IMG/VR virus record: IMGVR_UViG_3300006854_000004
Span: 1 to 64,000 of that record
Direction: 5' to 3' (one strand)
Length of the DNA stretch: 64,000 bases
DNA from: a virus
Shown: one piece after another, positions 1-64,000 of the stretch
Numbering within the stretch: the first letter of the stretch is position 1
Layout: every line of letters begins with the position of its first letter
The notes under the pieces: model-generated
The model's database searches: none
Told to the model about the DNA's origin: nothing
Seen by the model: the letters and a program-made list of their open reading frames with translations, nothing else
Position numbers and translations under genes: made by a program

Positions 1-1
1 G

Positions 2-598
2 AAGTGGGTCAGCGACGTCACCGATCAGCGGGACAAGATCAGCCTCGGCCTCGCGTCCATCACCAACGCGCCGGGAGCGACCCTCCCGCCGATCCCGCTG
101 AAGACGCCGCAGCTGGACGGCGTCACGCTCCAGCTGCTCGAGATCAACGACTCCATCGACCGGCTCCAGGGAATCGTCGAGGACGGCTTCCACACGGAGA
201 CCGAGGCGAAGCTGCTCCTGATGATGTCGACGTTCAGACGCGTGAACGCAGCGAGCAGAAGCTCGATCGACTTCCTCAAGAACAGTCTTCCGGCGGACAA
301 CGCCGGCTTCGACGACATCCTCGTCGAGATGCGGCTGTCGGAGTTCTACAACTCGACCGTCGAGCAGCTCTGGCGGACCGTCGGCATGTCGCGACAGGCC
401 GAGATCGACGCACGCACCCGGGCGAAGCAGAAGCCACGCGCGATCTACTACCCGAAGACGGGTGAATCGCTCGAGCACATCTCGCTCCGCTTCTACGGCT
501 CGGCCGATAACTGGCGTGTCATCTACGACAAGAACAACCTCAGCTCGATCATCCTCGACGGGACCGAGGAGCTGATCATCCCGGAGCGCGCAGCGTGA
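2..598 (+). CDS. tail-module protein, C-terminal fragment with LysM-like domain (5' end outside window)
   Basis: Frame 2 is open from the window edge to TGA 596-598. The C-terminus 'IYYPKTGESLEHISLRFYGSADNWRVIYDKNNL' fits a LysM / P2 gpX-like pattern. It lies directly upstream of the baseplate genes. Confidence 0.6.
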   Translation, partial: KWVSDVTDQRDKISLGLASITNAPGATLPPIPLKTPQLDGVTLQLLEINDSIDRLQGIVEDGFHTETEAKLLLMMSTFRRVNAASRSSIDFLKNSLPADNAGFDDILVEMRLSEFYNSTVEQLWRTVGMSRQAEIDARTRAKQKPRAIYYPKTGESLEHISLRFYGSADNWRVIYDKNNLSSIILDGTEELIIPERAA

Positions 599-621
599 CC
601 GCGCGAGCAGCACAGCAACGC

Positions 622-730
622 GCGTGCGGGCGCGCCCGCGCTACGGGGCCGTTGCCGCGCCGTACCCAAGAACGCGCAGTACAGGGCAAGCTGTGCAGCC
701 GTGGTGCCCGTGGCGGGGACGGCGGGAGGT
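622..730 (+). repeat. intergenic repeat element, copy A
   Basis: Contains the palindrome GCGGGCGCGCCCGC (626-639), the core ACAGGGCAAGCTGTGCAGCC (681-700) and GGCGGGAGGT (721-730). The same blocks recur at 15547-15643 and 34113-34250, in the same orientation relative to local transcription. Confidence 0.8.
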
Positions 731-736
731 GCGCCC

Positions 737-2128
737 GTGCCTAGGTCGCTCTTCTGGACACGTTGCCGCGCGCAGCTGGAGATCGTCTTCGACGGTCGCG
801 GTGGCAAGAACTCCAGACCATACCACTTCGAGATCGACCCGAAGAGCGCGTCCGTCGGGCTGAACGGCTTCTACGAGGCCGACACGTTTCAGCTCGAATT
901 CGACCTTCGCGAGCTTCCGTTCGACCCGGATCAGGTCGCGTACGGCGCGGTCCGCATCTACATGTGGGACTCTCAGAAGAACCTGGACGTCGGCGAGTGG
1001 GCTGTCGACGGTAACGAGATGATCCGCGGTCTGGTCGACGACGTCGAGTCCACCATGGTGGGCGACGAGCACATCGTCAAGTTCACGGGTCGCGACTACA
1101 CGGCGATTCTGCTCGACGCGGAGTGGGACGCCCGCGACAAGATCAAGGCCGGAGGTGAGCTGAACGACGTGGTTCAGTCCATCGCGGACGAGGCGGCTCC
1201 CGAGGGTACGACGGCTCGCTTCGCCGTCGAGTGGCGCGGCATCGATCCACCGCCGATCTGCGGCGGCCTCGCGCGGTCGACGAAGAAGAAGGGTCTGTGG
1301 GTCAAGCCCGGGAAGAGCTACTGGGACGTGATCTGGGATCTGTGCATCCAGCACGCGTACGTCGCGCGCGTGGAGAAGAGCACCATCATCATCGAGGAGC
1401 CGAAGACCCAGACCATCCAGCGTCTGGAGAACGCTCCGCGGCTGATCTACGGTCAGACGCTGACCAAGCTGGAGATCAAGCGGAAGTTCGCGCACGAGAC
1501 GGTCCCGCAGGTCGTCATCATCGCGTACGACGACCGCGGCCGTCGGATGGAGGTGAAGTATCCGCCGAAGAGGAACGTCGAGGTCATCGTCAACGCGACG
1601 CGTGACCAGAACCCCACCGATGCCCTCGGCATCCCGCTCGTCGCCAAGAAGGACGACCAGATGTTCTTTCCCGCCCCGGAGGGCGTCATCGACCGCAAGG
1701 CGCTCGAGCGCTACGCTAGGATGCGCTTCTATCAGCTGGGTCGCGGCGAGACGGTCTACTCGCTGGCCACGAAGCACCTGCTGATCCCGGACGCGAAGAA
1801 TCCGCAGCGTGAGATCAACGTCCTCCAGCTCCGCCCTGGGGATGCGATCGGCGTCCACTTCGACCCGTTCAACGAGACGTTCGTCCGCGGAATCAAGGAC
1901 ACCGGCGCTCGCGCGGAGTACATCCGCTCGCTCGGGTACAAGACCGAGGTCGCGAACTTCATCGCGAACAACCTCGACAAGCTGGACCTGTTCAAGCAGG
2001 ACTATTACTTCAACCGCGCCGACATCACGTACGGAGTCGACGAGGGCATCGAGATCGAGATCGAGGCGGTCAACTTCGCAGGAGAGGTTCGCGCGGTCCA
2101 GTGGGCCGACGATAAGATCGCATCATGA
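737..2128 (+). CDS. baseplate hub / gpD-like (Mu gp44 position) protein
   Basis: Long ORF (track start 701). GTG 737 is preceded by GGGAGG at 724-729. Function is assigned from synteny only (LysM protein - hub - spike - gp25-like - J-like). Confidence 0.5.
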   Translation: MPRSLFWTRCRAQLEIVFDGRGGKNSRPYHFEIDPKSASVGLNGFYEADTFQLEFDLRELPFDPDQVAYGAVRIYMWDSQKNLDVGEWAVDGNEMIRGLVDDVESTMVGDEHIVKFTGRDYTAILLDAEWDARDKIKAGGELNDVVQSIADEAAPEGTTARFAVEWRGIDPPPICGGLARSTKKKGLWVKPGKSYWDVIWDLCIQHAYVARVEKSTIIIEEPKTQTIQRLENAPRLIYGQTLTKLEIKRKFAHETVPQVVIIAYDDRGRRMEVKYPPKRNVEVIVNATRDQNPTDALGIPLVAKKDDQMFFPAPEGVIDRKALERYARMRFYQLGRGETVYSLATKHLLIPDAKNPQREINVLQLRPGDAIGVHFDPFNETFVRGIKDTGARAEYIRSLGYKTEVANFIANNLDKLDLFKQDYYFNRADITYGVDEGIEIEIEAVNFAGEVRAVQWADDKIAS

Positions 2129-2607
2129 CGCTGACAGCAGTTAGAGACAAGCTTCGGGACGAGCGCATCTGGTGCATGGCTGCGATCGTAGCCCTGCACG
2201 ACGACGCCGGTCCGGACGACGAGCACTTCGCCTACGAGGAGAACGGGCAGATCAGCATCAGCCTTCGCACGCTGAAGCACGACGTTCCCATTCGAGCTTA
2301 CCTCAGCGGCGGGACGGACGCGGTCGGCGTCTGGTTCATCCCGCCGCTCGGAACCGAGGTTGTTGTCAACTTCGACAACGGCGAGTTTGAGGGCGATGCG
2401 TACATCGTCGGCGTTCACGGAACGCCACCGACGAACCTCCAGGCCGGTCAGGTCGTCGTGCGCGGGACGAAGGTCAACATCTGCAGCGCGAGCGAGACCG
2501 GCATCACGGCGGAGGGCGTGGTCGTCGGGACCGGTGTCGACCCGTTCACGGGTCAAACCTACAACACGCTCGGCAACGCGTCGAGCAAGGTCTTCGCAAA
2601 GAAGTGA
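2125..2607 (+). CDS. baseplate spike / assembly protein V-like (by position)
   Basis: ATGA overlap with the upstream gene. Size and position match the gpV / Mu gp45 slot. No diagnostic motif was recognised. Confidence 0.45.
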   Translation: MTLTAVRDKLRDERIWCMAAIVALHDDAGPDDEHFAYEENGQISISLRTLKHDVPIRAYLSGGTDAVGVWFIPPLGTEVVVNFDNGEFEGDAYIVGVHGTPPTNLQAGQVVVRGTKVNICSASETGITAEGVVVGTGVDPFTGQTYNTLGNASSKVFAKK

Positions 2608-2611
2608 CCCT

Positions 2612-2824
2612 ATGGCGATGACAGGAGCAGGAATGAAGGCTGCCGTCAAGGCAGCGTGGGAGGCTGCGACCGGACACGAGATGTCCTCGCACGCCGAGAC
2701 CGCGTGGCTGGCTGTCTGCGACGCGATCGTCGACTACATCCAGTCCGAAGCTCAGGTGACCGTCAGCGTTCCTGGCGTCACCACTGGCGGCGCGACAGTG
2801 CCGGGAACGGGGACCGTCGCGTGA
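2612..2824 (+). CDS. small baseplate-module protein, hypothetical
   Basis: In-frame ATG at 2612. An alternative ATG at 2633 is preceded by AGGAG. The N-terminal part of track ORF 2360-2824 overlaps the upstream gene and was discarded. Confidence 0.5.
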   Translation: MAMTGAGMKAAVKAAWEAATGHEMSSHAETAWLAVCDAIVDYIQSEAQVTVSVPGVTTGGATVPGTGTVA

Positions 2825-3282
2825 GCGACTTCGAGTTCGACGTATCGCTCGACGTCCACACGCGACTGGACTCGGTCGATCTCGAGATCGTCGGCGAGGA
2901 CATCTTCCTCGGACCCATCGACGACGGCGAGGGTTACGATCTCCGAGTGACCGACAACGGAGACTTCGCGACGGTGGTCGGTCCGCAGCTGGCGCGCCAG
3001 TCCATCATCCGCGAGCTGATCAACAACCCAGGCTCGTTCCCGCGTCGCCCGACGTGGGGAGCCGGACTCAGCGGTCTGCTCTTCAAGGGAGCGACCAGAT
3101 CCGTCCGGGATCGCCTGGTCGGGCGCGCCCGCGCGAACATGCTCGCGAACCCACGAGTCCGTCAGGTCCTCGAAGTGTCGACGACCGTCGGTGACAACGG
3201 TGCGTCGCTCTTCGTCCGCGTCGACACCATCCACGGTTCGGTCGAGGACCGAATCATCATCCGTCCACCGGGAGTCGCCTGA
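2821..3282 (+). CDS. baseplate wedge protein, GPW/gp25-like
   Basis: GTGA overlap start. 'QSIIRELINNPGSFPRRPTWGAGLSGLLF' resembles the gp25/GPW family core. It sits immediately upstream of the J-like gene. Confidence 0.65.
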   Translation: MSDFEFDVSLDVHTRLDSVDLEIVGEDIFLGPIDDGEGYDLRVTDNGDFATVVGPQLARQSIIRELINNPGSFPRRPTWGAGLSGLLFKGATRSVRDRLVGRARANMLANPRVRQVLEVSTTVGDNGASLFVRVDTIHGSVEDRIIIRPPGVA

Positions 3283-4379
3283 TGCCGTCTTGGCAAGACT
3301 ACTACGACGTTGGTAGGGCGACGCTCCAGTCGCGTCGTCCGACACTGGTCGTCCTCGAGGGCGACGTCTCGGACGCCATCCTCGCCGGCGGAGCGTCCAT
3401 GGCGACTGCCGTCGACGCCTACGCGAACCGCCGCTTCCGAGCCACGTTCCTCGACGGCGCCGAGGGAGACGATCTGGTCGAGCGCGCTCGCGACCGCGGC
3501 ACCGAGAAGTTCCTCGGCGCCGAGGCGATCGGTACGGCCGACTTCTCGCGACCGACCTTCGCTGGCGGAGCCGGGACCATCTTCGCAGGGACGCGCGTCG
3601 CGACCGACCCGGACTCTGCGACCGGCGAGTTTCAGTCGTACACTCTCGACGAGGACGCGGTCTTCGGAGGAGCGACACTGTCGGTCTCGGACGTGCCGAT
3701 CACGTGCGAGAAGACCGGCGTTCGCGGCAACATCGCGTCGGCGAAGATCACCAGATTCCTCGACCCGATCTTCGACTCGACGATCGTCGTCACCAACTCG
3801 GCGCGTCTCGCGGGAGGCGAGGAGGTCGAGCTGGACGAGGACCTTCGGGATCGCGCTCGTGGGTTCTTCCTGACCCTCGCTCGCGGCACGAAGGCCGCGC
3901 TGATCTACGGCGCGAAGCAGGTCGCGAACGTCACGCGCGTCAGCCTCGAGGTCGACGACGTCGGCGTCGTGACGATGTACGTCGCAGACTCGGACGGTAA
4001 CTCGAACGACGCGATGGTCGATGCCGTGACCGAGGAGATCGAGAACGGCGCCGACGACGGAGGCGGATGGCGAGCGGCGGGCGACATCGTCTATGTCACT
4101 GGCGGCGTCCTGTCCAACGTCGACATCGATCTCGAGCTTACGGTCAAGGTCGGCGTGTCGATTCCGGCTCTGCTGGATCGCGTTCGACAGGCGGTCGTAT
4201 CCCGACTCCGTCGCCTCAACCCGGGCGAGACGCTCTTCCGCGACATGATCAGCGCCGCTGCGCGTGACGTCGATCGCGAGGGCATCACTGGCGTCAACGT
4301 CATCACCCCAGCAGCGAACCTCGTTCCTGCGGCGAACACCGCTCTCCGCACTACGACGGGACAGATCAACTTCCCATGA
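3282..4379 (+). CDS. baseplate J-like protein
   Basis: 365 aa, following the gp25-like gene with a 1-nt TGATG overlap. Size and synteny are typical of Baseplate_J proteins. Confidence 0.55.
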   Translation: MPSWQDYYDVGRATLQSRRPTLVVLEGDVSDAILAGGASMATAVDAYANRRFRATFLDGAEGDDLVERARDRGTEKFLGAEAIGTADFSRPTFAGGAGTIFAGTRVATDPDSATGEFQSYTLDEDAVFGGATLSVSDVPITCEKTGVRGNIASAKITRFLDPIFDSTIVVTNSARLAGGEEVELDEDLRDRARGFFLTLARGTKAALIYGAKQVANVTRVSLEVDDVGVVTMYVADSDGNSNDAMVDAVTEEIENGADDGGGWRAAGDIVYVTGGVLSNVDIDLELTVKVGVSIPALLDRVRQAVVSRLRRLNPGETLFRDMISAAARDVDREGITGVNVITPAANLVPAANTALRTTTGQINFP

Positions 4380-4933
4380 GCGACATCGACGATCTCGTTC
4401 GGGTCTACAGCGGGTCCATCCCGTCGGAGTTGACCGCGACCGATCTCGGCGAGGACATCGCCTACGCTCTCGCATCGCAGATGGCGCTCGCGAAGCAGGA
4501 GGTCGAGCGGCTGAACGCCGGGGCGAACCTGTCGACGTCCACGGGTCTGTTCCTGGATCAGCAGGCGAAGGATCGCGACCTCCGCCGTCAGGAGGACGAG
4601 GAGGACGATCCTCTCCGCGAGCGTCTTCGTCACCCACCGAAGGCCGTCACACCGAACTCGATCATCGACGCACTCCAGGCGATCGTCGGTGATCCCGACA
4701 CGGTCGGGCGCGTCTTTCTGGTCGAGCTTCCACGCGACTCCGCTTACGCGGACTCGGATCTGTGGGAGGTCGGCTTCTTCGACCGCTGGCACGCGCTCGC
4801 GGGACCGAGACACGGGATGGTGATCGCACTGATCCCTGCGTCGGCAGACGTCAAGACCGCTGCGGAGGACGCGCTTCGGTCGAAGGCGTCAGCAGGCAAG
4901 GTCACCGCAGTCTTCGAGTACACGGAGCTATAG
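4376..4933 (+). CDS. baseplate/tail protein (P2 gpI / Mu gp48 position)
   Basis: ATGA overlap with the J-like gene. Function is from synteny only. Confidence 0.4.
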   Translation: MSDIDDLVRVYSGSIPSELTATDLGEDIAYALASQMALAKQEVERLNAGANLSTSTGLFLDQQAKDRDLRRQEDEEDDPLRERLRHPPKAVTPNSIIDALQAIVGDPDTVGRVFLVELPRDSAYADSDLWEVGFFDRWHALAGPRHGMVIALIPASADVKTAAEDALRSKASAGKVTAVFEYTEL

Positions 4934-6538
4934 ATGCCGAACATCGACGGATTCCGCAGGATCTTGATCAACTCAGGCGAGCAGATCAAGGCCGACGACC
5001 TGAACCTCTTCCAGCATCAGATCCACATGCTGATCCTGGACATGTTCCGTCTTCCCGGCATCAGGAACGCCATCCAGAATCCGGACGGTGGTCTCGGAGG
5101 CATGCTCGACCCCGAGGACGCGTCCTACACGCTCTCGGACGACAATCCGCCGTTCGACATGGCGTTCTGTCCGTTCCCGTCGCACGGCTACGTCATCGCC
5201 GGAGCGGGCGCGCGACAGCTCGTGCTCGGCACGCCGGGACCGATCATCCAGGCGAACCAGCTAGCCTCGTCGTGGGGAACCGTCCAGGAGGACGACACCA
5301 CTCCGCTCTTCCTCCCGTACTGGATGAGCGCCGGCGAGTTCACCCTCACGACCGCCGTCGGGGACGCGGCGAACCCTCGCATCGACCTGGTCGAGATGAA
5401 GCTGGAGCTGACCGACCGGGACGCGGAGACCGTCGTCTTCGCCGAGAACGCGGTCGCCGCGACGCTCGACCTGGACCCGCTGTCGTCCAACATCGACACG
5501 ACCGTCAAGGCGAAGGTCGGCGGGAAGGGCGGGAACAACATCACATTCCGCACGGTCGCCGACGGTGCAGGAGTAGGCTCGCTGACGGAGTCCGGGAACG
5601 CCGTCACGTTCCACTACCAGACCGGCGTCACGACGGTCACGAACCTCGAGACCGCCATCGGCACGAGCACGCTCATCGAAGTCGACGCGCCAGGAACCGG
5701 CGCGAACATCCTCGTATCCCCGGGCGATACGATCCCGGCGACCGCTCTCGCCGGAGGCGTCAACCCGATCGTCATGTCCGCCTCGTTCAACAAAGCTCGA
5801 CGGACGCAGGCGACCTTCCAGATCAAGCAGGGTGTCGCGGCCGGGACACCGGCGTATCCGTCGCCGACCGCCGGCTTCGTACCGATCGCAGCGGTCTACG
5901 TCCCTGCACTCCACAACGCTGTCCACACGGACGCTCACATCCGCGATATGCGATGGCCGCTCGGCGGTCTCCAGGTCTACGACACCCACTACAACGAGGT
6001 GAACGTCGCAGCCGGCGGAACCGCGTGGACCGTCGACGACGCGAACTGGCGAGTCCGATCCGGTGCGGCCGCTGGCTTCGCCTACGCTCCGCTGAAAGTC
6101 GCCGGTCGTGGTGGTCGACTGGTCGCCGTGCAAACGTACGGTGAGATCGTCACGACCGGCGCGAACAAGACGGCGAAACTCAAGAAGATGTATCACAACG
6201 GTCTCGGCGGTGTCAGCTACGAGACCATCTGCGATCTCACAACGGAGATCTACGAGCCACTCACGTCCGGCCCGGGTGTGGCGATGGCTCACGCGCTCCA
6301 CTTCATGGACGAGAATAGCCGCGACGTCGGGACGCGCGTCGCCAGCACGCGCATCGGGACGCCGATCTGGCTGAACGGCGACTCGATCGGTCCCGGCCGA
6401 CTGCACCAGACGGTCGTCGCCGAGGGCGATCAGTTCGGTCAGGAGTTGGCCGGTCTGGTCATGGAGTATCAGTACGACGTCGCTGGCGACGCGAACGTCG
6501 GCCGCACGAGGTGGTTCGTGCTTCACGGTATGGGGTGA
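4934..6538 (+). CDS. tail fibre / receptor-binding candidate carrying the shared ~90-aa module
   Basis: 534-aa ORF directly after the baseplate genes. Residues ~186-277 (nt 5489-5764) match modules in the products of 10438-11166 and 60943-61665. Confidence 0.45.
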   Translation: MPNIDGFRRILINSGEQIKADDLNLFQHQIHMLILDMFRLPGIRNAIQNPDGGLGGMLDPEDASYTLSDDNPPFDMAFCPFPSHGYVIAGAGARQLVLGTPGPIIQANQLASSWGTVQEDDTTPLFLPYWMSAGEFTLTTAVGDAANPRIDLVEMKLELTDRDAETVVFAENAVAATLDLDPLSSNIDTTVKAKVGGKGGNNITFRTVADGAGVGSLTESGNAVTFHYQTGVTTVTNLETAIGTSTLIEVDAPGTGANILVSPGDTIPATALAGGVNPIVMSASFNKARRTQATFQIKQGVAAGTPAYPSPTAGFVPIAAVYVPALHNAVHTDAHIRDMRWPLGGLQVYDTHYNEVNVAAGGTAWTVDDANWRVRSGAAAGFAYAPLKVAGRGGRLVAVQTYGEIVTTGANKTAKLKKMYHNGLGGVSYETICDLTTEIYEPLTSGPGVAMAHALHFMDENSRDVGTRVASTRIGTPIWLNGDSIGPGRLHQTVVAEGDQFGQELAGLVMEYQYDVAGDANVGRTRWFVLHGMG

Positions 6539-6540
6539 TC

Positions 6541-6894
6541 ATGAGGATGATGCCAGGATTCAAGGGGTCTGTATCCAGGTCGGGGTTCCCGATCATCGAC
6601 ATCGAGGAGTTCGTCCCGGCGAGCATCGTGCGCGACGTTCGCCGCGAGATCTCAAAGCTCTTCGCTCGAGGGGCGAAGGGCATCCTCATCCAGATCCCGA
6701 TTGAGGACTTCACCACGACCATCAACAAGGTCCTCGAGAAGCATCCTCTCGCGTGCGCTCCGTTCGAGCCTCGGCTCTGCGGATACGCGATCAGTCACTG
6801 GACGGGAAGCCACGTCGGCGTGATGGGCATGACCGACAGAGAGCCGGACGCCCAGATCTACGGCGCCGACGGAAAGGTATACCAGACCCTATGA
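6541..6894 (+). CDS. hypothetical protein (fibre-associated position)
   Basis: ATG at 6541, 2 nt after the upstream stop. GC-rich third codon positions. Confidence 0.5.
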   Translation: MRMMPGFKGSVSRSGFPIIDIEEFVPASIVRDVRREISKLFARGAKGILIQIPIEDFTTTINKVLEKHPLACAPFEPRLCGYAISHWTGSHVGVMGMTDREPDAQIYGADGKVYQTL

Positions 6895-7196
6895 AGAAGT
6901 CCATCAAGATCGACACACCTCAGGACGGCGTCCCGGAGGGAGCACTGTCTGCGCAGTACACGCAGACCGAGGAGATGGTCAGATGGGCTCCGCCCGGCGA
7001 GAAGCCCGTCACGATCTCGTACAAGGACAAGAGCGGGAAGTCGTGGGAGGAGCAGATCTACCAGAACATCCACTTCTCCTGTGTCTGGGCCAAGGACGGC
7101 GAGAAATTCGTCCTCGAGACGGGCGGTCACGGATGGCTCCTGCACCACCTGTCGGACGTGACCGTCGTCGACGACAGCAACAAGAAGGTGAAGTGA
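6891..7196 (+). CDS. hypothetical protein
   Basis: ATGA overlap start. Coherent coding frame. Confidence 0.55.
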   Translation: MKKSIKIDTPQDGVPEGALSAQYTQTEEMVRWAPPGEKPVTISYKDKSGKSWEEQIYQNIHFSCVWAKDGEKFVLETGGHGWLLHHLSDVTVVDDSNKKVK

Positions 7197-7197
7197 C

Positions 7198-7551
7198 ATG
7201 GCGACATTCCAGCACGCCGGTCTCACGACCACAGCGACAACGGCCGATCAGGTCATCTCCAGCTTCACGCCGACGAACGCGACTTCGTGGAAGTGCACGA
7301 TCGTCGTCGGCTACCTGACGACGTACTCGGCGACGGAGTCCAACATGGGCGTCGTCAAGATGCAGGTCGGCGGTACCGACGAGGCCGAGATGCGCATCCA
7401 GAACACGGACGTCGACTCGCGTCCCGGCATCGTCGTCATTCCGTGGGGCAACGGGCTCACATTCAGCGGCTCGGAGGTCGTGCGCTGGATCGTCACGCCC
7501 GCGAGCGCGACGAGCATGAAGTGGGTCGGGAGCTTCCACGGTCAGGGCTGA
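7198..7551 (+). CDS. hypothetical virion protein, tandem paralogue 1
   Basis: Shares 'W.C.IV', 'NTDV', 'V.IPWGNG' and 'VRW' blocks with the next gene. Confidence 0.55.
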   Translation: MATFQHAGLTTTATTADQVISSFTPTNATSWKCTIVVGYLTTYSATESNMGVVKMQVGGTDEAEMRIQNTDVDSRPGIVVIPWGNGLTFSGSEVVRWIVTPASATSMKWVGSFHGQG

Positions 7552-7554
7552 TCA

Positions 7555-7941
7555 GTGTCCAGCAGCGCGCCAATCTTCAAGACCGGCGGTGTCCGTCTCA
7601 CGACGTCAGACACCGGCGTGAAGGTCATCGCAGAGATGTACCCGAGCGGGAACGTCATGTGGAACTGCGCGATCGTCAGCGCGTTCCCATATCCTCACAC
7701 GCCTCTCGACGGTCAGTCCGGCACACCGGTCATCATGCGCGTGAACAACACGGACGTCTTCGAGGCATATATCGCTCGCCACTACCGCGAGGCGGTCACG
7801 CTCGTCATTCCGTGGAGCAACGGCATCCAGAGCAACGGTCTTAAGTTCACCAACGGGGAGCTAGTCAAGTGGCTCACCTCCGGCAATACGTTCAACTGCT
7901 TCATCAGCGGAACGTGGTGCGGATCGCTCGTGGGGTTCTAG
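7555..7941 (+). CDS. hypothetical virion protein, tandem paralogue 2
   Basis: GTG start. 'WNCAIV', 'NNTDV', 'LVIPWSNG' and 'LVKW' blocks parallel 7198-7551. Confidence 0.55.
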   Translation: MSSSAPIFKTGGVRLTTSDTGVKVIAEMYPSGNVMWNCAIVSAFPYPHTPLDGQSGTPVIMRVNNTDVFEAYIARHYREAVTLVIPWSNGIQSNGLKFTNGELVKWLTSGNTFNCFISGTWCGSLVGF

Positions 7942-7942
7942 C

Positions 7943-9994
7943 GTGACCAATCGCATCCTCAGCAAGACCGTCTTCAGGAACACGACACCCGGGCTTCAAG
8001 GGTACAGCGACTCGCTCGCGACGGGCGCGACCGTCGATCCGCCGAATCCGAACGACGGCGATAACAAGACGGCTCCTATCGCGATGCAGTCATACCGAGA
8101 CGATGGTCAGACCGAGCTTTGGTCGTACGTCTCGCCGGACAACATCGAGACATACGCCAGCGAGCTGCTAATCCAGCTGTCACCGGAGGGGATGTGGGAT
8201 CTTCGCTCGAACACGCCGACGATCGAGCAGAGCGCTCCTCGCGGCAAGGTCGTGATGAAGGTCAACGGGACCTCTGTCATGGAGCAGCAGGTCTGGGGAC
8301 GCGGAACGCCGAACGAGCCGTCGAACGACGTCCTCACGGTCAACAAAGGAGCGTGGGGAGCGAACAACTACGGTGCGATCCCCGAGACAACGACCCCGAA
8401 GTACGGTGACGGTATCCAGCTGGCGGAGAACGACACCATCTCGTTCGAGGTGACGCCGTACGACCATGCACTCGGAAGCGGCTCTGGAAACAACGGTCTC
8501 CACCCTCAGGTCTATCGCTTCAAGGTCTTCGCTGTCGGGACCGTCAGCGGTCAGCGCTTCTTCTGGACAGCGACGTACCGACCGCTCGATCTGACTGCGA
8601 ATCAGGTCGCGGTCACGTTCACGACGCCCGTGAACGGCATCACCCTCCGATCCGTCATGGTCTACTGCGACACGTCGATGCCGTTCATCGCATCCCGCGT
8701 CGGCCTGCACTTCAACGGCTCCCTCATCCACGAGTTCGGTCCGTGGCAATCGACGATCTACCGCACGCGCGGTGACCTGATCGCAATCCCGCTGGACAGC
8801 AAGCTGGGAACGGGCGGGACGCTCTCGATCCGCGGCAATCCGCTGATCGACGTCGGCGGCATCGCGTCCATCATGCTGCTCGGTAACCTGACGGATCTGA
8901 CCGAAGCTCCGTACGCCGAGGGTTACGCGGACGGTTACGCGGACGGTCTGGCGGACGGTCTGGCGACCGACCAGACGGGACCGATCGTACAGAACATCAC
9001 CCCGACTCAGGGTACGATCATCGGTACGGAGACGTCCACGACACCGATCACGTTCGAGGTCGCGGACACGACCGGTGTACTGATCGGCAACGTCGACGTG
9101 ACGATCCACTTCATCGACGGGTCGAGCGTCACTGCGATCGCTGGCGGTGCTCTCGATGTCGCGTACAACACACTCTCGTCGATCGTTCAGACCAACGGTC
9201 AGCTCGTCTCGATCTCGCTGCTTCCGGACGTCGGAGTCTGGGACAAGACGATCTCTCGCATCGTCGTAGCGGCGGACGACACAGCTGGCGGACCGAACAG
9301 CAGCTCCACCACCATCGGGAGCTGGATTGTCGTCGCGGACGACGTCGCTCCGTACATCGATACGATCTCGCCGGCCGAGGGGTCGACGATCCTCGCGACG
9401 GATCCCATCACGTTCAACGTCAACGACCTGTCGTCGGTCGATATCGCAGACGTCACCATCACCGCGCACTTCGTCGCGAGTCCGACCGTCACCATCTGGG
9501 ACGGCTCTGCGATCCACGCGGACTACGATGCAAGCTCGACGGTCACGCAGACCTCACCCGGGCTGATCGAGGTCTCGCTCATCCCAGACACCGGCGAGTG
9601 GCCGGGAACCATCACGAAGATCGTCGTCACTGCGACCGACGGCGCCGGAACACCGAACTCGAGCACGTCGACGCTCGGCTCGTGGATCATCAGCGAGGCC
9701 GGCGTCGGCGGTGTCATCGTCGAGATCACCGACGGTCCACTCCAGCGCTGGACTCCAGTGGTCGCCCGGGTGACGCTGTTCGGCGGAGGCGAGCTGCACG
9801 TTCGCTACGTATCGAACTCGCTGAAGTTCTGGGTCTACGACGATCAGGACGGCTTCGCACCGAACTTCAGGGATCAATCGTCGGTGGTCGAGGACGGCGA
9901 CGACCTGATCGTGACCATTCTGCCGAACGGCGGATGGTGGACGGACAAGTTCCACCTCAAGTTCTTCGCAGGCGAAGAGATGAACCAGGAGTGA
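7943..9994 (+). CDS. large fibre-like protein with two tandem ~115-aa repeats
   Basis: 683 aa. Internal repeats are 'GPIVQNITPTQG...TTIGSWIVV' (about nt 8975-9340) and 'APYIDTISPAEG...STLGSWIIS' (about nt 9347-9700). Confidence 0.5.
   Translation: MTNRILSKTVFRNTTPGLQGYSDSLATGATVDPPNPNDGDNKTAPIAMQSYRDDGQTELWSYVSPDNIETYASELLIQLSPEGMWDLRSNTPTIEQSAPRGKVVMKVNGTSVMEQQVWGRGTPNEPSNDVLTVNKGAWGANNYGAIPETTTPKYGDGIQLAENDTISFEVTPYDHALGSGSGNNGLHPQVYRFKVFAVGTVSGQRFFWTATYRPLDLTANQVAVTFTTPVNGITLRSVMVYCDTSMPFIASRVGLHFNGSLIHEFGPWQSTIYRTRGDLIAIPLDSKLGTGGTLSIRGNPLIDVGGIASIMLLGNLTDLTEAPYAEGYADGYADGLADGLATDQTGPIVQNITPTQGTIIGTETSTTPITFEVADTTGVLIGNVDVTIHFIDGSSVTAIAGGALDVAYNTLSSIVQTNGQLVSISLLPDVGVWDKTISRIVVAADDTAGGPNSSSTTIGSWIVVADDVAPYIDTISPAEGSTILATDPITFNVNDLSSVDIADVTITAHFVASPTVTIWDGSAIHADYDASSTVTQTSPGLIEVSLIPDTGEWPGTITKIVVTATDGAGTPNSSTSTLGSWIISEAGVGGVIVEITDGPLQRWTPVVARVTLFGGGELHVRYVSNSLKFWVYDDQDGFAPNFRDQSSVVEDGDDLIVTILPNGGWWTDKFHLKFFAGEEMNQE
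8921..8968 (+). repeat. 4 x 12-nt in-frame tandem repeat
   Basis: ggttacgcggac ggttacgcggac ggtctggcggac ggtctggcgacc, encoding GYAD-GYAD-GLAD-GLAT inside 7943-9994. Confidence 0.9.
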
Positions 9995-9997
9995 CCG

Positions 9998-10396
9998 ATG
10001 CTGAGAACGCACCACATCCAACTCGTGCGCGGAAGCTCATACAGCTTCACGCGCATCGCCCGCGACGAGCGTCAGCGTGCGATCGACCTGACCGACGCGG
10101 AGATCTCACTCTCGATGCGAGCGGACGCGAAGGTTCCGGCGACCGTTCAGCTGACCTCGATCGACCCGGCTCCGGTAGGGTGGCGCGTCGGCATCGTCGT
10201 CGAGGACCAGACGCAGACGCTCGGCGCGTACACAGTCACGTTCGTGCCGGAGGACACCGAGGCGCTCGAGGCTCTCGGCCACGACGACCCGTGGATCTAC
10301 GACGTCACGATCAAGCTGGCGTCGGACCTGGTCATCAAGGACATCTCGACCAGCAACGTCGATCTGTATCCACAGGTCGGCGGACCCGCTGCGTGA
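9998..10396 (+). CDS. hypothetical protein
   Basis: ATG 3 nt after the upstream stop. Coherent frame. Confidence 0.55.
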   Translation: MLRTHHIQLVRGSSYSFTRIARDERQRAIDLTDAEISLSMRADAKVPATVQLTSIDPAPVGWRVGIVVEDQTQTLGAYTVTFVPEDTEALEALGHDDPWIYDVTIKLASDLVIKDISTSNVDLYPQVGGPAA

Positions 10397-10437
10397 GGGC
10401 GATGCCGATCTAACTGCGCTCGCTCGAAAGGACTACA

Positions 10438-11166
10438 ATGGCGAACAAGACGTTTCTGGGAAAGAGTCAGGTGCAGGAGGCTCTGGACGACGAGGTGCCG
10501 TCGGCCGGAGCGGGGATCGCGATGTCCGGCTTCACCGGTACTCTTCGCGCTGACCGATGGCTCGTGTCGGCGGAGATCATCGCATCGTCGCCGACGGACG
10601 CCGAGCTTGACCTCGGCGGCGAGGGTTCCGGTCAGCTCGACACGATCGTCGAGCCGCGGTCGCTACACGCTGGCGACGGCAACGGGATCACTGTCGCCAC
10701 GCAGGCCGACTCGGCGGCAGGCGATGGTGTGACCATCGAGGAGGATCTCGACGCTCTCGCGGTCGTCATCCACTACGAGGACGGCGTCAGCACCGTCGCG
10801 GACGTCGAAGCTGCTATCGCCGACTCGACGCTGATCCAGGTGAAGACGACCGGGACCGCTGCGACGGTCCTCGTCGGCGCCGACGAGATCACCGCCACGG
10901 CGCTCGCCGGAGGTACCGACTCGGCGAACACGTACTCGCTCCTCGTGCACGGGCGCGACCCGACGACGAAGAAGTGGGGCCTTCACTCGGACCAGTACGG
11001 TCACGTCTCGAAGGGCTCGCTCGGAACGGGTCTGGCTGGTCGCCAGAACTTCATCATCCGGGACCTCGGCGTCTACGACCGCGTCGCGTTCACGCGCGAG
11101 ACCGGCGGTAGCGACGACGTCAACGTCACGCTGACCGAGGTCCTGTCCGCAGGTCGAGGTAACTAG
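10438..11166 (+). CDS. hypothetical virion protein carrying the shared ~90-aa module
   Basis: AAAGGA lies before the ATG. Residues ~67-161 (nt 10636-10920) match the modules at 5489-5764 and 61144-61434. Confidence 0.5.
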   Translation: MANKTFLGKSQVQEALDDEVPSAGAGIAMSGFTGTLRADRWLVSAEIIASSPTDAELDLGGEGSGQLDTIVEPRSLHAGDGNGITVATQADSAAGDGVTIEEDLDALAVVIHYEDGVSTVADVEAAIADSTLIQVKTTGTAATVLVGADEITATALAGGTDSANTYSLLVHGRDPTTKKWGLHSDQYGHVSKGSLGTGLAGRQNFIIRDLGVYDRVAFTRETGGSDDVNVTLTEVLSAGRGN

Positions 11167-11360
11167 TGAGCGACAGACCGAGAACGAAGCCGGTCGACGA
11201 CAATCTGCGCGAGGCTCTTCAGAAGCTTCGCCACGCGTCGTTCGCTCTCGCGGCTGCGTCGGCATCCCAGATACCGGAGGATCGGGATCTGGCGGAGGAG
11301 TATCTGAAGGAGGCCGCTCGTCGCTACGTGAGGACCGAGGAGCTGTCCGGGAGGAAGTAA
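11166..11360 (+). CDS. hypothetical protein
   Basis: GTG overlapping the upstream TAG by 1 nt. Confidence 0.5.
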   Translation: MSDRPRTKPVDDNLREALQKLRHASFALAAASASQIPEDRDLAEEYLKEAARRYVRTEELSGRK

Positions 11361-11361
11361 C

Positions 11362-11979
11362 GTGCCCGACGACCCGAAGAAGCCGATACATCCGACACCG
11401 CGATCTCTGCCGACGCCGAGGTCGATACCGTCGCAGATGCCGCCGACCGACCAGGATCAGCCGCGTCGCGCGAATGTCAACGTCAAAGCTCGATCGCCTG
11501 TCCGCGGCGTCCCGATCGTACAGCCGACGTTCGACGATCGCGATCGACGCAAGAGCGACTCCGCTGGCGGACTCGTGTCGTCGAAGCGAGCGTCATCCCA
11601 CTACGAGAGTTGGGAGGACTGCTCCACGCCACCGCAGACGGATGCGGAGTTGTACCGCGCGATCCGCCATCTCGGCATCGACATCGAGAAGCTGGGCGAG
11701 CGCATCATGGAGAAGCTGAAGGAGATGTCGGCCGACCAGGATGAGCAGCGCGTCGCGTTCATGCAGGTCATGACCCGCATGCTCGATCGAGTCCTGGAGG
11801 ACAAGAAGCTCGAAGTAACCTCGACCGTCAAGGTCCAGGAGGCCGGCGCGATGGCGAACATCGAGAGCCGCTCGGAAGACTTCAAGCTGAAGCGCAAGAT
11901 CGCGTGGAAGTGGTGGGGATCTGTCCTCGCCGTAGCCTTCGCCTCGCTCGTGTCTGCTCTCATCGCACGATACATCTAG
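11362..11979 (+). CDS. tail-anchored membrane protein, hypothetical
   Basis: Pro-rich N-terminus and a coiled-coil-like middle. Single C-terminal hydrophobic helix 'WWGSVLAVAFASLVSALIARYI'. Confidence 0.5.
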   Translation: MPDDPKKPIHPTPRSLPTPRSIPSQMPPTDQDQPRRANVNVKARSPVRGVPIVQPTFDDRDRRKSDSAGGLVSSKRASSHYESWEDCSTPPQTDAELYRAIRHLGIDIEKLGERIMEKLKEMSADQDEQRVAFMQVMTRMLDRVLEDKKLEVTSTVKVQEAGAMANIESRSEDFKLKRKIAWKWWGSVLAVAFASLVSALIARYI

Positions 11980-11988
11980 GAGAAGACC

Positions 11989-12147
11989 ATGATCGCAATC
12001 ATCCCCGTTCTGTTCGCTCTCGCCGGCGTTCTGATGTACGCGCTCGTCTCGAACGCGAAGCTGGCCGAGATCGGTCGCCTCGTGTTCTTCGCGGCGTTCC
12101 TCGTCATCATGCTCGAGTCTGCGAAGCACGTCGTCAAGCTGATGTGA
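11989..12147 (+). CDS. holin-like small membrane protein (52 aa, below track cutoff)
   Basis: My own translation is 'MIAIIPVLFALAGVLMYALVSNAKLAEIGRLVFFAAFLVIMLESAKHVVKLM'. It has two hydrophobic helices, and TAGGAGAAG precedes the ATG. It lies in the cassette with the endolysin. Confidence 0.5.
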   Translation: MIAIIPVLFALAGVLMYALVSNAKLAEIGRLVFFAAFLVIMLESAKHVVKLM

Positions 12148-12158
12148 CCGCAAACTCG

Positions 12159-12734
12159 ATGTCGATCCAGCTCGTATACCTGTCGCATCCGATCGGCCCG
12201 GCGAAGCACATCGAGGAGCTGGTAAAGCGACACGACAACATCGCGGTCGCGAGCGCGTGGCTGCGATACCTCATCAAGAAGACGCGATGGGCGATCGTCT
12301 CGCCCGTCCTGTCGTTCTGCGCAGCTCTCGACGCTCACGACAGTCACTCACCCAGGGCACTGACCGATCAGGTTCACGTCCTCGAGCGGTGCGATCTCAT
12401 GGTGCAGGTCGGAGGCATCCTCAGTCCTCACATGGTCATCGAGCGGAATCACGCCGCTCGCAAGGCGATCCCAGTCGTCGATCTACTCTTCTTCGGTGTC
12501 TGGCCACCGAACGAGGACGACGAGACCGCCGCAGGAATCATCGAGCGACACACTCTCGACGTGTCTCTCGCTCGCCCGCGCGCCATCTGGCTACCGCCGC
12601 TCGGTCAGGATGATATCGACAAGCTGAGGCGCGCTCAGCTGTCGCTCGCGAACGACCCGTTCAACAAAGACGAGGCCGACGTCGTCAAGAGGATAGTCGA
12701 GTCTATCCTCCACGTCTGGCCCGAGAAGGAGTAG
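12159..12734 (+). CDS. nucleoside 2-deoxyribosyltransferase-fold-like (DUF1937/DUF4406-like) protein, tentative
   Basis: In-frame ATG at 12159 within track ORF 11904-12734. The pattern 'VYLSHPIGP...N..A..W...VSPVL...CDLMV..G..S.HM..E...A...IPVVDL' resembles that fold family. Confidence 0.3.
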   Translation: MSIQLVYLSHPIGPAKHIEELVKRHDNIAVASAWLRYLIKKTRWAIVSPVLSFCAALDAHDSHSPRALTDQVHVLERCDLMVQVGGILSPHMVIERNHAARKAIPVVDLLFFGVWPPNEDDETAAGIIERHTLDVSLARPRAIWLPPLGQDDIDKLRRAQLSLANDPFNKDEADVVKRIVESILHVWPEKE

Positions 12735-12738
12735 GACA

Positions 12739-13167
12739 ATGGACTGGCTGAAAGACACGATCGACCCGAAACTCGTTGTTCCGGCACTCATCTGGGTCGG
12801 TGGATGGCTCTTCAAGCACCGCAAGGACCTGAACTTCGCGACCATCGAGAAGGCCATCACCGACGCGATGACGTCGAAGGCGATGCGCATGCTCGATAAC
12901 CAGATGTCGCGCGACGCCATCGCCGCGACCCTCGAGGACACTGCGTGGCGAGCGGTCGCTCGGTTCGGCGTCGAGCGCGACAAGGCGCCGAAGTACGTCA
13001 AGAACTTGGTCACCGCCGGGATCGAGCGCGGACTCAAGATCGTCGACGAGGAGCTGAACAAGCGGAAGCTCGCCGCGATCGCTGCCGGCGCGCAGAGCGT
13101 CGTCGAGGCGTTCAAGCCGAAGGGTGACGTCCCCGTGCTGAACGCCCAGGTGGAGGAGATCAAGTGA
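12739..13167 (+). CDS. N-terminal TM protein (holin/spanin-class candidate)
   Basis: 'LVVPALIWVGGWLF' hydrophobic helix near the N-terminus. Immediately upstream of the amidase and overlapping it. Confidence 0.4.
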   Translation: MDWLKDTIDPKLVVPALIWVGGWLFKHRKDLNFATIEKAITDAMTSKAMRMLDNQMSRDAIAATLEDTAWRAVARFGVERDKAPKYVKNLVTAGIERGLKIVDEELNKRKLAAIAAGAQSVVEAFKPKGDVPVLNAQVEEIK

Positions 13168-13889
13168 CCTTCCCGATGTCGTACTCGCCGCTCGCGCGCA
13201 AGGTTCCCGGTGTGCGAGCGCCGGAGACGGCTCGCTCGAGGCGCGTCTGGGGATTCCTCATCCACACGACCGGCGGAGGCGTGACCGACAAGGCTGCTCG
13301 CACTGGCAAGACTCCGCTTCAGGTCGCCATCGAGACGTACATCGCCTCCCAGAACGGGGCGAACGGATACTTCTGGGGCGGTCCTCACTACGTCGCGGAC
13401 TTCGACGGCACGCTGCACCAGATCGCGCCGGACGAGGCGTTCACCGCGCACGCGGGAGGACCGAACCGGGACAAGTATCTCTTCGGCTCGTGGAAGACCA
13501 TCGTCTCGAGCGAGACGGTCTTCCAATGGCAGAGGCGATGGCCGATGATGAAGCATCCGTACTCGATGTTCCCGTCGACGTCACCGAACGCCGACTACGT
13601 CGGGCTCGAGATGATCCCGGTCGGCGACGGCTTCGGTGGAAGCTCGATGGCTCCCGGTCTGCGCTTCACCCGGGCTCAACACGACGCCGTCATCGCTCTC
13701 GGTCACGACCTCGCGAAGCGACACCAGTGGCCGGACGGATGGTTCAACGGCGGTCGCCTCGTGTGTCACGAGGACGTGGACCCGATCGAGCGCAGCGACG
13801 CTCACGGCGGATGGGACCCCGGCGTGATGCGCGATAAGCCGTACTTCGATCTCGAGTACGTGAAGAGGGGACTGCTATCTGCGTCGTAG
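13164..13889 (+). CDS. N-acetylmuramoyl-L-alanine amidase (endolysin)
   Basis: GTGA overlap start. The blocks 'GFLIHTTGG', 'AHAGGPN', 'DYVGLEMI' and 'VCHEDVDP' are typical of Amidase_2/PGRP-type zinc amidases. Confidence 0.7.
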   Translation: MTFPMSYSPLARKVPGVRAPETARSRRVWGFLIHTTGGGVTDKAARTGKTPLQVAIETYIASQNGANGYFWGGPHYVADFDGTLHQIAPDEAFTAHAGGPNRDKYLFGSWKTIVSSETVFQWQRRWPMMKHPYSMFPSTSPNADYVGLEMIPVGDGFGGSSMAPGLRFTRAQHDAVIALGHDLAKRHQWPDGWFNGGRLVCHEDVDPIERSDAHGGWDPGVMRDKPYFDLEYVKRGLLSAS

Positions 13890-13909
13890 GCGAACCGGCG
13901 ATCGGTGAG

Positions 13910-14104
13910 ATGGTGGTCTACTACCATCCTGATGGTCGCGCCGTGTTCGCCAAGATCGTAGCGGTCACGTACTGGGATCTAGTCGACGTTCAGCTCGGCG
14001 ACGGTACGCGCGTCGATGGTGTCCGGAAGGCGTTCGTCAGCGACGACGGCGAGGAGTACAAGAAGGGTCGGTTCGACCGCTTCACGTCCTCTTGCCAGGA
14101 CTAG
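13910..14104 (+). CDS. hypothetical protein (last + strand gene of block 1)
   Basis: ATG ORF with a coherent frame. Confidence 0.5.
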   Translation: MVVYYHPDGRAVFAKIVAVTYWDLVDVQLGDGTRVDGVRKAFVSDDGEEYKKGRFDRFTSSCQD

Positions 14105-14190
14105 GCTTCGCCGACTCGCGCATCACGATCGGCGCGCAGCGGACGCACAAGTATAGCGACCGCTTCAGTGCCGGAATGTAGTATGATGCC

Positions 14191-14206
14191 GTGGACTTAT
14201 GTCCAC
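14191..14206. terminator. short stem-loop between convergent operons
   Basis: GTGGAC-TTAT-GTCCAC. There is no T-run, so this is weak. Confidence 0.25.
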
Positions 14207-14232
14207 AACGCTTGCAGACCCTCGGCACGAAC

Positions 14233-14517
14233 CTAGTCGTCATCGCAGGTTCCCACGGCGTCGTCGTCGCAGGTCACCCAGCTGAACCGCCACTGGTCGG
14301 CGCCGCAGCGGTCTACCGCCACCTGCACACCGAACGGCTTCGCAGCCTCGGTCGCTTGGTCGACGTCGTCCGCGCACGTGAACAGCTGGCGCGCTAGCAC
14401 GTCGTCGCTCCCGGCGCAAGAGAAGCGTAGGATGCAGCTGTAACGCTCCACGCTCGGTTGTGGGTCAGTCGCGCACGCGGCGACAATCAGTGTACTCAGC
14501 AGTAGCATGGTCTTCAT
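14233..14517 (-). CDS. Cys-rich lipoprotein
   Basis: 'MKTMLLLSTLIVAAC' is a signal peptide plus a lipobox (V-A-A-C). The mature part has 6 further Cys. Confidence 0.6.
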   Translation of the reverse strand: MKTMLLLSTLIVAACATDPQPSVERYSCILRFSCAGSDDVLARQLFTCADDVDQATEAAKPFGVQVAVDRCGADQWRFSWVTCDDDAVGTCDDD

Positions 14518-14567
14518 GGCTCGTACCCTCCCAGGTACAGGCGACCCGCGTCGCCCGCACCTAGCAG

Positions 14568-14771
14568 CTACGGGTCATCCAGTGCGAGTCTGCGCACAGC
14601 CTGGATCAATGTGCGCTCACCTACCTCTGCCCAGGAGTCCTCCCACCACTCCACGAGGTCTTTACCTACAACGTCCTTCGGCGCGTCCCGGAAGTGCTCC
14701 ATCACCGTACTCCAGCGGTGATACACCCTCACACCGAAGATGCCGTCAGATTTGGGTATGACTACCCACAT
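14568..14771 (-). CDS. hypothetical protein
   Basis: ATG 14771 overlaps the upstream stop by 1 nt (TGATG). The track start at 14792 was rejected. Confidence 0.5.
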   Translation of the reverse strand: MWVVIPKSDGIFGVRVYHRWSTVMEHFRDAPKDVVGKDLVEWWEDSWAEVGERTLIQAVRRLALDDP

Positions 14772-14986
14772 CACCGCTTGTCTTCTCCGCACTCATGGCA
14801 GTACGTCGTATCCAGCAGGCTCTTCGTGTAGGTGGCGCACCTACGACAGAAGCTCTTCGGCTCCGTCCGGTTCACCTCGATGACGATGACGCTACCTCGC
14901 GCCACCCTGTTCCTGACGATGCTACGAGCGCTCTTGATGTAGCCTCCGCGCGCCAGCTTCTCGGCCAACTCCACGTTCTTCCGCAT
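14771..14986 (-). CDS. small zinc-ribbon-like protein
   Basis: GGAGGAG lies 5 nt before ATG 14986. Contains 'CRRC...CHEC'. The N-terminal extension of the track ORF was discarded. Confidence 0.5.
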   Translation of the reverse strand: MRKNVELAEKLARGGYIKSARSIVRNRVARGSVIVIEVNRTEPKSFCRRCATYTKSLLDTTYCHECGEDKR

Positions 14987-15027
14987 GTTCTCCTCCGTTG
15001 TGTGTTCGGTTGAGTGTCGTTGTAGGT

Positions 15028-15372
15028 CTAGGTAATCGAGCTGAGCATGCTCAGCACATCGCGCATGTGCGCGGGTTTCTGCATGAACGGTGCGTCGTGG
15101 TAGGTCAGCGCACACTCGTTCGAGGTAAGCCACATCCACCGCGTCAGCACACCCGGGCACATGGTCTTCGCCCAGGTGACCACATCACCGCCAGTACCAC
15201 ACTCCAGGTCAAAGTCGCTCACGATGTAGTCAAACGACCTACTCTGGAGCGCAGCGACCGCAAGCTCCGCGGTGGTCACGTTGACCACATCGTACCCAGC
15301 GTGCTTGAAGGCGCGCGCGCACGCTCGAGCTACCAGTGCGTCGTCCTCGATGTGCAGCACCGTTTTCGCCAT
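15028..15372 (-). CDS. stand-alone response-regulator receiver (CheY-like) domain
   Basis: 'HIEDD' acidic pocket, 'YIVSDFDL' phospho-acceptor Asp, 'WLTS' and 'MQKP' Lys-Pro occur in canonical order. ~114 aa with no output domain. Alternative start at 15384. Confidence 0.65.
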   Translation of the reverse strand: MAKTVLHIEDDALVARACARAFKHAGYDVVNVTTAELAVAALQSRSFDYIVSDFDLECGTGGDVVTWAKTMCPGVLTRWMWLTSNECALTYHDAPFMQKPAHMRDVLSMLSSIT

Positions 15373-15546
15373 ACCGTTCAGCATACCCACTGAACCGGCC
15401 GACCGGGGATGATGTACGGGTACGACTGGGGTACGACTGGGATAGCGGAGCTGAGTGTCACGTAAACTCCCATGATAACACGTGATCAGATCCGCCATGG
15501 GATACGAGTGGGGTAGCTCTGAGGTAGCGGTGGGTTAGCGTCCGAC

Positions 15547-15643
15547 AACTCCGCCGGCCGGCCGGGTGCGCCGGGTTTCCGCTGGCTTGCCCCACGGATG
15601 CACAGCTTGCCCTGCGCTGGCGTTTTCGAGCGCGGGCGCGCCT
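15547..15643 (-). repeat. intergenic repeat element, copy B
   Basis: On the + strand: ACTCCGCCGGCCGGCCGG (15548-15565), TGCACAGCTTGCCCTG (15599-15614) and GCGGGCGCGCC (15632-15642). Matches copies A and C. Confidence 0.8.
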
Positions 15644-15670
15644 TGGTAGGGGTGTCCGGCCCGACGCAGC

Positions 15671-16003
15671 CTAGGCAAGCCTACGCGTCCGTCGGTGCAG
15701 AGCGCCGTGCTGTACAGCAGTCACTAACTCTAGGTTCTCTAAGCGATTATCGTGCTTAATCTCATTCTTATGATGCACTAACTCATGGCTTTCTAAGGAT
15801 CGACCTAAATGCAGCTGCATCACCAATCTGTGTTCTGATACCCACGATCCACCCACCTTGACGTGAATGTATTCACCCACATTCCGTCGCGAACCATCTG
15901 GCCGTGTTCGCCTACCTCCACCATGTGTTAGAGCACTACTACTCCTTCTCTTTGCAGGCAACTCTGATACAGGGATGATGTCTGTGGTTATCAGGATCTT
16001 CAT
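15671..16003 (-). CDS. HNH endonuclease (homing-type)
   Basis: '[27 protein letters not shown]' HNH motif. The gene is visibly AT-richer than its flanks. It lies downstream of a strong terminator hairpin. Confidence 0.75.
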
Positions 16004-16064
16004 AGTTGGACCGTAGATTGCACTACTTGTGCAAGTCGTATTCCAAGCCATCTAAATACATCAA

Positions 16065-16092
16065 GACCCCGCTGGCTCTCACCAGCGGGGTC
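16065..16092 (-). terminator. rho-independent-type terminator
   Basis: 11-bp GC-rich stem GACCCCGCTGG/CCAGCGGGGTC with a 6-nt loop. On the - strand it is followed by TTGATGTATTTAGA. It lies 24 nt after the stop of 16116-16565. Confidence 0.6.
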
Positions 16093-16115
16093 CGCCTACA
16101 GCTGTCGGGGGTGGG

Positions 16116-16565
16116 TTACTTCTTACCCAGCTCCGCCTCCAACTCCTTGCGCAGCTGCTCCTTCAGCGCCTCGCGCTCCGCCGCCTTGCGGGCGGTCTTC
16201 TTGGCCTTCTTGTCCTCGCGCTCCTTGGTCAGGTACGCCAGCTTCTGCTCCTCGGTCATGCCCGCCAACAGCTTCTCGCGCTCCTCCTTGGCCTGCTTCC
16301 CGCCACCACCGGCCGGGCGACCCGTGCGGCGCACCATCGGCTTCCCGCCGTGGTCCGGGGCCGGGTGCTTGTCCGCCAGGCTGCGCATCACGCGCACGCT
16401 GTAGGTCGGCTCCACCTGCGACCAGAAGGTCACGCGCTTGCTCAGCTTCGGCGCCGCAGCGGCGTCCGGCGTAGCCGCCGTGGTGGTCGCCGGGGGCGGC
16501 GTCGCGGCCGGCTTCTGCTGGGGGTTCTGCGCGGGCTTCTGGGGGTTCTTGTTCGACGTTGCCAT
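16116..16565 (-). CDS. Pro/Lys/Glu-rich protein, hypothetical
   Basis: GGAGAA lies 8 nt before ATG 16565. 'KEREDKKAKKTARKAAEREALKEQLRKELEAELGKK' basic coiled-coil tail. Confidence 0.55.
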   Translation of the reverse strand: MATSNKNPQKPAQNPQQKPAATPPPATTTAATPDAAAAPKLSKRVTFWSQVEPTYSVRVMRSLADKHPAPDHGGKPMVRRTGRPAGGGGKQAKEEREKLLAGMTEEQKLAYLTKEREDKKAKKTARKAAEREALKEQLRKELEAELGKK

Positions 16566-16793
16566 GTCTGCATTTCTCCATGTAGACCCATGACGCTGGG
16601 TCGCGGCGACGCTGGCGGAATGCCAGAGTGGTGGGTCGCTAGGTGGTGAACCTACTCGTCGCCGGTCTGCCGGGCGACCCGTGTAGCATCCTGAGGCTCG
16701 TTCTATCACGCGCACCTGCGGCGCGCAAGGGGTTTTCGTAACTTTCTGCGTGGGTATCACTCTACCCGGGTCCCGGGCTACCCGGGTGTGCGC

Positions 16794-16970
16794 TTACTGC
16801 GCGATGGCGAGAACGAGGCGCTCACGCTCACGGCCACAACCGACCACCGTCGCCCACAACCGGCCCTGCTCGTCGGTGCGCAGCGAGTGCGCGATGCGCC
16901 GGCGGTTACGACCACACATGCGAACGAGAACGGTGAAGGTAATCACGGGAACGGTGTTGATGGTGTTCAT
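16794..16970 (-). CDS. small basic protein, hypothetical (58 aa)
   Basis: AGGAGA, then a TATATATAT spacer, then ATG 16970. This is the C-terminal part of track ORF 16794-17135. Confidence 0.45.
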   Translation of the reverse strand: MNTINTVPVITFTVLVRMCGRNRRRIAHSLRTDEQGRLWATVVGCGRERERLVLAIAQ

Positions 16971-16980
16971 ATATATATAT
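16969..16980. repeat. (AT)6 dinucleotide repeat
   Basis: atatatatatat between the SD and start codon of 16794-16970. It is conspicuous in a GC-rich genome. Confidence 0.95.
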
Positions 16981-17022
16981 CTCCTGGTGTTGCTTGGCTG
17001 CTTGATTGCCGCCGATGACCCA

Positions 17023-17051
17023 AAGATAAGCACCCGTCGTGCCGATCGCAA
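17023..17051 (-). promoter_or_regulatory. sigma70-like promoter candidate
   Basis: On the - strand: TTGCGA - 17 nt - TATCTT, upstream of 16794-16970. Confidence 0.45.
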
Positions 17052-17258
17052 GTCCCCGAATTCACCCGGGCAGGATTGCGAACGTGTGACAGCTCCGCCC
17101 GGTGTCTGGCGTAAGTCCGCGGGGTCTCGTGTCAAGAACCGTCACCGCGCGACGCGTCAGTCATTCTACGCGACCGACGCCGACGAGCTTCTAGTCAGTT
17201 GCCGCAGACGGTCGGGCGGAGCTGTCATAGCTTCACAAGATCGCTCGAGTGATTCCGG

Positions 17259-17510
17259 ATGACTGCAGTCGGTCTGACGCTTGCTCATGATGGGGTCATG
17301 GCTAAGCGCAAGATGACCTACAGCGTGCATGTGCACTTCGCGACCGCTGACAAGGCGCGTTGCCTCGATGAGAAGTTCGAGACCCTGGATGCCGCACTGC
17401 GACGTGCACGGGAGTACACCAGCGATGCGAAGGCGGTGTGGGTGACCATGAGTGGTTACGGTGGAGTGGCTACGGAGTGGGTGAAGCGCTACGCTGGCAT
17501 GAACCAGTAA
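17259..17510 (+). CDS. hypothetical protein (+ strand island)
   Basis: ATG 17259, with an alternative ATG at 17298. Opposite orientation to the surrounding block. Confidence 0.45.
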   Translation: MTAVGLTLAHDGVMAKRKMTYSVHVHFATADKARCLDEKFETLDAALRRAREYTSDAKAVWVTMSGYGGVATEWVKRYAGMNQ

Positions 17511-17530
17511 CACGTACAAGGAGATACGAC

Positions 17531-17815
17531 ATGGCACGATGTGGCGTGAGTAGCATCATCATCAACAACTACACCTATCGCCTGGAGGCGCCGGATGTGT
17601 TCCGCATCGAGCCTCTACCCTACATGGGAGTAGCTGGAGCAGTCCTGCTACACTGGCGTCAAGGTAGCGGGTTCCTCCAGCACCAGGAGGACGGTACGGA
17701 GACGACCTACGCCGACGGCAGTGTGGTCAATGTAGACGGGTGGGAGCTGCGCCTGTTGACTACAGCGCAGGCGCAGAGGGTTCTAGACCTACTCTGTGCG
17801 CTAGATGGTGTGTAG
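17531..17815 (+). CDS. hypothetical protein (+ strand island)
   Basis: AAGGAGA lies before ATG 17531. The track start at 17438 overlaps the upstream gene. Confidence 0.55.
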   Translation: MARCGVSSIIINNYTYRLEAPDVFRIEPLPYMGVAGAVLLHWRQGSGFLQHQEDGTETTYADGSVVNVDGWELRLLTTAQAQRVLDLLCALDGV

Positions 17816-17823
17816 GAGCGCAC

Positions 17824-17991
17824 ATGCGCAGACCGCGCACAGAGGCGGAGGACGAGCGTAGGGCTCAGCGCTACCTGCGGTCACACTGTGTGTACTGCGG
17901 AGCGCGCACGCGTAGGTTGATGCCAGGGTGCGAGTTCACCTGCTGGTGTAAGGCGTGCCAGAAGCTCGTGGAGCAGGGACTGCTGAAGTAG
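17824..17991 (+). CDS. small Cys-rich protein (+ strand island)
   Basis: AGGAG lies before ATG 17824. Contains 'CVYCG...CEFTCWCKAC'. Confidence 0.5.
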   Translation: MRRPRTEAEDERRAQRYLRSHCVYCGARTRRLMPGCEFTCWCKACQKLVEQGLLK

Positions 17992-17996
17992 GTCAA

Positions 17997-18029
17997 AGAC
18001 CCGCGCCGGATCACACCGGTCGCGGGTCT
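17997..18029. terminator. bidirectional stem-loop between convergent genes
   Basis: AGACCCGCG ... CGCGGGTCT 9-bp stem with an inner CCGG/CCGG pairing. It starts 6 nt after the stop at 17991. Confidence 0.5.
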
Positions 18030-18077
18030 CGACACGTTCGGTCGGTCTAGAGCTTGCAGATGCAAGCTCCTTTCCAA

Positions 18078-18431
18078 TCACCGTGTAAGTCTGTCGATCA
18101 GCTTCCACACATGCGGGAAGAATAGTCGCCGCCCGGTGTTGTGACTCTTGTCGGCGAGTGCTAGGCGGAGCGTCGCTCGCTCCTGCGGTGTCGCCGTGCT
18201 GGACGCGAGCGCCCGCTCGAGGATCTCCAGCGTCTGTGAGACCATCATCGGATCGACGTGCGTGCGACACCCGTCCTTGCACTCGACGCCTCGAGGACCC
18301 TGCGGCGCGGCGAACGTCAGCGCCTCGACGAGCGCCGTACGCTCGGTCTCCGTGAACCTGTCGCTCCGCAGGACGGTCAGATGCTCGACGAACGCTCGCC
18401 ACGTCTTCGGGTGTCGCACGGAGGGCGTCAT
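18078..18431 (-). CDS. hypothetical protein
   Basis: Coherent ORF. 4-nt overlap with the upstream candidate. Confidence 0.55.
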   Translation of the reverse strand: MTPSVRHPKTWRAFVEHLTVLRSDRFTETERTALVEALTFAAPQGPRGVECKDGCRTHVDPMMVSQTLEILERALASSTATPQERATLRLALADKSHNTGRRLFFPHVWKLIDRLTR

Positions 18432-18595
18432 CCTGGTAGCCTTCCTCTCACTACGACGACATCGCCTCGCAGCGACACGTCAGCTCTGATTCCACGGAGC
18501 TGAAAGCTCCTGCGCATCTGGTCGACGAGCGAGATGCCCGACTTGTATCCGACGACCTCGCACTCGATCATGGCCAGACCCGGCAGGAGGATCAT
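18428..18595 (-). CDS. hypothetical small protein
   Basis: Only the C-terminal part of track ORF 18428-18997 is free of the ligase gene. ATG at 18595. Confidence 0.3.
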   Translation of the reverse strand: MILLPGLAMIECEVVGYKSGISLVDQMRRSFQLRGIRADVSLRGDVVVVRGRLPG

Positions 18596-18606
18596 GACCG
18601 TGGTCG

Positions 18607-19596
18607 CTACAGGAGCGTCAGCTGACGGTCGTCTTCTGGACACGACCCCTCCTCTCGGCCGAGGTCGCGCATCATCTTCGAGTACGTGCACGCTCGCGGG
18701 TCGGCGTCCTCTCGCCAGCGCACGAAGCGCGGGTGACGGAGCCTGTCCTTCGCCCACTCCTGCGCTACGATCTCGATCACGCGACCCATCCACGCGTCCC
18801 GGTTGTTCGACATCTCGAGCCGAGTCGCATCGTCCATCCCGCTCACCTGGGCGACCTCGACGAGAGTGCCGTCCGCATAGACCGAGACGATCAGCGCACC
18901 GATCTGCCCGAAGATGCGACCGGTCCGCCCGAATCGAGCTTCGGTGAAGCCAGTGACGACGACGTCGAGAGTGTGCTCCCGCTTGACCTTGACCCATCCC
19001 TCACCGTACGGCGCTCCGAGGTCCTTCGCGATGATGCCCTCGCCGCCGCGTGCTACGATCTCCTCGTAGAAGACCCTCTCCGGACGTCGCTGCGGTACGA
19101 CGCGGATCAGGTGGTGGTCGATACGCTTGATGAGCGTCTCGAGGATCTGGCGTCGCTCCATCTGCGTCAGCTCCCTGACGTCGTCGCCGTCCCGATAGAG
19201 TACGTCGAACACGCGGAAGGTCGGCGAGCCGATCTGGCGGATCTTCGCGTGCGCTACGTCCAGATCGGAGTTCATGATGCCAGCGATGTCCCGAAAGCTC
19301 GCTCCGTCCGGAGGATAGATCTCGCCGTCGAGGACCGTGTAGTCCAGCAGTCGCTGAGCGCTCATCGGCCATAGCCCGGGGACCTGAAGACCCTTCTCCG
19401 ACAGGAGGCCGGTCCGGTCGCTGACCCTTCGTCCGGTGAGGTAGACGCGACTGAGGTTCCTGCCGATGTGCATCAGATAGCGCCATCCATCGAGCTTCTC
19501 CTCAGCGACCCATCCGTGCGAGTCCCAGATCTCGCTCAGCCGCTTGTCGCTGACCCGCTTCGCGCGAGCGGGCTCGATCTCCAGGTAGTCGCTCAT
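18607..19596 (-). CDS. ATP-dependent DNA ligase
   Basis: 'EEKLDGWR' matches the KxDGxR adenylation motif. ATGA overlap start at 19596 (the track start at 19656 was rejected). Confidence 0.8.
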   Translation of the reverse strand: MSDYLEIEPARAKRVSDKRLSEIWDSHGWVAEEKLDGWRYLMHIGRNLSRVYLTGRRVSDRTGLLSEKGLQVPGLWPMSAQRLLDYTVLDGEIYPPDGASFRDIAGIMNSDLDVAHAKIRQIGSPTFRVFDVLYRDGDDVRELTQMERRQILETLIKRIDHHLIRVVPQRRPERVFYEEIVARGGEGIIAKDLGAPYGEGWVKVKREHTLDVVVTGFTEARFGRTGRIFGQIGALIVSVYADGTLVEVAQVSGMDDATRLEMSNNRDAWMGRVIEIVAQEWAKDRLRHPRFVRWREDADPRACTYSKMMRDLGREEGSCPEDDRQLTLL

Positions 19597-19766
19597 CGTG
19601 CGTCCTTCTCTAGGGCGATGTGCATCGATCGCAGGGATCGACGAATGTCCTCGCACTCACGGATGTAGTCCGGTTTGTCCGCGACGTTCGCGAGAGTCAG
19701 CCTGTCCTCGAACGCGTTCAAGCTCCTGAGTGCCTCGCGCAGCAGACCCTGAAGCTGATTCTTCAC
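19593..19766 (-). CDS. hypothetical protein
   Basis: GTG 19766 is preceded by GGGAGG and forms a GTGA overlap with 19763-19912. The alternative track model is 19593-19817. Confidence 0.4.
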   Translation of the reverse strand: MKNQLQGLLREALRSLNAFEDRLTLANVADKPDYIRECEDIRRSLRSMHIALEKDAR

Positions 19767-19912
19767 AGCGAGACCTCCCGCACGTAGAAGGTCTTCCCAG
19801 CCAGGAACAGATACCATCCTCGACCGTAGCGCGCGGAGTGGTCGACGAGCGTCTGGAAGAACGTGAACATCACGGACTCGTACAGATCCTGCTCACGGGG
19901 CGTCATCCACAT
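19763..19912 (-). CDS. hypothetical small protein (49 aa, below track cutoff)
   Basis: My own translation is 'MWMTPREQDLYESVMFTFFQTLVDHSARYGRGWYLFLAGKTFYVREVSL'. It fills the gap between its neighbours with coupled start and stop. Confidence 0.4.
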   Translation of the reverse strand: MWMTPREQDLYESVMFTFFQTLVDHSARYGRGWYLFLAGKTFYVREVSL

Positions 19913-20253
19913 CAAGGCAGACGCTCCACGAGACGCTGGCTGAGCGTCAGCGCCAGCTCGACAGCGTACGCGTCGATCTTCTCCTTCGTCCAGCCGAAGG
20001 ACTCCATCTTGTCGACGGCGGCGTCGCCGTCTAGACCAGCGGTCATCATCTGAGCGTCAGCCCAGATCCGCTTGCTGAGCGTCTCGGAGATGCTCGCCTG
20101 AGCGATGCTTGTGACCATGATGATGAGCGCCTTGCTCGCCTCGTGGTACGCCTTGACCGGCATCGAGATGACACCGACGACGCGCTCGTTGTCGTGCACA
20201 CTCACCCGGGCTAGACCGCCACTCGACTGCACACTGATTCGCCACCTACTCAT
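19912..20253 (-). CDS. hypothetical protein
   Basis: Coherent ORF. Confidence 0.55.
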   Translation of the reverse strand: MSRWRISVQSSGGLARVSVHDNERVVGVISMPVKAYHEASKALIIMVTSIAQASISETLSKRIWADAQMMTAGLDGDAAVDKMESFGWTKEKIDAYAVELALTLSQRLVERLP

Positions 20254-20560
20254 CGTCGTATCTCCTCTCGTTCTCGGCTACGTCGTCACACAGGTCGTCA
20301 TAGTACCGCTCGGCTTGCTCGTACGCGGTGTCGAACACGATACTCGCAGCTTGCTCGAGCGAGATACCTCGCTCTGCCGCGACGAGCGCTATCAACTGCT
20401 CTAGCGTGATGGTCCCGCCATCGAAGGTGACCTCGTCTGCGATCTCGACCTCGCCGGACTCCGGAGGGTCGAAGTACGACCCGGACGTGCCGCGAGTGAA
20501 GTCATCGATCTCGAGATCGTAGGCGACGCCGCCCACGGTGATGTGGACGGTGCAGTTCAC
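20246..20560 (-). CDS. acidic hypothetical protein
   Basis: Coherent ORF, rich in Asp/Glu. Confidence 0.55.
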   Translation of the reverse strand: MNCTVHITVGGVAYDLEIDDFTRGTSGSYFDPPESGEVEIADEVTFDGGTITLEQLIALVAAERGISLEQAASIVFDTAYEQAERYYDDLCDDVAENERRYDDE

Positions 20561-20748
20561 TCGGAGTCCTCCTCCTCTTCCTCTTCCTCGTCGTCGATGG
20601 CCTCCAGCTCCTCGTCCTCGTCCTCCTCCTCTTCCTCCTCCTCGTCGACCTCTTCCTCGTCGTCCCCGTCCTCGACGGTCGCGTCGGCCTGGTCGGTCCC
20701 GTTCTGAGTCTGCGTCTCCTCCGGTGCGGTAGTCTGCGTCTGAATCAC
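20557..20748 (-). CDS. hyper-acidic small protein (63 aa)
   Basis: GTGA overlap start at 20748. Sequence is 'VIQTQTTAPEETQTQNGTDQADATVEDGDDEEEVDEEEEEEEDEDEELEAIDDEEEEEEEDSE'. The rest of track ORF 20557-21330 was discarded. Confidence 0.5.
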   Translation of the reverse strand: MIQTQTTAPEETQTQNGTDQADATVEDGDDEEEVDEEEEEEEDEDEELEAIDDEEEEEEEDSE

Positions 20749-21071
20749 GGTGTATATCCCTTCTTGTCCATCGTTGCTTGGATCTGCGTCTGCTGCTCTG
20801 GCGTCAGCTCGAGCCTCAGGTAGCTGCTGACAGTCATCTCGTGATCCCAGAGCGACACGAGTCCGTCTGCATCGACTGTCAGATGCAGAATTCCCTGTCG
20901 CCACGTTGTGTCGGCCACCGACTCCTTCTCCCACCCAGCACGATAGAACGCCCACGCTTGAACGAGCGGGTCGTGGCCATACGACTTGTTCGACATGACC
21001 TTGACGAAGGACTTCCACGCTGGATGTCCGTCCTCCGGTGTCATGAGCGCTGCGATGTCCTTCGCCGTCAC
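20745..21071 (-). CDS. hypothetical protein
   Basis: GTGA overlap start at 21071. Confidence 0.5.
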   Translation of the reverse strand: MTAKDIAALMTPEDGHPAWKSFVKVMSNKSYGHDPLVQAWAFYRAGWEKESVADTTWRQGILHLTVDADGLVSLWDHEMTVSSYLRLELTPEQQTQIQATMDKKGYTP

Positions 21072-21451
21072 TGTCCGTATCCCCTCCATTTCTCGTAGCA
21101 CACTTGACCGCCGGAGCGGTCGATGATGCTGATCTCGACGTCCTTGCGGTCGGTGCCGCGCTTCGGACGCACCGAGACGACGAGGGTCTGGGTCGAGCTT
21201 CGCCAGAATGCCCAGGTGCCGAAGCTGGTCTGGACGACCTCGTCAGCGTGGGTTCCGCCGCGGTAGACCATACCGTCGTCGACGGTGAGGGTCGTGCGGG
21301 CGATGGCGAGGACGGTGTCCTTGAAGCCACGATCGCAGTGCGCTCCCGCGTGCTGAACGAACGCTCCGCTCTCCGGCATGACCCGGACGACGTCAGCGCT
21401 CGCTAGCAGCGGCAGCGACAGAAGGCTCGCTAGAATCATCAGCTTCCTCAT
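21068..21451 (-). CDS. secreted protein (Sec signal peptide)
   Basis: 'MRKLMILASLLSLPLLASA' signal peptide. GGGAGG lies 9 nt before the ATG. Confidence 0.55.
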   Translation of the reverse strand: MRKLMILASLLSLPLLASADVVRVMPESGAFVQHAGAHCDRGFKDTVLAIARTTLTVDDGMVYRGGTHADEVVQTSFGTWAFWRSSTQTLVVSVRPKRGTDRKDVEISIIDRSGGQVCYEKWRGYGQ

Positions 21452-21578
21452 ACTTCTCGACCTCCCTCTTGATCTCGTCGATGATGCACGTGAGATACGA
21501 CTGTTTGCTCTGCGCTACGTTCGCCCGAATGCGTGACTCGAGCATCTCGAGGCAGAGCATGACCTTCAGCTTATTCAC
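21393..21578 (-). CDS. hypothetical small protein
   Basis: Track ORF. Its 3' end overlaps the next gene by 59 nt, so it is uncertain. Confidence 0.3.
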   Translation of the reverse strand: MNKLKVMLCLEMLESRIRANVAQSKQSYLTCIIDEIKREVEKYEEADDSSEPSVAAAASER

Positions 21579-21780
21579 CGTCCTTCTCCTGGATGTGATA
21601 GACCCAATGACCCTTGACGTGATGGCCAGGAACGTCGTGAGGCTTACGCCAGTGACGCTTCAGGCGAACGCGACCGCTGAGGAGTCTCTTGATGCGCTGG
21701 AGCTTCTGCTCCAACCGCTCCAGCTCCGCGTGCCAGTCGCGGTCCCGAAGCAGGTCTAGTTTCCGGCGAGCCACGGTCAC
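21571..21780 (-). CDS. basic hypothetical protein
   Basis: GTGA overlap start at 21780. Confidence 0.45.
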   Translation of the reverse strand: MTVARRKLDLLRDRDWHAELERLEQKLQRIKRLLSGRVRLKRHWRKPHDVPGHHVKGHWVYHIQEKDGE

Positions 21781-22040
21781 TGCTCCGTCATCGGAAGCGT
21801 GTTCCACGTCGGGTTGATGGACGCCTCGAAGATGCGGCTCGTCGGCAGACCGTCACCAGCGTGGAAGTCGGTGGCCGCGCAGAACAGGCGACCAGCGACC
21901 TCGAGCGTGGCGATGCCCTTGTACGGCGTCCAGTCTCCGGTACGGACCAGGACGCCGTCGTCGAACAGGACGACGCGATGCCTGAATCCGGTCACGCGGT
22001 CCTCGACGTCCCACTTCACCATCGGCTTCTTGAACTGCAT
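21777..22040 (-). CDS. hypothetical protein
   Basis: 1-nt TGATG overlap with the upstream gene. Confidence 0.55.
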   Translation of the reverse strand: MQFKKPMVKWDVEDRVTGFRHRVVLFDDGVLVRTGDWTPYKGIATLEVAGRLFCAATDFHAGDGLPTSRIFEASINPTWNTLPMTEQ

Positions 22041-22288
22041 CAGAGAGCCTTAGCGTGCTTCGCGCACGCGAGTCGAAGGTCGTCCTGAAGCTGTCTGACC
22101 TCGTCGATGACAGCGGACAGGTCGCTGCGCTTCTTCGCAGCGATGGCGGCAGCGGCCTCGGTCTCGATGGCGAGGATCTCCGCGTGAGCCTGCCTGAGCA
22201 CGATGCGCATGGACAGCTGCCGAAGCTCCATCGGCAGGTCCTCGAACATCTTCCGCTCTACCTCTTCTACTGTCGAACCTGTCTTCAT
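22040..22288 (-). CDS. hypothetical coiled-coil protein
   Basis: First ORF downstream of the promoter at 22335-22363. GGAGGA lies before the ATG. Confidence 0.55.
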   Translation of the reverse strand: MKTGSTVEEVERKMFEDLPMELRQLSMRIVLRQAHAEILAIETEAAAAIAAKKRSDLSAVIDEVRQLQDDLRLACAKHAKAL

Positions 22289-22334
22289 CTCAGTCCTCCT
22301 GTCGCCGACGGTTGCTTTGGTCAGCGAAAAGCTA

Positions 22335-22363
22335 AGTATACCAAACCTTTAAGCGGATTGCAA
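22335..22363 (-). promoter_or_regulatory. near-consensus sigma70-type promoter
   Basis: On the - strand: TTGCAA - 17 nt - TATACT, in an 88-nt AT-richer gap. Confidence 0.55.
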
Positions 22364-22376
22364 GAGGGAACTTGCG

Positions 22377-22898
22377 TCAGTCATGGCGCTCGTGCAGACC
22401 CGGTCTTCGGCATCCCGGACGACGGCACGGATTCTCCATCGCGCGCCGCTCGCGGTCGTCGTCAGACAGCGGTCTCGCGGTCGGCATCGGTGTCGCGCGA
22501 GGTCTCTGACGAATCGGCTCGGGTCGAGCGACGTGAGACTTCGGCTCTAGACACTTCCCGTAGCAGTTCGCGCTACAGACCGGTTCGAGCTTCGGCTGAT
22601 ACGTCGCTGCTATCGCATCACCCATAGCGCGGTCTCGCGCGCGCTGCTCAGGCATGTACTCCCGCGTCTGCTGCACGACTGACCTTCGCGCGCGCAGAGT
22701 CTCGAGCCGCTCCTCGCGCTTCTTCGCCATCTCTTCGTCGATCTTCTCTACAGCGGCTCGGACCTCAGGGATGTGCTCCTCGAGCAGACGCTCGACCGTC
22801 TCTGACATGGAGTAGCCAGTCTCGTCCGTGTGAGACTTGAGCGCCTCGTAGATCGACCGATTGAGGCTGAGGCTGCGTCGGGTCTGCTTCTTAGCCAT
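22377..22898 (-). CDS. ribbon-helix-helix (CopG/Arc-like) DNA-binding protein
   Basis: The N-terminus 'RSLSLNRSIYEALKSHTDETGYSMSETVERLLEEHI' fits an RHH fold. The C-terminal half is basic and Cys-containing. Confidence 0.55.
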   Translation of the reverse strand: MAKKQTRRSLSLNRSIYEALKSHTDETGYSMSETVERLLEEHIPEVRAAVEKIDEEMAKKREERLETLRARRSVVQQTREYMPEQRARDRAMGDAIAATYQPKLEPVCSANCYGKCLEPKSHVARPEPIRQRPRATPMPTARPLSDDDRERRAMENPCRRPGCRRPGLHERHD

Positions 22899-23139
22899 CG
22901 TCCTTCACCTTGAACGGTTCGATGTGTCCACCCTCGCGCACGATCTCTGTCACCTTCCTGTCGGCATCGTCGAGGATCTTGCGGATCTTCCCCTGAAGCT
23001 CGACGCACTTGTCGTACGTCGCGATGCTCTCCTCGAGCGTCAGCTCGTTGTTCTCCAGCTGCTCGGTCAGGTGTCGCAGACGGTCGAACAGACTCTGAAG
23101 ATCCTCACCGGGCGGCTCGGCGGCGACTACCTTCTCCAC
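22891..23139 (-). CDS. exodeoxyribonuclease VII small subunit (XseB)-like protein
   Basis: GGAGGA lies 6 nt before GTG 23139. 'LQSLFDRLRHLTEQLENNELTLEESIATYDKCVELQGKIRKILDDADRKVTEI' aligns by eye with the XseB helical hairpin. ~82 aa. Confidence 0.55.
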   Translation of the reverse strand: MEKVVAAEPPGEDLQSLFDRLRHLTEQLENNELTLEESIATYDKCVELQGKIRKILDDADRKVTEIVREGGHIEPFKVKDDG

Positions 23140-23381
23140 GACTGATCCTCCAGGATGGCGCGACACAGGTTGAACAGATGCTGCTCCTCGACGCCGATCC
23201 ACTGGTTCTTGAAGATGTCCACGATACGACCCATCGCAGCCTCCAGATTGGCGATCCTAGTCTCGAGTCGCTTCTCCCGCTCGCGGAACGCCGTGTTCTC
23301 GATCACGAGACGGTCGCACGATATCTCCAGCTCCTTGACCTTCCCATTGACGAGAAGATGCACTATCATGTCCCTCAACAT
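23127..23381 (-). CDS. hypothetical coiled-coil protein
   Basis: Coherent ORF. Confidence 0.5.
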   Translation of the reverse strand: MLRDMIVHLLVNGKVKELEISCDRLVIENTAFREREKRLETRIANLEAAMGRIVDIFKNQWIGVEEQHLFNLCRAILEDQSWRR

Positions 23382-23390
23382 GACGACCTC

Positions 23391-23795
23391 CTAGAAGAGT
23401 GATAACTGCTTCGTCCTCGGAGCCTCGCTCCGTTGACGCCTCTCCCATGGTCGCTCTGTGCGACACCCAGGACAGTAGATAGATCCGTCCTCCGCGTGAC
23501 CACGCCTACCGACTATCTGCTTGAAGAAGCAGTGAGGCCACGGGACACCGGTCGCGGACTCCTGTCTCGCGCACGGGACCCATGTCTCGATGACCGCTCG
23601 AGTGATTCCCTGCATAGACTTCGCGCGGCGATACGCGCCCAGGGTGATACCGGAGTAGCGACCGCGGTCTGGCGCTCTCCACTCGCGAAGCCACTCCACG
23701 TGACTCAGTCGCTCCCCGGGCGACCACTCCACGTAGAGCGTCTGAAACTCGTCCGGGACCTCGAGAATCCTGTGCTCCTCGAAGTCCCAGATCAT
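23391..23795 (-). CDS. hypothetical protein
   Basis: ATGA overlap start at 23795. The Arg-rich N-terminal extension of the track ORF was discarded. Confidence 0.5.
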   Translation of the reverse strand: MIWDFEEHRILEVPDEFQTLYVEWSPGERLSHVEWLREWRAPDRGRYSGITLGAYRRAKSMQGITRAVIETWVPCARQESATGVPWPHCFFKQIVGRRGHAEDGSIYCPGCRTERPWERRQRSEAPRTKQLSLF

Positions 23796-24022
23796 CGAGG
23801 ATCCACCATGTCCAGCTTGTTCAGCGCCGCGATCAGGTCCTGACGAGCCGCCTCGCACGGACAACTCTCGACGTGATTGTCGTAGAAGCAGTTCTCGCCC
23901 TCGCGATCGTACTTGTCGGAGTCGTGAGGATACGCGCACTGAGCCTCGCGCCAGTCTCGCGCCGCGTCGACGACCATGTCTCGGACACGCTTCCTCTCTG
24001 CCTCGTCAGACATCGTCGCCAC
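23792..24022 (-). CDS. hypothetical protein
   Basis: Coherent ORF. Confidence 0.5.
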   Translation of the reverse strand: MATMSDEAERKRVRDMVVDAARDWREAQCAYPHDSDKYDREGENCFYDNHVESCPCEAARQDLIAALNKLDMVDPR

Positions 24023-24425
24023 GCATCCTCGCCGCAGCGGCTCGCATCAGGCGCACGAGCATCGGCACGTTGTTCACCTTGCCGGTCGCCTCGTACTCGT
24101 CGGCAAGAGCGGCCATCTGAGACGCGAGGCTGTCCTGCGTCGGAGCCTTCGCTCGCTCGTATCGCCAGTTCGACCAGAGCAGAGCCGACCCGACATCGGT
24201 GACGTTCTGCGTGTCGTCGACCTCGAATCGAGTGTTCAGCACGATGTCAGCGAGGATCTCACCGCTCTTCGCTGACAGTCGCATGTCGATGCCCTTGTCG
24301 CCTCGAAGCTCCGCGTACAGGACCGCTCCGTCCAACTCTGCCCTGCACGTCGCGCCTTCGAACTTGAACTCGATGTCGGGCGCGCCGGAGAGTGAGACGG
24401 TCACCGCTCGGAAACCGTCGCTCAC
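24006..24425 (-). CDS. hypothetical protein
   Basis: GTGA overlap start at 24425. Confidence 0.5.
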   Translation of the reverse strand: MSDGFRAVTVSLSGAPDIEFKFEGATCRAELDGAVLYAELRGDKGIDMRLSAKSGEILADIVLNTRFEVDDTQNVTDVGSALLWSNWRYERAKAPTQDSLASQMAALADEYEATGKVNNVPMLVRLMRAAAARMRGDDV

Positions 24426-24616
24426 TTCGCGACCTCGAGGAGCATGACGAGACCGACGATCTCGCACGCTGCGCGAACAGCCTTCTGGGAGTCGGAGCTG
24501 CCGATCTTCTTGACGTTCTGCTCGATCAGCTCGGTGACCTCCGCCTCCGTCATCTTCTTCTCCTCGAAGATCTTGACGGCGATGGAGAGCGCTAGTTGTC
24601 TTGAGATGTTGCTCAC
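24422..24616 (-). CDS. hypothetical protein
   Basis: Coherent ORF. Confidence 0.5.
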   Translation of the reverse strand: MSNISRQLALSIAVKIFEEKKMTEAEVTELIEQNVKKIGSSDSQKAVRAACEIVGLVMLLEVAK

Positions 24617-24629
24617 GGTTACCTCGATG

Positions 24630-25070
24630 TTAGAAGGGTCTGTCGATCTCGATGCCGGCCTCGGCGAGGATCAGCTTCGCGAACGCCGCGTCCTCTGACC
24701 ACGGTCGGCCGTCCTCCGGCAAAATCGGCGGAGGCGCGTAGACCTGAATGATGCCGGACTGCACGATCATCTTCGCGCACGCAGAGCACGGACTGAACGT
24801 GATGAACAGCGCGCACTCGTTGACCGGTCTCGGCGCGTTCAGGATGGCGTTCGCCTCCGCGTGCACGACCAGCGAGTACTTCGTCTGGCGATCCTCGTAG
24901 CGCTCCGGCGAGTCGCGCACGTGTCGAGGGAATCCGTTGTATCCTACGCTGACGACGCGACGTCTAGCGTCCGCGATGACGGCGCCGACCTTCGTCGACG
25001 GGTCCTTGCTCCACTGAGCGATGTGCTCCGCGAGCGTGTAGAATCGCTTCTGCCACTTCAGGTCGATCAC
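24630..25070 (-). CDS. dCMP deaminase
   Basis: 'VVHAEANAI' and 'PCSACAKMI' zinc-binding motifs of the cytidine/dCMP deaminase family. 146 aa. Confidence 0.8.
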   Translation of the reverse strand: MIDLKWQKRFYTLAEHIAQWSKDPSTKVGAVIADARRRVVSVGYNGFPRHVRDSPERYEDRQTKYSLVVHAEANAILNAPRPVNECALFITFSPCSACAKMIVQSGIIQVYAPPPILPEDGRPWSEDAAFAKLILAEAGIEIDRPF

Positions 25071-25360
25071 GTCGGCACCTCCGGATCACCGGTCACGATC
25101 ACTACGTCCTGCGCGTACAGACCCAGCTCCTTCCCTCTGGCGATGGCTGCTCCGAGGAACGCACCCAGGAACTTCAGTCGGTCGCTGTCACTGGACGCAG
25201 CGAACTGTCGACGGATCTCCGGTTCAGCCAGAAGCTCTGGTCGACAGCAGGAGAAGTCTGGACAGCACTCGCCGCCCTCGATGCCGTCTACCTCGCGATG
25301 GATCGACTCTCCGGCGACCCATCTCTTCAGCTGCTCGCCGCTACTGATTCTCTCGCTCAT
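25067..25360 (-). CDS. CC-x4-CC protein, paralogue A
   Basis: 'GECCPDFSCCRPELLAEPEIRRQFAA...DRLKFLGAFLGAAIA' is paralogous to the product of 45975-46304. ATG at 25360. Confidence 0.5.
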   Translation of the reverse strand: MSERISSGEQLKRWVAGESIHREVDGIEGGECCPDFSCCRPELLAEPEIRRQFAASSDSDRLKFLGAFLGAAIARGKELGLYAQDVVIVTGDPEVPT

Positions 25361-26390
25361 TTCTTCGCCTCCTCTCGAGCCACTCGGCGCAAGCTCGACG
25401 CCAGTCGCTCGCACGACAGTCGTACAGCGACGCGATCGCCGCGCCAGCATCGTTGTAGTCCTTGTAGATGTCATGCGCGCGCACGATCGGCCAGGCGACC
25501 TCGTTGAAGAACGGGTCTCGACAGTCCCGCGTTCCCGGTAGACGACCGTCGTGCGTGACGAAGTACCGGACGTCCTCGTCCCACGACTCGCGAGACGTCG
25601 ACATCAGAGGATACGGAGAGACCTCGTTGTTACGATACGGCTCCGTCGAGTACTCCTCGCCCAGAAGCATCTTGTCGTACATCTTGTCGTAGAGCGCCTG
25701 ATACGCGTGATAGTTCACGCTCACCTGAGTCAGCGAGCCGACCGGAAGCTCCGCACACCGGGCGATGTACTCGAGCAGAACGCTGAAGTGGACCGCGTTC
25801 GCACCGTGACACCCCCAGATCGCGTCGTTGCTCCGGCAGAACACGACCGCGTCCAGCGCGCCGACGACGCTCAGCTGGAACGTCACGACGAGATTGCAGG
25901 CGTGATCCTTGGTCTCCGTCGCCAGATCTCGATCGTGGTCCCACATCTGGAGAACGCACTGTCGCGTAGTCGGCTTCTTCCTCAGCTCCGCGATGATGTC
26001 GACGAGTTGGTCACGCTCTCCAGCGATCGGTCCTCCCCAATGCGGCGCGATGGTCGGTGCGCGTCGCCATCGGTGACCGTACGCCGCGTTCTGCGTGACG
26101 CCGTCGTCGCTGTACTCGCCCATCTGCTTCACGTAGCGCGTCAGCGGCGCGATGTCGTTGCGACCGACGAGCATCCAGAGCGACTCGTAGAAGTGGAAGA
26201 ACGGATTGGCATCCCGCCATCCGTAGAACAGGACACGCTCTCGCGGTCGCTCCATCACCGTCGCTACCGGCGTCGGATAGCGATAGGCCGGACCGTTGCG
26301 CGTATCCTCCAGGACGACGACGTCACCCTTCAGCCTGTAGAAGCCCTTCACCAGAGCCTCGGCCACGTTTCGAGCTTGTATCACTATCAC
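25341..26390 (-). CDS. thymidylate-synthase-fold enzyme (ThyA or dUMP hydroxymethylase)
   Basis: 'RDANPFFHFYESLWML', a catalytic-Cys-like 'DHACNLVVTFQ' and 'RSNDAIWGCHGAN' blocks occur in TS order. Confidence 0.7.
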   Translation of the reverse strand: MIVIQARNVAEALVKGFYRLKGDVVVLEDTRNGPAYRYPTPVATVMERPRERVLFYGWRDANPFFHFYESLWMLVGRNDIAPLTRYVKQMGEYSDDGVTQNAAYGHRWRRAPTIAPHWGGPIAGERDQLVDIIAELRKKPTTRQCVLQMWDHDRDLATETKDHACNLVVTFQLSVVGALDAVVFCRSNDAIWGCHGANAVHFSVLLEYIARCAELPVGSLTQVSVNYHAYQALYDKMYDKMLLGEEYSTEPYRNNEVSPYPLMSTSRESWDEDVRYFVTHDGRLPGTRDCRDPFFNEVAWPIVRAHDIYKDYNDAGAAIASLYDCRASDWRRACAEWLERRRRNERENQ

Positions 26391-26578
26391 TTCATCCTCG
26401 TCCTTCTCGTAGCGTCGTTGATGGCGTCGTTCAGTCTCTGCAGACCCTCCGCTGCTCGACTGATATCGACCGTGTAGTTGACGACGACCGTCGTCCTGTA
26501 GAAGTTCTTGACCAGCATGCTGACGAGCGGCGGCTGTCTCTTCACCCTCTCGACCTTCTCTTCATCAGCGCGATGCAT
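26387..26578 (-). CDS. hypothetical small protein
   Basis: 4-nt overlap with the TS-fold gene. Confidence 0.4.
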   Translation of the reverse strand: MHRADEEKVERVKRQPPLVSMLVKNFYRTTVVVNYTVDISRAAEGLQRLNDAINDATRRTRMK

Positions 26579-26727
26579 CCAGCCTGATGCAGGAAGTCTT
26601 TGCGATGCTGTCTTCTGACCGCATCGTCAGCATCAAGGATGTCCGAGATGCTGTCCAGACTCATATCCAGCTCCTTCCCATCTACTAGGAACTTGATGGT
26701 CGCCTGAGCGGCGCGAATGATAGTCAT
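26542..26727 (-). CDS. hypothetical small protein
   Basis: Track ORF. Overlaps the next ORF by 37 nt. Confidence 0.4.
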   Translation of the reverse strand: MTIIRAAQATIKFLVDGKELDMSLDSISDILDADDAVRRQHRKDFLHQAGCIALMKRRSRG

Positions 26728-26728
26728 C

Positions 26729-27142
26729 TCAGTGGATCTTCGGCAGCGGCTGAGTGAGGGCGCGTATCAGCTCATTCGACTCCGGCGGTCGGTCCCAGAC
26801 GGCCATCGCGTTCAGTCGGAGAGCGTCCTCGTTCACGTTGCCGAGGCACTCCGAAGCCCAGTGACCCTCGTGTAGGAGCCACGTGTGACCGAGCAGCGTG
26901 AGCGTCCATGCACGACCGCCGCAGATCCGCCACTTCTTCAGCCATAGACGCTGAGACGGACGGAACTTGACGGCGACTCGCGTGCTAGAGCGAACAGGTC
27001 TCTCGGCGACCTTCAGCTCCAGCCATCCCGCGACGCAGACCACGTCCGGCATGCCGTCGTCGACGATATTCTCGACCGCGACGCCGCAGATCGGCGCCAG
27101 CTTCTTGACGACCTTCGACCTGAATTCGCTCTCGGCGCTCAC
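26729..27142 (-). CDS. PD-(D/E)xK nuclease, VRR-NUC-like
   Basis: GTGA overlap start at 27142. 'GMPDVVCVAGWLELKV' gives a D...E.K arrangement. The Arg-rich N-terminal track extension was discarded. Confidence 0.45.
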   Translation of the reverse strand: MSAESEFRSKVVKKLAPICGVAVENIVDDGMPDVVCVAGWLELKVAERPVRSSTRVAVKFRPSQRLWLKKWRICGGRAWTLTLLGHTWLLHEGHWASECLGNVNEDALRLNAMAVWDRPPESNELIRALTQPLPKIH

Positions 27143-27933
27143 GGATGCTCGGCCTTGTAGCGGATCGCCCAGTCCAGGATCCTCTGGCGGCGATGGTCCG
27201 GTGCGGCGTTCTCGAGCTGAATGACCTCGAGCGCGAGCAGGAGCAGGTGGTTCGGGAAGTCCTTCAGCGTCAGCCACCGCCAGAAGCCGACGTCGACGTC
27301 CCAGACCGCCTTCCCGCGATTCTTGCCGAAGTTCAGCCGAAGCTCCCCGCTGTCGTGGAGGATGACGTGCGACGTCGGTCCCCACCAGAACTTCTTCTCC
27401 GGATCGAGCGCGTCCCACGGGATGTTCTCCAGACCGAACGTCGCGATCTGGTTGATCAGTACCTCGCGCACCGCGCGAGTGTCAGCCGCGGCCGAGTGCG
27501 CGTTGGTGAACCCCTTGCGGTCGACGAAGCGGCGGAAGGCGTTCTGTAGATGGCGCTCCTCCCGCGGCTCGTAGACGTCCCACAGTCGCTTCGGGTCCAC
27601 GAGCGTCGGCCACGTGACGCGGACGCCGGCGCGAGAGAACTCCGAGTCGATCATGCCCTGGTCGAAGCCGACGTTGTAGCCGATGACCGCTTCGGCCGAC
27701 TCGATTCGAGCTTTCAGCGATTCCACGACGGTCTCGAACCCCGGGCAGTCAGCGACGTCGTCGTCCGTGATGCCGTGGATGGCCGTCACCTCCGGTGGGA
27801 TCGACATGCCCGGGTTGAAGCGCTGGAGCATGATCAGGGCGTCGTCCTTGAAGTCGACGACGCAAAGCTCGACCACGCGGTCCTTCTCACGGTCGAGTCC
27901 AGTGGTCTCTGTGTCCAGTACGATCGCAGTCAT
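27139..27933 (-). CDS. DnaQ-like 3'-5' exonuclease
   Basis: ExoI 'LDTETTGLD', ExoII 'IGYNVGFDQ' and ExoIII 'HSAAADT' motifs. An extra C-terminal domain contains 'FGKNRGKAVWDV'. Confidence 0.75.
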   Translation of the reverse strand: MTAIVLDTETTGLDREKDRVVELCVVDFKDDALIMLQRFNPGMSIPPEVTAIHGITDDDVADCPGFETVVESLKARIESAEAVIGYNVGFDQGMIDSEFSRAGVRVTWPTLVDPKRLWDVYEPREERHLQNAFRRFVDRKGFTNAHSAAADTRAVREVLINQIATFGLENIPWDALDPEKKFWWGPTSHVILHDSGELRLNFGKNRGKAVWDVDVGFWRWLTLKDFPNHLLLLALEVIQLENAAPDHRRQRILDWAIRYKAEHP

Positions 27934-29871
27934 TCAGTTCTCCACTTTGGTCAGTTCGCCCCAACTAGGACCTATCTCTAGGTCGACCTTCATGGGGACG
28001 TTGAAGGTCACCACCGTCATCTGAAGCTCCTTCAGCCTCTTCGCCTGCGAGAGCGAGGAGTAGCTGAAGTCAAACTCGTCGTGAACCGCCAGCTGGATCG
28101 GGATGCCCTCGGCGTCCGCCGCCACGAGCGTAGCCTTCATCTGGTCGGCTGCCGATCCCTGGCCGATGCGGTTGAAAGCCTTGTGGGCCTTCCAGATCTT
28201 GTTGTCCGGTCCGCGCTCGAAGTGGCACTTCCGCTTGAGGTACGTCCAGACGAAGCCGTTCTTCTCGGCCTGCTTCGCCGCAGCCTTCGTCAGACCGCGG
28301 ACCCACGGGGCGAACCTCGTGAAGCCGTCGATCTTCTCCTGCGACTCTGGGGTCGGCATCTCGCGCATTCCCCACTTCGTCTTCCGGATCTCCGTCGGCC
28401 AGTTCATGTGATGGCAGAGGAGAACGTCGCCCATCCCGTAGAGGCGACCGTTGACGAAGTTCTTCACCGTCGTGCGGTCGTAGTTGACGGGGTCGTTCGC
28501 GATGTCGGTCAGCTTCTGGTGGATGTCCAGAGCCGGGTTGTTCCTGTATTCGTCGGCGAAGGCGGACGCGCCGGGACACTCACGACCGCCGGAGATCTTC
28601 TCGATGATCTCGGCGTAGTGGACGCCGATGCGAGGCTCCTGCTGAGCCCAGTCGCTGCACGCCCATCCCTCGGCTCCCTCGTCAGCCTCGTAGATCGAGC
28701 GCCATCGCTTCCCGTACTCCTTGTTCCTGACCGGCTGAAACTGCATGTTGTCGTTCGAGGACGACAGTCGCCCGAAGCGTACACCCTTCTCCTCGCCACC
28801 GTCGTCGGTCGCCTTCAGCTGGTTGAACGTGCAGTGCATCCGTCCTTTGACGGAGTACTCGCGCACTCGCGAGCAGAACGTCGTGCGCACCTTGTTCCAC
28901 TCGCGTGCGCGAAGGATCCACTTGCCGACCTCGCCGGCCTCCTTCAGCAGGACCTTGTCGACGGACGCCTTGCCCTGCGACGTCTTGCTCGGCTCGACTC
29001 CGAAGCGGCGGAGCGCGTGCGCGAGGACCTCGGCCTTCCAGACGTTCCCGACGCCGATGTCGACGCCGGTCGCGTGCTTGACCTTCGCCAGCTCCTCGGT
29101 CTCGATCCTGATGGAGTCCCTCTCGATGGAGTCCACACGATCGAAGTTTACGCGAACGCCGCGACGTCGCATCTTCACGAGGATCGGTGTCACCTTCTGC
29201 TCGAGACCCCAGATCTCGAGGACGCCCTCCTTCTCGGCTGCGATCTCCTGACGACGCAGGAGTTGGAGCGATCGTCGCGCGTCTGCGCGACCGTACGCCT
29301 CGACGAAGCGAGCCGGCAGCTTCCATAGATCGACCTTCGGGTCGTAGCCGTACGCGGATGCAGCCTGACGGAGGACCGTCTCGTCCTTGCCCGGGAGTCC
29401 GTGACGCTCGCACATCGAGTCGAGGTCGTAGTTGAAGTGAAGCTCGTTGATGAGGACGTCCAGGACCTGAGGGTCCATGATCGGCTTCGTCAGGATCGCC
29501 TCGTCCTCGACAGTGGTCGCGATCCAGTCGAGATCGTATCCGATGCCGTTGTTGACTATCGTACCTCTGAAGTCGCGGATCTGGTCCCGCAGATAGCGGA
29601 TCGCACCATCTGGGTCAGCCACGTTGTCGCCGCCCTCGTGGCGTATCGGGACATAGAACTCCGGACCGTCCTCTATGGCGACGCTGTATCCGCAGACGTA
29701 GTTGGTCCGCGGATCCCGACGACACCCCGGGCCGAGACGCTTCAGCTGCTCGTCGCGACACTCGACGTCGATCGCGACCCGCTTCGCATCGCCCCACGAC
29801 GGAAGCTCGCTGACGATCGGTGGCGCCCAGACGACCGTCGGCAGAGCGAAGGAGAAGATCGTCTGCGACAT
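27934..29871 (-). CDS. family A DNA polymerase
   Basis: Motif A 'CSDWAQQEPRI', motif B 'RTTVKNFVNGRLYGMG' and motif C 'LAVHDEFDF'. ATG 29871 forms a TGATG overlap with the upstream stop. An alternative GTG lies at 29889. Confidence 0.85.
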   Translation of the reverse strand: MSQTIFSFALPTVVWAPPIVSELPSWGDAKRVAIDVECRDEQLKRLGPGCRRDPRTNYVCGYSVAIEDGPEFYVPIRHEGGDNVADPDGAIRYLRDQIRDFRGTIVNNGIGYDLDWIATTVEDEAILTKPIMDPQVLDVLINELHFNYDLDSMCERHGLPGKDETVLRQAASAYGYDPKVDLWKLPARFVEAYGRADARRSLQLLRRQEIAAEKEGVLEIWGLEQKVTPILVKMRRRGVRVNFDRVDSIERDSIRIETEELAKVKHATGVDIGVGNVWKAEVLAHALRRFGVEPSKTSQGKASVDKVLLKEAGEVGKWILRAREWNKVRTTFCSRVREYSVKGRMHCTFNQLKATDDGGEEKGVRFGRLSSSNDNMQFQPVRNKEYGKRWRSIYEADEGAEGWACSDWAQQEPRIGVHYAEIIEKISGGRECPGASAFADEYRNNPALDIHQKLTDIANDPVNYDRTTVKNFVNGRLYGMGDVLLCHHMNWPTEIRKTKWGMREMPTPESQEKIDGFTRFAPWVRGLTKAAAKQAEKNGFVWTYLKRKCHFERGPDNKIWKAHKAFNRIGQGSAADQMKATLVAADAEGIPIQLAVHDEFDFSYSSLSQAKRLKELQMTVVTFNVPMKVDLEIGPSWGELTKVEN

Positions 29872-30089
29872 CAGTTCAGGCGACTCCACACAGCGAGGAG
29901 TGTCACCACATCACAGGAGTAGTCCCGACCGTTGTCGAGAACACCGACGACGTTGCGCCCGCGTGACGCCTTCGGGTCGACATGCTTGACCGTCAGCTTT
30001 CGGTTCCCCTTCTGGTCGATCAGCACCTCGCCGACGCTCGGCCAGTCGGTGAACGGTTTGTCCTTCTCAGACTTGAAGGGCGGCATCAT
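29871..30089 (-). CDS. hypothetical protein
   Basis: 4-nt overlap with the upstream gene. Confidence 0.45.
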   Translation of the reverse strand: MMPPFKSEKDKPFTDWPSVGEVLIDQKGNRKLTVKHVDPKASRGRNVVGVLDNGRDYSCDVVTLLAVWSRLN

Positions 30090-30721
30090 CGCGCCCTATT
30101 CGCTGGCTGTGTCAGACCCCTCGAGACGCGCGGCTCCCAGTCATGAGCGTCAGCACCCAGACCTGAGTGAACGCCGCTCTGTGGGGACTGACCGCACTTC
30201 CCGCAGTAGTCCGTCGTCTTCGCGTCCATGAACTCGACGCTGCTGACCGTCTTCGGCTCGATGTCCTCGTCCGCCGTGTATCCGCTTCCGCCGGTCCCGC
30301 GATGCCCGACGTACGTGGAGAGCGCTCCGCCGAGTGTATCGCCCATCATACTCTTGACCGACTCGGCAGCTTCGACGGCGCTCTCCTTCAACTTCGGAGT
30401 CAGCGCGTTAGACAGACCGTGCTCATCGCACCGTGTCCTGACCTCCGCCTCGATCAGGTCGAGATAGCAGCGCAGATCGCGAACGGTGTCTATGAGGGAC
30501 TCGCCCGCGGACTCGTCCAGGAGCGCTCGGAAGATGTCGTAGCCGTATCGCTTCGCGATCTCCTCGATGCGGTCGACCTTGCGGATCATGACCATGTACG
30601 CGCCGACACCGCCGCGCTTCTTCCAAGACGCATTGTACGCCTTCTCCTTCTCGGTGACCAGTTCGACGTCCTCCTGCGCGATGCGCGGGATCAGTGCGAG
30701 ATGCCTCAGGTTGTCTGTCAC
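30086..30721 (-). CDS. MazG-like / DUF1599 (Nmad1)-like all-alpha NTP pyrophosphatase candidate
   Basis: 'YNASWKKRGGVGAYMVMIRKVDRIEEI' resembles the DUF1599 core. The C-terminal region contains 'CGKCG'. Confidence 0.45.
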   Translation of the reverse strand: MTDNLRHLALIPRIAQEDVELVTEKEKAYNASWKKRGGVGAYMVMIRKVDRIEEIAKRYGYDIFRALLDESAGESLIDTVRDLRCYLDLIEAEVRTRCDEHGLSNALTPKLKESAVEAAESVKSMMGDTLGGALSTYVGHRGTGGSGYTADEDIEPKTVSSVEFMDAKTTDYCGKCGQSPQSGVHSGLGADAHDWEPRVSRGLTQPANRAR

Positions 30722-31299
30722 GGTAGCCAGCTCCTACGCCCACCCAGATGGTGGATGCTCGGGAATTCTCGCCACGACCGGACGGTGATTCCGTCCTCCC
30801 AGTCGTCGACGATGTTATGTTCGGCCTCGTACTTAATGGCGACGCCGTGCGGATGACTCTTCTTCCACCTGACTAGGTGCTCGACGCGATCGTCCACGAA
30901 GACGTCGCCAGCACAGACGTGCTTCGCGGAGCAGTGGATGACGCTCTTCCAGTCAGCGCCGAAGTGCTCGATGAGCCAGAGCGTTCGCTCGTGCGTCCAG
31001 TTCGGGCTCTTCATCGGAGACGTGACGAAGTAGACTTCGGACGTCTGTCGGAGTCTGGCGACTCCCTCTACCGCGCCCGGGAGCGGGTCGAGGGACAGAC
31101 ACCATCCTGGTCTCTGCATCTCGGCGTAGACCCGCGTCTCGACGTCCTCTGGGACGCCGAGCGACTTGAAGACGTGCCACGACTTGATGTCGGCCTTCTT
31201 CTTGTCCCACCCGGTCATCTCGTTGATGATCTGGATGCACGGTGTGAGGAAGTCCGCCAGGACCCCGTCGACATCCAGCAGCACGCGCGGTCTAGTCAC
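30718..31299 (-). CDS. HAD-family 5'(3')-deoxyribonucleotidase (NT5C-like)
   Basis: 'VLLDVDGVLADF' DxDxV nucleophile motif. ~190 aa, typical of phage NT5C proteins. Confidence 0.65.
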   Translation of the reverse strand: MTRPRVLLDVDGVLADFLTPCIQIINEMTGWDKKKADIKSWHVFKSLGVPEDVETRVYAEMQRPGWCLSLDPLPGAVEGVARLRQTSEVYFVTSPMKSPNWTHERTLWLIEHFGADWKSVIHCSAKHVCAGDVFVDDRVEHLVRWKKSHPHGVAIKYEAEHNIVDDWEDGITVRSWREFPSIHHLGGRRSWLP

Positions 31300-31526
31300 A
31301 CTAGACCCTCTTTCTCGACAGCACTCATGATGATCTCCGTCGCGTTCGCGTCAGCTCTCCATCGACTGCCGTCCGGTAGTCCGACGATGCTGCCGGACTC
31401 CTTGACCGCGTCCAGCTGAACGGTACGAACGAACACGATGTTCTGGATGTTCAGTGTCACTAGCTGCAGATCGCACCAGTTCAGTCTGTTCTCGTCCCAC
31501 TCCTGCATCGGTACTCGCACGAACAT
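31296..31526 (-). CDS. hypothetical protein
   Basis: 4-nt overlap. Confidence 0.45.
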   Translation of the reverse strand: MFVRVPMQEWDENRLNWCDLQLVTLNIQNIVFVRTVQLDAVKESGSIVGLPDGSRWRADANATEIIMSAVEKEGLV

Positions 31527-31529
31527 CGT

Positions 31530-31748
31530 TCACCAGTGAAACGCGTACCAGCGATCAGCGCCGGTCGCGAGCGAAGTGTTGTAGATGGTAGAGATGATGA
31601 GGTCTCCGCACCTGATGTCCTCGTCGAACAGAACCAGCTTCGCGAGCTTCTCGGCGATGCGGACTCCGTGCTTCGTCTTCACGGCGACGATGCGTCGCTC
31701 CCATAGGATGCTGGTCGCTGTTGATAGTTCTCGAACCATGTCGTCCAT
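31530..31748 (-). CDS. hypothetical protein
   Basis: AAGGAGAG lies before ATG 31748. First ORF after the promoter at 31817-31846. Confidence 0.5.
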   Translation of the reverse strand: MDDMVRELSTATSILWERRIVAVKTKHGVRIAEKLAKLVLFDEDIRCGDLIISTIYNTSLATGADRWYAFHW

Positions 31749-31816
31749 TCAGCGCTCTCCTTGGTTTCTGTCGGTCACATTCCGCCAGAGACAGCTAAGC
31801 GTGATCTTAACGCGGC

Positions 31817-31846
31817 ACCATAACACAGGCTAGGTTACAGATGCAA
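31817..31846 (-). promoter_or_regulatory. promoter candidate, TTGCAT-N13-TGTGTTA class
   Basis: On the - strand: TCTTGCAT-ctgtaacctagcc-TGTGTTATGGT. Same architecture as 50705-50734 and 41462-41491. Confidence 0.4.
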
Positions 31847-31850
31847 GACT

Positions 31851-32405
31851 TCAGCGGTAGTCTTCCTCGATCGGTCCCTCTGGTCGCTGGACGCCGAGCA
31901 GTTCGCAGACGCAGTCCATCGCGCGTTGTCTGTCGGAGACCATCTCGATGCCGATGCCCAGCTCGCGCATCGCCATGACCGTCCTCATGATCTTGTACTC
32001 ATACTCATCGCGCGTCCCCGCGCCGATGCTCTTGCCGAGTCGCGGGACCGGCATCCCGTCGACGTTGATGTAGACCGTCCTGCACGTCTTCGCGAACTCC
32101 GGACCGTATCCGGCCCACAGACGCTCCCACTTCGTGAAGCCGCCCTCCATCACGCCGGACTTCGGAGACTCGGAGGCTCGACGCATGATCTCGTCGAAGC
32201 CGAACGGGTCGCGATCGTACGCGGTCATGCCGTGCCTCATCCTAGACGTCGTCTCGTAGTTTCCGTAGACGATCAGATCCGGCGACTCGTAGTACATCGG
32301 CAGCGGACTGGTCCCGTAGATCTTCCGCCACGTCCGCGCCTTCATGAGGCGCCGAACGAGCGTGCTCTTACCAGAGCCGTACGGTCCGAGGACGACGACG
32401 TTCAC
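31851..32405 (-). CDS. P-loop kinase/NTPase, paralogue 1
   Basis: GTGA overlap start at 32405. Walker A 'GPYGSGKSTLVRRL'. Shares 'G.YET' and 'EGG/EGI' blocks with 32752-33363. Confidence 0.6.
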   Translation of the reverse strand: MNVVVLGPYGSGKSTLVRRLMKARTWRKIYGTSPLPMYYESPDLIVYGNYETTSRMRHGMTAYDRDPFGFDEIMRRASESPKSGVMEGGFTKWERLWAGYGPEFAKTCRTVYINVDGMPVPRLGKSIGAGTRDEYEYKIMRTVMAMRELGIGIEMVSDRQRAMDCVCELLGVQRPEGPIEEDYR

Positions 32406-32755
32406 GACAGCCAGGCCCTGTCGCAGTCGCCCGTCATGTCGCACCCCCCGCAGACTCGGAGTCGCTTACCGTCGCGCGAGATCTCCATTATCGCCTGTCG
32501 ACGACACGGCACCTCGTGACGGTCACACTGACACGGTCCGACGAAGCGCGTGTCGTCCGGCTTCCTCGCGACGAAGGCTCGCGTCATCTTCGCGAGCATC
32601 CCGCTGGTCGTGTAGACGAACACGAACGGGAAGAAGCCGTGCACGAGGCAGATCGCGCCAGCGAGGAACATGCGACCACTGAACACCAGCGAGTGTCCGA
32701 GATGCTCGGCGTAGGACTCGCCCATCTCGCGAGGATGCTTCGTGAAGAGACTCAC
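32402..32755 (-). CDS. membrane protein with Cys-rich C-terminus
   Basis: Hydrophobic 'FLAGAICLVHGFFPFVFVYTT', then 'CQCDRHEVPC...VCGGCDMTGDC'. Confidence 0.5.
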   Translation of the reverse strand: MSLFTKHPREMGESYAEHLGHSLVFSGRMFLAGAICLVHGFFPFVFVYTTSGMLAKMTRAFVARKPDDTRFVGPCQCDRHEVPCRRQAIMEISRDGKRLRVCGGCDMTGDCDRAWLS

Positions 32756-33363
32756 GGTCGCTCTCCGATGCCGCGCTCGATGTCGTGCGGTGAGACGACA
32801 GGATCGAGCGGCACCGACAGAAGCTCGCAGACCTTCATGAACGCCGCATCGCGATCGAGCCTGAGGACCGGATAGCCGTTGTCCTCGATGCGCCGTCCGG
32901 AGCTGAGCACGCTCTTGTACTCCTTCCGAACGTTCTCCCCCTCGAACGGAGCCGTGTCACCCCGGGCGATGCGACGCGCGCGGACCGAGTCCACGCAGTC
33001 CTCCATCGGCGTAGACAGCTGAACGACGATGGTCGAGTGGTCCCGCATGATCTCGAGCAGCTTCGTCGTGTTGTGCTGAGCGACGATGCCCTCGAACAGG
33101 ACGTCGAGCTTTGCCTCTGCCGCCTGACGAACCATGTCGTAGATGGTGGACGCGTCGGTGATGGTATCGCATCCGCCCGTCGGCGTCTCGTACGCGCCGG
33201 GGATCAGGAGAGTATCGACACCGTCACGGTGACTGCGACAGCGATAGCCCATGGGTCGCTGACGGCGCGAGACGTAGAACGGCTCGCTCTCGTGCAGGTC
33301 GAGGACTCGCTTGACGAGCGTTGACTTACCGGAGCCGTTGGCTCCACGAACGTTGATGATCAT
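32752..33363 (-). CDS. P-loop kinase/NTPase, paralogue 2
   Basis: ATGA overlap start at 33363. Walker A 'GANGSGKSTLVKRV'. The N-terminal track extension was discarded. Confidence 0.6.
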   Translation of the reverse strand: MIINVRGANGSGKSTLVKRVLDLHESEPFYVSRRQRPMGYRCRSHRDGVDTLLIPGAYETPTGGCDTITDASTIYDMVRQAAEAKLDVLFEGIVAQHNTTKLLEIMRDHSTIVVQLSTPMEDCVDSVRARRIARGDTAPFEGENVRKEYKSVLSSGRRIEDNGYPVLRLDRDAAFMKVCELLSVPLDPVVSPHDIERGIGERP

Positions 33364-34112
33364 CTCTCGGCTCTCCTGATGTTCGACAGAAACTCGAATG
33401 TAGATCTGCGCATGGTCGCCCGACCCGGGAGGACGTTGCTCCACAGCATCGGCTTGGTGAACAGGTGGAACGGTCGCAGGATGAAGACGGGCGGTCTGCG
33501 TCCGTGCAGCTCGTACTCGATGTCCCGCCACCACTTCGGGACGACTCCCGGCTGCGACCCAGGACTCTTCTCGTAGAACTCGAGCGACCGCGTGTGTCCG
33601 AGCGGAGGGATGAAGTAGTTGTGGTCGTACTTCTGCTCGTCCGTCAGATCGTCGATCGGCGAGTAGATGTCGCCGCGTGGATTGCCATCGCCGGACGCAG
33701 CCTTCGCCTCGTAGACCCGCCTGTCGATGTCATAGATGCGGCGACCGAGATCGTAGTTCGAGCGGAAGACCTCGTCGACCCTACCGGCGAACAGGACTGT
33801 GTTCGACGCGAGATGAGCGGGGCACAGACCGACGAGCCACGTCCCCTTCCAGTCGTACGCGTAACTCCGCATCATGTGCTTGCACGTCGCGAAGGTCGCC
33901 AGACCGCCGTCCCAGTTCGGGCTCGAGCGCGTGTGCTTGATGACGCCGCCCTCGAGGAAGATCTCGTGCTGCGTGTAGAGTTGGAGCGGTCCCTGATACG
34001 ACCCCATGTCGGAGACGAGTCGGTCGGGGTCGTTCAGAACCACGCTCCTGTCCCAGTCCCAGTCGTGGTGTTGATAGCCGTCCGGCAGATCCAGTGATCG
34101 TGACACCGTCAT
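33360..34112 (-). CDS. nucleotide-modification-associated domain 2 (Nmad2)-like protein, tentative
   Basis: 'SSPNWDGGLATFATCKHMMR' resembles the 'APNP..G..TLA.CKP.IR' signature I recall for Nmad2. GGGAGG lies before the ATG. Confidence 0.4.
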   Translation of the reverse strand: MTVSRSLDLPDGYQHHDWDWDRSVVLNDPDRLVSDMGSYQGPLQLYTQHEIFLEGGVIKHTRSSPNWDGGLATFATCKHMMRSYAYDWKGTWLVGLCPAHLASNTVLFAGRVDEVFRSNYDLGRRIYDIDRRVYEAKAASGDGNPRGDIYSPIDDLTDEQKYDHNYFIPPLGHTRSLEFYEKSPGSQPGVVPKWWRDIEYELHGRRPPVFILRPFHLFTKPMLWSNVLPGRATMRRSTFEFLSNIRRAER

Positions 34113-34250
34113 CGCGAACCTCCCGCCGGCCGGCCGGCGCGCCAGCGGGCGCGGGCGCGCGTTGTGGCTGCACAGCTTGCCCTGTGTGTGGCGTTTGCGG
34201 CAAGCGCGCAGCTGTGCAGGGGTGGCGCGCCCGCGCGTGTAGCGCGCACC
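34113..34250 (-). repeat. intergenic repeat element, copy C
   Basis: On the + strand: ACCTCCCGCCGGCCGGCCGG (34118-34137), GGCTGCACAGCTTGCCCTG (34167-34185) and GGCGCGCCCGC (34223-34233). An imperfect long hairpin runs CTGCACAGCTTGCC...GGCAAG(cgcgc)AGCTGTGCAG (34168-34219). Confidence 0.8.
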
Positions 34251-35141
34251 CTACGCCCCTCGCTCCGTGATCGAGTCCCGCGTCGGGTGGAAGAGCCGCT
34301 TCGGCCTGCGACCCTCAGCGACGCGCGAGTACTTATCGAACTCGCACAGCTGGAACTGGACGTCGGTCAGGTCGAGCTTCGGCAGATGGTAGGTCAGGTC
34401 CTGACCTGGATCGAGTCTGTCGCTCTCCGCGATCTCGTCCGGCCAGTGCTCGTCTCGCACGGAGTAGATCTCGCGGATGACGTCCAGAGCCTCGCTCTCA
34501 CCGATCTGCGTGTTGATACCGTACCGAACGCGAGCCGCTCCACGCTTCCCACCCGGGCCGACCGGCGTCCAGGTCGACCAGTCCGTCGGCAGACGACCCG
34601 TCGCGAGCACGAAGTCTAGATAGACCTCCTTCGCCATGAAGGAGCCGAAGCCGTAGCACTCGGTCATCTCGCGTATCGCACCCTCCCACGTGTGATACTC
34701 CAGGATCTTGTCGATGCGGCTCCAGAGCGAGTCGATAAACTCGCAGACGACCGAGTACTTCGCGTCGCTGCGTCCGGCCGAGGTGACGATGTACGCGGCC
34801 GTGAAGCTCAGCCCGGGGCCGAGGCGATAGACGTGGTCGCGACCGTGCTCCCAATCCTCGACCCATCCCATCACCTTCGCGCTGTGCACCGTCCCGAAGA
34901 AGCGATAGAGCGCGCAGTTCAGCAGCTTGATGCGGTCCGACGCGTCCTGATGCTGATCGTAGATGCGCTTGAACTCGATCGTCGTGCGATCGTCGTGCCG
35001 CTTGACGTTCGTGAAGCTGAACAGCTTGAAGATCGGGTCGTTCGTCCACAGCGACTGTGGTAGACCAGAAGCTCGACGCTGACGGATCAGCTCCCGCTCG
35101 ATCATGAAATCGTAGAACTGCTTGACCCTGGTTATCGTCAT
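34251..35141 (-). CDS. alpha-glutamyl/putrescinyl-thymine pyrophosphorylase (aGPT-PPlase)-like protein, tentative
   Basis: The N-terminus 'FMIERELIRQRRASGLPQSLWTNDPIFKLFSFTNVKRHDDRTT' and a later 'LCEFDKYSR' resemble my recollection of the family. Not verified by search. Confidence 0.4.
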   Translation of the reverse strand: MTITRVKQFYDFMIERELIRQRRASGLPQSLWTNDPIFKLFSFTNVKRHDDRTTIEFKRIYDQHQDASDRIKLLNCALYRFFGTVHSAKVMGWVEDWEHGRDHVYRLGPGLSFTAAYIVTSAGRSDAKYSVVCEFIDSLWSRIDKILEYHTWEGAIREMTECYGFGSFMAKEVYLDFVLATGRLPTDWSTWTPVGPGGKRGAARVRYGINTQIGESEALDVIREIYSVRDEHWPDEIAESDRLDPGQDLTYHLPKLDLTDVQFQLCEFDKYSRVAEGRRPKRLFHPTRDSITERGA

Positions 35142-35509
35142 GAATTTCTCCGGATGTAATCGCGCATGGATCTACACTCGCGGCATCCGAACTTACTATC
35201 AAAGTCGCTCTTCTTATGGCCGCGAGGACAGTGCGTAAAGCTCATTCCTGTCTGATTCAGTCGTTGCTCTTCCCTGGTCGCCCAGCGAACATTCCCTGGT
35301 TCATAATTACCGTTGCTGTCGATGCGATCGAGCGTCATACCGTCTGGTCTGTCTCCAACATCTCGAAGAAAATCATCGAACGAATGCAGCCAGCGGTCGC
35401 AGACCGTGACGCCACGACCTCCGTAATACTGATAAGACTTATGTTGGTCGTTATAGCATCGCTGTATCATCTGATACCAACTCATCCTCATCAACTGTCT
35501 CGAAGCCAT
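35138..35509 (-). CDS. HNH homing endonuclease
   Basis: 'YYGGRGVTVCDRW...LDRIDSNGNYEPGNVRWATREEQRLN' is a classic phage HNH pattern. Visibly AT-richer than its flanks. Its stop overlaps the next start (ATGA). Confidence 0.8.
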   Translation of the reverse strand: MASRQLMRMSWYQMIQRCYNDQHKSYQYYGGRGVTVCDRWLHSFDDFLRDVGDRPDGMTLDRIDSNGNYEPGNVRWATREEQRLNQTGMSFTHCPRGHKKSDFDSKFGCRECRSMRDYIRRNS

Positions 35510-35511
35510 TT

Positions 35512-36297
35512 CTACGGAGTCCTAATCAAACCTGCTGTCCATCGGACGTATCGCCCGGCGAGCAGCTGGTTCTCCGGCTCGTTGTACAGACGGTTCAGGC
35601 CAGACGGATGCGGGATCCAGCCGACCACGATGGACGCGTCGCCGTAGAAGATCGTACACCATCCGAACTTCTCGCGGCTCTTGATGCCCCACGCTCGCTG
35701 AACCTTCGCCCCGAGCAGCAGGACGCGGAGATCGGTCCGATGCTTCATCAGCGCGATCTTCAGCAGCTGGACCCGAAGCTCGGCGATCTCACTGTCCCAG
35801 ATCGTGGGACACAGGTTCGTGCGCAGCATCCGGGTCATGAAGTCCCACGGCTCCATGTTCGAGTAGCCCAGGAGCCTCGCAGCTGCGGAGATCTCCGGAT
35901 GCGGAAACATCGGCAGACGCGGATCGGTCGAGTCACCCGGGCACTCCCCGACGATCAGGCCGACTGGTGTCGGCAGCTCCTTCATCGGATAACCGAGCAA
36001 GCTCGACCCCATCCTCACCGACGTGATGTGCGGATACTTCGGGCCGGCGTCTTTTGAGACGAGGGGAATAGATCCGGCCGTTCGATCTTCAGCCACACTC
36101 GGCATCTCCAGCACGTGAGGAGACTCGCTCTGGACACGATCTCGCTCGGCGGCACTATCTCGTCGCAGATCGTCCAGAAGTCCGGCGTCGGCGCGAGCCG
36201 GTCCGGGTCCCTCCAGTGCTTCTTGTACGTCTTCGGCATCCCTCGCCTCCAGTCGCACCTTGCTGAGCGCGATCTGCATCTGGTTGAACTTCGTCAT
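35512..36297 (-). CDS. uracil-DNA-glycosylase-superfamily protein with N-terminal extension
   Basis: 'LIVGECPGD' (motif A-like) and 'WIPHPSGLN' (motif B-like). ATGA overlap start at 36297. The track ORF extends spuriously to 36534. Confidence 0.5.
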   Translation of the reverse strand: MTKFNQMQIALSKVRLEARDAEDVQEALEGPGPARADAGLLDDLRRDSAAERDRVQSESPHVLEMPSVAEDRTAGSIPLVSKDAGPKYPHITSVRMGSSLLGYPMKELPTPVGLIVGECPGDSTDPRLPMFPHPEISAAARLLGYSNMEPWDFMTRMLRTNLCPTIWDSEIAELRVQLLKIALMKHRTDLRVLLLGAKVQRAWGIKSREKFGWCTIFYGDASIVVGWIPHPSGLNRLYNEPENQLLAGRYVRWTAGLIRTP

Positions 36298-36566
36298 CGC
36301 TGACACCCGACGGTCCTCTCGTCCACGACGATCGGGTGTGTCCCGCCAGTGCAGTAGATCGCCATCGCGTAGCGACGCTCCTCGTAGACGCAGGCCATCT
36401 GCTCCTTCGCCGTCCCCGCCGCGTCTCCGCATCCGTGAGGCGGAGCGTAGACGCACGTCGTGATGCCGTTCGGCCGGACGCCCTCCACGTACCATCCCGG
36501 TAGACACTGCGCGCGATCCGGCGGCGTCGCGCACGCGGCGATGAAGAGCAAGAGCGCTTTGATCAT
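36294..36566 (-). CDS. Cys-rich lipoprotein
   Basis: 'MIKALLLFIAAC' signal peptide plus lipobox. 7 further Cys in the mature part. Confidence 0.6.
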   Translation of the reverse strand: MIKALLLFIAACATPPDRAQCLPGWYVEGVRPNGITTCVYAPPHGCGDAAGTAKEQMACVYEERRYAMAIYCTGGTHPIVVDERTVGCQR

Positions 36567-37837
36567 ACGACCACCGTCAACTTCCTAGCAGCGCGCGTGA
36601 TGCCCGTGTAGAGCCATCGGCGACCGACCTCTCTTCCGAACGCGCTGCTCTCGTCGAAGAGGACGACGCTGTCCCACTGACTGCCCTGACTCTTGTGGAC
36701 CGTCAGAGCGTACGAGTAGTCGAACTCCGCTAGGTTCTTGCGGTCCCACCCGAGCGTCTGAAGCTCGTCCTCGAGACCGACCATGTGGTGCAGCCACGAC
36801 TCGACGCACAGACTGCCGATGCCATCCTCTGAGTCGATCTCCAGATTGCACGTTCGAGTGTTGATGTCGCTGGACGCTGCGGCGACTCGCCACATGGAGC
36901 CGTTGAACAGACCGAGCGATCGATCGTTCTTCAGGCAGACGAGGCGATCGCCTCGCACCGGAGTCATCTCGGTCATGCCCAGGAGGGCGCGCTGACGCTG
37001 GTTGAACGCGCGTCGCGTTCGGTTCCGTCCGACGAGGACCTGATCCGCGGTCATAACGATGCCGGCTAGCTCGTCCCGGCTGAAGTCCTCCTTGAACAGG
37101 ACGCGACAGTCCTCGGTCCCCTGGAAGTGAGCAGCCGTGTGACCCTCACGGACCAGCGTAGCGAGACGCAGGATACCCGACTCGTTCGCCTGACGGTGGA
37201 TCTCCGTCAGCATGACGTCCGGCGTCCGCTTCGTGTATCGTCCTCCAGCTCCGACTGGAGGGAGCTGAGCGGGATCGCCGACCACGAGGATCTTCTTGCC
37301 GAACGACTCCAGGTCCTCGCCGAGGCGGTCGTCGACCATCGAGCACTCGTCGATGACGATGCCCTCGACGTCCGGGTCAGCGAGCGGACTGTTGACCCAC
37401 AGAGCGTACTGAGGCTCGCGCTCGTTGATGAGGGTCAGCAGCTTCTTCTCGATGCTGGCGACCATATCGACGGCCTCGCGCGATGGCGTCCTGCTGTCGT
37501 CGAGCATGGTCTCATCGCGCACCATCTTGCGAGCGGTGTCGAGCTTCTGCTCGAGCGCCGCTATCTCGGTCGCCCTGGACTCACCGTTCGGTCTGTAGAT
37601 GAGACTGTGGATCGTGCGCGCGCCCTCGCAACCCTTCTGACGCATCACGTGAGCAGCCTTGCCCGTGAACGAGGCGAAGAGCCATCGACGACACGCGTTC
37701 TTCACGAGGTGCTTGATCAGCGTGGTCTTACCAACGCCCGCGTATCCGCCCAGGTAGAAGACCTGAGGAGCGGACTTATCGAACATCCACGCGCTCGCGC
37801 TCTTCAGCGCGGCCTCCTGCTGAGGTGGAAATTTCAT
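36563..37837 (-). CDS. RecD/Dda-like SF1 DNA helicase
   Basis: Walker A 'GGYAGVGKTTL' and Walker B 'IVIDECSMVD'. C-terminal 'YALTVHKSQGSQWD' and 'YTGITRA' motifs. Confidence 0.8.
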   Translation of the reverse strand: MKFPPQQEAALKSASAWMFDKSAPQVFYLGGYAGVGKTTLIKHLVKNACRRWLFASFTGKAAHVMRQKGCEGARTIHSLIYRPNGESRATEIAALEQKLDTARKMVRDETMLDDSRTPSREAVDMVASIEKKLLTLINEREPQYALWVNSPLADPDVEGIVIDECSMVDDRLGEDLESFGKKILVVGDPAQLPPVGAGGRYTKRTPDVMLTEIHRQANESGILRLATLVREGHTAAHFQGTEDCRVLFKEDFSRDELAGIVMTADQVLVGRNRTRRAFNQRQRALLGMTEMTPVRGDRLVCLKNDRSLGLFNGSMWRVAAASSDINTRTCNLEIDSEDGIGSLCVESWLHHMVGLEDELQTLGWDRKNLAEFDYSYALTVHKSQGSQWDSVVLFDESSAFGREVGRRWLYTGITRAARKLTVVV

Positions 37838-37840
37838 CGG

Positions 37841-37939
37841 TGCCTCGCCAAGGACTCGAACCCTGTGACCTGCTCTTCTTCAGTCGCAACACTTCAGGAG
37901 GGGTATCCGGTAGAGCAGGGTCCCTACGACGAACGAGGC
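37841..37939 (-). ncRNA. tRNA-like element (acceptor stem + canonical T-arm), not a canonical cloverleaf by hand folding
   Basis: On the - strand: GCCTCGT...CAGGG-TTCGAGT-CCTTG-GCGAGGC-A. This gives a 7-bp acceptor pairing and a 5-bp T-stem with a TTCGAGT loop. The ends are 99 nt apart and I found no 5-bp/7-nt anticodon arm. Confidence 0.3.
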
Positions 37940-37944
37940 ATAGG

Positions 37945-38041
37945 CCGACTTGGTTGAAGTGCTCAAGTCGGAACGCACTGGATCCTCATCGCCATGGAGG
38001 ATCAGCATGGGTCCGCTTCAGCCTCCGGGGTGGGTGGAGGC
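37945..38041 (-). other. three consecutive stem-loops in the SSB-helicase intergenic gap
   Basis: CCGACTTG/CAAGTCGG (37945-37971), GATCCTC/GAGGATC (37981-38003) and GCCTCC/GGAGGC (38021-38041). Confidence 0.4.
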
Positions 38042-38054
38042 GAGCTGGACCACT

Positions 38055-38897
38055 TCAGAACGGAACGTCGCCCTCCTTCTTGGTCTCGCCCTCCGGACGG
38101 GTCTGGTTGTAGTCGATCTTCGACTCGAGCGCTCCGCTGTCGACCTGCACCATCATCTCCTTCGCCATCATGAAGCGCTCGTCCGTGCGCGGGAGGAGCG
38201 ACTGCGTGATGCCGCGCGGATCGCCGCTGGTGATCACCGGAACGGCGAATTCACCCTCGGTGTTCCTCGTCATGGTGGACTTGATGCGGGTCAGGTGCGC
38301 GTAGAGCGGAGGGCGAACGCGCTTGCCCTGAGCGTCGAGGATCAGCGCCTGACGGAGGCGCGTCATCCAACCCTTGTACGGACGGATCTTGGTCGACGTG
38401 AATGGGATGAGCGCCATCGAGTCGGCCTGACCGTCCTCGGTGCACAGGACGCCGAACACGTAGAACGTCTCGGCCAGCTCGTTCTCACCGACGTAGTACT
38501 CGCCGAACTTCAGGTCCGGGTCCTTCTTCGCCTCGGCGATCGCGTTCAGCACGATCGGGTCCTCAGGCTTGAACTGACCGCGGTATCCGCCGCCCTTATC
38601 GCGCGGGACCCACTCCACGAACACGTGTCGCGTCAGACACGGGACGAACAGGAACCCCTCGTCGGCGGGCCAGATCTGCTCGGTGACGGTGTTGTACCAG
38701 TCACCAGGGTTCGCCTTCCTCGCCTTCACCATCGGACTCAGGTCCTGGAGCAGGTTGATGATGGGAATGCGAACGTCGGCGGACGTCTGACCCTGATAGC
38801 CCTGACCGGCGTCGTCGCCATAGTCGGGAGCGACGACCATCGACGCGTCCTGCTTCTTCTCGAGAGCGGTATCCTCAGCAGCCTTCTTCGTTGCCAT
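38055..38897 (-). CDS. ssDNA-binding protein candidate
   Basis: 280 aa lying between helicase and recombination-like genes. The C-terminal tail ends '...KKEGDVPF', resembling the SSB acidic tip (D-[IV]-P-F). No OB-fold motif was recognised by eye. Confidence 0.4.
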   Translation of the reverse strand: MATKKAAEDTALEKKQDASMVVAPDYGDDAGQGYQGQTSADVRIPIINLLQDLSPMVKARKANPGDWYNTVTEQIWPADEGFLFVPCLTRHVFVEWVPRDKGGGYRGQFKPEDPIVLNAIAEAKKDPDLKFGEYYVGENELAETFYVFGVLCTEDGQADSMALIPFTSTKIRPYKGWMTRLRQALILDAQGKRVRPPLYAHLTRIKSTMTRNTEGEFAVPVITSGDPRGITQSLLPRTDERFMMAKEMMVQVDSGALESKIDYNQTRPEGETKKEGDVPF

Positions 38898-39189
38898 TGT
38901 CTTTCTCCTCGTTACGTTGTTCCGTCGGCGGTGTGCCGACGGTGAGAGCCTCTCTGAGCCTTCGGATCAGCTCCGGGATGACGACGTGCGCCACGACCCC
39001 GTCGTACACAGGCTCCCCGGGCTGATAGCGGAACTTGAACTCACAGTTGTTCAGATAGTACTCGGCTCGCTCGCAGAGTTGCTCGACGGTCATGCCTCGG
39101 CACTCGGCGACGTCCTCCTCGAACGCTCTGCGAAGCCACTCGATCCGCTGTCGAGCTTCTGGCGACAAGTGCCTGAGGAAGTCTACCAT
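38875..39189 (-). CDS. hypothetical protein
   Basis: Coherent ORF. The 3' end overlaps the next gene by 23 nt. Confidence 0.5.
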   Translation of the reverse strand: MVDFLRHLSPEARQRIEWLRRAFEEDVAECRGMTVEQLCERAEYYLNNCEFKFRYQPGEPVYDGVVAHVVIPELIRRLREALTVGTPPTEQRNEEKDNGNEEGC

Positions 39190-39332
39190 CAGCGCACGAT
39201 CCTTGCGACCGGAAGGTCAGCATTCGGCCTGAGCTTCTCGGGAATCTTCTTCGGCAGACTTACGAAGAAGACCTCCTGCAGAAGCAGGACCCTGAAGACG
39301 TAGTAATGCATCCACTTCCAAGTCGCCGGCAT
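39189..39332 (-). CDS. hypothetical small protein (47 aa)
   Basis: 'MPATWKWMHYYVFRVLLLQEVFFVSLPKKIPEKLRPNADLPVARIVR'. TGATG couplings at both ends. Confidence 0.35.
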   Translation of the reverse strand: MPATWKWMHYYVFRVLLLQEVFFVSLPKKIPEKLRPNADLPVARIVR

Positions 39333-39703
39333 CACACCGCTCCCATCTGCGCGCTCGAGCGACGCGCCTGCTCCTCGCTGAACAGTCGAGCCCATGTGCC
39401 GAAGTATCGCTTGATCGTCTCCATGATGAGATTCGCTTCCTCCTCCATCGCCCACTCCGCGCCGTCATCCTCGGTGAACGCGTTGTACTTCTCGAGATCA
39501 CCGCCGAACGCATCGATAGCATCGAGCAGCGACTCGCGACGGATGGTGATGAACTTGTTCTCGAAGTGCAGGATGCGCTTGTCGCACCAGACGATGAGGT
39601 TCGCGAGGTGCTTGTCGTCGATCTCGGCGAGCGGTATGTCTCGACCGTCCTTGGTCGTCCAGATCCGCTTGTCGAGTTTATCCCAATCCAGGTCGTCCAG
39701 CAT
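39332..39703 (-). CDS. hypothetical protein
   Basis: ATG 39703, 2 nt after the upstream TAG. The track start at 39733 overlaps the upstream gene. Confidence 0.5.
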   Translation of the reverse strand: MLDDLDWDKLDKRIWTTKDGRDIPLAEIDDKHLANLIVWCDKRILHFENKFITIRRESLLDAIDAFGGDLEKYNAFTEDDGAEWAMEEEANLIMETIKRYFGTWARLFSEEQARRSSAQMGAV

Positions 39704-39705
39704 GG

Positions 39706-40020
39706 CTAGAAGGGAGCGGGTCCACACCCGCAAGTCGGTTTCTTGTCGTCAGGATGCTCGTGTCCGCACCACGCGAGCGACGTCTTGTCGATGAGCCTCC
39801 TGATGACATACGGGATGCGCGCCTGACCCTGAGCGACCAGATCGATGCCCTGCTTGATCTCCGAGAGAGCGGCACGAAAGTCCTTGTCGTGATACGGCGG
39901 ACCATCGTCCATCCTCTGAAGGTCACGTCGGGCGACATCGAGCGCGTGGATGGCGATGTGGATGCTGGCGAACACAGCCTCCATCGCTCGCAGCGTTCCG
40001 TGACGATTGTCGTCCCTCAC
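39706..40020 (-). CDS. hypothetical protein
   Basis: GTGA overlap start. Confidence 0.5.
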   Translation of the reverse strand: MRDDNRHGTLRAMEAVFASIHIAIHALDVARRDLQRMDDGPPYHDKDFRAALSEIKQGIDLVAQGQARIPYVIRRLIDKTSLAWCGHEHPDDKKPTCGCGPAPF

Positions 40021-40757
40021 TTGCCCCTCTTGATTCTCGCGAACGACTGAACGAATGCGCCGAAGTCTCCTAGCGGAACGTTCGCGCCCTCGCGCAGCTT
40101 CCCGCGCAGATACGCGAGCAGCGTCTGATGGTTGATGGACCAGTCCTCCGCGACCGCCGCGTGCTCCTCAACTCCAGCGTCCCTGAGCATCTGGCGGAAC
40201 TTGTCCGCCCACTCGATGCTGTCGCGACCGTAGCGGATCTCGAAAGCTCGCTTGATGAGACCGTCGTCGCCGTTCTCCTCGAGATACTTGAAGGCGCGCT
40301 CCCGCTTCGACTCGTCCTTCGGGAAGGACGCGCGGACCTCCTCCTTCAGCTCGACGGTGATGCCGCCCTTCGTGCGATAAAGGTCGGTCCCGACCTCGGC
40401 CATCACCGCGGGGATGAGATCCTCCTGGTACGATCGAAGCTGCTTCTGCAGCACTTCGAGCTTCTCCTCCAACTCCTCCTTCTCGATCTCGATCTTGCCC
40501 ATCTCGACGACGAGACGGTTCAGCCGCTTCATCAGGTCCTCCGACGCCGGCTGAGGCTCATCGGTGTAGTCGGGGACCGACGGTGCATCGCGCAGACGAC
40601 CGCCCCGCTCGCGAAGCGCGCGCTGGAAGCCCTTGTCCTCCTCCGGTTGGAGCATCCCGCCGCGGGCGAGCGACGCGAGCAGACCCCTCCACTCGTCGTC
40701 GCCCATCGACATGAACGCCGCGTACGCATCGTCAGCGTTGTTCCTCGGGTCAGGCAT
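40017..40757 (-). CDS. coiled-coil protein, hypothetical (recombination-module position)
   Basis: 246 aa with a central 'EIEKEELEEKLEVLQKQLRSYQEDL' coiled coil. Confidence 0.55.
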   Translation of the reverse strand: MPDPRNNADDAYAAFMSMGDDEWRGLLASLARGGMLQPEEDKGFQRALRERGGRLRDAPSVPDYTDEPQPASEDLMKRLNRLVVEMGKIEIEKEELEEKLEVLQKQLRSYQEDLIPAVMAEVGTDLYRTKGGITVELKEEVRASFPKDESKRERAFKYLEENGDDGLIKRAFEIRYGRDSIEWADKFRQMLRDAGVEEHAAVAEDWSINHQTLLAYLRGKLREGANVPLGDFGAFVQSFARIKRGK

Positions 40758-40893
40758 CGGCGACCTCCTTCAGACGACGGCGATACTCGCGCATCTCCTC
40801 GTCCGTGATGGTGCTGCCGACCCGCCGACCGGTGAAGAACTCCCGTACGACCTCACGCAGACGGATGAACTTGATGACGGTGTGGTCCATCAT
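40750..40893 (-). CDS. hypothetical small protein
   Basis: ATGA overlap with the upstream micro-ORF. Begins 'MMDHTVIKFIRLREVV...'. Confidence 0.35.
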   Translation of the reverse strand: MMDHTVIKFIRLREVVREFFTGRRVGSTITDEEMREYRRRLKEVADA

Positions 40894-40982
40894 TGGCATC
40901 CTCGCACGAAGAGGTAGACCTGTCCGGCGAAGGACAGGACGAGCATGAACATCAGGACGCGGATCCAGGCTCGGTTCGTCAC
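40890..40982 (-). CDS. 30-aa hydrophobic peptide (single TM)
   Basis: My own translation is 'VTNRAWIRVLMFMLVLSFAGQVYLFVRGCQ'. GTGA and ATGA couplings at the two ends. Confidence 0.3.
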   Translation of the reverse strand: MTNRAWIRVLMFMLVLSFAGQVYLFVRGCQ

Positions 40983-41233
40983 TGGCCCCTCCTCGTGAGA
41001 TGCGCTCGCCACGCACCATCTCGAGCGGCGAGCAGCTTGTCCCTGACCGACTTCTCCATCGTGTCAGTGATGCCCCTCATCGCAGCGTCCAGGCTGCTCT
41101 CGTGACCGCAGTCGAGCAGATCGCCCTCGTGCTCCGTCACGTACCAGAGCCAGTCACCCTCGGTCTTACAGACGACCTCGTAGTGAAGCTCGCCGCTGGT
41201 CTGACCCTTCGGGTCTCGCGCGATGGTCGTCAC
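40979..41233 (-). CDS. hypothetical protein
   Basis: GGAGG lies 5 nt before GTG 41233 (GTGA overlap). The N-terminal track extension was discarded. Confidence 0.45.
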   Translation of the reverse strand: MTTIARDPKGQTSGELHYEVVCKTEGDWLWYVTEHEGDLLDCGHESSLDAAMRGITDTMEKSVRDKLLAARDGAWRAHLTRRGQ

Positions 41234-41418
41234 GACGACCTCCGCTTCCTCGCCAGCGTCTTGAGCCGGTCGAGCTGAACGCGCGTGCGAGCGAGGCTGA
41301 CCCTGACCTCGCGCTGTCGACGAGCGACGCTGCTCTGGATGTCCTCCCGCATGTTGTTGATGTGCTTGTTCTCGACATCCCTCGACGTCTTCGAATCTCC
41401 ACGCTTCGACATGTCCAC
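41230..41418 (-). CDS. small basic protein
   Basis: AAGGAGA lies 5 nt before GTG 41418. First ORF after the promoter at 41462-41491. Confidence 0.45.
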   Translation of the reverse strand: MDMSKRGDSKTSRDVENKHINNMREDIQSSVARRQREVRVSLARTRVQLDRLKTLARKRRSS

Positions 41419-41461
41419 CGTTGTCTCCTTGCTGACTGTAATGTTCAGTCAACTATACGCT

Positions 41462-41491
41462 AGCTTAACACACCCCTGTCTGTCAATACAA
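41462..41491 (-). promoter_or_regulatory. promoter candidate, TTG(C/T)AT-N13-TGTGTTA class
   Basis: On the - strand: GCTTGTAT-tgacagacagggg-TGTGTTAAGCT, in an AT-rich gap. Confidence 0.4.
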
Positions 41492-41528
41492 GCAATAAAA
41501 GCAGTAGTTTGCATTGATCGGATCGCGC

Positions 41529-41660
41529 TCACGCGCGGCGAAGCTTGAACCCCGGGTCGTCGTAGCTCCAGTAGATGGTGTTCGGCGACGCTGCCCACGA
41601 CGCGCGGATCTTCTCCACGACATCACCCGGGCGAACCCGAAGCCAGTCCCGCTTCGTCAT
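41529..41660 (-). CDS. hypothetical small protein (43 aa)
   Basis: My own translation is 'MTKRDWLRVRPGDVVEKIRASWAASPNTIYWSYDDPGFKLRRA'. ATGA overlap with the upstream gene. Confidence 0.3.
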   Translation of the reverse strand: MTKRDWLRVRPGDVVEKIRASWAASPNTIYWSYDDPGFKLRRA

Positions 41661-41950
41661 CGCCGCCTCGGCGGACCGCCGTACTCGAGGACGCTAGCGT
41701 ACGGAGCGCTCGAGCGAATTCGAACGGACCCTGACGCGGTCGGTGTCGGACTCGAGCGACCGAGGATGTGCTGATACGCGTAGAGTAGAGCGTCCACGAT
41801 GTCGTCGCCGTCGCGCGGATAGTCGTGCGGATCGTCGTGCGGATCGTCGATGATCAGCCTGTCGGCTCGCAGTCCACGGATCGGCTCGCCGACCTCGCGG
41901 ATGTATACGGCGTCATCGTTGAGGATCAGTGGCTGAGTGTTGCCGCTCAA
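41657..41950 (-). CDS. hypothetical protein
   Basis: TTGA overlap start. Confidence 0.45.
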   Translation of the reverse strand: MSGNTQPLILNDDAVYIREVGEPIRGLRADRLIIDDPHDDPHDYPRDGDDIVDALLYAYQHILGRSSPTPTASGSVRIRSSAPYASVLEYGGPPRRR

Positions 41951-42501
41951 GTCGGCCTCCTGTGCAGCGGTCCTCGATACAGGACCAGCTTCGGCGTGTC
42001 GTCAACCCACAGACGGGGTGAGCCCTTTCCGTGACCCTCGGGACGTCTAGCGCTGCGACCCGTGGTCATCCCGAGCGATCGGTAGCCGACAGCCCTGAAG
42101 CACGCGCCCGGGTTGAGCTGCTCGCGGATCCTCGTCGGGTCTATCATCGTCTCCCAGTGCAGCGGCGTCCAGTGGTACGCGATCTCCCACCATCTCGATG
42201 CGACCGGATGCCACGCGTCCAGTATCGCGGAAGCTCGACTCGGTCCAGGAGCGTCCAGTCTGTAGACGAAGCAGCACACGGTCTGCGGAAGCGGACGCGC
42301 GTCCTCGAGACCCAGACGCCTCCTGGGCGACAGCTTGAACGACGGCTCGCCGAGACCGATCCAGCCACGATGCTGACCGTCCTCGAAGATCTCCATGCAG
42401 ATCTTCTTGCCGTACGGAGCACCACCGGACCGCGTGTAGTGCGACCTCAGCGCAGCTACGAACCTCGAGTCCCTCGCGCTCAGCAGCTTGAACTCGATCA
42501 C
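41947..42501 (-). CDS. DUF4338-like (DruA-related fold) protein, tentative
   Basis: GTGA overlap start at 42501. The blocks 'HYTRSGGAPYGKKICMEIF...GWIGLGEPSFKLSPRRRLGL' and 'WETMIDP...GACFRAVGYRSLGMTTGRS' parallel the DUF4338 pattern ('HYLG...', 'LETFVDP', 'GTCYRAANW..G.T.GRG') as I recall it. Confidence 0.4.
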   Translation of the reverse strand: MIEFKLLSARDSRFVAALRSHYTRSGGAPYGKKICMEIFEDGQHRGWIGLGEPSFKLSPRRRLGLEDARPLPQTVCCFVYRLDAPGPSRASAILDAWHPVASRWWEIAYHWTPLHWETMIDPTRIREQLNPGACFRAVGYRSLGMTTGRSARRPEGHGKGSPRLWVDDTPKLVLYRGPLHRRPT

Positions 42502-43154
42502 CCGCCGACGCTCCTGGCCAGCGCGATCAGCAGATCCCTGAACTGGACGGGAGTGGCAGCTCGCTCGCGCTTCGGCATGTACTTCCCGTTCCCGACGACA
42601 CCCTGCTCGCGCATCCACGCTCGCTCCTCAGCCGTCCTGTAGCCGTCCCCGCCGAACCAGATGCGATGACCGGGTGCGGACCACGTCAGCTCCGGCAGAG
42701 CTGAGCGAGGAACGCCGCAGACGTAGAGCCACGTCGGCTTCTTCGCCCGGTGTCCGTACGCTCCTTGCTCCACGTAGCACGTGTGACCGCCCCACTCGTC
42801 AGCCTGAATCCAGCCCATGTCCTTCGTTGGCTTCCTGACGCCGTAGACGTCCCACGCCTTGGATCCCTTCGGATGCTCGATCACACCACCGAACGCGCGG
42901 ACGGCGCGGATCGCCTCCCTGAAGCATCCGTCGTCGTCACCCATGCGTCGCTGATTGCCGACCTTGTGGGCCATCGGCCCGCCCGACCAGAACGGTCCCC
43001 ATCGCTCGCACGGCGGGTGAGCCACGACCGGATGCGGTCCATCGTACCTGCGAGCGTCGCGCTCGGGCAGTCCCCAAGGCTCGACGCCGTCCAGTCCGTA
43101 GTACGTCCCGCCGTGCTCGACGTACAGCGCAGCGATCGTCCTAGTCGTCGTCAT
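42498..43154 (-). CDS. Dcm-fold (C5-pyrimidine methyltransferase-like) protein lacking an obvious SAM motif I
   Basis: 'VAHPPCERWG' (motif IV PC-like), 'GGVIEHPKGS' (motif VI ENV-like) and 'GAYGHRAKKPTWLYVCG' (motif VIII-like). I found no FxGxG at the N-terminus. Confidence 0.4.
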   Translation of the reverse strand: MTTTRTIAALYVEHGGTYYGLDGVEPWGLPERDARRYDGPHPVVAHPPCERWGPFWSGGPMAHKVGNQRRMGDDDGCFREAIRAVRAFGGVIEHPKGSKAWDVYGVRKPTKDMGWIQADEWGGHTCYVEQGAYGHRAKKPTWLYVCGVPRSALPELTWSAPGHRIWFGGDGYRTAEERAWMREQGVVGNGKYMPKRERAATPVQFRDLLIALARSVGG

Positions 43155-43440
43155 AGTGGACGTACTCCTTAGCGACGTAGATGCTCGTGCAGTGCTCGGC
43201 GTGGTCGGAGTAGCCGTATCGATAGTCGCAGGTGCATCGACACGTCTGCAGCTTCGAGACTCTGTGGAGCAGCTGGATCAGGTGGCGCACGTCCTCCATC
43301 TCAGTCTCGATGCCGCTCGTTATGTCGATCTTCCGCTTGCGATCCCGTCCGACGACGCGCGTGATCTTCACGTAGAAAGTGTGCTTCTTGACGACGGTCT
43401 GCTCGACCGTAAGCTCGACACCGTTGACCTCGATCCTCAT
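43141..43440 (-). CDS. hypothetical protein
   Basis: ATGA overlap start at 43440. The N-terminal track extension was discarded. Confidence 0.45.
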   Translation of the reverse strand: MRIEVNGVELTVEQTVVKKHTFYVKITRVVGRDRKRKIDITSGIETEMEDVRHLIQLLHRVSKLQTCRCTCDYRYGYSDHAEHCTSIYVAKEYVHYDDD

Positions 43441-44045
43441 ATCTTGATCGTCTCTCGGATGATGCCCGCCAGTCGCCGAACGCGATCCTCGTGGTCCGCC
43501 TCCGCTCTCCCTGGCCACGAGCACTCTCCTGTGTGACTGTTCGGCAGGACACATCGACGATCGTGACCGCGCGCCGTCGATGGCGCATCGCCGCGGATGC
43601 GTCGCCCGTTCCTCTCCTCGCGCATCACGCTGATCTCGATGTCGCCGCCGACGCGGATGATGCCTCGCCCCTCGTCGATCTTCGTGTGAGGACCGAGAGA
43701 CGCGATGTGCCCTACACGCAGGAGCGCGACGAACAGTTCTGGCTCGACCTCCAGCTCCACCCGGGCGAGCGCCATGTTGTTCAGGCGGACGGTCCTCAGA
43801 AGCTCTCGGCATGCCTCGACCACGCCGAGCGATCGGGACGGCTCCTGCTGAAGACGCTGCTCGTCCGTCTCCTCGAGACGGTCCAGCATCACACGCAGTG
43901 AGTCTAGATCCTCTCGAGTCAGTGCAAGACTGTGAGCGACACGGACGTACTCGTTGTCTGGCTCGAGTCGCAGCTTGGTCAACTCGATGACCACGCCGCT
44001 GTCCGTTCTTGTGACCCTGAGGTCGCCGATCTGTATCGTAGTCAC
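43437..44045 (-). CDS. hypothetical protein
   Basis: GTGA overlap start at 44045. Confidence 0.5.
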   Translation of the reverse strand: MTTIQIGDLRVTRTDSGVVIELTKLRLEPDNEYVRVAHSLALTREDLDSLRVMLDRLEETDEQRLQQEPSRSLGVVEACRELLRTVRLNNMALARVELEVEPELFVALLRVGHIASLGPHTKIDEGRGIIRVGGDIEISVMREERNGRRIRGDAPSTARGHDRRCVLPNSHTGECSWPGRAEADHEDRVRRLAGIIRETIKI

Positions 44046-45613
44046 AGCATCATCTCCTGTTGGTCCTTCGTCAGCCACTCCCGCACGCGGTCGCCCGTGA
44101 CCTGCGATGCGACGTCGAACTTCCGCCGCAGAGCCTCCACGACCTGCTCGTCGACGGTGTCCTCAGCCTCGATGTCAATGACGGTGACGCTCTTGTCCTG
44201 GCCGATGCGGTGGAAGCGGTCCTCGGACTGGAGCCGCTTCTCGAGGCTGTACGAGTTGGTATAGTAGACGGCGGTCTTCGCGATGTTCAGCGTCACGCCC
44301 ATGGAGATCGCGTGAACGTTCGCCACCAGAACGCGCGGTCCTGCTGGATCGCGGAACGCCTCAAGACCGGTCTCGCGGTCCTTCTGACTAGTGGAGCCGT
44401 CGTAGCGCACGCGACCGACGCCCGCGAGATCCAGCGCGCGACAGACCAGGTCTACGTCCCGCACGAAGCGACACCACACGATGACCTTGTGCTCCAGCTC
44501 GGAGACGATCTCCATCAACAGCTGGACGCGAGGGTTCTCGTCGATGGGGACCACGTCCACGACCTGTCTGTCCGCCTCGACCATGACGGTCCCGTCCTCC
44601 AGCTCGGTCTCACGCGCGCTGACCGTCGCTGTGACGAAGCCGGAGCAGATCTGCTGGAGCCGCGTCAGTCTGGTCACGGCGAGCGGCGCCTCCGCGAAGC
44701 CGCCGGGATCGGCGTCGATCTCAGCGATCAGGTCGCGCTTGAGATCCTCGTAGACCCGTCGCTGCTCCGACGTAAGCTCGAACGACCTTCGCACGTAGAC
44801 CTTCGGCGGCAGCTCGACGGTGCTGTCCTCCTTCAGCAGTCGCGAGCTGACCGGAGCGATCAGCTTGTTCAGATAGTCGAGCCTCTTGTATCCGACGACC
44901 TTCTCGAACTTCATGGCTCCGCGTCCGCGGCGCGTCTCGAACAGACCAAACTCCTGCTTGAAGGCGGGCAGACTGCGGATGCCATGACGCTTCCAGAAGT
45001 CCTCGTCGAGGAACTCGAACTGCGAGTGCGCGTCGAACGGACTCTGCGCGACCGGCGTCCCGGTAGCGATCCACCTGTAGTGACAGTGGCTCGCCAGCTC
45101 CTTCATGATCTTCGACTGCTGTGTCTTCGGGTTCTTCAGCGCGGTCGACTCGTCCGCTACGATCATGGTGCGGTGGAGCAGGACCAGCTTCCTGGCGAAG
45201 TCTAGCCCATGGTCCGTCTTCAGGCTGTCGTACGACATGGCCGCGAAGCGCAGACGCTCGACGATGATGTCCGACTTGGGATCGAGGAACATCGCCCGCT
45301 TCAGCACGTCCCTGTCCCTCTTCTCCTTCGTGCGGAACCTGTAGCGAGCGACCGGCGCGGCGAGGTGCTCCGGGATCTCGTGCGTCGTCCAGTTCGAGTA
45401 GACGCTGTTCGGCGCCACGACTAGGACCGCGTCGATCTTGCGACTCAGGTACAGGTGCGAGGATACGTCGAGGATCAGCTTCGTCTTGCCGAGTCCCATC
45501 TCCCAGAAGAGGGCGAAGTATCGCTTGTCGGCGCACTCCTCGAACACGCGCCGCTGATGCTCGTACGGTCTGGTCTTGAAGACGTCGGTCAGCCAGTCCG
45601 TGGTGTCCGTCAC
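44042..45613 (-). CDS. SNF2-family helicase
   Basis: 'GLGKTK' Walker A, 'VADESTALKN' DExx box and 'WIATGTPVAQSP'. The C-terminal helicase domain has 'QSEDRFHRIGQ'. Confidence 0.8.
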   Translation of the reverse strand: MTDTTDWLTDVFKTRPYEHQRRVFEECADKRYFALFWEMGLGKTKLILDVSSHLYLSRKIDAVLVVAPNSVYSNWTTHEIPEHLAAPVARYRFRTKEKRDRDVLKRAMFLDPKSDIIVERLRFAAMSYDSLKTDHGLDFARKLVLLHRTMIVADESTALKNPKTQQSKIMKELASHCHYRWIATGTPVAQSPFDAHSQFEFLDEDFWKRHGIRSLPAFKQEFGLFETRRGRGAMKFEKVVGYKRLDYLNKLIAPVSSRLLKEDSTVELPPKVYVRRSFELTSEQRRVYEDLKRDLIAEIDADPGGFAEAPLAVTRLTRLQQICSGFVTATVSARETELEDGTVMVEADRQVVDVVPIDENPRVQLLMEIVSELEHKVIVWCRFVRDVDLVCRALDLAGVGRVRYDGSTSQKDRETGLEAFRDPAGPRVLVANVHAISMGVTLNIAKTAVYYTNSYSLEKRLQSEDRFHRIGQDKSVTVIDIEAEDTVDEQVVEALRRKFDVASQVTGDRVREWLTKDQQEMML

Positions 45614-45978
45614 CCGAGCCTCCCGAGCAGCTTGTCCAGCTCGCTCAACTCCTGCTCAGCCTCCTGTCCGGTGATGCGCATCGCCTCGAGGACCTTGTGG
45701 TGTCGCGGGTCGAGCGCGTACCGGATCTCGGTCATGCGGAAGATCACGCAGCCGCGTATCCACTCCATGTCGCGGTCGGCCAGCTTGATGTTCTTCGGCG
45801 GACCGCCGAGGACTGTGTAGCGAGCGACCTCGCGCTGACAGTCCGGCAGATAGCAGCGGAGGATCATGACGCCGTCCTCGACAGACACCTGTAGCGGAGC
45901 GGTCAGGTGACAGCGCGCGCTGAGCGTCAGCTTGGTCTGGTCCTCGCACAGATCGCACTTCAGCGTCTCGTCCGTCAC
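45610..45978 (-). CDS. hypothetical protein
   Basis: GTGA overlap start. Confidence 0.5.
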   Translation of the reverse strand: MTDETLKCDLCEDQTKLTLSARCHLTAPLQVSVEDGVMILRCYLPDCQREVARYTVLGGPPKNIKLADRDMEWIRGCVIFRMTEIRYALDPRHHKVLEAMRITGQEAEQELSELDKLLGRLG

Positions 45979-46304
45979 GACCGCTCCTCCGGGTCTCCGG
46001 CGACGACCACCACGCGATCGGGCGCGGCTGCGTTCCCTGTGATGTTCTTCGCGAGCGCGATGGCCGCTCCGAGGAAGCTGCCGAGGAACTTCAGTCTGTC
46101 GCCCTCGCCCGCGGCTGCGAACGCGCGACGGACCTCAGGCTCCGCGAGAAGCTCCGGCTTGCAGCAGCTGAAGTCAGGGCAGCACTCGCCGTCCTGCTCC
46201 CAGCGCTCGCTCGCCGCCGTGAAGATCCTGTGGACCGAGTCGCCCTCGACCCACCGACGAAGCTGCTCGTCGCTTGTGATGCACTCTCGCTTGACGTCGG
46301 TCAT
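45975..46304 (-). CDS. CC-x4-CC protein, paralogue B
   Basis: 'GECCPDFSCCKPELLAEPEVRRAFAA...DRLKFLGSFLGAAIA'. ATGA overlap start at 46304. Confidence 0.5.
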   Translation of the reverse strand: MTDVKRECITSDEQLRRWVEGDSVHRIFTAASERWEQDGECCPDFSCCKPELLAEPEVRRAFAAAGEGDRLKFLGSFLGAAIALAKNITGNAAAPDRVVVVAGDPEERS

Positions 46305-46495
46305 CGCCCACCCTCCTTCGGCACGAACACCATCGGGCCCCACGTCGGCGTCCCGGGATCGCGCTCCCTGCCGACCGTCCCGTAGACGGTCGAGTACTCC
46401 CGACCCAGCTGCGTCTGGTAGATCCAGCCCGTCGGCACCGTCAGGCGCCGGACCGAGTGTCTCTGGTCGTCGACCACTAGCTCCCACTTCTCCAT
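46301..46495 (-). CDS. hypothetical protein
   Basis: ATG lies 1 nt after the upstream TGA. Confidence 0.45.
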   Translation of the reverse strand: MEKWELVVDDQRHSVRRLTVPTGWIYQTQLGREYSTVYGTVGRERDPGTPTWGPMVFVPKEGGR

Positions 46496-46496
46496 G

Positions 46497-46739
46497 TCAC
46501 TTCCTCCGTTGATATTGTCTAGCGCGCGTCGCCATCTGCACGTAGAGCCGGCGCATCTTCTTGCGACCGGACGCCGTCAGCGACGCGTATCCCATGACGC
46601 CGGCCTCGACGAACCAGACCATCGATCCGTCGATGTTCAGCGGCACCATCTCGGTCCCCGTCGGAGCGAGCGAGATCCACTCCTCCTGTGTGATGAAGCT
46701 CTTCGCCGGAGCGCTCTCGCCGCGGAGCCTGATCCTCAC
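46497..46739 (-). CDS. hypothetical protein
   Basis: GTG lies 1 nt after the upstream TGA. Confidence 0.45.
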   Translation of the reverse strand: MRIRLRGESAPAKSFITQEEWISLAPTGTEMVPLNIDGSMVWFVEAGVMGYASLTASGRKKMRRLYVQMATRARQYQRRK

Positions 46740-46740
46740 G

Positions 46741-47073
46741 TCAGCGACCGCCCATCCCGCGGACCGCGTCCCGAAGCGCGGTGTTGATCACCTCGCTCAG
46801 GTGCTTGACGATCTGGTTGCCGATCTCCACGCTGGAGCGAAGCTCGTCCCGCTCCTTGGCGAGACGGTCGATGACGTCCCAGTAGTACTCGGCCGCGTAG
46901 AATCCGGCGCGGTTCAGCGCCTCGTTCACCTTGGTCAGAATCTCGGCGGTCTCGACGGCGCGCTTCTCCAGGGCGAGGACGGCTCGGGCCAAGTGGACGC
47001 TCGGCTTGTCAGCGTCGACGCCGTACTTCTCGATGACCTCGCGAGCGAGCTTGGACTGGTCGGTCTCCGCCAC
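46741..47073 (-). CDS. hypothetical coiled-coil protein
   Basis: GGGAGGGG lies before GTG 47073. The track start at 47127 overlaps the upstream gene. Confidence 0.45.
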   Translation of the reverse strand: MAETDQSKLAREVIEKYGVDADKPSVHLARAVLALEKRAVETAEILTKVNEALNRAGFYAAEYYWDVIDRLAKERDELRSSVEIGNQIVKHLSEVINTALRDAVRGMGGR

Positions 47074-47074
47074 G

Positions 47075-47392
47075 TCAGTTCCCCTCCCGCACGGACGGGT
47101 CTGTGACGACGCAGCGGCCGTCGGCAATGATCTTCCCCGCGGCGCTCTGGTCGATCGGGTAGAGCCGGACCGTCTGCCCGACGCAGAACGTGGTGCCGCA
47201 TCGCTGACAGTGGTAGAAGTACGCGAAGTCGGCGTCGACGTGTCCGTGAGCGCCGCACCTGCACTGGACGTCCATGCAGACGTTCGTTCCCTTCCACTGA
47301 ATCCACGCGTGCCCCTCGCCCTCGTCGGGCACGTCCTTGTCGTACTCGAGCGGCTGATCTGGCCAGTCCGTCACCGGGTCGTGCTTGCTCAC
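47075..47392 (-). CDS. Cys/His-rich protein, hypothetical
   Basis: GTGA overlap start at 47392. Contains 'CMDVQCRCGAHGHVD...HCQRCG'. Confidence 0.45.
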   Translation of the reverse strand: MSKHDPVTDWPDQPLEYDKDVPDEGEGHAWIQWKGTNVCMDVQCRCGAHGHVDADFAYFYHCQRCGTTFCVGQTVRLYPIDQSAAGKIIADGRCVVTDPSVREGN

Positions 47393-47766
47393 GTCCGCTC
47401 CTGCTTCTGGTGGTTGAACGGCAGCGACAGCCACTTGTCGTAGAACTCCTGCGGTCCGCCGTCGATGACGACGCGGTAGTGCGTCTTCCCCTCGGGGACG
47501 TAGCCGGCGGCGAGCGTCTGCTCCACGATCAGGTCGATCGCCTCGATCAGCTTGTCCCGTGCGGCGTCGCTGTGCGGGTCGGCCTTCGCCTTGATGGTGT
47601 ACCACGACTTCCGGTCCTCGCTGGTAGGAGAGTAGTAGCGGAAGCGATAGCGGCACATCCACGGCTCGCCCTCCTGCTTGAACACGACGGCTAGCAGATC
47701 CTGCCGGTCCCCGGGCAGGTACCAGCCGACTGCGACGCGGGTCTTCTCTGTGATGTCGATGGTCAT
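47389..47766 (-). CDS. hypothetical protein
   Basis: GGAGGAGA lies before the ATG. Confidence 0.5.
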   Translation of the reverse strand: MTIDITEKTRVAVGWYLPGDRQDLLAVVFKQEGEPWMCRYRFRYYSPTSEDRKSWYTIKAKADPHSDAARDKLIEAIDLIVEQTLAAGYVPEGKTHYRVVIDGGPQEFYDKWLSLPFNHQKQERT

Positions 47767-47797
47767 CGTCCCTGTCTCCTCCGCTCATTGATGTGAG

Positions 47798-48049
47798 CTA
47801 CAGTCTTCTACGTGCTGCGTGATAGCGCCGCTTGAACCTGCTGACGGCCAGGTCCTCGCTCTCCTGCCAACACAGATACACGCATCGCTCCTTCGGGTCT
47901 GCCGGCTCGAACCTGTACGTAGGACTCTGGTCGTCGAAGCGGTAGACGATGCGCCCGAGGTACGTCGAGCCCTCGTAGACCTCGACGATCGGGCCGAGGA
48001 AGTCGTCGTCCGTCTCGAACAGGTGCAGTAGTCCGTCTTCGACGATCAC
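47798..48049 (-). CDS. hypothetical protein
   Basis: GTG lies directly after the primase stop. Confidence 0.5.
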   Translation of the reverse strand: MIVEDGLLHLFETDDDFLGPIVEVYEGSTYLGRIVYRFDDQSPTYRFEPADPKERCVYLCWQESEDLAVSRFKRRYHAARRRL

Positions 48050-50437
48050 TCAGAATGGGTCCGTGTTCGGGTCAGCGCCCGGATGTGGAGCTGCGTCGAG
48101 TCTCAGCTCGGCGTCTGACGACTCCTTGTCGTGCACGCCGTGGACGAAGAGCGGCTCGTCCCACTGGAAGGTCGGCCAGTTCCTCGCGCGCTGGAAGTCC
48201 TTCCTGCACGCAGTCAGCGGCGGGAACAGAAACGCCATCGGCCGCACAGATCCACCCTCGACCGCATGGTTCTCTCCGAGCTGGGTCGAGCGGGCGCTTG
48301 GTATCTGCTTCAGGAACCAGTCGTGCCAGACGCGCACGGACATGACGAACTGATTCCGCTGTCGCATGTACTCCTGGTAGTCCTCGTAGAGCAGCGACTT
48401 GACGACCGGTCCCTCCCACCGCACGGTCGGGCGAGCGTTCAGCCAGATGCCGATGTGCAGCTTGTCCAGAAGCCACTCGTGCTCTCTACTCAGGTTCAGC
48501 ATCTGCTGCTCGACCAGAGCCTGTGTCTTCGGCACCGACCGCACGTCGAAGTCGCTGAGGTCCACGCTCAGCAGATGGTGCATCAGGTTCGCGCGTCCCC
48601 CGGCGTCCATGTCTTCGGCGATGCGACCGAAGTACGCGCTGTCCTGCGTCTTGTCGGTGCCGACGCGCAGCACAAGGAATCGCCGCTCGTGGTCGCCGGC
48701 GGGGACGACGCGCTCGTTGTTGGACGTCATCATCAGGTGCGCGTAGTTCTCGCCCCAGAACACGTCGTAGCCCTTCCGCTCGATCGCGCGTCGCTTGCCC
48801 GTGATCAGCTCCTTCAGCACAGACTCGTTCCGGCGATCGTACGCGTGGTAGGCCTCCTCCGCCACCACGAGGATCTTGTCGGCGAGGTGAGAGTTGAAGC
48901 GGCCGATCAGGTGGTCCATGTTGTCCACGACCGCGCCGTGCGAGCCGAACAGGTCGAGGAACTGACGACAGAAGAAGCTCTTGCCAGTGCCGCGCTCTCT
49001 GGAGACTAGCACGATGGCGACCTCGCTCTGCGTCTTCGGCTGCTGGACCACGCGAGCCATCCAGCGGATGAGATAGTCGGAGTACTCCTGGACGCCCGCG
49101 CAGATGTTCGCGCGGACGTGGTGCAGGAAGCCCTGGTGCTTGACGCCGTCCGCGGGCTGGACCGCGAAGCCGCGGAACGTGTTATACGACCCCGGGCTGT
49201 CGCCGGACGGGTCGAACACGACTCGCTCGTACTGACGTCTGCGCGCTTGATGGAACCACCACTTGCCGTCGCTCTGCAGGACCTCGCGTCCCTTCGCGTC
49301 TTTCGTGATGATGTGAGACGAGGCTCGGGCGGAGAAGAACTCGCGCGGTCCCTGGAAGGACAGCTGTCCGTCGCCGGTCTCGCGCATGACCACGCATCGG
49401 TTCCCGTAGTTCTCGACGACGGCGAACTTGTCGTTCATCTCCAGCAGACGCGGGTGTATCGAGGCGTCTCGCGCGCGGCTGATCTGCCGGAGAGCGTAGC
49501 GCGTGATACCAGAGCCCTTGTCCAGCACAGACTCGCTGATGCTGAAGCGCGAGTCGGTGATGACGCCGTGGATGACCTCGTCGGGGACGTTGCAGCGCAC
49601 CATCTCGCAGCAAGCGTAGAAGAGCCACTCCGAGCGGGACTTGACGACCGCCCTGTCGTCTGGGTCGAAGCCCTGCACGATCACCTTCTTCAGCTTCTCC
49701 GGCACCTCCAGCTCGTCGATCGACTCGATGCGCTTCAGGTCCTGGCTGACCTTCGTGGCCGACGTGGTCGCGTTCACGGGCGCGACCGGCGTGGCCATGA
49801 AGTGAGCGATGGGGTACGTCACGTCGCTGGTCGCGTGGATGACAGCCAGAGCTGGAGTCCTTCCCTTCGCGACCTTCTCTGCGCTCGGCCAGTTGATGGT
49901 GCCCGGGAGCCTGAGGATGCGGCTGATGTCGCGACAGTGGTCCGGCGTGCTGAAGTCCAGCTCGAACTGCCAATTGCGACGCTCCACCTCGATCGCGTTG
50001 CGGATGTGCTCCTCCGGCGTCGAAGCGGTCAGCTGAACCGGGTCGGTCAGTCGCCAGAGCGCGTTGTATCCGCCGCCGCTGAAGATGATGGCGGACGGTG
50101 GCGTCCTATACGCGAGTATCTGCGTGAGGATGCGGTCCTGCTCGGCCGCGATGTCCGCTCCAGCGCGCGGGTCTACATCGACGTGCAGGAAGTGGACGAC
50201 CTCGATGTCCGTCTTGCCGAACTTCTTCTTCCCTGACGCCTCCCTCGTGGGCTGGTTCACGCTGTAGTAGAGGTTGAACTTCGCGTGGTCCTCGACGAAG
50301 GACATCGCGGACTCGATCGTGTTGCAGGTGTCGCTCGCTATCTCCTTCTTGGAGACGCTGATGGCGGTCAGGGTCCACGGACCCGTCGGGTACAGCCAGA
50401 GCAGGAAGGCGCGAGTGACGTCGGGCGATGGTCTCAC
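48050..50437 (-). CDS. primase-polymerase / SF3 (D5/P4-type) helicase fusion
   Basis: The N-terminal 'LWLYPTGPWTLTAI...YYSVNQ...HFLHVDVD' block is RepB/prim-pol-like. Walker A 'SRERGTGKSFF'. GTGA overlap start at 50437 (track start 50506). Confidence 0.75.
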   Translation of the reverse strand: MRPSPDVTRAFLLWLYPTGPWTLTAISVSKKEIASDTCNTIESAMSFVEDHAKFNLYYSVNQPTREASGKKKFGKTDIEVVHFLHVDVDPRAGADIAAEQDRILTQILAYRTPPSAIIFSGGGYNALWRLTDPVQLTASTPEEHIRNAIEVERRNWQFELDFSTPDHCRDISRILRLPGTINWPSAEKVAKGRTPALAVIHATSDVTYPIAHFMATPVAPVNATTSATKVSQDLKRIESIDELEVPEKLKKVIVQGFDPDDRAVVKSRSEWLFYACCEMVRCNVPDEVIHGVITDSRFSISESVLDKGSGITRYALRQISRARDASIHPRLLEMNDKFAVVENYGNRCVVMRETGDGQLSFQGPREFFSARASSHIITKDAKGREVLQSDGKWWFHQARRRQYERVVFDPSGDSPGSYNTFRGFAVQPADGVKHQGFLHHVRANICAGVQEYSDYLIRWMARVVQQPKTQSEVAIVLVSRERGTGKSFFCRQFLDLFGSHGAVVDNMDHLIGRFNSHLADKILVVAEEAYHAYDRRNESVLKELITGKRRAIERKGYDVFWGENYAHLMMTSNNERVVPAGDHERRFLVLRVGTDKTQDSAYFGRIAEDMDAGGRANLMHHLLSVDLSDFDVRSVPKTQALVEQQMLNLSREHEWLLDKLHIGIWLNARPTVRWEGPVVKSLLYEDYQEYMRQRNQFVMSVRVWHDWFLKQIPSARSTQLGENHAVEGGSVRPMAFLFPPLTACRKDFQRARNWPTFQWDEPLFVHGVHDKESSDAELRLDAAPHPGADPNTDPF

Positions 50438-50694
50438 TGCTGGTCTCCGTTCAGGTGATATCCTGGTTGGTTCGCTCTGTGTCCCTGCTCGCCGCACAGC
50501 GAGCACGTAGCCTGTCTACGTGGATGCCTGACGCGGTTTCCGCAGCTGGTGATCTTACCAGTCTTTACTCGTGTCGCCTTGAGCAGGATCTCATCGCCGC
50601 ACGAACACCGACACAGAACCATCTTCGGTGGGACTCGTAGCAGGACAGTCAGCGTCCCAAACTGCTGACCAACGATGTCGTCCGCTTTGGTCAT
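50434..50694 (-). CDS. small Cys-rich protein (first early gene)
   Basis: 'GQQFGTLTVL...CRCSCG...SCG' plus 'CSLCGEQGH'. The ATG lies only ~10 nt from the -10 element of the promoter at 50705-50734. Confidence 0.5.
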   Translation of the reverse strand: MTKADDIVGQQFGTLTVLLRVPPKMVLCRCSCGDEILLKATRVKTGKITSCGNRVRHPRRQATCSLCGEQGHRANQPGYHLNGDQQ

Positions 50695-50704
50695 AAGATG
50701 GCGT

Positions 50705-50734
50705 ACTTTAACACATGCCCGGGTGTGGATGCAA
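50705..50734 (-). promoter_or_regulatory. leftward early promoter candidate, TTGCAT-N13-TGTGTTA class
   Basis: On the - strand: TCTTGCAT-ccacacccgggca-TGTGTTAAAGT, in the AT-richer divergent region between blocks 2 and 3. Confidence 0.45.
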
Positions 50735-50791
50735 GACCTTTATACTATCGTTACTAACCAACGTGCCCTCCTGTCGCTACTGACAGACAGA

Positions 50792-50802
50792 AGTGTTAAT
50801 GT
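50792..50802 (+). promoter_or_regulatory. possible rightward extended -10 element
   Basis: AGTGTTAATGT on the + strand shares the GTGTTA core. No convincing -35 element. Confidence 0.25.
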
Positions 50803-51048
50803 GTAGCGGCGCCACCCCCGGCGGACGGGTATCACCAGTATCGTGCGCTCCTTGCTGCGTGGGTTGCGGCTCCTGGTTTTCGAGCCGAGTCAGATCCGCC
50901 TCGATCGAGTCGCTCCCCGGCGTCCCAGCCCCGGGCTGTGTACGCGTTGCGCGTGCGCGTGATCGCGCGCGTCTATTACACATGCGCGAGCGCACGAATG
51001 TCCTTGCATTCCGGCGCAAGGTGTGCCCTAGCTGCGCGCAGGGACGTA

Positions 51049-51645
51049 GTGAGCGCCGACGATCCGAAGGATCCGGTTGACCCGTTCGCAGGGCTAGACG
51101 AGGATCCGTTCGCCGCGATCGAGGACGAGCCCGCTCCGGAGCTTCCGGTCGAGCAGTTCGTCGAGGAGCTGGAGCGTCTGATGCTCGCTGGTCACAGCTT
51201 CAGCTCCATCCGCCACTGGGCGATGCGCGAGTACAGCGTCGACAAGGACATGCTGAACCAGCTGATGCAGATGGTTCGGCAGACGTGGGCGCTCGAGTCC
51301 CAGACCGTCGCGCAGACCAAGATCCGCCGCGACCATCTGCGCGTCCGGTACTTCGAGGTCTTCGAAGCCGCGATGGCGAGCGGCGACTTCCTCCCCGCGG
51401 TCAAGGCTCTCGACTCGGTGGCGAAGCTCGATGGTCTCACGTCGCCCGACGTCAACCTGACCCAGGTCAACGTCAACTCCGGAGGCGCGTACACCGGGCA
51501 GATCACGTCCGGCGTGCGCGAGCGGATCGCCCAGCTCGCAGACACCATGCGGCTCCGCGCAGAGCAGCGGTCACTGAAGGCTGCGACTGTCATCGACATC
51601 GCCTCGTCGCTTCCCGAGAAGAAGAAGAACGGGAGCGGTCGATGA
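51049..51645 (+). CDS. terminase small subunit candidate
   Basis: Immediately upstream of the large terminase, with coupled ORFs between. GTG at 51049, with an alternative ATG at 50998. Function is by position only. Confidence 0.45.
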   Translation: MSADDPKDPVDPFAGLDEDPFAAIEDEPAPELPVEQFVEELERLMLAGHSFSSIRHWAMREYSVDKDMLNQLMQMVRQTWALESQTVAQTKIRRDHLRVRYFEVFEAAMASGDFLPAVKALDSVAKLDGLTSPDVNLTQVNVNSGGAYTGQITSGVRERIAQLADTMRLRAEQRSLKAATVIDIASSLPEKKKNGSGR

Positions 51646-51872
51646 AGACGTGGTCGATGGTCACCATCAAGAAGCACTACGACCGTCGCAGTTACGAGGC
51701 TGTCAGGTTCAGGGTCGAGGACCCGACCCACGGCGGATGGTTCACGTTCGACCTGGTCGTGTCCCGCGAGGGCTTCAACGACAAGCGGTATCGTGACGTG
51801 GAGTGGGACGGAGCGTGGTGGGCTCGCGTCTGGCATCGACTCGCTCGACCATTCAGGAGAGTGCGTCGGTGA
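51642..51872 (+). CDS. hypothetical protein
   Basis: ATGA overlap start within track ORF 51285-51872. Confidence 0.5.
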   Translation: MKTWSMVTIKKHYDRRSYEAVRFRVEDPTHGGWFTFDLVVSREGFNDKRYRDVEWDGAWWARVWHRLARPFRRVRR

Positions 51873-52129
51873 GCGACATCAAGACGCATCCGGTGCAGAC
51901 TGAGTGCTGTCACCGCAGCGGCGTCATCCCGAGGAAGGTCTATCTCGCTGCGTACGAGGTCTATGCTGCCGTCTACGGTCCTCAGCAGGCGCTGATCGAG
52001 GGTGGCTGTCGCGGTGGCTTCGGCGTCGGTGAGACGATCGCGCTCCTGTACGCTCGAGCGTTCCCGCGTGAGGAGTGGCGCGCACGCGTCGACGAGGCAC
52101 TGACAGGACTGAGGCTGAACAAGCGATGA
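51869..52129 (+). CDS. hypothetical protein
   Basis: GTGA overlap start. Confidence 0.5.
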   Translation: MSDIKTHPVQTECCHRSGVIPRKVYLAAYEVYAAVYGPQQALIEGGCRGGFGVGETIALLYARAFPREEWRARVDEALTGLRLNKR

Positions 52130-53601
52130 GCGACGCTCTCGGCTTCGACCTGTCCGACATCGACCTGCTATCGCCGGACGAGCAGCTGGAGCTTCTGCAG
52201 AACCTCGAGCAGCTGGTCGGCGGAGAGAGCGCGGCGGAGTTCATCAAGCGCGTCTGGCCGGACGAGCCGTGTCCGAAGCATCTGCTCCCCGTGCTCGATG
52301 CCGTCGAGCGCGCTCGAGTGATGCCAATCCGTCTGTGCATCAGCGTCGGTCCCGGTCACGCGAAGACGACGATCTTGCTCCGTCTGCTCGCGTGGTGGCT
52401 CAGCAAGAGTCCGGCTGACCAGTGCGCCTACGTGACGTACTCGAATCAGCAGGCGATGGACAAGAGCGGCACGTGCCGCGAGTACGCGGAGGACGCTGGC
52501 ATCGAGCTGAGCGGGACGGCGCTCAGTCACTGGTACACGTCGTGGGACGGTGGCGTCATCGCAGCTGGCTCGCGCGGCAAGCTGACGGGTCAGCGCGTCC
52601 CGGGTCTCATCATCTACGACGATCCGTACAAGGATGAGCTGGAAGCTCGAAGCCCGGCGATCAACCACGCGGTCAAGGAGCGCTTCAAGGCGATCGCGTT
52701 CACGCGTCTCCAGGGCGGTAGTGTCATCGTCCTGCACACCAGGTGGTCTGAGGACGACCTGATCGGGTGGCTGACGAAGGACCTCGGATGGGAGTACATC
52801 AATATCCCGACGGTCTGCGACTCCGTCCCGGACATCCTCGGTCGCGAGATGGACGAGGTCGCGTGGCCGGAGAAGTATCCTTACGACCGGTGTCCCGGCA
52901 TGTGCGGCCACGAGGGTCACCTCATCGAGATCCGCGAGACCATCGGCGAGCATCTTTGGGCGGCGATGTACCAGGGTCGTCCGCGCCCGATCGGTCGCGC
53001 GGTGTTCCACGAGCCGGCTCGCTTCCGACTGAACGACGACAAGAAGACCGGAGAGAAGTCGCAGTTCACCTGGACGGGGAAGCGAGGGTGCATCGCCATC
53101 GACCCGGCGGCGACGGCTAAGACGTCCGCCGACTACTCCGTCCTCGCGGTCTGTGCGATCGAGGGGTTCGGCGCTCGCTCGACGATGTACATCGTGGACC
53201 TGATCCGGACGCAGTGCGAGATCCCGGAGCTGATCACCATCGCGCGACGCCTTCAGCTCCAGTACAGGCTGATGGTCGCGTGCGAGGCGATCGGCGGCTT
53301 CAAGGCGGTCCCTCAGTCCCTCCGTCGCATGGACCCGACCCTCAGGGTCTACGACATCGACGTCGGCACGAAGGACAAGCTGACGCGCGCTCTGCCGGCG
53401 AGCGCTGCGTGGAATCAGGGTCGCATCCTCGTTCCCATGGACACTCCGTGGGCCGACCGTCTCATCGACGAGATGCGGCTCTTCACCGGAGCCGGCGACA
53501 AGCACGACGATCAGGTGGACGCGATCGCGCACGCGTGGAACGTGCTCTATCGCGGCGCGCCGAAGACGACCCAGGACGACTACGCCGCGGGAGGCATGTG
53601 A
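52126..53601 (+). CDS. terL: terminase large subunit
   Basis: ATGA overlap start. Walker A-like 'SVGPGHAKTT' and Walker B-like 'LIIYDDPYKD'. C-terminal nuclease-like region 'IAIDPA...DDQVDA'. ~490 aa. Confidence 0.8.
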   Translation: MSDALGFDLSDIDLLSPDEQLELLQNLEQLVGGESAAEFIKRVWPDEPCPKHLLPVLDAVERARVMPIRLCISVGPGHAKTTILLRLLAWWLSKSPADQCAYVTYSNQQAMDKSGTCREYAEDAGIELSGTALSHWYTSWDGGVIAAGSRGKLTGQRVPGLIIYDDPYKDELEARSPAINHAVKERFKAIAFTRLQGGSVIVLHTRWSEDDLIGWLTKDLGWEYINIPTVCDSVPDILGREMDEVAWPEKYPYDRCPGMCGHEGHLIEIRETIGEHLWAAMYQGRPRPIGRAVFHEPARFRLNDDKKTGEKSQFTWTGKRGCIAIDPAATAKTSADYSVLAVCAIEGFGARSTMYIVDLIRTQCEIPELITIARRLQLQYRLMVACEAIGGFKAVPQSLRRMDPTLRVYDIDVGTKDKLTRALPASAAWNQGRILVPMDTPWADRLIDEMRLFTGAGDKHDDQVDAIAHAWNVLYRGAPKTTQDDYAAGGM

Positions 53602-53831
53602 TGACGGACACGGCAGAGCGTCTCAAGGACGTCAGCGAATTCGCGTGCGAGGAAGTCACCGCATCCGCCGCTCCGGTCGTCGCTCGCACGCGGACCGATC
53701 TGGAGAGCGCGGAGATCGAGATCGAGCTGGCCGACAACGAGCAGGCGGCGAACTTCTTCGAGCGCGTCGCGCTGATCCTGCGTCGGGGCGAGCGCGTACG
53801 CGTGCGAGTCAGCATCAAGGAGCCACGATGA
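53601..53831 (+). CDS. hypothetical protein
   Basis: TGATG 1-nt overlap. Confidence 0.5.
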   Translation: MTDTAERLKDVSEFACEEVTASAAPVVARTRTDLESAEIEIELADNEQAANFFERVALILRRGERVRVRVSIKEPR

Positions 53832-54289
53832 GCGACCCACTCAAGCCAGTCCCTTCCCAGATCGGGTCCGTTACGGGTGTCGATCGCATGGACACACTCG
53901 ATCGACAGAAACTTGACTATCGCACGAAGCTCGAACTGCTCTGTCAGGAGATGAAGGCCAAACTCGGACGCGATCCTCGGTCGGGCGGCTTCGCCTTCGT
54001 CGCTCGCCCGCGGGTGATCCTCCAGCTTCTGAAGGACGCCCATCCCGGGACGCTCGCGTGCGAGATCCAGATGGAGCGACCGGTCATCGCTGGTCGCACT
54101 GGAGCCGACGTCGTGGGCTTCTGGAATGGCATCCCCATCATCGTCCGCTCGTCCACGGTCGGCGACAACCTGATCTGCATCCGGGTCGACAAGATCCCCG
54201 AGTCGCATCAGGTGGACCGCCGTCGCGCGGGCGAGCTGCGCATGGCGGCTCACTACAACAAGCTGGACGTTCTGGTGGGCGATCCGTGA
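53828..54289 (+). CDS. hypothetical protein
   Basis: ATGA overlap. Confidence 0.5.
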   Translation: MSDPLKPVPSQIGSVTGVDRMDTLDRQKLDYRTKLELLCQEMKAKLGRDPRSGGFAFVARPRVILQLLKDAHPGTLACEIQMERPVIAGRTGADVVGFWNGIPIIVRSSTVGDNLICIRVDKIPESHQVDRRRAGELRMAAHYNKLDVLVGDP

Positions 54290-54711
54290 TCAAGCAGACG
54301 GCTCCGTATCCGCTCGCCCTTCGGTCGCTGATAAGCCGACTGAGGTACAAGGCCGGATGGTTCTTCGAACTGCTCGATGACTTCGACCGCGGTCAGGACT
54401 CTCAGGGCATGACCCTGGTCATCAGCATCAACGTCCCGAACAGCTACGACGAGTCCCAGGGCTTCGTCGTCAACCACTACATGATCGTTCCCGCCGCGTC
54501 GTACAACGAGGCGTCGTGGCGACGGTGGCTCTTCGACCAGATCGTGCTGGTCGAGACGCACGAGGCGATGGAGTTCTTCAAGATCGACGGCTCCCGTCCC
54601 TACGCGCCGAACCACACACCGGGGAACGAGCCATACGTCGTCCGCGAGACCTGCTCGCTCGAGGACGCGAAGCGAGACGAGCACGGCATACCACGAGACG
54701 TGGAGGTCTAG
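54286..54711 (+). CDS. hypothetical protein
   Basis: GTGA overlap. Confidence 0.5.
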   Translation: MIKQTAPYPLALRSLISRLRYKAGWFFELLDDFDRGQDSQGMTLVISINVPNSYDESQGFVVNHYMIVPAASYNEASWRRWLFDQIVLVETHEAMEFFKIDGSRPYAPNHTPGNEPYVVRETCSLEDAKRDEHGIPRDVEV

Positions 54712-54714
54712 TCC

Positions 54715-56715
54715 ATGGATACGTTCGCCCTCGACCTACCGACGCAGCCAGCGGAGAAGCCCGGCATCCTGCTGAAGCGACTGAAGCAGAACCATCCGCG
54801 ACTCGACCTCAACAGGGTCAAGATCCTGCACGCTCTCTATCGCGGCGGGAGGTACCTGCTCGGCGACGACAACGTCCTCCAGCAGGTGATGCCGAAGTAC
54901 GCTCACGAGAAGGCTCTGGTATACGACGAGCGTCGGAAGCGAGCTTTCTACGAGAACATCTTCGCTCAGGTCATCAACCAGATCAGCGCTGGTCTGGCTC
55001 AGGACCCGATCCGCATCCTCCAGGAGATCGAGACGATCGAGGAGAAGCCGGACGACGACGAGCAGGTCGCGAAGCCGCCCACACCGGGCGAGAACCCGTT
55101 CGCCAAGAAGGACGACGAGGAGAAACCGGACCCGAAGAAGGATCCCAAGTCCGAGGACGCTCCGGACAAGAAGCCGCCGTTCCCGCCGAAGCCTCCGGTC
55201 CCGCCGTCGCCGTTCGGTGGACCGCCTCAGCCTCCGAAGCCGACCATCAAGCTGGTCGAAGAGAAGATCGACGACTACTGGCACGACCTGATCGAGAACG
55301 CCACCGCTCTCAGTGAGGACGGCTCCACGCACCGCTCGCTGGATCAGGTGATCCGGGACGTCGCCGTGGAAGCTCTCGTGACTGGATGGGGATGGCTCCA
55401 GGCCGATCTGCCGAAGCCGGACGACGAGCTGCCGACGTCGCTCGCCGAGCAGGAGGAGTCGGGTGCTCTCCGCGCGTATCTCGTCCCGTGGTCCACCGAG
55501 CGGGTCACCGACTGGGAGGAGCACGACGGTCGCATCCTCTGGGTCCGGACGTACTCGTGCGAGGTGCGCGCCGACGATCCGTCCGCGCTGCGCGACACGA
55601 AGAAGCACGTCTGGACCATCTGGGACGACAAGACCTGGACGCGGTACGAGCTGATCGAGAAACGCAATCAGCAGATGCCGAACGACGAGACGCCGATCAT
55701 GCCCGCGTCGTCGGGCGATCACACGTTCGGTCGCGTCCCGTGGGTCAGGCTCGACCTGTGTCTCGAGGACTCGGCGCACCTCCACATCGGCGACATCATC
55801 GAGTCGCTGTGCAGGAATTACTTCAACCGGCAGAACGGCGAGTCCTTCCAGTGGACGCAGTTCTACTATCAGCAGCTGTACGAATTCCTCGGTCCGGAGA
55901 TCGCCGGTATCGACACGATGGTCAGCGAGGCGCAGACCGACACGAACCGAGCGAAGCGCGTGCGCGCCCCGGGCGAGGTGCACGTCCGCGGAGCCGAGGA
56001 CCGCGCGGAGTTCGTCGGGCCGAACATGGCCGGAGCCGAGGCCGGTCGCAACGCTCTTCAGGACATCAGGGACGCCATCCTCCGCATCGTCGCCCAGATG
56101 GCGCTCGCCCAGGATACGTCGGGCGCTATGATCCGCCGCTCCGGCGACAGTAAGCGACAGGACTCGGTCGCTCAGGAGATCGTGCTCGGTGCCATCGGCA
56201 AGAAGCTGGTGACGCTCGCGAACCACACGGTCGAGCTACTCGCTGACGGTCGCGGTGACACGGAGGAGCCGCCCAAGATGGTCGGCTATCAGCACTTCGA
56301 CGTGACGGACGCGGACACGATCGTCAACCGCGGCGTCCTCGTCGAGACGCTGGACATCCCGTCGGCGACGTACCAGATCGAGCGCAAGTGGCAGATCGCC
56401 GTCGCCGATCTCGGCGAGAGCATCGACTCCGAGACGAAGCGGAAGATCAAGGAGGAGCTGAGCCAGTCCATCACGCAGGACCAGCTGACTGCACCCGAGA
56501 TCCCGCCCGGCTTCGGCGAGCCGCCGTTCGGCGCCGACCCGAACGCTCCGCCGAAGGACGGTCAGCCGCCTCCGTTCGGCGCGAAGCCAGGTGCTCCGCC
56601 GTTCGGCCAGAAGCCGGGTGCGAAGCCGCCGTTCGGGAAGAAGCCGCCGTTCGGCGCGAGCGGTCCGAAGAAGCCGTTCCCTCCGAAGAAGCCGATGGGT
56701 AGAAAGTTCCCTTGA
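54715..56715 (+). CDS. portal protein with Pro/Lys-rich insert and PPFG-repeat tail
   Basis: 666 aa, between terminase and the Mu-F-like gene. GGAGG lies before the ATG. Low-complexity segments at nt 55042-55246 and 56500-56712. Confidence 0.6.
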   Translation: MDTFALDLPTQPAEKPGILLKRLKQNHPRLDLNRVKILHALYRGGRYLLGDDNVLQQVMPKYAHEKALVYDERRKRAFYENIFAQVINQISAGLAQDPIRILQEIETIEEKPDDDEQVAKPPTPGENPFAKKDDEEKPDPKKDPKSEDAPDKKPPFPPKPPVPPSPFGGPPQPPKPTIKLVEEKIDDYWHDLIENATALSEDGSTHRSLDQVIRDVAVEALVTGWGWLQADLPKPDDELPTSLAEQEESGALRAYLVPWSTERVTDWEEHDGRILWVRTYSCEVRADDPSALRDTKKHVWTIWDDKTWTRYELIEKRNQQMPNDETPIMPASSGDHTFGRVPWVRLDLCLEDSAHLHIGDIIESLCRNYFNRQNGESFQWTQFYYQQLYEFLGPEIAGIDTMVSEAQTDTNRAKRVRAPGEVHVRGAEDRAEFVGPNMAGAEAGRNALQDIRDAILRIVAQMALAQDTSGAMIRRSGDSKRQDSVAQEIVLGAIGKKLVTLANHTVELLADGRGDTEEPPKMVGYQHFDVTDADTIVNRGVLVETLDIPSATYQIERKWQIAVADLGESIDSETKRKIKEELSQSITQDQLTAPEIPPGFGEPPFGADPNAPPKDGQPPPFGAKPGAPPFGQKPGAKPPFGKKPPFGASGPKKPFPPKKPMGRKFP

Positions 56716-57614
56716 GCTTTCGCTCCGCCATAGCGGAGAATCGCCGCGCGGTCATGGACCTGTCCGACCCGGAGCTGGAGGACGTTCTGCCGGTCCTCTA
56801 CGACATCCGCTCGGAGGTCGCCGAGGCGCTCAAGGACTTCCTGAAGCGCGAGGATCCGGCGAGCGAGTACTCGCTCCAGAAGCATCGAGCTTTGGTCGTG
56901 CAGCTGGACGACGCCATCAAGACTGCCGAGGAGGATCTGCCTCGCGCGACCGTGCGCGAGCTGAGGGGCGGAGCGGCGAAGACCGGACGCATCAGCATCG
57001 AGAAGCTTCGGCGCATGGTCGAGGAGGGAGAGCGTCGGTTCGCCGGCGCGGCTAGCTCGCTGCGCATCCCGGTCGCTAAGGTCCTGACGAACGTGGACCG
57101 CACTATGATGGGTCGCTACGCGTACCGGAGTCAGCGCTACGCTGGCGACGTCGGTCGGCGTATCCGCAACGATCTAGCGACGGGCGTCATCCGTGGCGAG
57201 TCGATCGACCAGCTGGCGAAGCGTCTGCTCGGCGGTCGCTACACCGCTACGGCGAAGCGCGGCGCGACCGCAGTCGCGGACGGCATGGCCGACTCGATGT
57301 TCTTCAGGAACAAGGCCGACGCCGAGCGGCTCGTCCGTACCGAGATGGTCAACGCGTACACGGAGAACCAGCTCGAGTCGATGAAGCAGCTGAACGAGGA
57401 CGACCCAGGGTGGAAGAAGATGTGGGACGCGGCGAACGACATGCGCGTCTGTCCGCTCTGCTACGACCTCGACGAGCAGGTCGTCGACTACGACAAGAAC
57501 TTCAAGGGTGGCATCAAGGGTCCACCACTGCACCCCAACGATCGGTGTTCGATCGTCCCATGGCACGAACGGTGGAGCGCTTCGGGGGTCGCTCCCTCAA
57601 CAGCAGCGGGATAG
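56712..57614 (+). CDS. Mu gpF-like / SPP1 gp7-like minor head protein
   Basis: TTGA overlap start. 'VCPLCYDL...GPPLHPNDRCSIVPW' matches the Phage_Mu_F C-terminal signature. Confidence 0.75.
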   Translation: MSFRSAIAENRRAVMDLSDPELEDVLPVLYDIRSEVAEALKDFLKREDPASEYSLQKHRALVVQLDDAIKTAEEDLPRATVRELRGGAAKTGRISIEKLRRMVEEGERRFAGAASSLRIPVAKVLTNVDRTMMGRYAYRSQRYAGDVGRRIRNDLATGVIRGESIDQLAKRLLGGRYTATAKRGATAVADGMADSMFFRNKADAERLVRTEMVNAYTENQLESMKQLNEDDPGWKKMWDAANDMRVCPLCYDLDEQVVDYDKNFKGGIKGPPLHPNDRCSIVPWHERWSASGVAPSTAAG

Positions 57615-57625
57615 GAGAAAGACGT

Positions 57626-58429
57626 ATGAGGATCAAGAGGAACGGATCTGGAGCGTATCACCTGGGCATGTTCGGTCGTCCGCGCATGCTCCTTCAGCGC
57701 GCCGGAGAGGGCGGCGGATCTGGCGGTGGCGAGGGCGGCGATGACGGGGACGAGGACAAGGCGTTCACGGAGAAGTTCAACAAGCTCTTCCACAAGGCGA
57801 TGGGCGAGCGGGACAGTCGGCTCGAGAAGAAGCTGATGAAGAACTTCGAGACGTCGCTCGGAGCAAAGCTCGAAGAGATGACGACGAAGCTGTCGGAGAC
57901 GATGCAGCTGAAGACGAAGGAGGGCGAGCCCGGTGAGGGTGGCAGCGACAAGGCGCGCGGGAAGGACGGGAAGTTCATGCCTCCCGAGATGGCTGCCGAG
58001 ATCGCCAAGATCAAGAAGGACGCGCAGGACGCTCGCGAGATGGCGGAGAAGTTCAAGAAGCAGGCCGAGGACGAGAAGACCGCTCGCGCCAAGACCGAGG
58101 AGCGGCAGATGCTCGTCACTGCTCTCAGCGGGAAGGTCAAGCCGTCGCTGATCGACATGGTCGTCGACCAGCTGCACGCGAAGCACGTCACGCGCGACCC
58201 GGACACTGGCAAGGTGCTCTGGAAGGGAGACGGCGACGACGTGCTGCCGTTCACCGACGGCGTGGTCGCGTGGACCAAGTCGGACTTCGGCAAGGAGGTC
58301 GCTCCGCCGCGCGAGGCTCGCGGGTCGGGTGGTCGCGGCGGTCAGGGGGACGACGGTGGTCAGAAGGGACCGATGACCTACGATCAGCTCGGGGCCATCA
58401 TCTCCGGCTCGATCAGCCAGCAGCGATAA
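57626..58429 (+). CDS. scaffolding protein candidate
   Basis: AGGAGAAAG lies before ATG 57626. Charged, helical, low-complexity sequence located just before the capsid gene. Confidence 0.55.
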   Translation: MRIKRNGSGAYHLGMFGRPRMLLQRAGEGGGSGGGEGGDDGDEDKAFTEKFNKLFHKAMGERDSRLEKKLMKNFETSLGAKLEEMTTKLSETMQLKTKEGEPGEGGSDKARGKDGKFMPPEMAAEIAKIKKDAQDAREMAEKFKKQAEDEKTARAKTEERQMLVTALSGKVKPSLIDMVVDQLHAKHVTRDPDTGKVLWKGDGDDVLPFTDGVVAWTKSDFGKEVAPPREARGSGGRGGQGDDGGQKGPMTYDQLGAIISGSISQQR

Positions 58430-58451
58430 CGACGATTCCACCAGATCACTC

Positions 58452-58480
58452 TTGCGGCGCCGCAAACGCCGTGTTAGTGG
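58452..58480 (+). promoter_or_regulatory. possible promoter upstream of the capsid gene
   Basis: TTGCGG - 17 nt - TAGTGG, with a CGTGTTAG core similar to the early promoter class. It overlaps the palindrome TTGCGGCGCCGCAA. Confidence 0.25.
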
Positions 58481-58625
58481 AAAATTTAGACAGCAAACTT
58501 TACTCCTGAGGCGCAAGGTGGAGCGCTGAGGGAGGCTCGCCGGCTCGGCGTTAAAGAGCGCTTCGCATGGTCCTGCGTCACGGGCCGTTCGCTAGGAGCA
58601 CTCTTCAACACCGGAGCCGGAGGCC

Positions 58626-59708
58626 ATGACAACTATCGATACCAGTCTTCTGAACCCTGCCCTCGAGCAGTTCATCCGCCAGGCGGTCGTCAAGCAGTAC
58701 AACCGCTCGCACGTCACGACCAACCTGATCCGCAAGGAGTCGGGTATGGGCAAGAACCTCGCGTGGGACGTGTCGGTCGGTACCGCGACCGGCCAGGTCT
58801 TCGACGAGGGCGAGACCGTCTCGACGTTCAACGCCGACACGGAGCTGCTCGCGACCCTTCCGTGGGCCGAGTACGGCGACGCGTTCAAGATCACGGGTCG
58901 TGCGGAGGACGGCGCGCAGTTCTCGCGCACCGAACTCGGCTCGACGTGGGCGTTCAAGATGACCCAGGCCCGTGAGCGCGCGGCCGAGAAGGTCAACGTC
59001 GACGTCTGGTCCGGCGACGGATCTGGCTCGCCGCAGAAGCTGTTCGGCCTGACGATGGGGTCGGGCGGTCCGCTGTCGGCGTCCGGCACGTACGCCGGTA
59101 CGCTGAACCGCGGCACGTACTCGCAGGTCCAGGGCATCACGCTGGCGAACGGCGGCATCCCGCGCGCCGTCAACCTCAGCCTGATCGAGCAGGGCTTCGA
59201 GTACGTCTTCAACGCGTCCTCGAAGACGCCGACCTTCGGCGTGACGACGGCGAACATCTGGCGTCAGCTCTGCGAGCTTCCGTCGGATCAGCGCCGGATC
59301 CTGCAGGAGGTCTACATCCGCGGCGAGAAGCTGACGATGTCCATGGGCTTCCACGCCGTCGAGATCAACGGCGTCCCCGTGTTCAAGGACGTGTCGGTTC
59401 CCGCCGGCTACCTCGGGTTCTTCTGCGATGACTGCATCGCGATGGAGTACCTGCCGACCGCTCCGGCGCGCATCGCCCGCGGCAAGATCATGGCGACGGT
59501 CCCGCTCGCCGGGACGCCGCAGGAGCAGGGTCAGGACTTCTTCAACCTCCCGCCCGGGGCGAACGTCCCGCTCGTCGCGAACATCATCGCTCTCCCGAGC
59601 GCTGGTAACTTCGAGGCGTGGATGATCGACGCGACCATCGGCCTGAAGGTCACGCGTCCGAACGCGCACTTCCTCATCAAGGATCTCGCGACTCGCATCG
59701 AGTCCTGA
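58626..59708 (+). CDS. major capsid protein candidate
   Basis: 360 aa. GGAGG lies before the ATG. It follows the scaffold gene and is followed by a strong stem-loop. No motif was verified. Confidence 0.6.
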   Translation: MTTIDTSLLNPALEQFIRQAVVKQYNRSHVTTNLIRKESGMGKNLAWDVSVGTATGQVFDEGETVSTFNADTELLATLPWAEYGDAFKITGRAEDGAQFSRTELGSTWAFKMTQARERAAEKVNVDVWSGDGSGSPQKLFGLTMGSGGPLSASGTYAGTLNRGTYSQVQGITLANGGIPRAVNLSLIEQGFEYVFNASSKTPTFGVTTANIWRQLCELPSDQRRILQEVYIRGEKLTMSMGFHAVEINGVPVFKDVSVPAGYLGFFCDDCIAMEYLPTAPARIARGKIMATVPLAGTPQEQGQDFFNLPPGANVPLVANIIALPSAGNFEAWMIDATIGLKVTRPNAHFLIKDLATRIES

Positions 59709-59723
59709 TCGGTGATCTAGCGT

Positions 59724-59760
59724 CTGTCCGCGACTGCCGTCCGGTGTGCGTCGCGGATAG
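59724..59760 (+). terminator. stem-loop after the capsid gene
   Basis: 11-bp stem CTGTCCGCGAC/GTCGCGGATAG (one G:U pair) with a 15-nt loop. No T-run. Confidence 0.45.
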
Positions 59761-59794
59761 TCCTAGCTCCCTGATCAACCAACGGAGGACTCAG

Positions 59795-60061
59795 ATGCCA
59801 GCGATCAACAGTGAGACCAACAGCGTGGAGGTGGTGAACATCTCCGGTAGCATCGTGCGCTTCGAGATCGAAGGCGTGCGATACAAGCTCGCTCCCAAGG
59901 AGAGGGTTCATCTCCACAAGAGCTATACCGTCAACAAGAAGATGCGTCCCGACGCGGACCCTGTCCCGTCGACGATCGAGCTTCTGACGAACAACATGGT
60001 CGTCCCGGTCACGGACAAGCGCGCCATCGCGCGCCTCGGGAACCAGGCGAAGGCGGACTGA
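59795..60061 (+). CDS. hypothetical head/neck protein
   Basis: GGAGGA lies before ATG 59795. The upstream part of the track ORF was discarded. Confidence 0.5.
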   Translation: MPAINSETNSVEVVNISGSIVRFEIEGVRYKLAPKERVHLHKSYTVNKKMRPDADPVPSTIELLTNNMVVPVTDKRAIARLGNQAKAD

Positions 60062-60063
60062 CC

Positions 60064-60459
60064 GTGGCCTTCTCCCCGACCGAGAAGACGAAGATGCTGT
60101 TCTACCTCGGGTACTCCGTATTCGAGGACAACGGTCCAGCGATGCGCTCGCTGAACTCGCTCGACTCCAAGGAGGAGGTCGCGGGCTTCATCATCCGCGA
60201 TCTGCTCTCCAAGATGGACGACGTCGCGCGAGAGATCCACGAGACCATCGCTCTCGCTGCCGCGGTCGAGGACGGCAGCATCAAGGTTCGCGCTCACTAC
60301 ACGCTCGAGCACCTATGGCGTCTCGGACGCAGCTACGTCAACCAGCTCGCGCGCTACACGAAGATCTCCATCGACGGAGACGTGTTCAGCTCCAGCAGTA
60401 ACGCTCGCGACGGTGGCGGCTTCTACGCGCAGGACCCGAGCGAGAAGAGATTCACTTAG
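60064..60459 (+). CDS. hypothetical head-tail connector-region protein
   Basis: GTG 60064, 2 nt after the upstream stop. Confidence 0.5.
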   Translation: MAFSPTEKTKMLFYLGYSVFEDNGPAMRSLNSLDSKEEVAGFIIRDLLSKMDDVAREIHETIALAAAVEDGSIKVRAHYTLEHLWRLGRSYVNQLARYTKISIDGDVFSSSSNARDGGGFYAQDPSEKRFT

Positions 60460-60465
60460 CGCCCT

Positions 60466-60482
60466 CGCCCTGCGGGAGGGCG
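60466..60482 (+). terminator. GC-rich hairpin, with an alternative long-range pairing
   Basis: CGCCCT-GCGGG-AGGGCG. The same 5' arm region (60459-60470, GCGCCCTCGCCC) can instead pair with GGGCGAGGGCGC at 60511-60522. Confidence 0.35.
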
Positions 60483-60549
60483 GTTCTACCACCGTTGACG
60501 CCCGAGCAAGGGGCGAGGGCGCACCAATCCACAGCACAGGAGAAGCGTT

Positions 60550-60933
60550 ATGCAGCGAATGATCGTCAAGGCAGCGACCCAGACCGTCGAGGCGGCCGAC
60601 CCGGACGTCGGCGTCATGGCGGCGGACGGCGACACGCAGGTCGTCGACGTCTCGGAGATGTCCCACATCTCCATCTACCTCAACCAGATCGTCGACGACG
60701 GCAACTGCACGCTGACCGTCACGAAGAGCGTCGACGGCGTGAACTTCGCCCCGGTCGCGTCGAAGGCTCAGGGTGACTTCGCCGCTGGCGCGAACAAGGC
60801 GATCGAGATCACGCTCAGCGACGGCAACGGGATGCCGACGCACGCGAAGCAGATCAAGTGCGAGCTGTCGGGCTCGAGCGGGAACGGGACGTACACGATG
60901 ACCGCGGCCGGCTCGCTGCGGTCGAACCGCTGA
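60550..60933 (+). CDS. virion protein, short paralogue
   Basis: AGGAGAAG lies before the ATG. Paralogous to 60943-61665 without the inserted module. Confidence 0.5.
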   Translation: MQRMIVKAATQTVEAADPDVGVMAADGDTQVVDVSEMSHISIYLNQIVDDGNCTLTVTKSVDGVNFAPVASKAQGDFAAGANKAIEITLSDGNGMPTHAKQIKCELSGSSGNGTYTMTAAGSLRSNR

Positions 60934-60942
60934 GGTGCCGTC

Positions 60943-61665
60943 ATGCACGGCAAGATCATCACACGGACCGCGACCCTCCTCGTCAACGACGCGGAGGACG
61001 GTCTACTCAGCTCGGTGAACGACGTCGCTGCCGTCGACTGTCGTGACATGCACAGCATCTCGCTGTACGTGAACATGGTGGTCGACGATCCCGCTCAGAC
61101 GAACGGCACGAAGTCGTCGCTCGATCTCGAGGGTCCCGGCACGAACATCGACACGGTCGTGCAGGCGACCTCCCCGGGCACTGACGGGGACGCCATCGGC
61201 ATCACCTTCCAGGACGGGTCGCTCGTCGACGAGGGCGAACTGACCGTGGTCGGTACCGAGGTGACGTTCGCCTTCAAGGACGGCGTCACCACCGTGGCCG
61301 ACTTCGAGGCTGCGGTCGGCGCTCTCGTCGGGGACGACGCCATCATCGAGGTCAAGACGGCGGGAACCGGGGCGAGCGTCCTGGCTACGACCGACGACGA
61401 GTTCGTGTCGCAGAACCTCGCCGGAGGTACGGACGGCGAGGGCGGCTTCGACATCGTTCTCGAGACGTCGCTCGACGGCCTGAACTACGCTCCGCTCACG
61501 GCGTTCGACGAGACGGACTTCGCCGACGGCAGCAACCTGACGATCGAGTACCCCGTGCGCGACGCGAACGGGATGCCGAAGCGGGTCGGCACCGTCAAGG
61601 CGACGCTCACGTCACTCGATGACGGGAGCAAGTTCTCGATCACCGCGGTCGGCATCCAGGGCTGA
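60943..61665 (+). CDS. virion protein, long paralogue carrying the shared ~90-aa module
   Basis: Its N- and C-terminal parts align with 60550-60933 ('MHSISLYVNMVVDD' vs 'MSHISIYLNQIVDD'; 'DANGMPKRVGTVKATLT' vs 'DGNGMPTHAKQIKCELS'). The insert is at nt 61144-61434. Confidence 0.5.
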   Translation: MHGKIITRTATLLVNDAEDGLLSSVNDVAAVDCRDMHSISLYVNMVVDDPAQTNGTKSSLDLEGPGTNIDTVVQATSPGTDGDAIGITFQDGSLVDEGELTVVGTEVTFAFKDGVTTVADFEAAVGALVGDDAIIEVKTAGTGASVLATTDDEFVSQNLAGGTDGEGGFDIVLETSLDGLNYAPLTAFDETDFADGSNLTIEYPVRDANGMPKRVGTVKATLTSLDDGSKFSITAVGIQG

Positions 61666-61668
61666 AGC

Positions 61669-62169
61669 ATGAAGGACTCGACGCTCGACAAGACTCTGCT
61701 CGCCGACAAGCTGATCGGCGTGGTGGACAAGGTGCGTCGAAAGATTCATGCGAAGCTCGGCACTCGTCCGTGGACCGTCGCCATCGTCACACGCCGCTGG
61801 TCTGGCGGCGAGCGAGGCGTCGGAACACCGACGATATCTGTTCTCGAGTTGGACCCGACCCCGATGGTTCAGAGGAACACGAAGGATCGCATGGGACCGG
61901 CCGGTCGCGAGGCCGCTGGAACCGTGGTGATGACCGGCGTGTCCCTCCGATACACCGAGGACGAGTTGAGCCCGAGAGCTGACAACAGGACGGAGGTCGC
62001 CTATCGGCTGACCGAGGCGCACGGACAGCGACAGCGGACCAGGTGGTTCGTGCTCGCGGCGTCGCCGGTCCCGCGTCGGGGCGACAAGTCGGGTGACAGC
62101 ACCGACTGGTACCTGTTGCTCAACGAGGCGTCGGCGATGAGCGGTCTCGACAAGGAGGACGCTCCTTGA
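61669..62169 (+). CDS. hypothetical neck protein
   Basis: ATG lies 3 nt after the upstream stop. Confidence 0.5.
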   Translation: MKDSTLDKTLLADKLIGVVDKVRRKIHAKLGTRPWTVAIVTRRWSGGERGVGTPTISVLELDPTPMVQRNTKDRMGPAGREAAGTVVMTGVSLRYTEDELSPRADNRTEVAYRLTEAHGQRQRTRWFVLAASPVPRRGDKSGDSTDWYLLLNEASAMSGLDKEDAP

Positions 62170-62639
62170 CCGCCATCACCATCGACCCGACGAAGGTCGC
62201 GGAGGCCATTCGCGAGGAAGCAAAGAAGGTCCGCGGCTCGCTCAAGATTGCCGCTCGCGCGGCCGCGTATCGCCTGAAGGCGTACCTGATCGAGGAGACG
62301 GACCGGCTCGGCATCACGGACCGCGGCATCTTCAAGAACAGCTTCGTCGTCAGCGACGTCACCGTCATCAACGAGGCGCCTCACGCCGGTATGGTCGAGA
62401 TGGGGACGCGTCCGCATCACGTCGGTCGCGAGGGTCGCGAGGCTCTGAAGGCGTGGTGCATGCGGAAGCTGGGTCTCAGCGAGCAGGAGGCCGAGGGCGC
62501 GTCGTGGGCGATCGCGCAGAAGATCGCAGCCGTCGGCACAACCGGGCGGTTCATCTTCCGCGACTCACTCCCGAAGGCGTACGAATTCTTCCAGGAGGAG
62601 CTTCTGTTCATCCTGGCGAAGGCGGGGAGCGGCGTATGA
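62166..62639 (+). CDS. HK97 gp10-like head-tail joining protein
   Basis: TTGA overlap. 'APHAGMVEMGTRPH' resembles the 'YA..vEfGT' core of the family. Confidence 0.5.
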   Translation: MTAITIDPTKVAEAIREEAKKVRGSLKIAARAAAYRLKAYLIEETDRLGITDRGIFKNSFVVSDVTVINEAPHAGMVEMGTRPHHVGREGREALKAWCMRKLGLSEQEAEGASWAIAQKIAAVGTTGRFIFRDSLPKAYEFFQEELLFILAKAGSGV

Positions 62640-63361
62640 TCGCACTCTCCCTCAGACGGCAGACCGTCAGCGCCATGTGCGATACGATCCAGGATCGCCT
62701 GAAGCTGGCTCAGCGTCCAGCGGCGCTCGAGGCGAACCCGAGCGACACGCCCGAGTATCCCGCGTGCGCGATCCAGCTCGATCGGTTCAAGCTGGACATC
62801 ACCGACGAGGACGAGATCCAGGGCGACGAGACCGGTCCGTTCGTCGGAGCGCGCGCGATCCTCGGCTACGCGCCGAACATCGACATCGGCGGCGGAGCGT
62901 ACCTCGTTCGGGTCGGCAAGATCATCGGTCAGGGTCGCATCTGGGTCGGCTGTCGTCTTCCAGCACAGCGGGAGGCGATGGAAGCTCGGATCATGCGCAT
63001 CTTCTTCGACGACGATCAAGCCCCGACGCGATGGTTGGTCACCATCCCGGAGCCGCTGATCTCAGACTACACTCTTCCGTTCCCGTGGACCGTAGCGGTC
63101 TTCATGGGCGACACCGAGTGGACCAGAGAGTACGTGTTCAGCGAGCGTGTCTGGGCCTGGATCTCCTTCGAGATGGAGATCGAGCTTTTGATCCCGCGAG
63201 ACGCGGTCCCGATGGTCAAGAACTTCCTGCTCGAGTTCGACGTCGACGTCACTCAGCCAGTGACCGATCCGGACAGGGTCGGCGACGTGTACGATCGAGA
63301 CGCAGGAGCAGACTCGGAGTTCTACGACGTCAACCCTCTTCGTCGCGTAACGCCACCGTAG
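62636..63361 (+). CDS. hypothetical tail-completion-region protein
   Basis: ATGA overlap start within track ORF 62453-63361. Confidence 0.5.
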   Translation: MIALSLRRQTVSAMCDTIQDRLKLAQRPAALEANPSDTPEYPACAIQLDRFKLDITDEDEIQGDETGPFVGARAILGYAPNIDIGGGAYLVRVGKIIGQGRIWVGCRLPAQREAMEARIMRIFFDDDQAPTRWLVTIPEPLISDYTLPFPWTVAVFMGDTEWTREYVFSERVWAWISFEMEIELLIPRDAVPMVKNFLLEFDVDVTQPVTDPDRVGDVYDRDAGADSEFYDVNPLRRVTPP

Positions 63362-63371
63362 GAGCAAAGCA

Positions 63372-64000
63372 ATGCCAGCACCGAGGTTCATTACGAGCGA
63401 GTCCCAGATCGGCGCACCTGGGGTCTACGTGCTCGAGAGCGCGCCGCCTTCGCCGACGCGAGGTCAGCGGAACAGGATCATCGCACTCGCGGGCGAGTGC
63501 GTCCGCGGTCCGGTCGACAAGCCTGTCGTCTGCTCGACGTACGGTCGGTTTCTCGACGTGTTCGGCGCGCGCGACCACTTCGTCAACGGCGGGACCGTCT
63601 ACGGCCATATCTGGCGCGCCCTCCAGGGCAAGCGATGGGGCAAGCTGGTCATCTGCCGCGCAGCTGCCGACGACGCGGATGTCGCGACCCACACGTTCAA
63701 GGACGGTCTCGTGGACGTGCTCCAGGCCGACGCGTCCAGCCCGGGTATCTGGGGCAACGGACTCACCGTCGCGATCGAGGACGCCACGAACGGTGACGCC
63801 GACGCGTTCAATGCGATCGTCGCCTACGGCGGCAAGACTCGCAAGCATCAGAACCTCAAGATCAACGCCGCGGGCGACAACAATCTGTCGATCGTGGTCG
63901 GCGACGACGACTCGGTCTGGGTCACGTTCACCAAGCTGGCGAACGGTCGCCCCGACAACATCGTCGCCACCGCGCTGACGACCGGCTCGGACGGCACGAT
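63372..64000 (+). CDS. tail sheath protein, N-terminal fragment (3' end outside window)
   Basis: This ORF is not in the track because it has no stop in the window. My own translation is 'MPAPRFITSESQIGAPGVYVLES...GECVRGPVDKPVVCSTYGRFLDVFG...ALTTGSDGT'. The 'PGVY..E' start and 'GP...P..v.s...f...FG' pattern are typical of sheath N-termini. GGAG lies before the ATG. Confidence 0.65.
   Translation, partial: MPAPRFITSESQIGAPGVYVLESAPPSPTRGQRNRIIALAGECVRGPVDKPVVCSTYGRFLDVFGARDHFVNGGTVYGHIWRALQGKRWGKLVICRAAADDADVATHTFKDGLVDVLQADASSPGIWGNGLTVAIEDATNGDADAFNAIVAYGGKTRKHQNLKINAAGDNNLSIVVGDDDSVWVTFTKLANGRPDNIVATALTTGSDGT

Follow-up and report, generated by a model that had tools for sequence, protein, structure and literature searches.

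To our knowledge, consumption of 5-phosphomethyl-dU (5-PmdU) has been shown for one enzyme family alone, the amino-acid:DNA transferases (AADT, or aGPT-Pplase2), and we know of HMUDK_hel proteins only from descriptions alongside 5-hmdU DNA kinases. M6 gp55, PaMx11 gp50 and SP10 gp186C, which are homologs of the HMUDK_hel protein studied here, belong to the paralog class that Lee 2018 named 'aG/PT-PPlase'. PaMx11 is a phage with a reconstituted 5-AcNmdU pathway (PMC8989533). Like M6, it combines AADT and tailoring enzymes with a kinase, HMUDK_hel and a thymidylate synthase (TS) homolog (PMC8989533). In the reconstitution with M6 lysates the HMUDK_hel homolog gp55 is dispensable, and in ViI gp160 belongs to the sufficient mix of five lysates, for which only gp247 is reported as necessary (PMC8989533). 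SP10 makes glutamyl-thymidine with a kinase and HMUDK_hel, Pplase2 not being detected (PMC5889632, Table 3).

The window analysed here (64 kb of a 68.4-kb source contig, about 4.4 kb of which lie outside it) belongs to an uncultured phage that, judged by homology, has known genes for putting 5-hydroxymethyluracil in the place of thymine and for phosphorylating it in DNA. The kinase, HMUDK_hel, TS homolog, polymerase, deaminase, helicase and primase share 28-46% amino acid identity with their PaMx11 counterparts. The DNA of this phage probably carries a thymine modification that is so far undescribed, as predicted from gene content, because the usual group-transfer enzyme is absent and an uncharacterised family without a recognisable fold stands in its place. 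On balance we lean towards a thymidine-hypermodification pathway of the 5-hmdU/5-PmdU type in which a previously unrecognised enzyme family performs the final step. The genes concerned are:

24630-25070, minus strand: dCMP deaminase (Pfam dCMP_cyt_deam_1, zinc motifs), which would supply dUMP
25341-26390, minus strand: TS homolog, predicted dUMP 5-hydroxymethylase (Pfam Thymidylat_synt, phrog_5131)
27934-29889, minus strand: family-A DNA polymerase (context; would incorporate 5-hmdUTP; PaMx11 gp55 homology)
30086-30721, minus strand: 211-aa protein with no assigned family (conserved N-terminal domain of about 95 aa)
30718-31299, minus strand: NT5C-family 5'(3')-deoxyribonucleotidase, candidate dTMPase (Pfam NT5C)
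31851-32405, minus strand: second P-loop kinase, paralog of the 5-hmdU DNA kinase (Walker A GPYGSGKST)
32402-32755, minus strand: DUF6356 protein (Pfam 7.1e-23)
32752-33363, minus strand: 5-hmdU DNA kinase (5-HMUDK) homolog (Pfam HMUDK_HMUD1, PaMx11 gp49 homology)
33360-34112, minus strand: Nmad2-like 250-aa protein (X), proposed 5-PmdU-consuming stand-in for AADT (family-level Nmad2 relationship)
34251-35141, minus strand: HMUDK_hel, clade-1 'aGPT-Pplase' paralog (Pfam 1.5e-28)
35138-35509, minus strand: HNH endonuclease (phrog_3377)
35512-36297, minus strand: UDG-superfamily fold protein with disordered N-terminal extension (AF2 and Foldseek)

All reading frames of the preliminary description lie on the minus strand at the coordinates given there and show coding-type GC3 (0.74-0.86), an independent gene caller set the same boundaries on near-identical contigs, and every peptide motif that it quotes was found in the translations. 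The majority of the genes are joined by 4-nt stop/start overlaps, and those at 33360-34112, 32752-33363, 32402-32755 and 31851-32405 form a single translationally coupled unit.

The dCMP deaminase (Pfam 3.1e-20), recognised as such before, contains HAE and PCxxC zinc motifs, is 46% identical to PaMx11 gp56, and by its family would provide dUMP. The TS fold was likewise called correctly (Pfam 3.9e-19; phrog_5131 2.9e-104). This protein is 45% identical to M6 gp58 over its full length (E 1e-98) and 41% identical to PaMx11 gp51; it retains the catalytic Cys (HACNL) and, at the position of E. coli N177, the uracil-specifying Asn (ANAVHF), where the CMP hydroxymethylase MilA has Asp. Orthology and the two retained residues suggest that it converts dUMP to 5-hmdUMP; no second TS and no ThyX was found within the window. 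The HAD-type 5'(3')-deoxyribonucleotidase is an NT5C protein (5.9e-21, DxDGV motif), whereas PaMx11, M6 and the related locus L022 have a non-homologous YfbR-like HD 5'-deoxynucleotidase in its place. It may drain dTMP, so that the family-A polymerase (45% identity to PaMx11 gp55, E 7e-164; a neighbour of the module in all but one of 7 related loci) would then build 5-hmdU DNA.

Homology to biochemically proven kinases suggests that the product of 32752-33363 converts 5-hmdU in DNA to 5-PmdU. It is 38% identical to the proven kinase PaMx11 gp49 (E 3e-38) and 24% identical to M6 gp54 (E 1e-6), matches phrog_800 at 2.6e-18, and has homologs in ViI-like phages. Its Pfam HMUDK_HMUD1 match (3.6e-6) just reaches the cut-off, with 27.1 bits against 27, and is higher than that of PaMx11 gp49 (18.1 bits). 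This borderline score was counted against the main reading. The two P-loop kinases are indeed paralogs, as proposed, with 25% identity over 197 aligned columns (E 6e-6). The second one has no homolog among deposited phages and is also present in the close relative L020; it may phosphorylate DNA too, like the second kinases of ViI and SP10, or else act on 5-hmdUMP. The membrane/Cys-rich protein noted between them is DUF6356, hydrophobic at its N-terminus and Cys-rich at its C-terminus; in L009, L018, L020 and the P0004 contig its gene again adjoins that of the kinase or of X.

AADT was searched for with a 6-seed HMM (--max) in the window and all related loci, the best E being 0.49. Pfam found no ADDT in the approximately 87 ORFs of the window or in 99 ORFs of 7 related loci, and detected a positive control at 1.6e-27. 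With tblastn, PaMx11 gp46, gp47 and gp48 gave nothing with E below 0.5 in the window, only chance-level fragments. All known tailoring enzymes are absent from the window, and the earlier remark that it lacks a PLP, radical-SAM or glycosyltransferase partner holds across its approximately 87 ORFs. With the pre-replicative set and a 5-HMUDK family member present, and AADT and tailoring enzymes absent, the view that thymine replacement is combined here with a post-replicative hypermodification kit matching no described pathway is supported.

The conserved novelty of the module is protein X and not the UDG-fold protein. The assignment of X to Nmad2 stands at the level of the family, whereas the protein itself scores only 16.3 bits, the cut-off being 26.1: as Nmad2 and almost nothing else is matched by 22 of the 43 members of the family and by all 10 remote relatives, X is a divergent Nmad2 relative. 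Its homologs form 62 clusters, all metagenomic, and the family was found neither in 50,697 deposited phage genomes nor in any cultured phage. Thirty positions are invariant, among them H49, R62, C77-K78-H79, R82, R146, D148, K193, R196, D197 and E199, with many Arg and Lys. These positions, together with a confident, globular AF2 model (pLDDT 90.6), make X look like an enzyme. Foldseek found no counterpart of the model among PDB and BFVD structures. That neither structure nor sequence offered a precedent for catalysis by X was counted against the main reading, as was the setting of canonical Nmad2 relatives, which adjoin Nmad3, or SIR2_2 and HATPase_c_3 genes, and thus belong to other kinds of systems.

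X adjoins the kinase in every independent metagenomic locus with sufficient flank (GC 41-65%), frequently overlapping its stop or start. Loci with wider flanks also contain HMUDK_hel and the TS homolog, and none contains AADT. HMUDK_hel, X and the TS homolog lie within about 7 kb in nine further independent loci of 41-61% GC (L005, L006, L009, L010, L012, L015, L019, L022 and the P0004 contig, being those with enough flank); the kinase was scored in all of these except L006, where a 238-aa unassigned ORF occupies its position. Among shorter or truncated loci, HMUDK_hel, kinase and X occur in L007 and L011, and kinase and X in L017, L018 and L020. Over 7 related loci Pfam detected HMUDK_hel in 7, HMUDK_HMUD1 in 6 (best 1.5e-14) and TS in 6. 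In contrast to PaMx11 and M6, loci of this type have X and no AADT; the two are mutually exclusive, which is the pattern expected if both share a role, and HMUDK_hel is found with either. Based on this replacement within the gene module, we hypothesize that X takes the place of the amino-acid:DNA transferase and would turn 5-PmdU into some hypermodified thymine, possibly via Cys77-Lys78-His79.

The product of 34251-35141 had been likened to aGPT-PPlases. It is a clade-1 paralog (Pfam HMUDK_hel, 100 bits), with further homologs in ViI-like phages, and is not the catalytic AADT/aGPT-Pplase2. Its invariant Cys266 (LCEFDKY) occupies the same alignment position as the catalytic Cys of AADT (hhalign E 0.0014), the shared motif being (E/Q)xxLC; for AADT the catalytic role of this Cys is established (PMC13458397, PMC11472151). 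In SP10, which has a kinase-HMUDK_hel fusion and no Pplase2 (PMC5889632, Table 3), HMUDK_hel would have to be the 5-PmdU group transferase, and it could have this role here as well. In that case X would act downstream as a tailoring enzyme, provide specificity or the donor, or return leftover 5-hmdU/5-PmdU to thymine. HMUDK_hel is also present in every X locus having that flank. We consider this arrangement rather doubtful, since gp55 can be omitted in M6 and only gp247 is reported as necessary in ViI (PMC8989533), since the AADT metal-binding Glu is Gln in the window's protein, and since HMUDK_hel occurs in clusters of both the AADT and the X type while X and AADT exclude each other. In the main reading, HMUDK_hel, which always accompanies the kinase in either type of cluster and has kept the AADT-aligned Cys, probably serves a function shared by all phages of this kind, which might, speculatively, be the handling of non-hypermodified 5-hmdU/5-PmdU.

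The pathway might also end at 5-hmdU, 5-PmdU or plain T, in which case X would not modify DNA; it might read or bind modified DNA, or serve in anti-defence and merely travel with the kinase. Weak, non-significant Foldseek matches do recur on PUA-like/ASCH-type 'reader' folds, and the SIR2- and HATPase-type neighbours of canonical Nmad2 resemble conflict systems. However, the coupling of X to the kinase is tight and often translational in diverse phages, the invariant Cys-Lys-His and many other invariant polar residues are typical of catalysis, X has no PADLOC match, and 5-PmdU is always processed further in known 5-HMUDK phages (PMC8989533); we regard such an ending as unlikely. A plain nucleotide-salvage module, with an ordinary thymidylate synthase, nucleotide kinases and no non-canonical base, appears very improbable. 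It would be compatible with the borderline kinase score and with the fact that the examined TS residues do not separate TS from dUMP hydroxymethylase, but for each of kinase, HMUDK_hel and TS homolog there is a homologous counterpart in phages with proven 5-hmdU-derived bases, the 100-bit HMUDK_hel match is to a family known to us only in association with 5-hmdU DNA kinases, and it would be futile to encode a dTMP-degrading NT5C beside a genuine thymidylate synthase.

The UDG-superfamily call was confirmed by Foldseek (TDG, MUG, UdgX and family-4 UDG; E 6e-6, probability 1.0), the protein being undetected by Pfam. Its AF2 model reaches pLDDT 83-96 over most of residues ~110-261 and stays below 50 for residues 15-85; the N-terminal extension noted earlier is predicted to be disordered over about 85 aa. 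GExPG and HPSG motifs are conserved. With homologs in only 8 protein clusters, it is lineage-specific, lies outside the conserved module and probably acts in uracil repair. The neighbouring HNH endonuclease (phrog_3377, 9.9e-37) is probably a mobile insertion without a role in the pathway; in L005 an HNH gene also lies between HMUDK_hel and the kinase.

For the 211-aa protein the proposed MazG/DUF1599 identity is unsupported. The protein and 14 homologs have no Pfam match at E<=1, the protein has no PDB profile match, and in hhalign comparisons it did not resemble the MazG proteins encoded in related loci. Conservation is confined to the N-terminal domain, the only part covered by its 15 homolog clusters. 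Genes with this domain are again found close to NT5C and the TS homolog in related loci: in L020 the homolog lies downstream of the nucleotidase gene, in L019 about 0.9 kb downstream of the TS gene.

The window derives from a phage contig of metagenomic origin, 68,463 bp long; gene searches covered the 64,000-nt window, which has a GC content of 63%. Near-identical copies (99.9%) of the source contig are present in three other assemblies. A long minus-strand block of replication and nucleotide-metabolism genes extends from about 14 to 50.5 kb, with plus-strand virion genes (tail sheath, baseplate J and V, a Mu-F-like protein, and terminase) on both sides. All open reading frames (ORFs) named in the preliminary description are real: they lie where they had been placed, display coding-type GC3, and agree with independent gene calls on the sister contigs, and all peptide motifs quoted from them were found in the translations. 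The features discussed in the following are:

1-14000 and 51000-64000, plus strand: virion genes, myovirus-type (tail sheath, baseplate J and V)
24630-25070, minus strand: dCMP deaminase
25341-26390, minus strand: thymidylate synthase (TS) homolog
30086-30721, minus strand: 211-aa protein
30718-31299, minus strand: NT5C deoxyribonucleotidase
31851-32405, minus strand: P-loop kinase 2
32402-32755, minus strand: DUF6356 protein, directly beside the kinases
32752-33363, minus strand: P-loop kinase 1
33360-34112, minus strand: protein X, the Nmad2-like protein of 250 aa
34251-35141, minus strand: HMUDK_hel protein
35138-35509, minus strand: HNH endonuclease, between the UDG-fold gene and HMUDK_hel, overlapping the latter by 4 nt
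35512-36297, minus strand: UDG-fold protein

Overlaps of 4 nt are found between most neighbouring genes, and the genes of protein X, kinase 1, DUF6356, and kinase 2 form a single translationally coupled run. A promoter and terminator scan of 29800-38200 remained at chance level, and shuffled sequences fold as well as the 138-nt gap between HMUDK_hel and X (z -0.37). Comparison of the region with 50,697 phage records at the DNA level yielded short helicase and HNH matches only, and none of the module proteins was matched to a defence system by PADLOC.

The enzymes that would supply the modified nucleotide were largely recovered as proposed. The dCMP deaminase (Pfam, 3.1e-20) and the TS-fold enzyme (Pfam, 3.9e-19; phrog_5131, 2.9e-104) are both supported by profile searches. 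The TS homolog is 45% identical to M6 gp58 over its full length and 41% identical to PaMx11 gp51. It retains the catalytic Cys and, at the position equivalent to E. coli N177, an Asn in place of the Asp of cytosine-specific MilA, so that dUMP is the expected substrate of this pyrimidine-C5 enzyme. A reading as dCMP hydroxymethylase is ruled out by the same position, which is Asn and not Asp. By orthology the protein is predicted to be a dUMP hydroxymethylase, an activity that sequence cannot separate from that of a methylase.

The assignment of the NT5C deoxyribonucleotidase likewise stands (Pfam, 5.9e-21; 75.6 bits with a cut-off of 24.8; profile positions 3-169 of 180; LLDVDGV motif, HAD DxDxV). 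A YfbR-like HD 5'-deoxynucleotidase adjoins the TS homolog in PaMx11, in M6, and in the related metagenomic locus L022, whereas the window has the non-homologous NT5C. This swap fits a picture in which analogous enzymes serve to drain dTMP. No dTTPase, dUTPase, MazG, or HD protein was identified among the ORFs of the window. In particular, the 211-aa protein had been taken for a MazG/DUF1599-like pyrophosphatase, a reading that has to be given up: 15 family members produced no Pfam match at E<=1, no PDB profile match was obtained, and hhalign comparison with MazG proteins of related loci returned E 0.66, i.e. no similarity. Conservation of this protein is confined to an N-terminal domain of about 95 aa.

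Kinase 1 has its best Pfam match in HMUDK_HMUD1, with 27.1 bits barely over the cut-off of 27; PaMx11 gp49, a biochemically proven kinase, scores 18.1 bits against the same library. Kinase 1 is 38% identical to PaMx11 gp49 (E 3e-38), matches the proven M6 gp54 with E 1e-6, and has homologs across ViI-like phages. By profile and by homology to proven enzymes it belongs to the P-loop 5-hmdU DNA kinase (5-HMUDK) family. Kinase 2 is indeed a paralog, as previously suspected (25% identity to kinase 1 in a full-length alignment, E 6e-6), and tblastn revealed no homolog of it in deposited phages. The protein between the two kinases, described earlier as membrane-like and Cys-rich, is a DUF6356 protein (Pfam, 7e-23). 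It has a hydrophobic N-terminus, to which the window copy adds a Cys-rich C-terminus.

In all reconstituted pathways, 5-phosphomethyl-dU (5-PmdU) is consumed by AADT (aGPT-Pplase2, Pfam ADDT), the active site of which is E-T-x-x-C with a metal and a thiolate (PMC8989533, PMC11472151, PMC13458397). No such enzyme was found in the window: PaMx11 gp46 as tblastn query gives no match, an HMM based on six seeds (PaMx11, M6, PhiW-14, and Rhizobium, Rhodoferax and Rhodococcus phages) and run without filters (--max) gives a best E of 3.4, and of the roughly 87 ORFs in the window none matches Pfam ADDT (PF18724), which detects the positive control with 1.6e-27. Homologs of PaMx11 gp47 and gp48 were not found in the window either. 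The earlier observation that PLP, radical-SAM, and glycosyltransferase partners are lacking holds for the window and extends to FAD-lyase and acetyltransferase.

The 5-hmdU-derived bases 5-AcNmdU (PaMx11) and 5-NedU (M6) have been reconstituted from purified enzymes (PMC8989533). The PaMx11 cluster comprises gp46 (AADT), gp47 (FAD lyase), gp48 (acetyltransferase), gp49 (5-HMUDK), gp50 (HMUDK_hel), gp51 (TS homolog), and gp52 (HD nucleotidase) (PMC8989533, PMC11472151). The module described here is a distant relative (28-46% amino acid identity) with the same kinase/HMUDK_hel/TS core, the identities being 38% for the kinase, 28% for HMUDK_hel, 41% for the TS homolog, 45% for the polymerase, 46% for the dCMP deaminase, and 42% each for helicase and primase. 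On the other hand, it lacks homologs of gp46, gp47 and gp48, has protein X, DUF6356, a second kinase, and the UDG-fold gene, replaces the HD nucleotidase by NT5C, and is accompanied by myovirus-type virion genes. The 5-NedU cluster of M6 (gp51 AADT, gp52 PLP, gp53 rSAM, gp54 kinase, gp55 HMUDK_hel, gp58 TS homolog) has homologous kinase and HMUDK_hel proteins and a TS homolog closer to that of the window than PaMx11 gp51 is; however, the window lacks the AADT, PLP, and radical-SAM genes, and has X. A replication/modification module like that of the siphoviruses PaMx11 and M6 next to myovirus-type virion genes indicates that the module is shared across morphotypes.

Two further kinds of system deserve comparison. 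Bacillus phage SP10, which carries alpha-glutamylthymidine, encodes a kinase-HMUDK_hel fusion (gp186) and a second kinase (gp218), with no Pplase2 detected (PMC5889632, Table 3). It thus shares with the window two paralogous kinases and an HMUDK_hel domain, homologous to that of the window, in the absence of AADT/Pplase2; it differs by a radical-SAM gene, by the fusion of kinase and HMUDK_hel, and by having no X homolog. One-step AADT/DADT pathways are known from PhiW-14 (putrescinyl-T) and Acinetobacter phage 15599 (dapT) (PMC13458397). These consist of a kinase and one enzyme that consumes 5-PmdU, without tailoring enzymes, and the X-type module looks alike, but the step that consumes 5-PmdU is there performed by an HhH-type, metal-dependent Pplase2 bearing an ETxxC motif, an enzyme to which X is unrelated in sequence and predicted fold.

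Homologs of X form 62 clusters at 90% identity, all metagenomic and with zero Pfam annotations; a profile search yielded 400 representatives at 50% identity. By tblastn, X was absent from 50,697 deposited phage genomes. A scan of 185,579 species genomes found it in a single phage contig, which had been binned into a Dehalococcoidia MAG, and so gave no host clue. X had been associated with nucleotide-modification-associated domain 2 (Nmad2, PF18753). This stands in the sense of a divergent relationship, while membership proper does not: X remains below the gathering cut-off (16.3 vs 26.1 bits, E 0.0073), aligning over about 55 residues (profile positions 13-68 of 200). Nmad2 is matched by 22 of 43 X relatives (E<=0.1) and by 10/10 remote relatives, five of which exceed the cut-off, and by essentially nothing else; no other Pfam family is consistently matched by X relatives. 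These family-wide matches make X a divergent offshoot of the Nmad2 superfamily. The N-terminal core common to X relatives and Nmad2 includes the SSPNWxGG...TCKH region. Thirty positions are invariant in the X family, including H49, R62, C77-K78-H79, R82, R146, D148, K193, R196, D197, and E199, and a search of X relatives for domain fusions yielded DUF6508 alone.

The AlphaFold model of X is confident (pLDDT 90.6, pTM 0.89). Foldseek searches with this model against PDB and BFVD returned no match with E<0.1, the best E-values being 0.45 and 0.19. Recurrent matches to PUA-like, ASCH, and ATP-sulfurylase-N folds are non-significant and were not relied on. Sequence and profile searches against PDB gave nothing meaningful for X, the UDG-fold protein, the 211-aa protein, or HMUDK_hel; LacI, p53-like, and cytoglobin matches of module proteins are due to chance.

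Canonical Nmad2 genes were found with informative flanks in two cases, neither of them with 5-HMUDK. One (L008, 617-2129) adjoins an Nmad3 gene, the other (L029, 481-5067) SIR2_2-like and HATPase_c_3-like genes. Hence, the superfamily is not confined to the thymidine pathway, which suggests that its other branches belong to different systems, possibly conflict systems.

The genomic surroundings of X, which provide the principal evidence on its role, are conserved among related metagenomic loci whose samples are of soil, sediment, freshwater, and TARA ocean origin (GC 41-65%). X adjoins a P-loop kinase in every independent locus in which that flank is present, an unassigned ORF taking the kinase position in L006, and a stop/start overlap of the two genes is frequent. 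Nine further independent loci have wide flanks (L005, L006, L009, L010, L012, L015, L019, L022, and the P0004 contig); in these, both HMUDK_hel and the TS homolog are found at most about 7 kb from X, usually alongside a family-A polymerase. Shorter or truncated loci (L007, L011, L017, L018, L020) retain part of the set. A Pfam scan of 99 ORFs from seven X loci displays HMUDK_hel in 7/7, and HMUDK_HMUD1 (best 1.5e-14), TS, and PolA in 6/7 each. The scan found no ADDT, PLP, rSAM, FAD, acetyltransferase, or glycosyltransferase match among these ORFs. Since L006 and L022 have nothing between X and the TS homolog or HMUDK_hel, the minimal conserved set consists of HMUDK_hel, kinase, X, and TS homolog. 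Other genes accompany this set in some of the loci:

L009, 9766-9993; L018, 319-543; L020, 842-1051: DUF6356, directly beside the kinase or X
L009, 13340-13957; L010, 12572-13138; L012, 10104-10754: family of about 190-215 aa, directly downstream of the TS homolog

DUF6356 is present in about a third of X loci, several of them unrelated, and places a membrane-like protein within a DNA-modification operon. Members of the family of about 190-215 aa are 39-42% identical among themselves, have no homolog in the window, and may represent another module component. L019, from the TARA ocean, has a 243-aa ORF (7830-8561) flanked on one side by the TS homolog and on the other by a homolog of the 211-aa protein. 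By elimination, the scan giving family totals, this ORF is the likely source of the sulfotransferase matches (Pfam Sulphotransf, 3e-12), and it could be a tailoring activity.

Known clusters consist of AADT with tailoring enzymes, plus kinase, HMUDK_hel, and TS homolog, whereas the clusters described here consist of X plus kinase, HMUDK_hel, and TS homolog. AADT and X are mutually exclusive, and the kinase/HMUDK_hel/TS part is common to both cluster types. The established front end would proceed by hydroxymethylation of dUMP by the TS homolog, followed by the 5-hmdU DNA kinase. Given the constant part and the exclusivity of AADT and X, the simplest reading of the genomic context is one of module replacement, by which X would act after phosphorylation and consume 5-PmdU. 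An invariant Cys beside Lys and His in X would suit AADT-like chemistry via a C6-thiolate and an exocyclic methylene, an idea to which homology between the two proteins lends no support.

The main rival explanation assigns the transferase step to HMUDK_hel, with X tailoring its product or doing something else. The protein had been described as resembling aGPT-PPlase family members, which is correct as far as it belongs to HMUDK_hel, the second 'aG/PT-PPlase' paralog class (PMC5889632, Table 3), and incorrect if the catalytic clade 2 is meant. It matches Pfam HMUDK_hel (PF18723; clade-1 aGPT-Pplase) with 1.5e-28 and 100.4 bits (cut-off 25; profile positions 4-276 of 281), and is homologous to PaMx11 gp50, M6 gp55, the C-terminal half of SP10 gp186, and ViI-like proteins; Tonitrus gp8 was dropped as a homolog for poor alignment. 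Twelve homologs share residues C266, E267, and K270 without exception within a LCEFDKY motif, and the invariant Cys of (E/Q)xxLCEFDKY aligns with the ETxxC motif of AADT (hhalign E 0.0014). Moreover, HMUDK_hel would have to be the transferase in SP10, where Pplase2 is missing. Against this, HMUDK_hel was dispensable in the M6 lysate reconstitution (PMC8989533), and is therefore suspected of a function common to all 5-HMUDK phages; speculatively, it might handle 5-hmdU that escapes hypermodification. The present data sharpen the question of its role, as a constant partner of the kinase with a Cys aligned to the catalytic Cys of AADT.

The HMUDK_hel motif occurs in two types, E-H-(S/T)-L-C (e.g. 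in PaMx11 and M6) and Q-x-x-(L/F)-C (in the window, L006, L010, L011, L013, and L022). In the latter, Gln replaces the Glu aligned with the metal-binding Glu of AADT; the window sequence reads QFQLCEFDKY.

We tentatively propose that X is the founder of a novel class of enzymes that modify DNA nucleobases and whose fold resembles no solved structure, and that it acts on 5-PmdU in polymeric DNA and gives rise to a novel thymidine hypermodification, a proposal that we regard as possible, if falling a little short of probable. If true, X-type clusters constitute a second, AADT-independent branch of thymidine hypermodification in phages of soil, sediment, and ocean. In M6, ViI, PaMx11, PhiW-14, and 15599, every reconstituted hypermodification uses one post-kinase family, AADT/Pplase2. 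Its exchange for an unrelated and structurally unmatched protein points to new DNA-base chemistry and probably to a new natural base. This matters for the way in which phages resist restriction and glycosylase defences, for bias in virome sequencing, and for DNA labelling by enzymatic tools.

Further thymidine-modifying activities have been predicted to await discovery (Lee et al. 2021), and our literature search found no paper naming X or Nmad2 in the context of thymidine hypermodification. Uncultured pelagiphages of the HTVC023P type were described in 2022 with TS and 'aG/PT-PPlase1' partner genes (PMC9599517); they resemble the X loci in a TS-homolog/HMUDK_hel pair next to PolA. The TARA loci L019 and L022 may be of this type. 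The searched passages of that paper name only TS and aG/PT-PPlase1 as partners and make no mention of a kinase-adjacent X or of a lack of AADT. What is new here is a structurally unmatched back-end enzyme family behind an established front end, the function of X being one that we infer from context.

The UDG-superfamily assignment of the protein at 35512-36297 is borne out by Foldseek matches to TDG, MUG, UdgX, and family-4 UDG (E 6e-6 to 1e-3, probability 1.0; target TM about 0.6). Its C-terminal ~150 residues are modelled confidently and the N-terminal ~85 are predicted to be disordered. Neither the Pfam UDG profile nor PDB sequence profiles detect this protein. Motif A (GExPG) and motif B (HPS; here HPSG) are kept in 8 homologs, and with only 8 homolog clusters the protein is lineage-specific. 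Most plausibly, it repairs uracil in a phage that would have an inflated dUMP pool and has no dUTPase in the window. The adjacent HNH gene is present in all three near-identical contigs, in two of which the gene caller missed it, and L005 has another HNH gene between HMUDK_hel and kinase; the endonuclease looks like a homing element targeting the module.

Additional features of the window are:

15028-15498, minus strand: ORF with response-regulator receiver domain (Pfam Response_reg, 3e-7, just above cut-off)
18607-19656, minus strand: ATP-dependent DNA ligase (Pfam DNA_ligase_A_M, 1.5e-19)
20566-20697, minus strand: imperfect short-period GAG/GAC-type repeat inside ORF 20557-21330
25140-25278 and 46057-46195: direct repeat of 139 nt, 76% identical, 21 kb apart
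38055-38897 and 40017-40757, minus strand: homologs of cyanophage Pam3 gp34 and gp33 (Pfam, 2.5e-46 and 8e-22)

The Pam3 gp34 and gp33 homologs are also homologous to PaMx11 gp41 and gp40, and are conserved upstream of the helicase. One window ORF, which the scan does not specify, matches the exonuclease VII small subunit (5.4e-9). Translated, the GAG/GAC-type repeat gives a long acidic stretch of Glu and Asp within a protein of 257 aa that lacks a Pfam match. The first copy of the direct repeat lies in a small ORF (25067-25474) in the interval between TS homolog and dCMP deaminase, the second in an ORF near 45975-46487, and the two ORFs are probably paralogous small genes.
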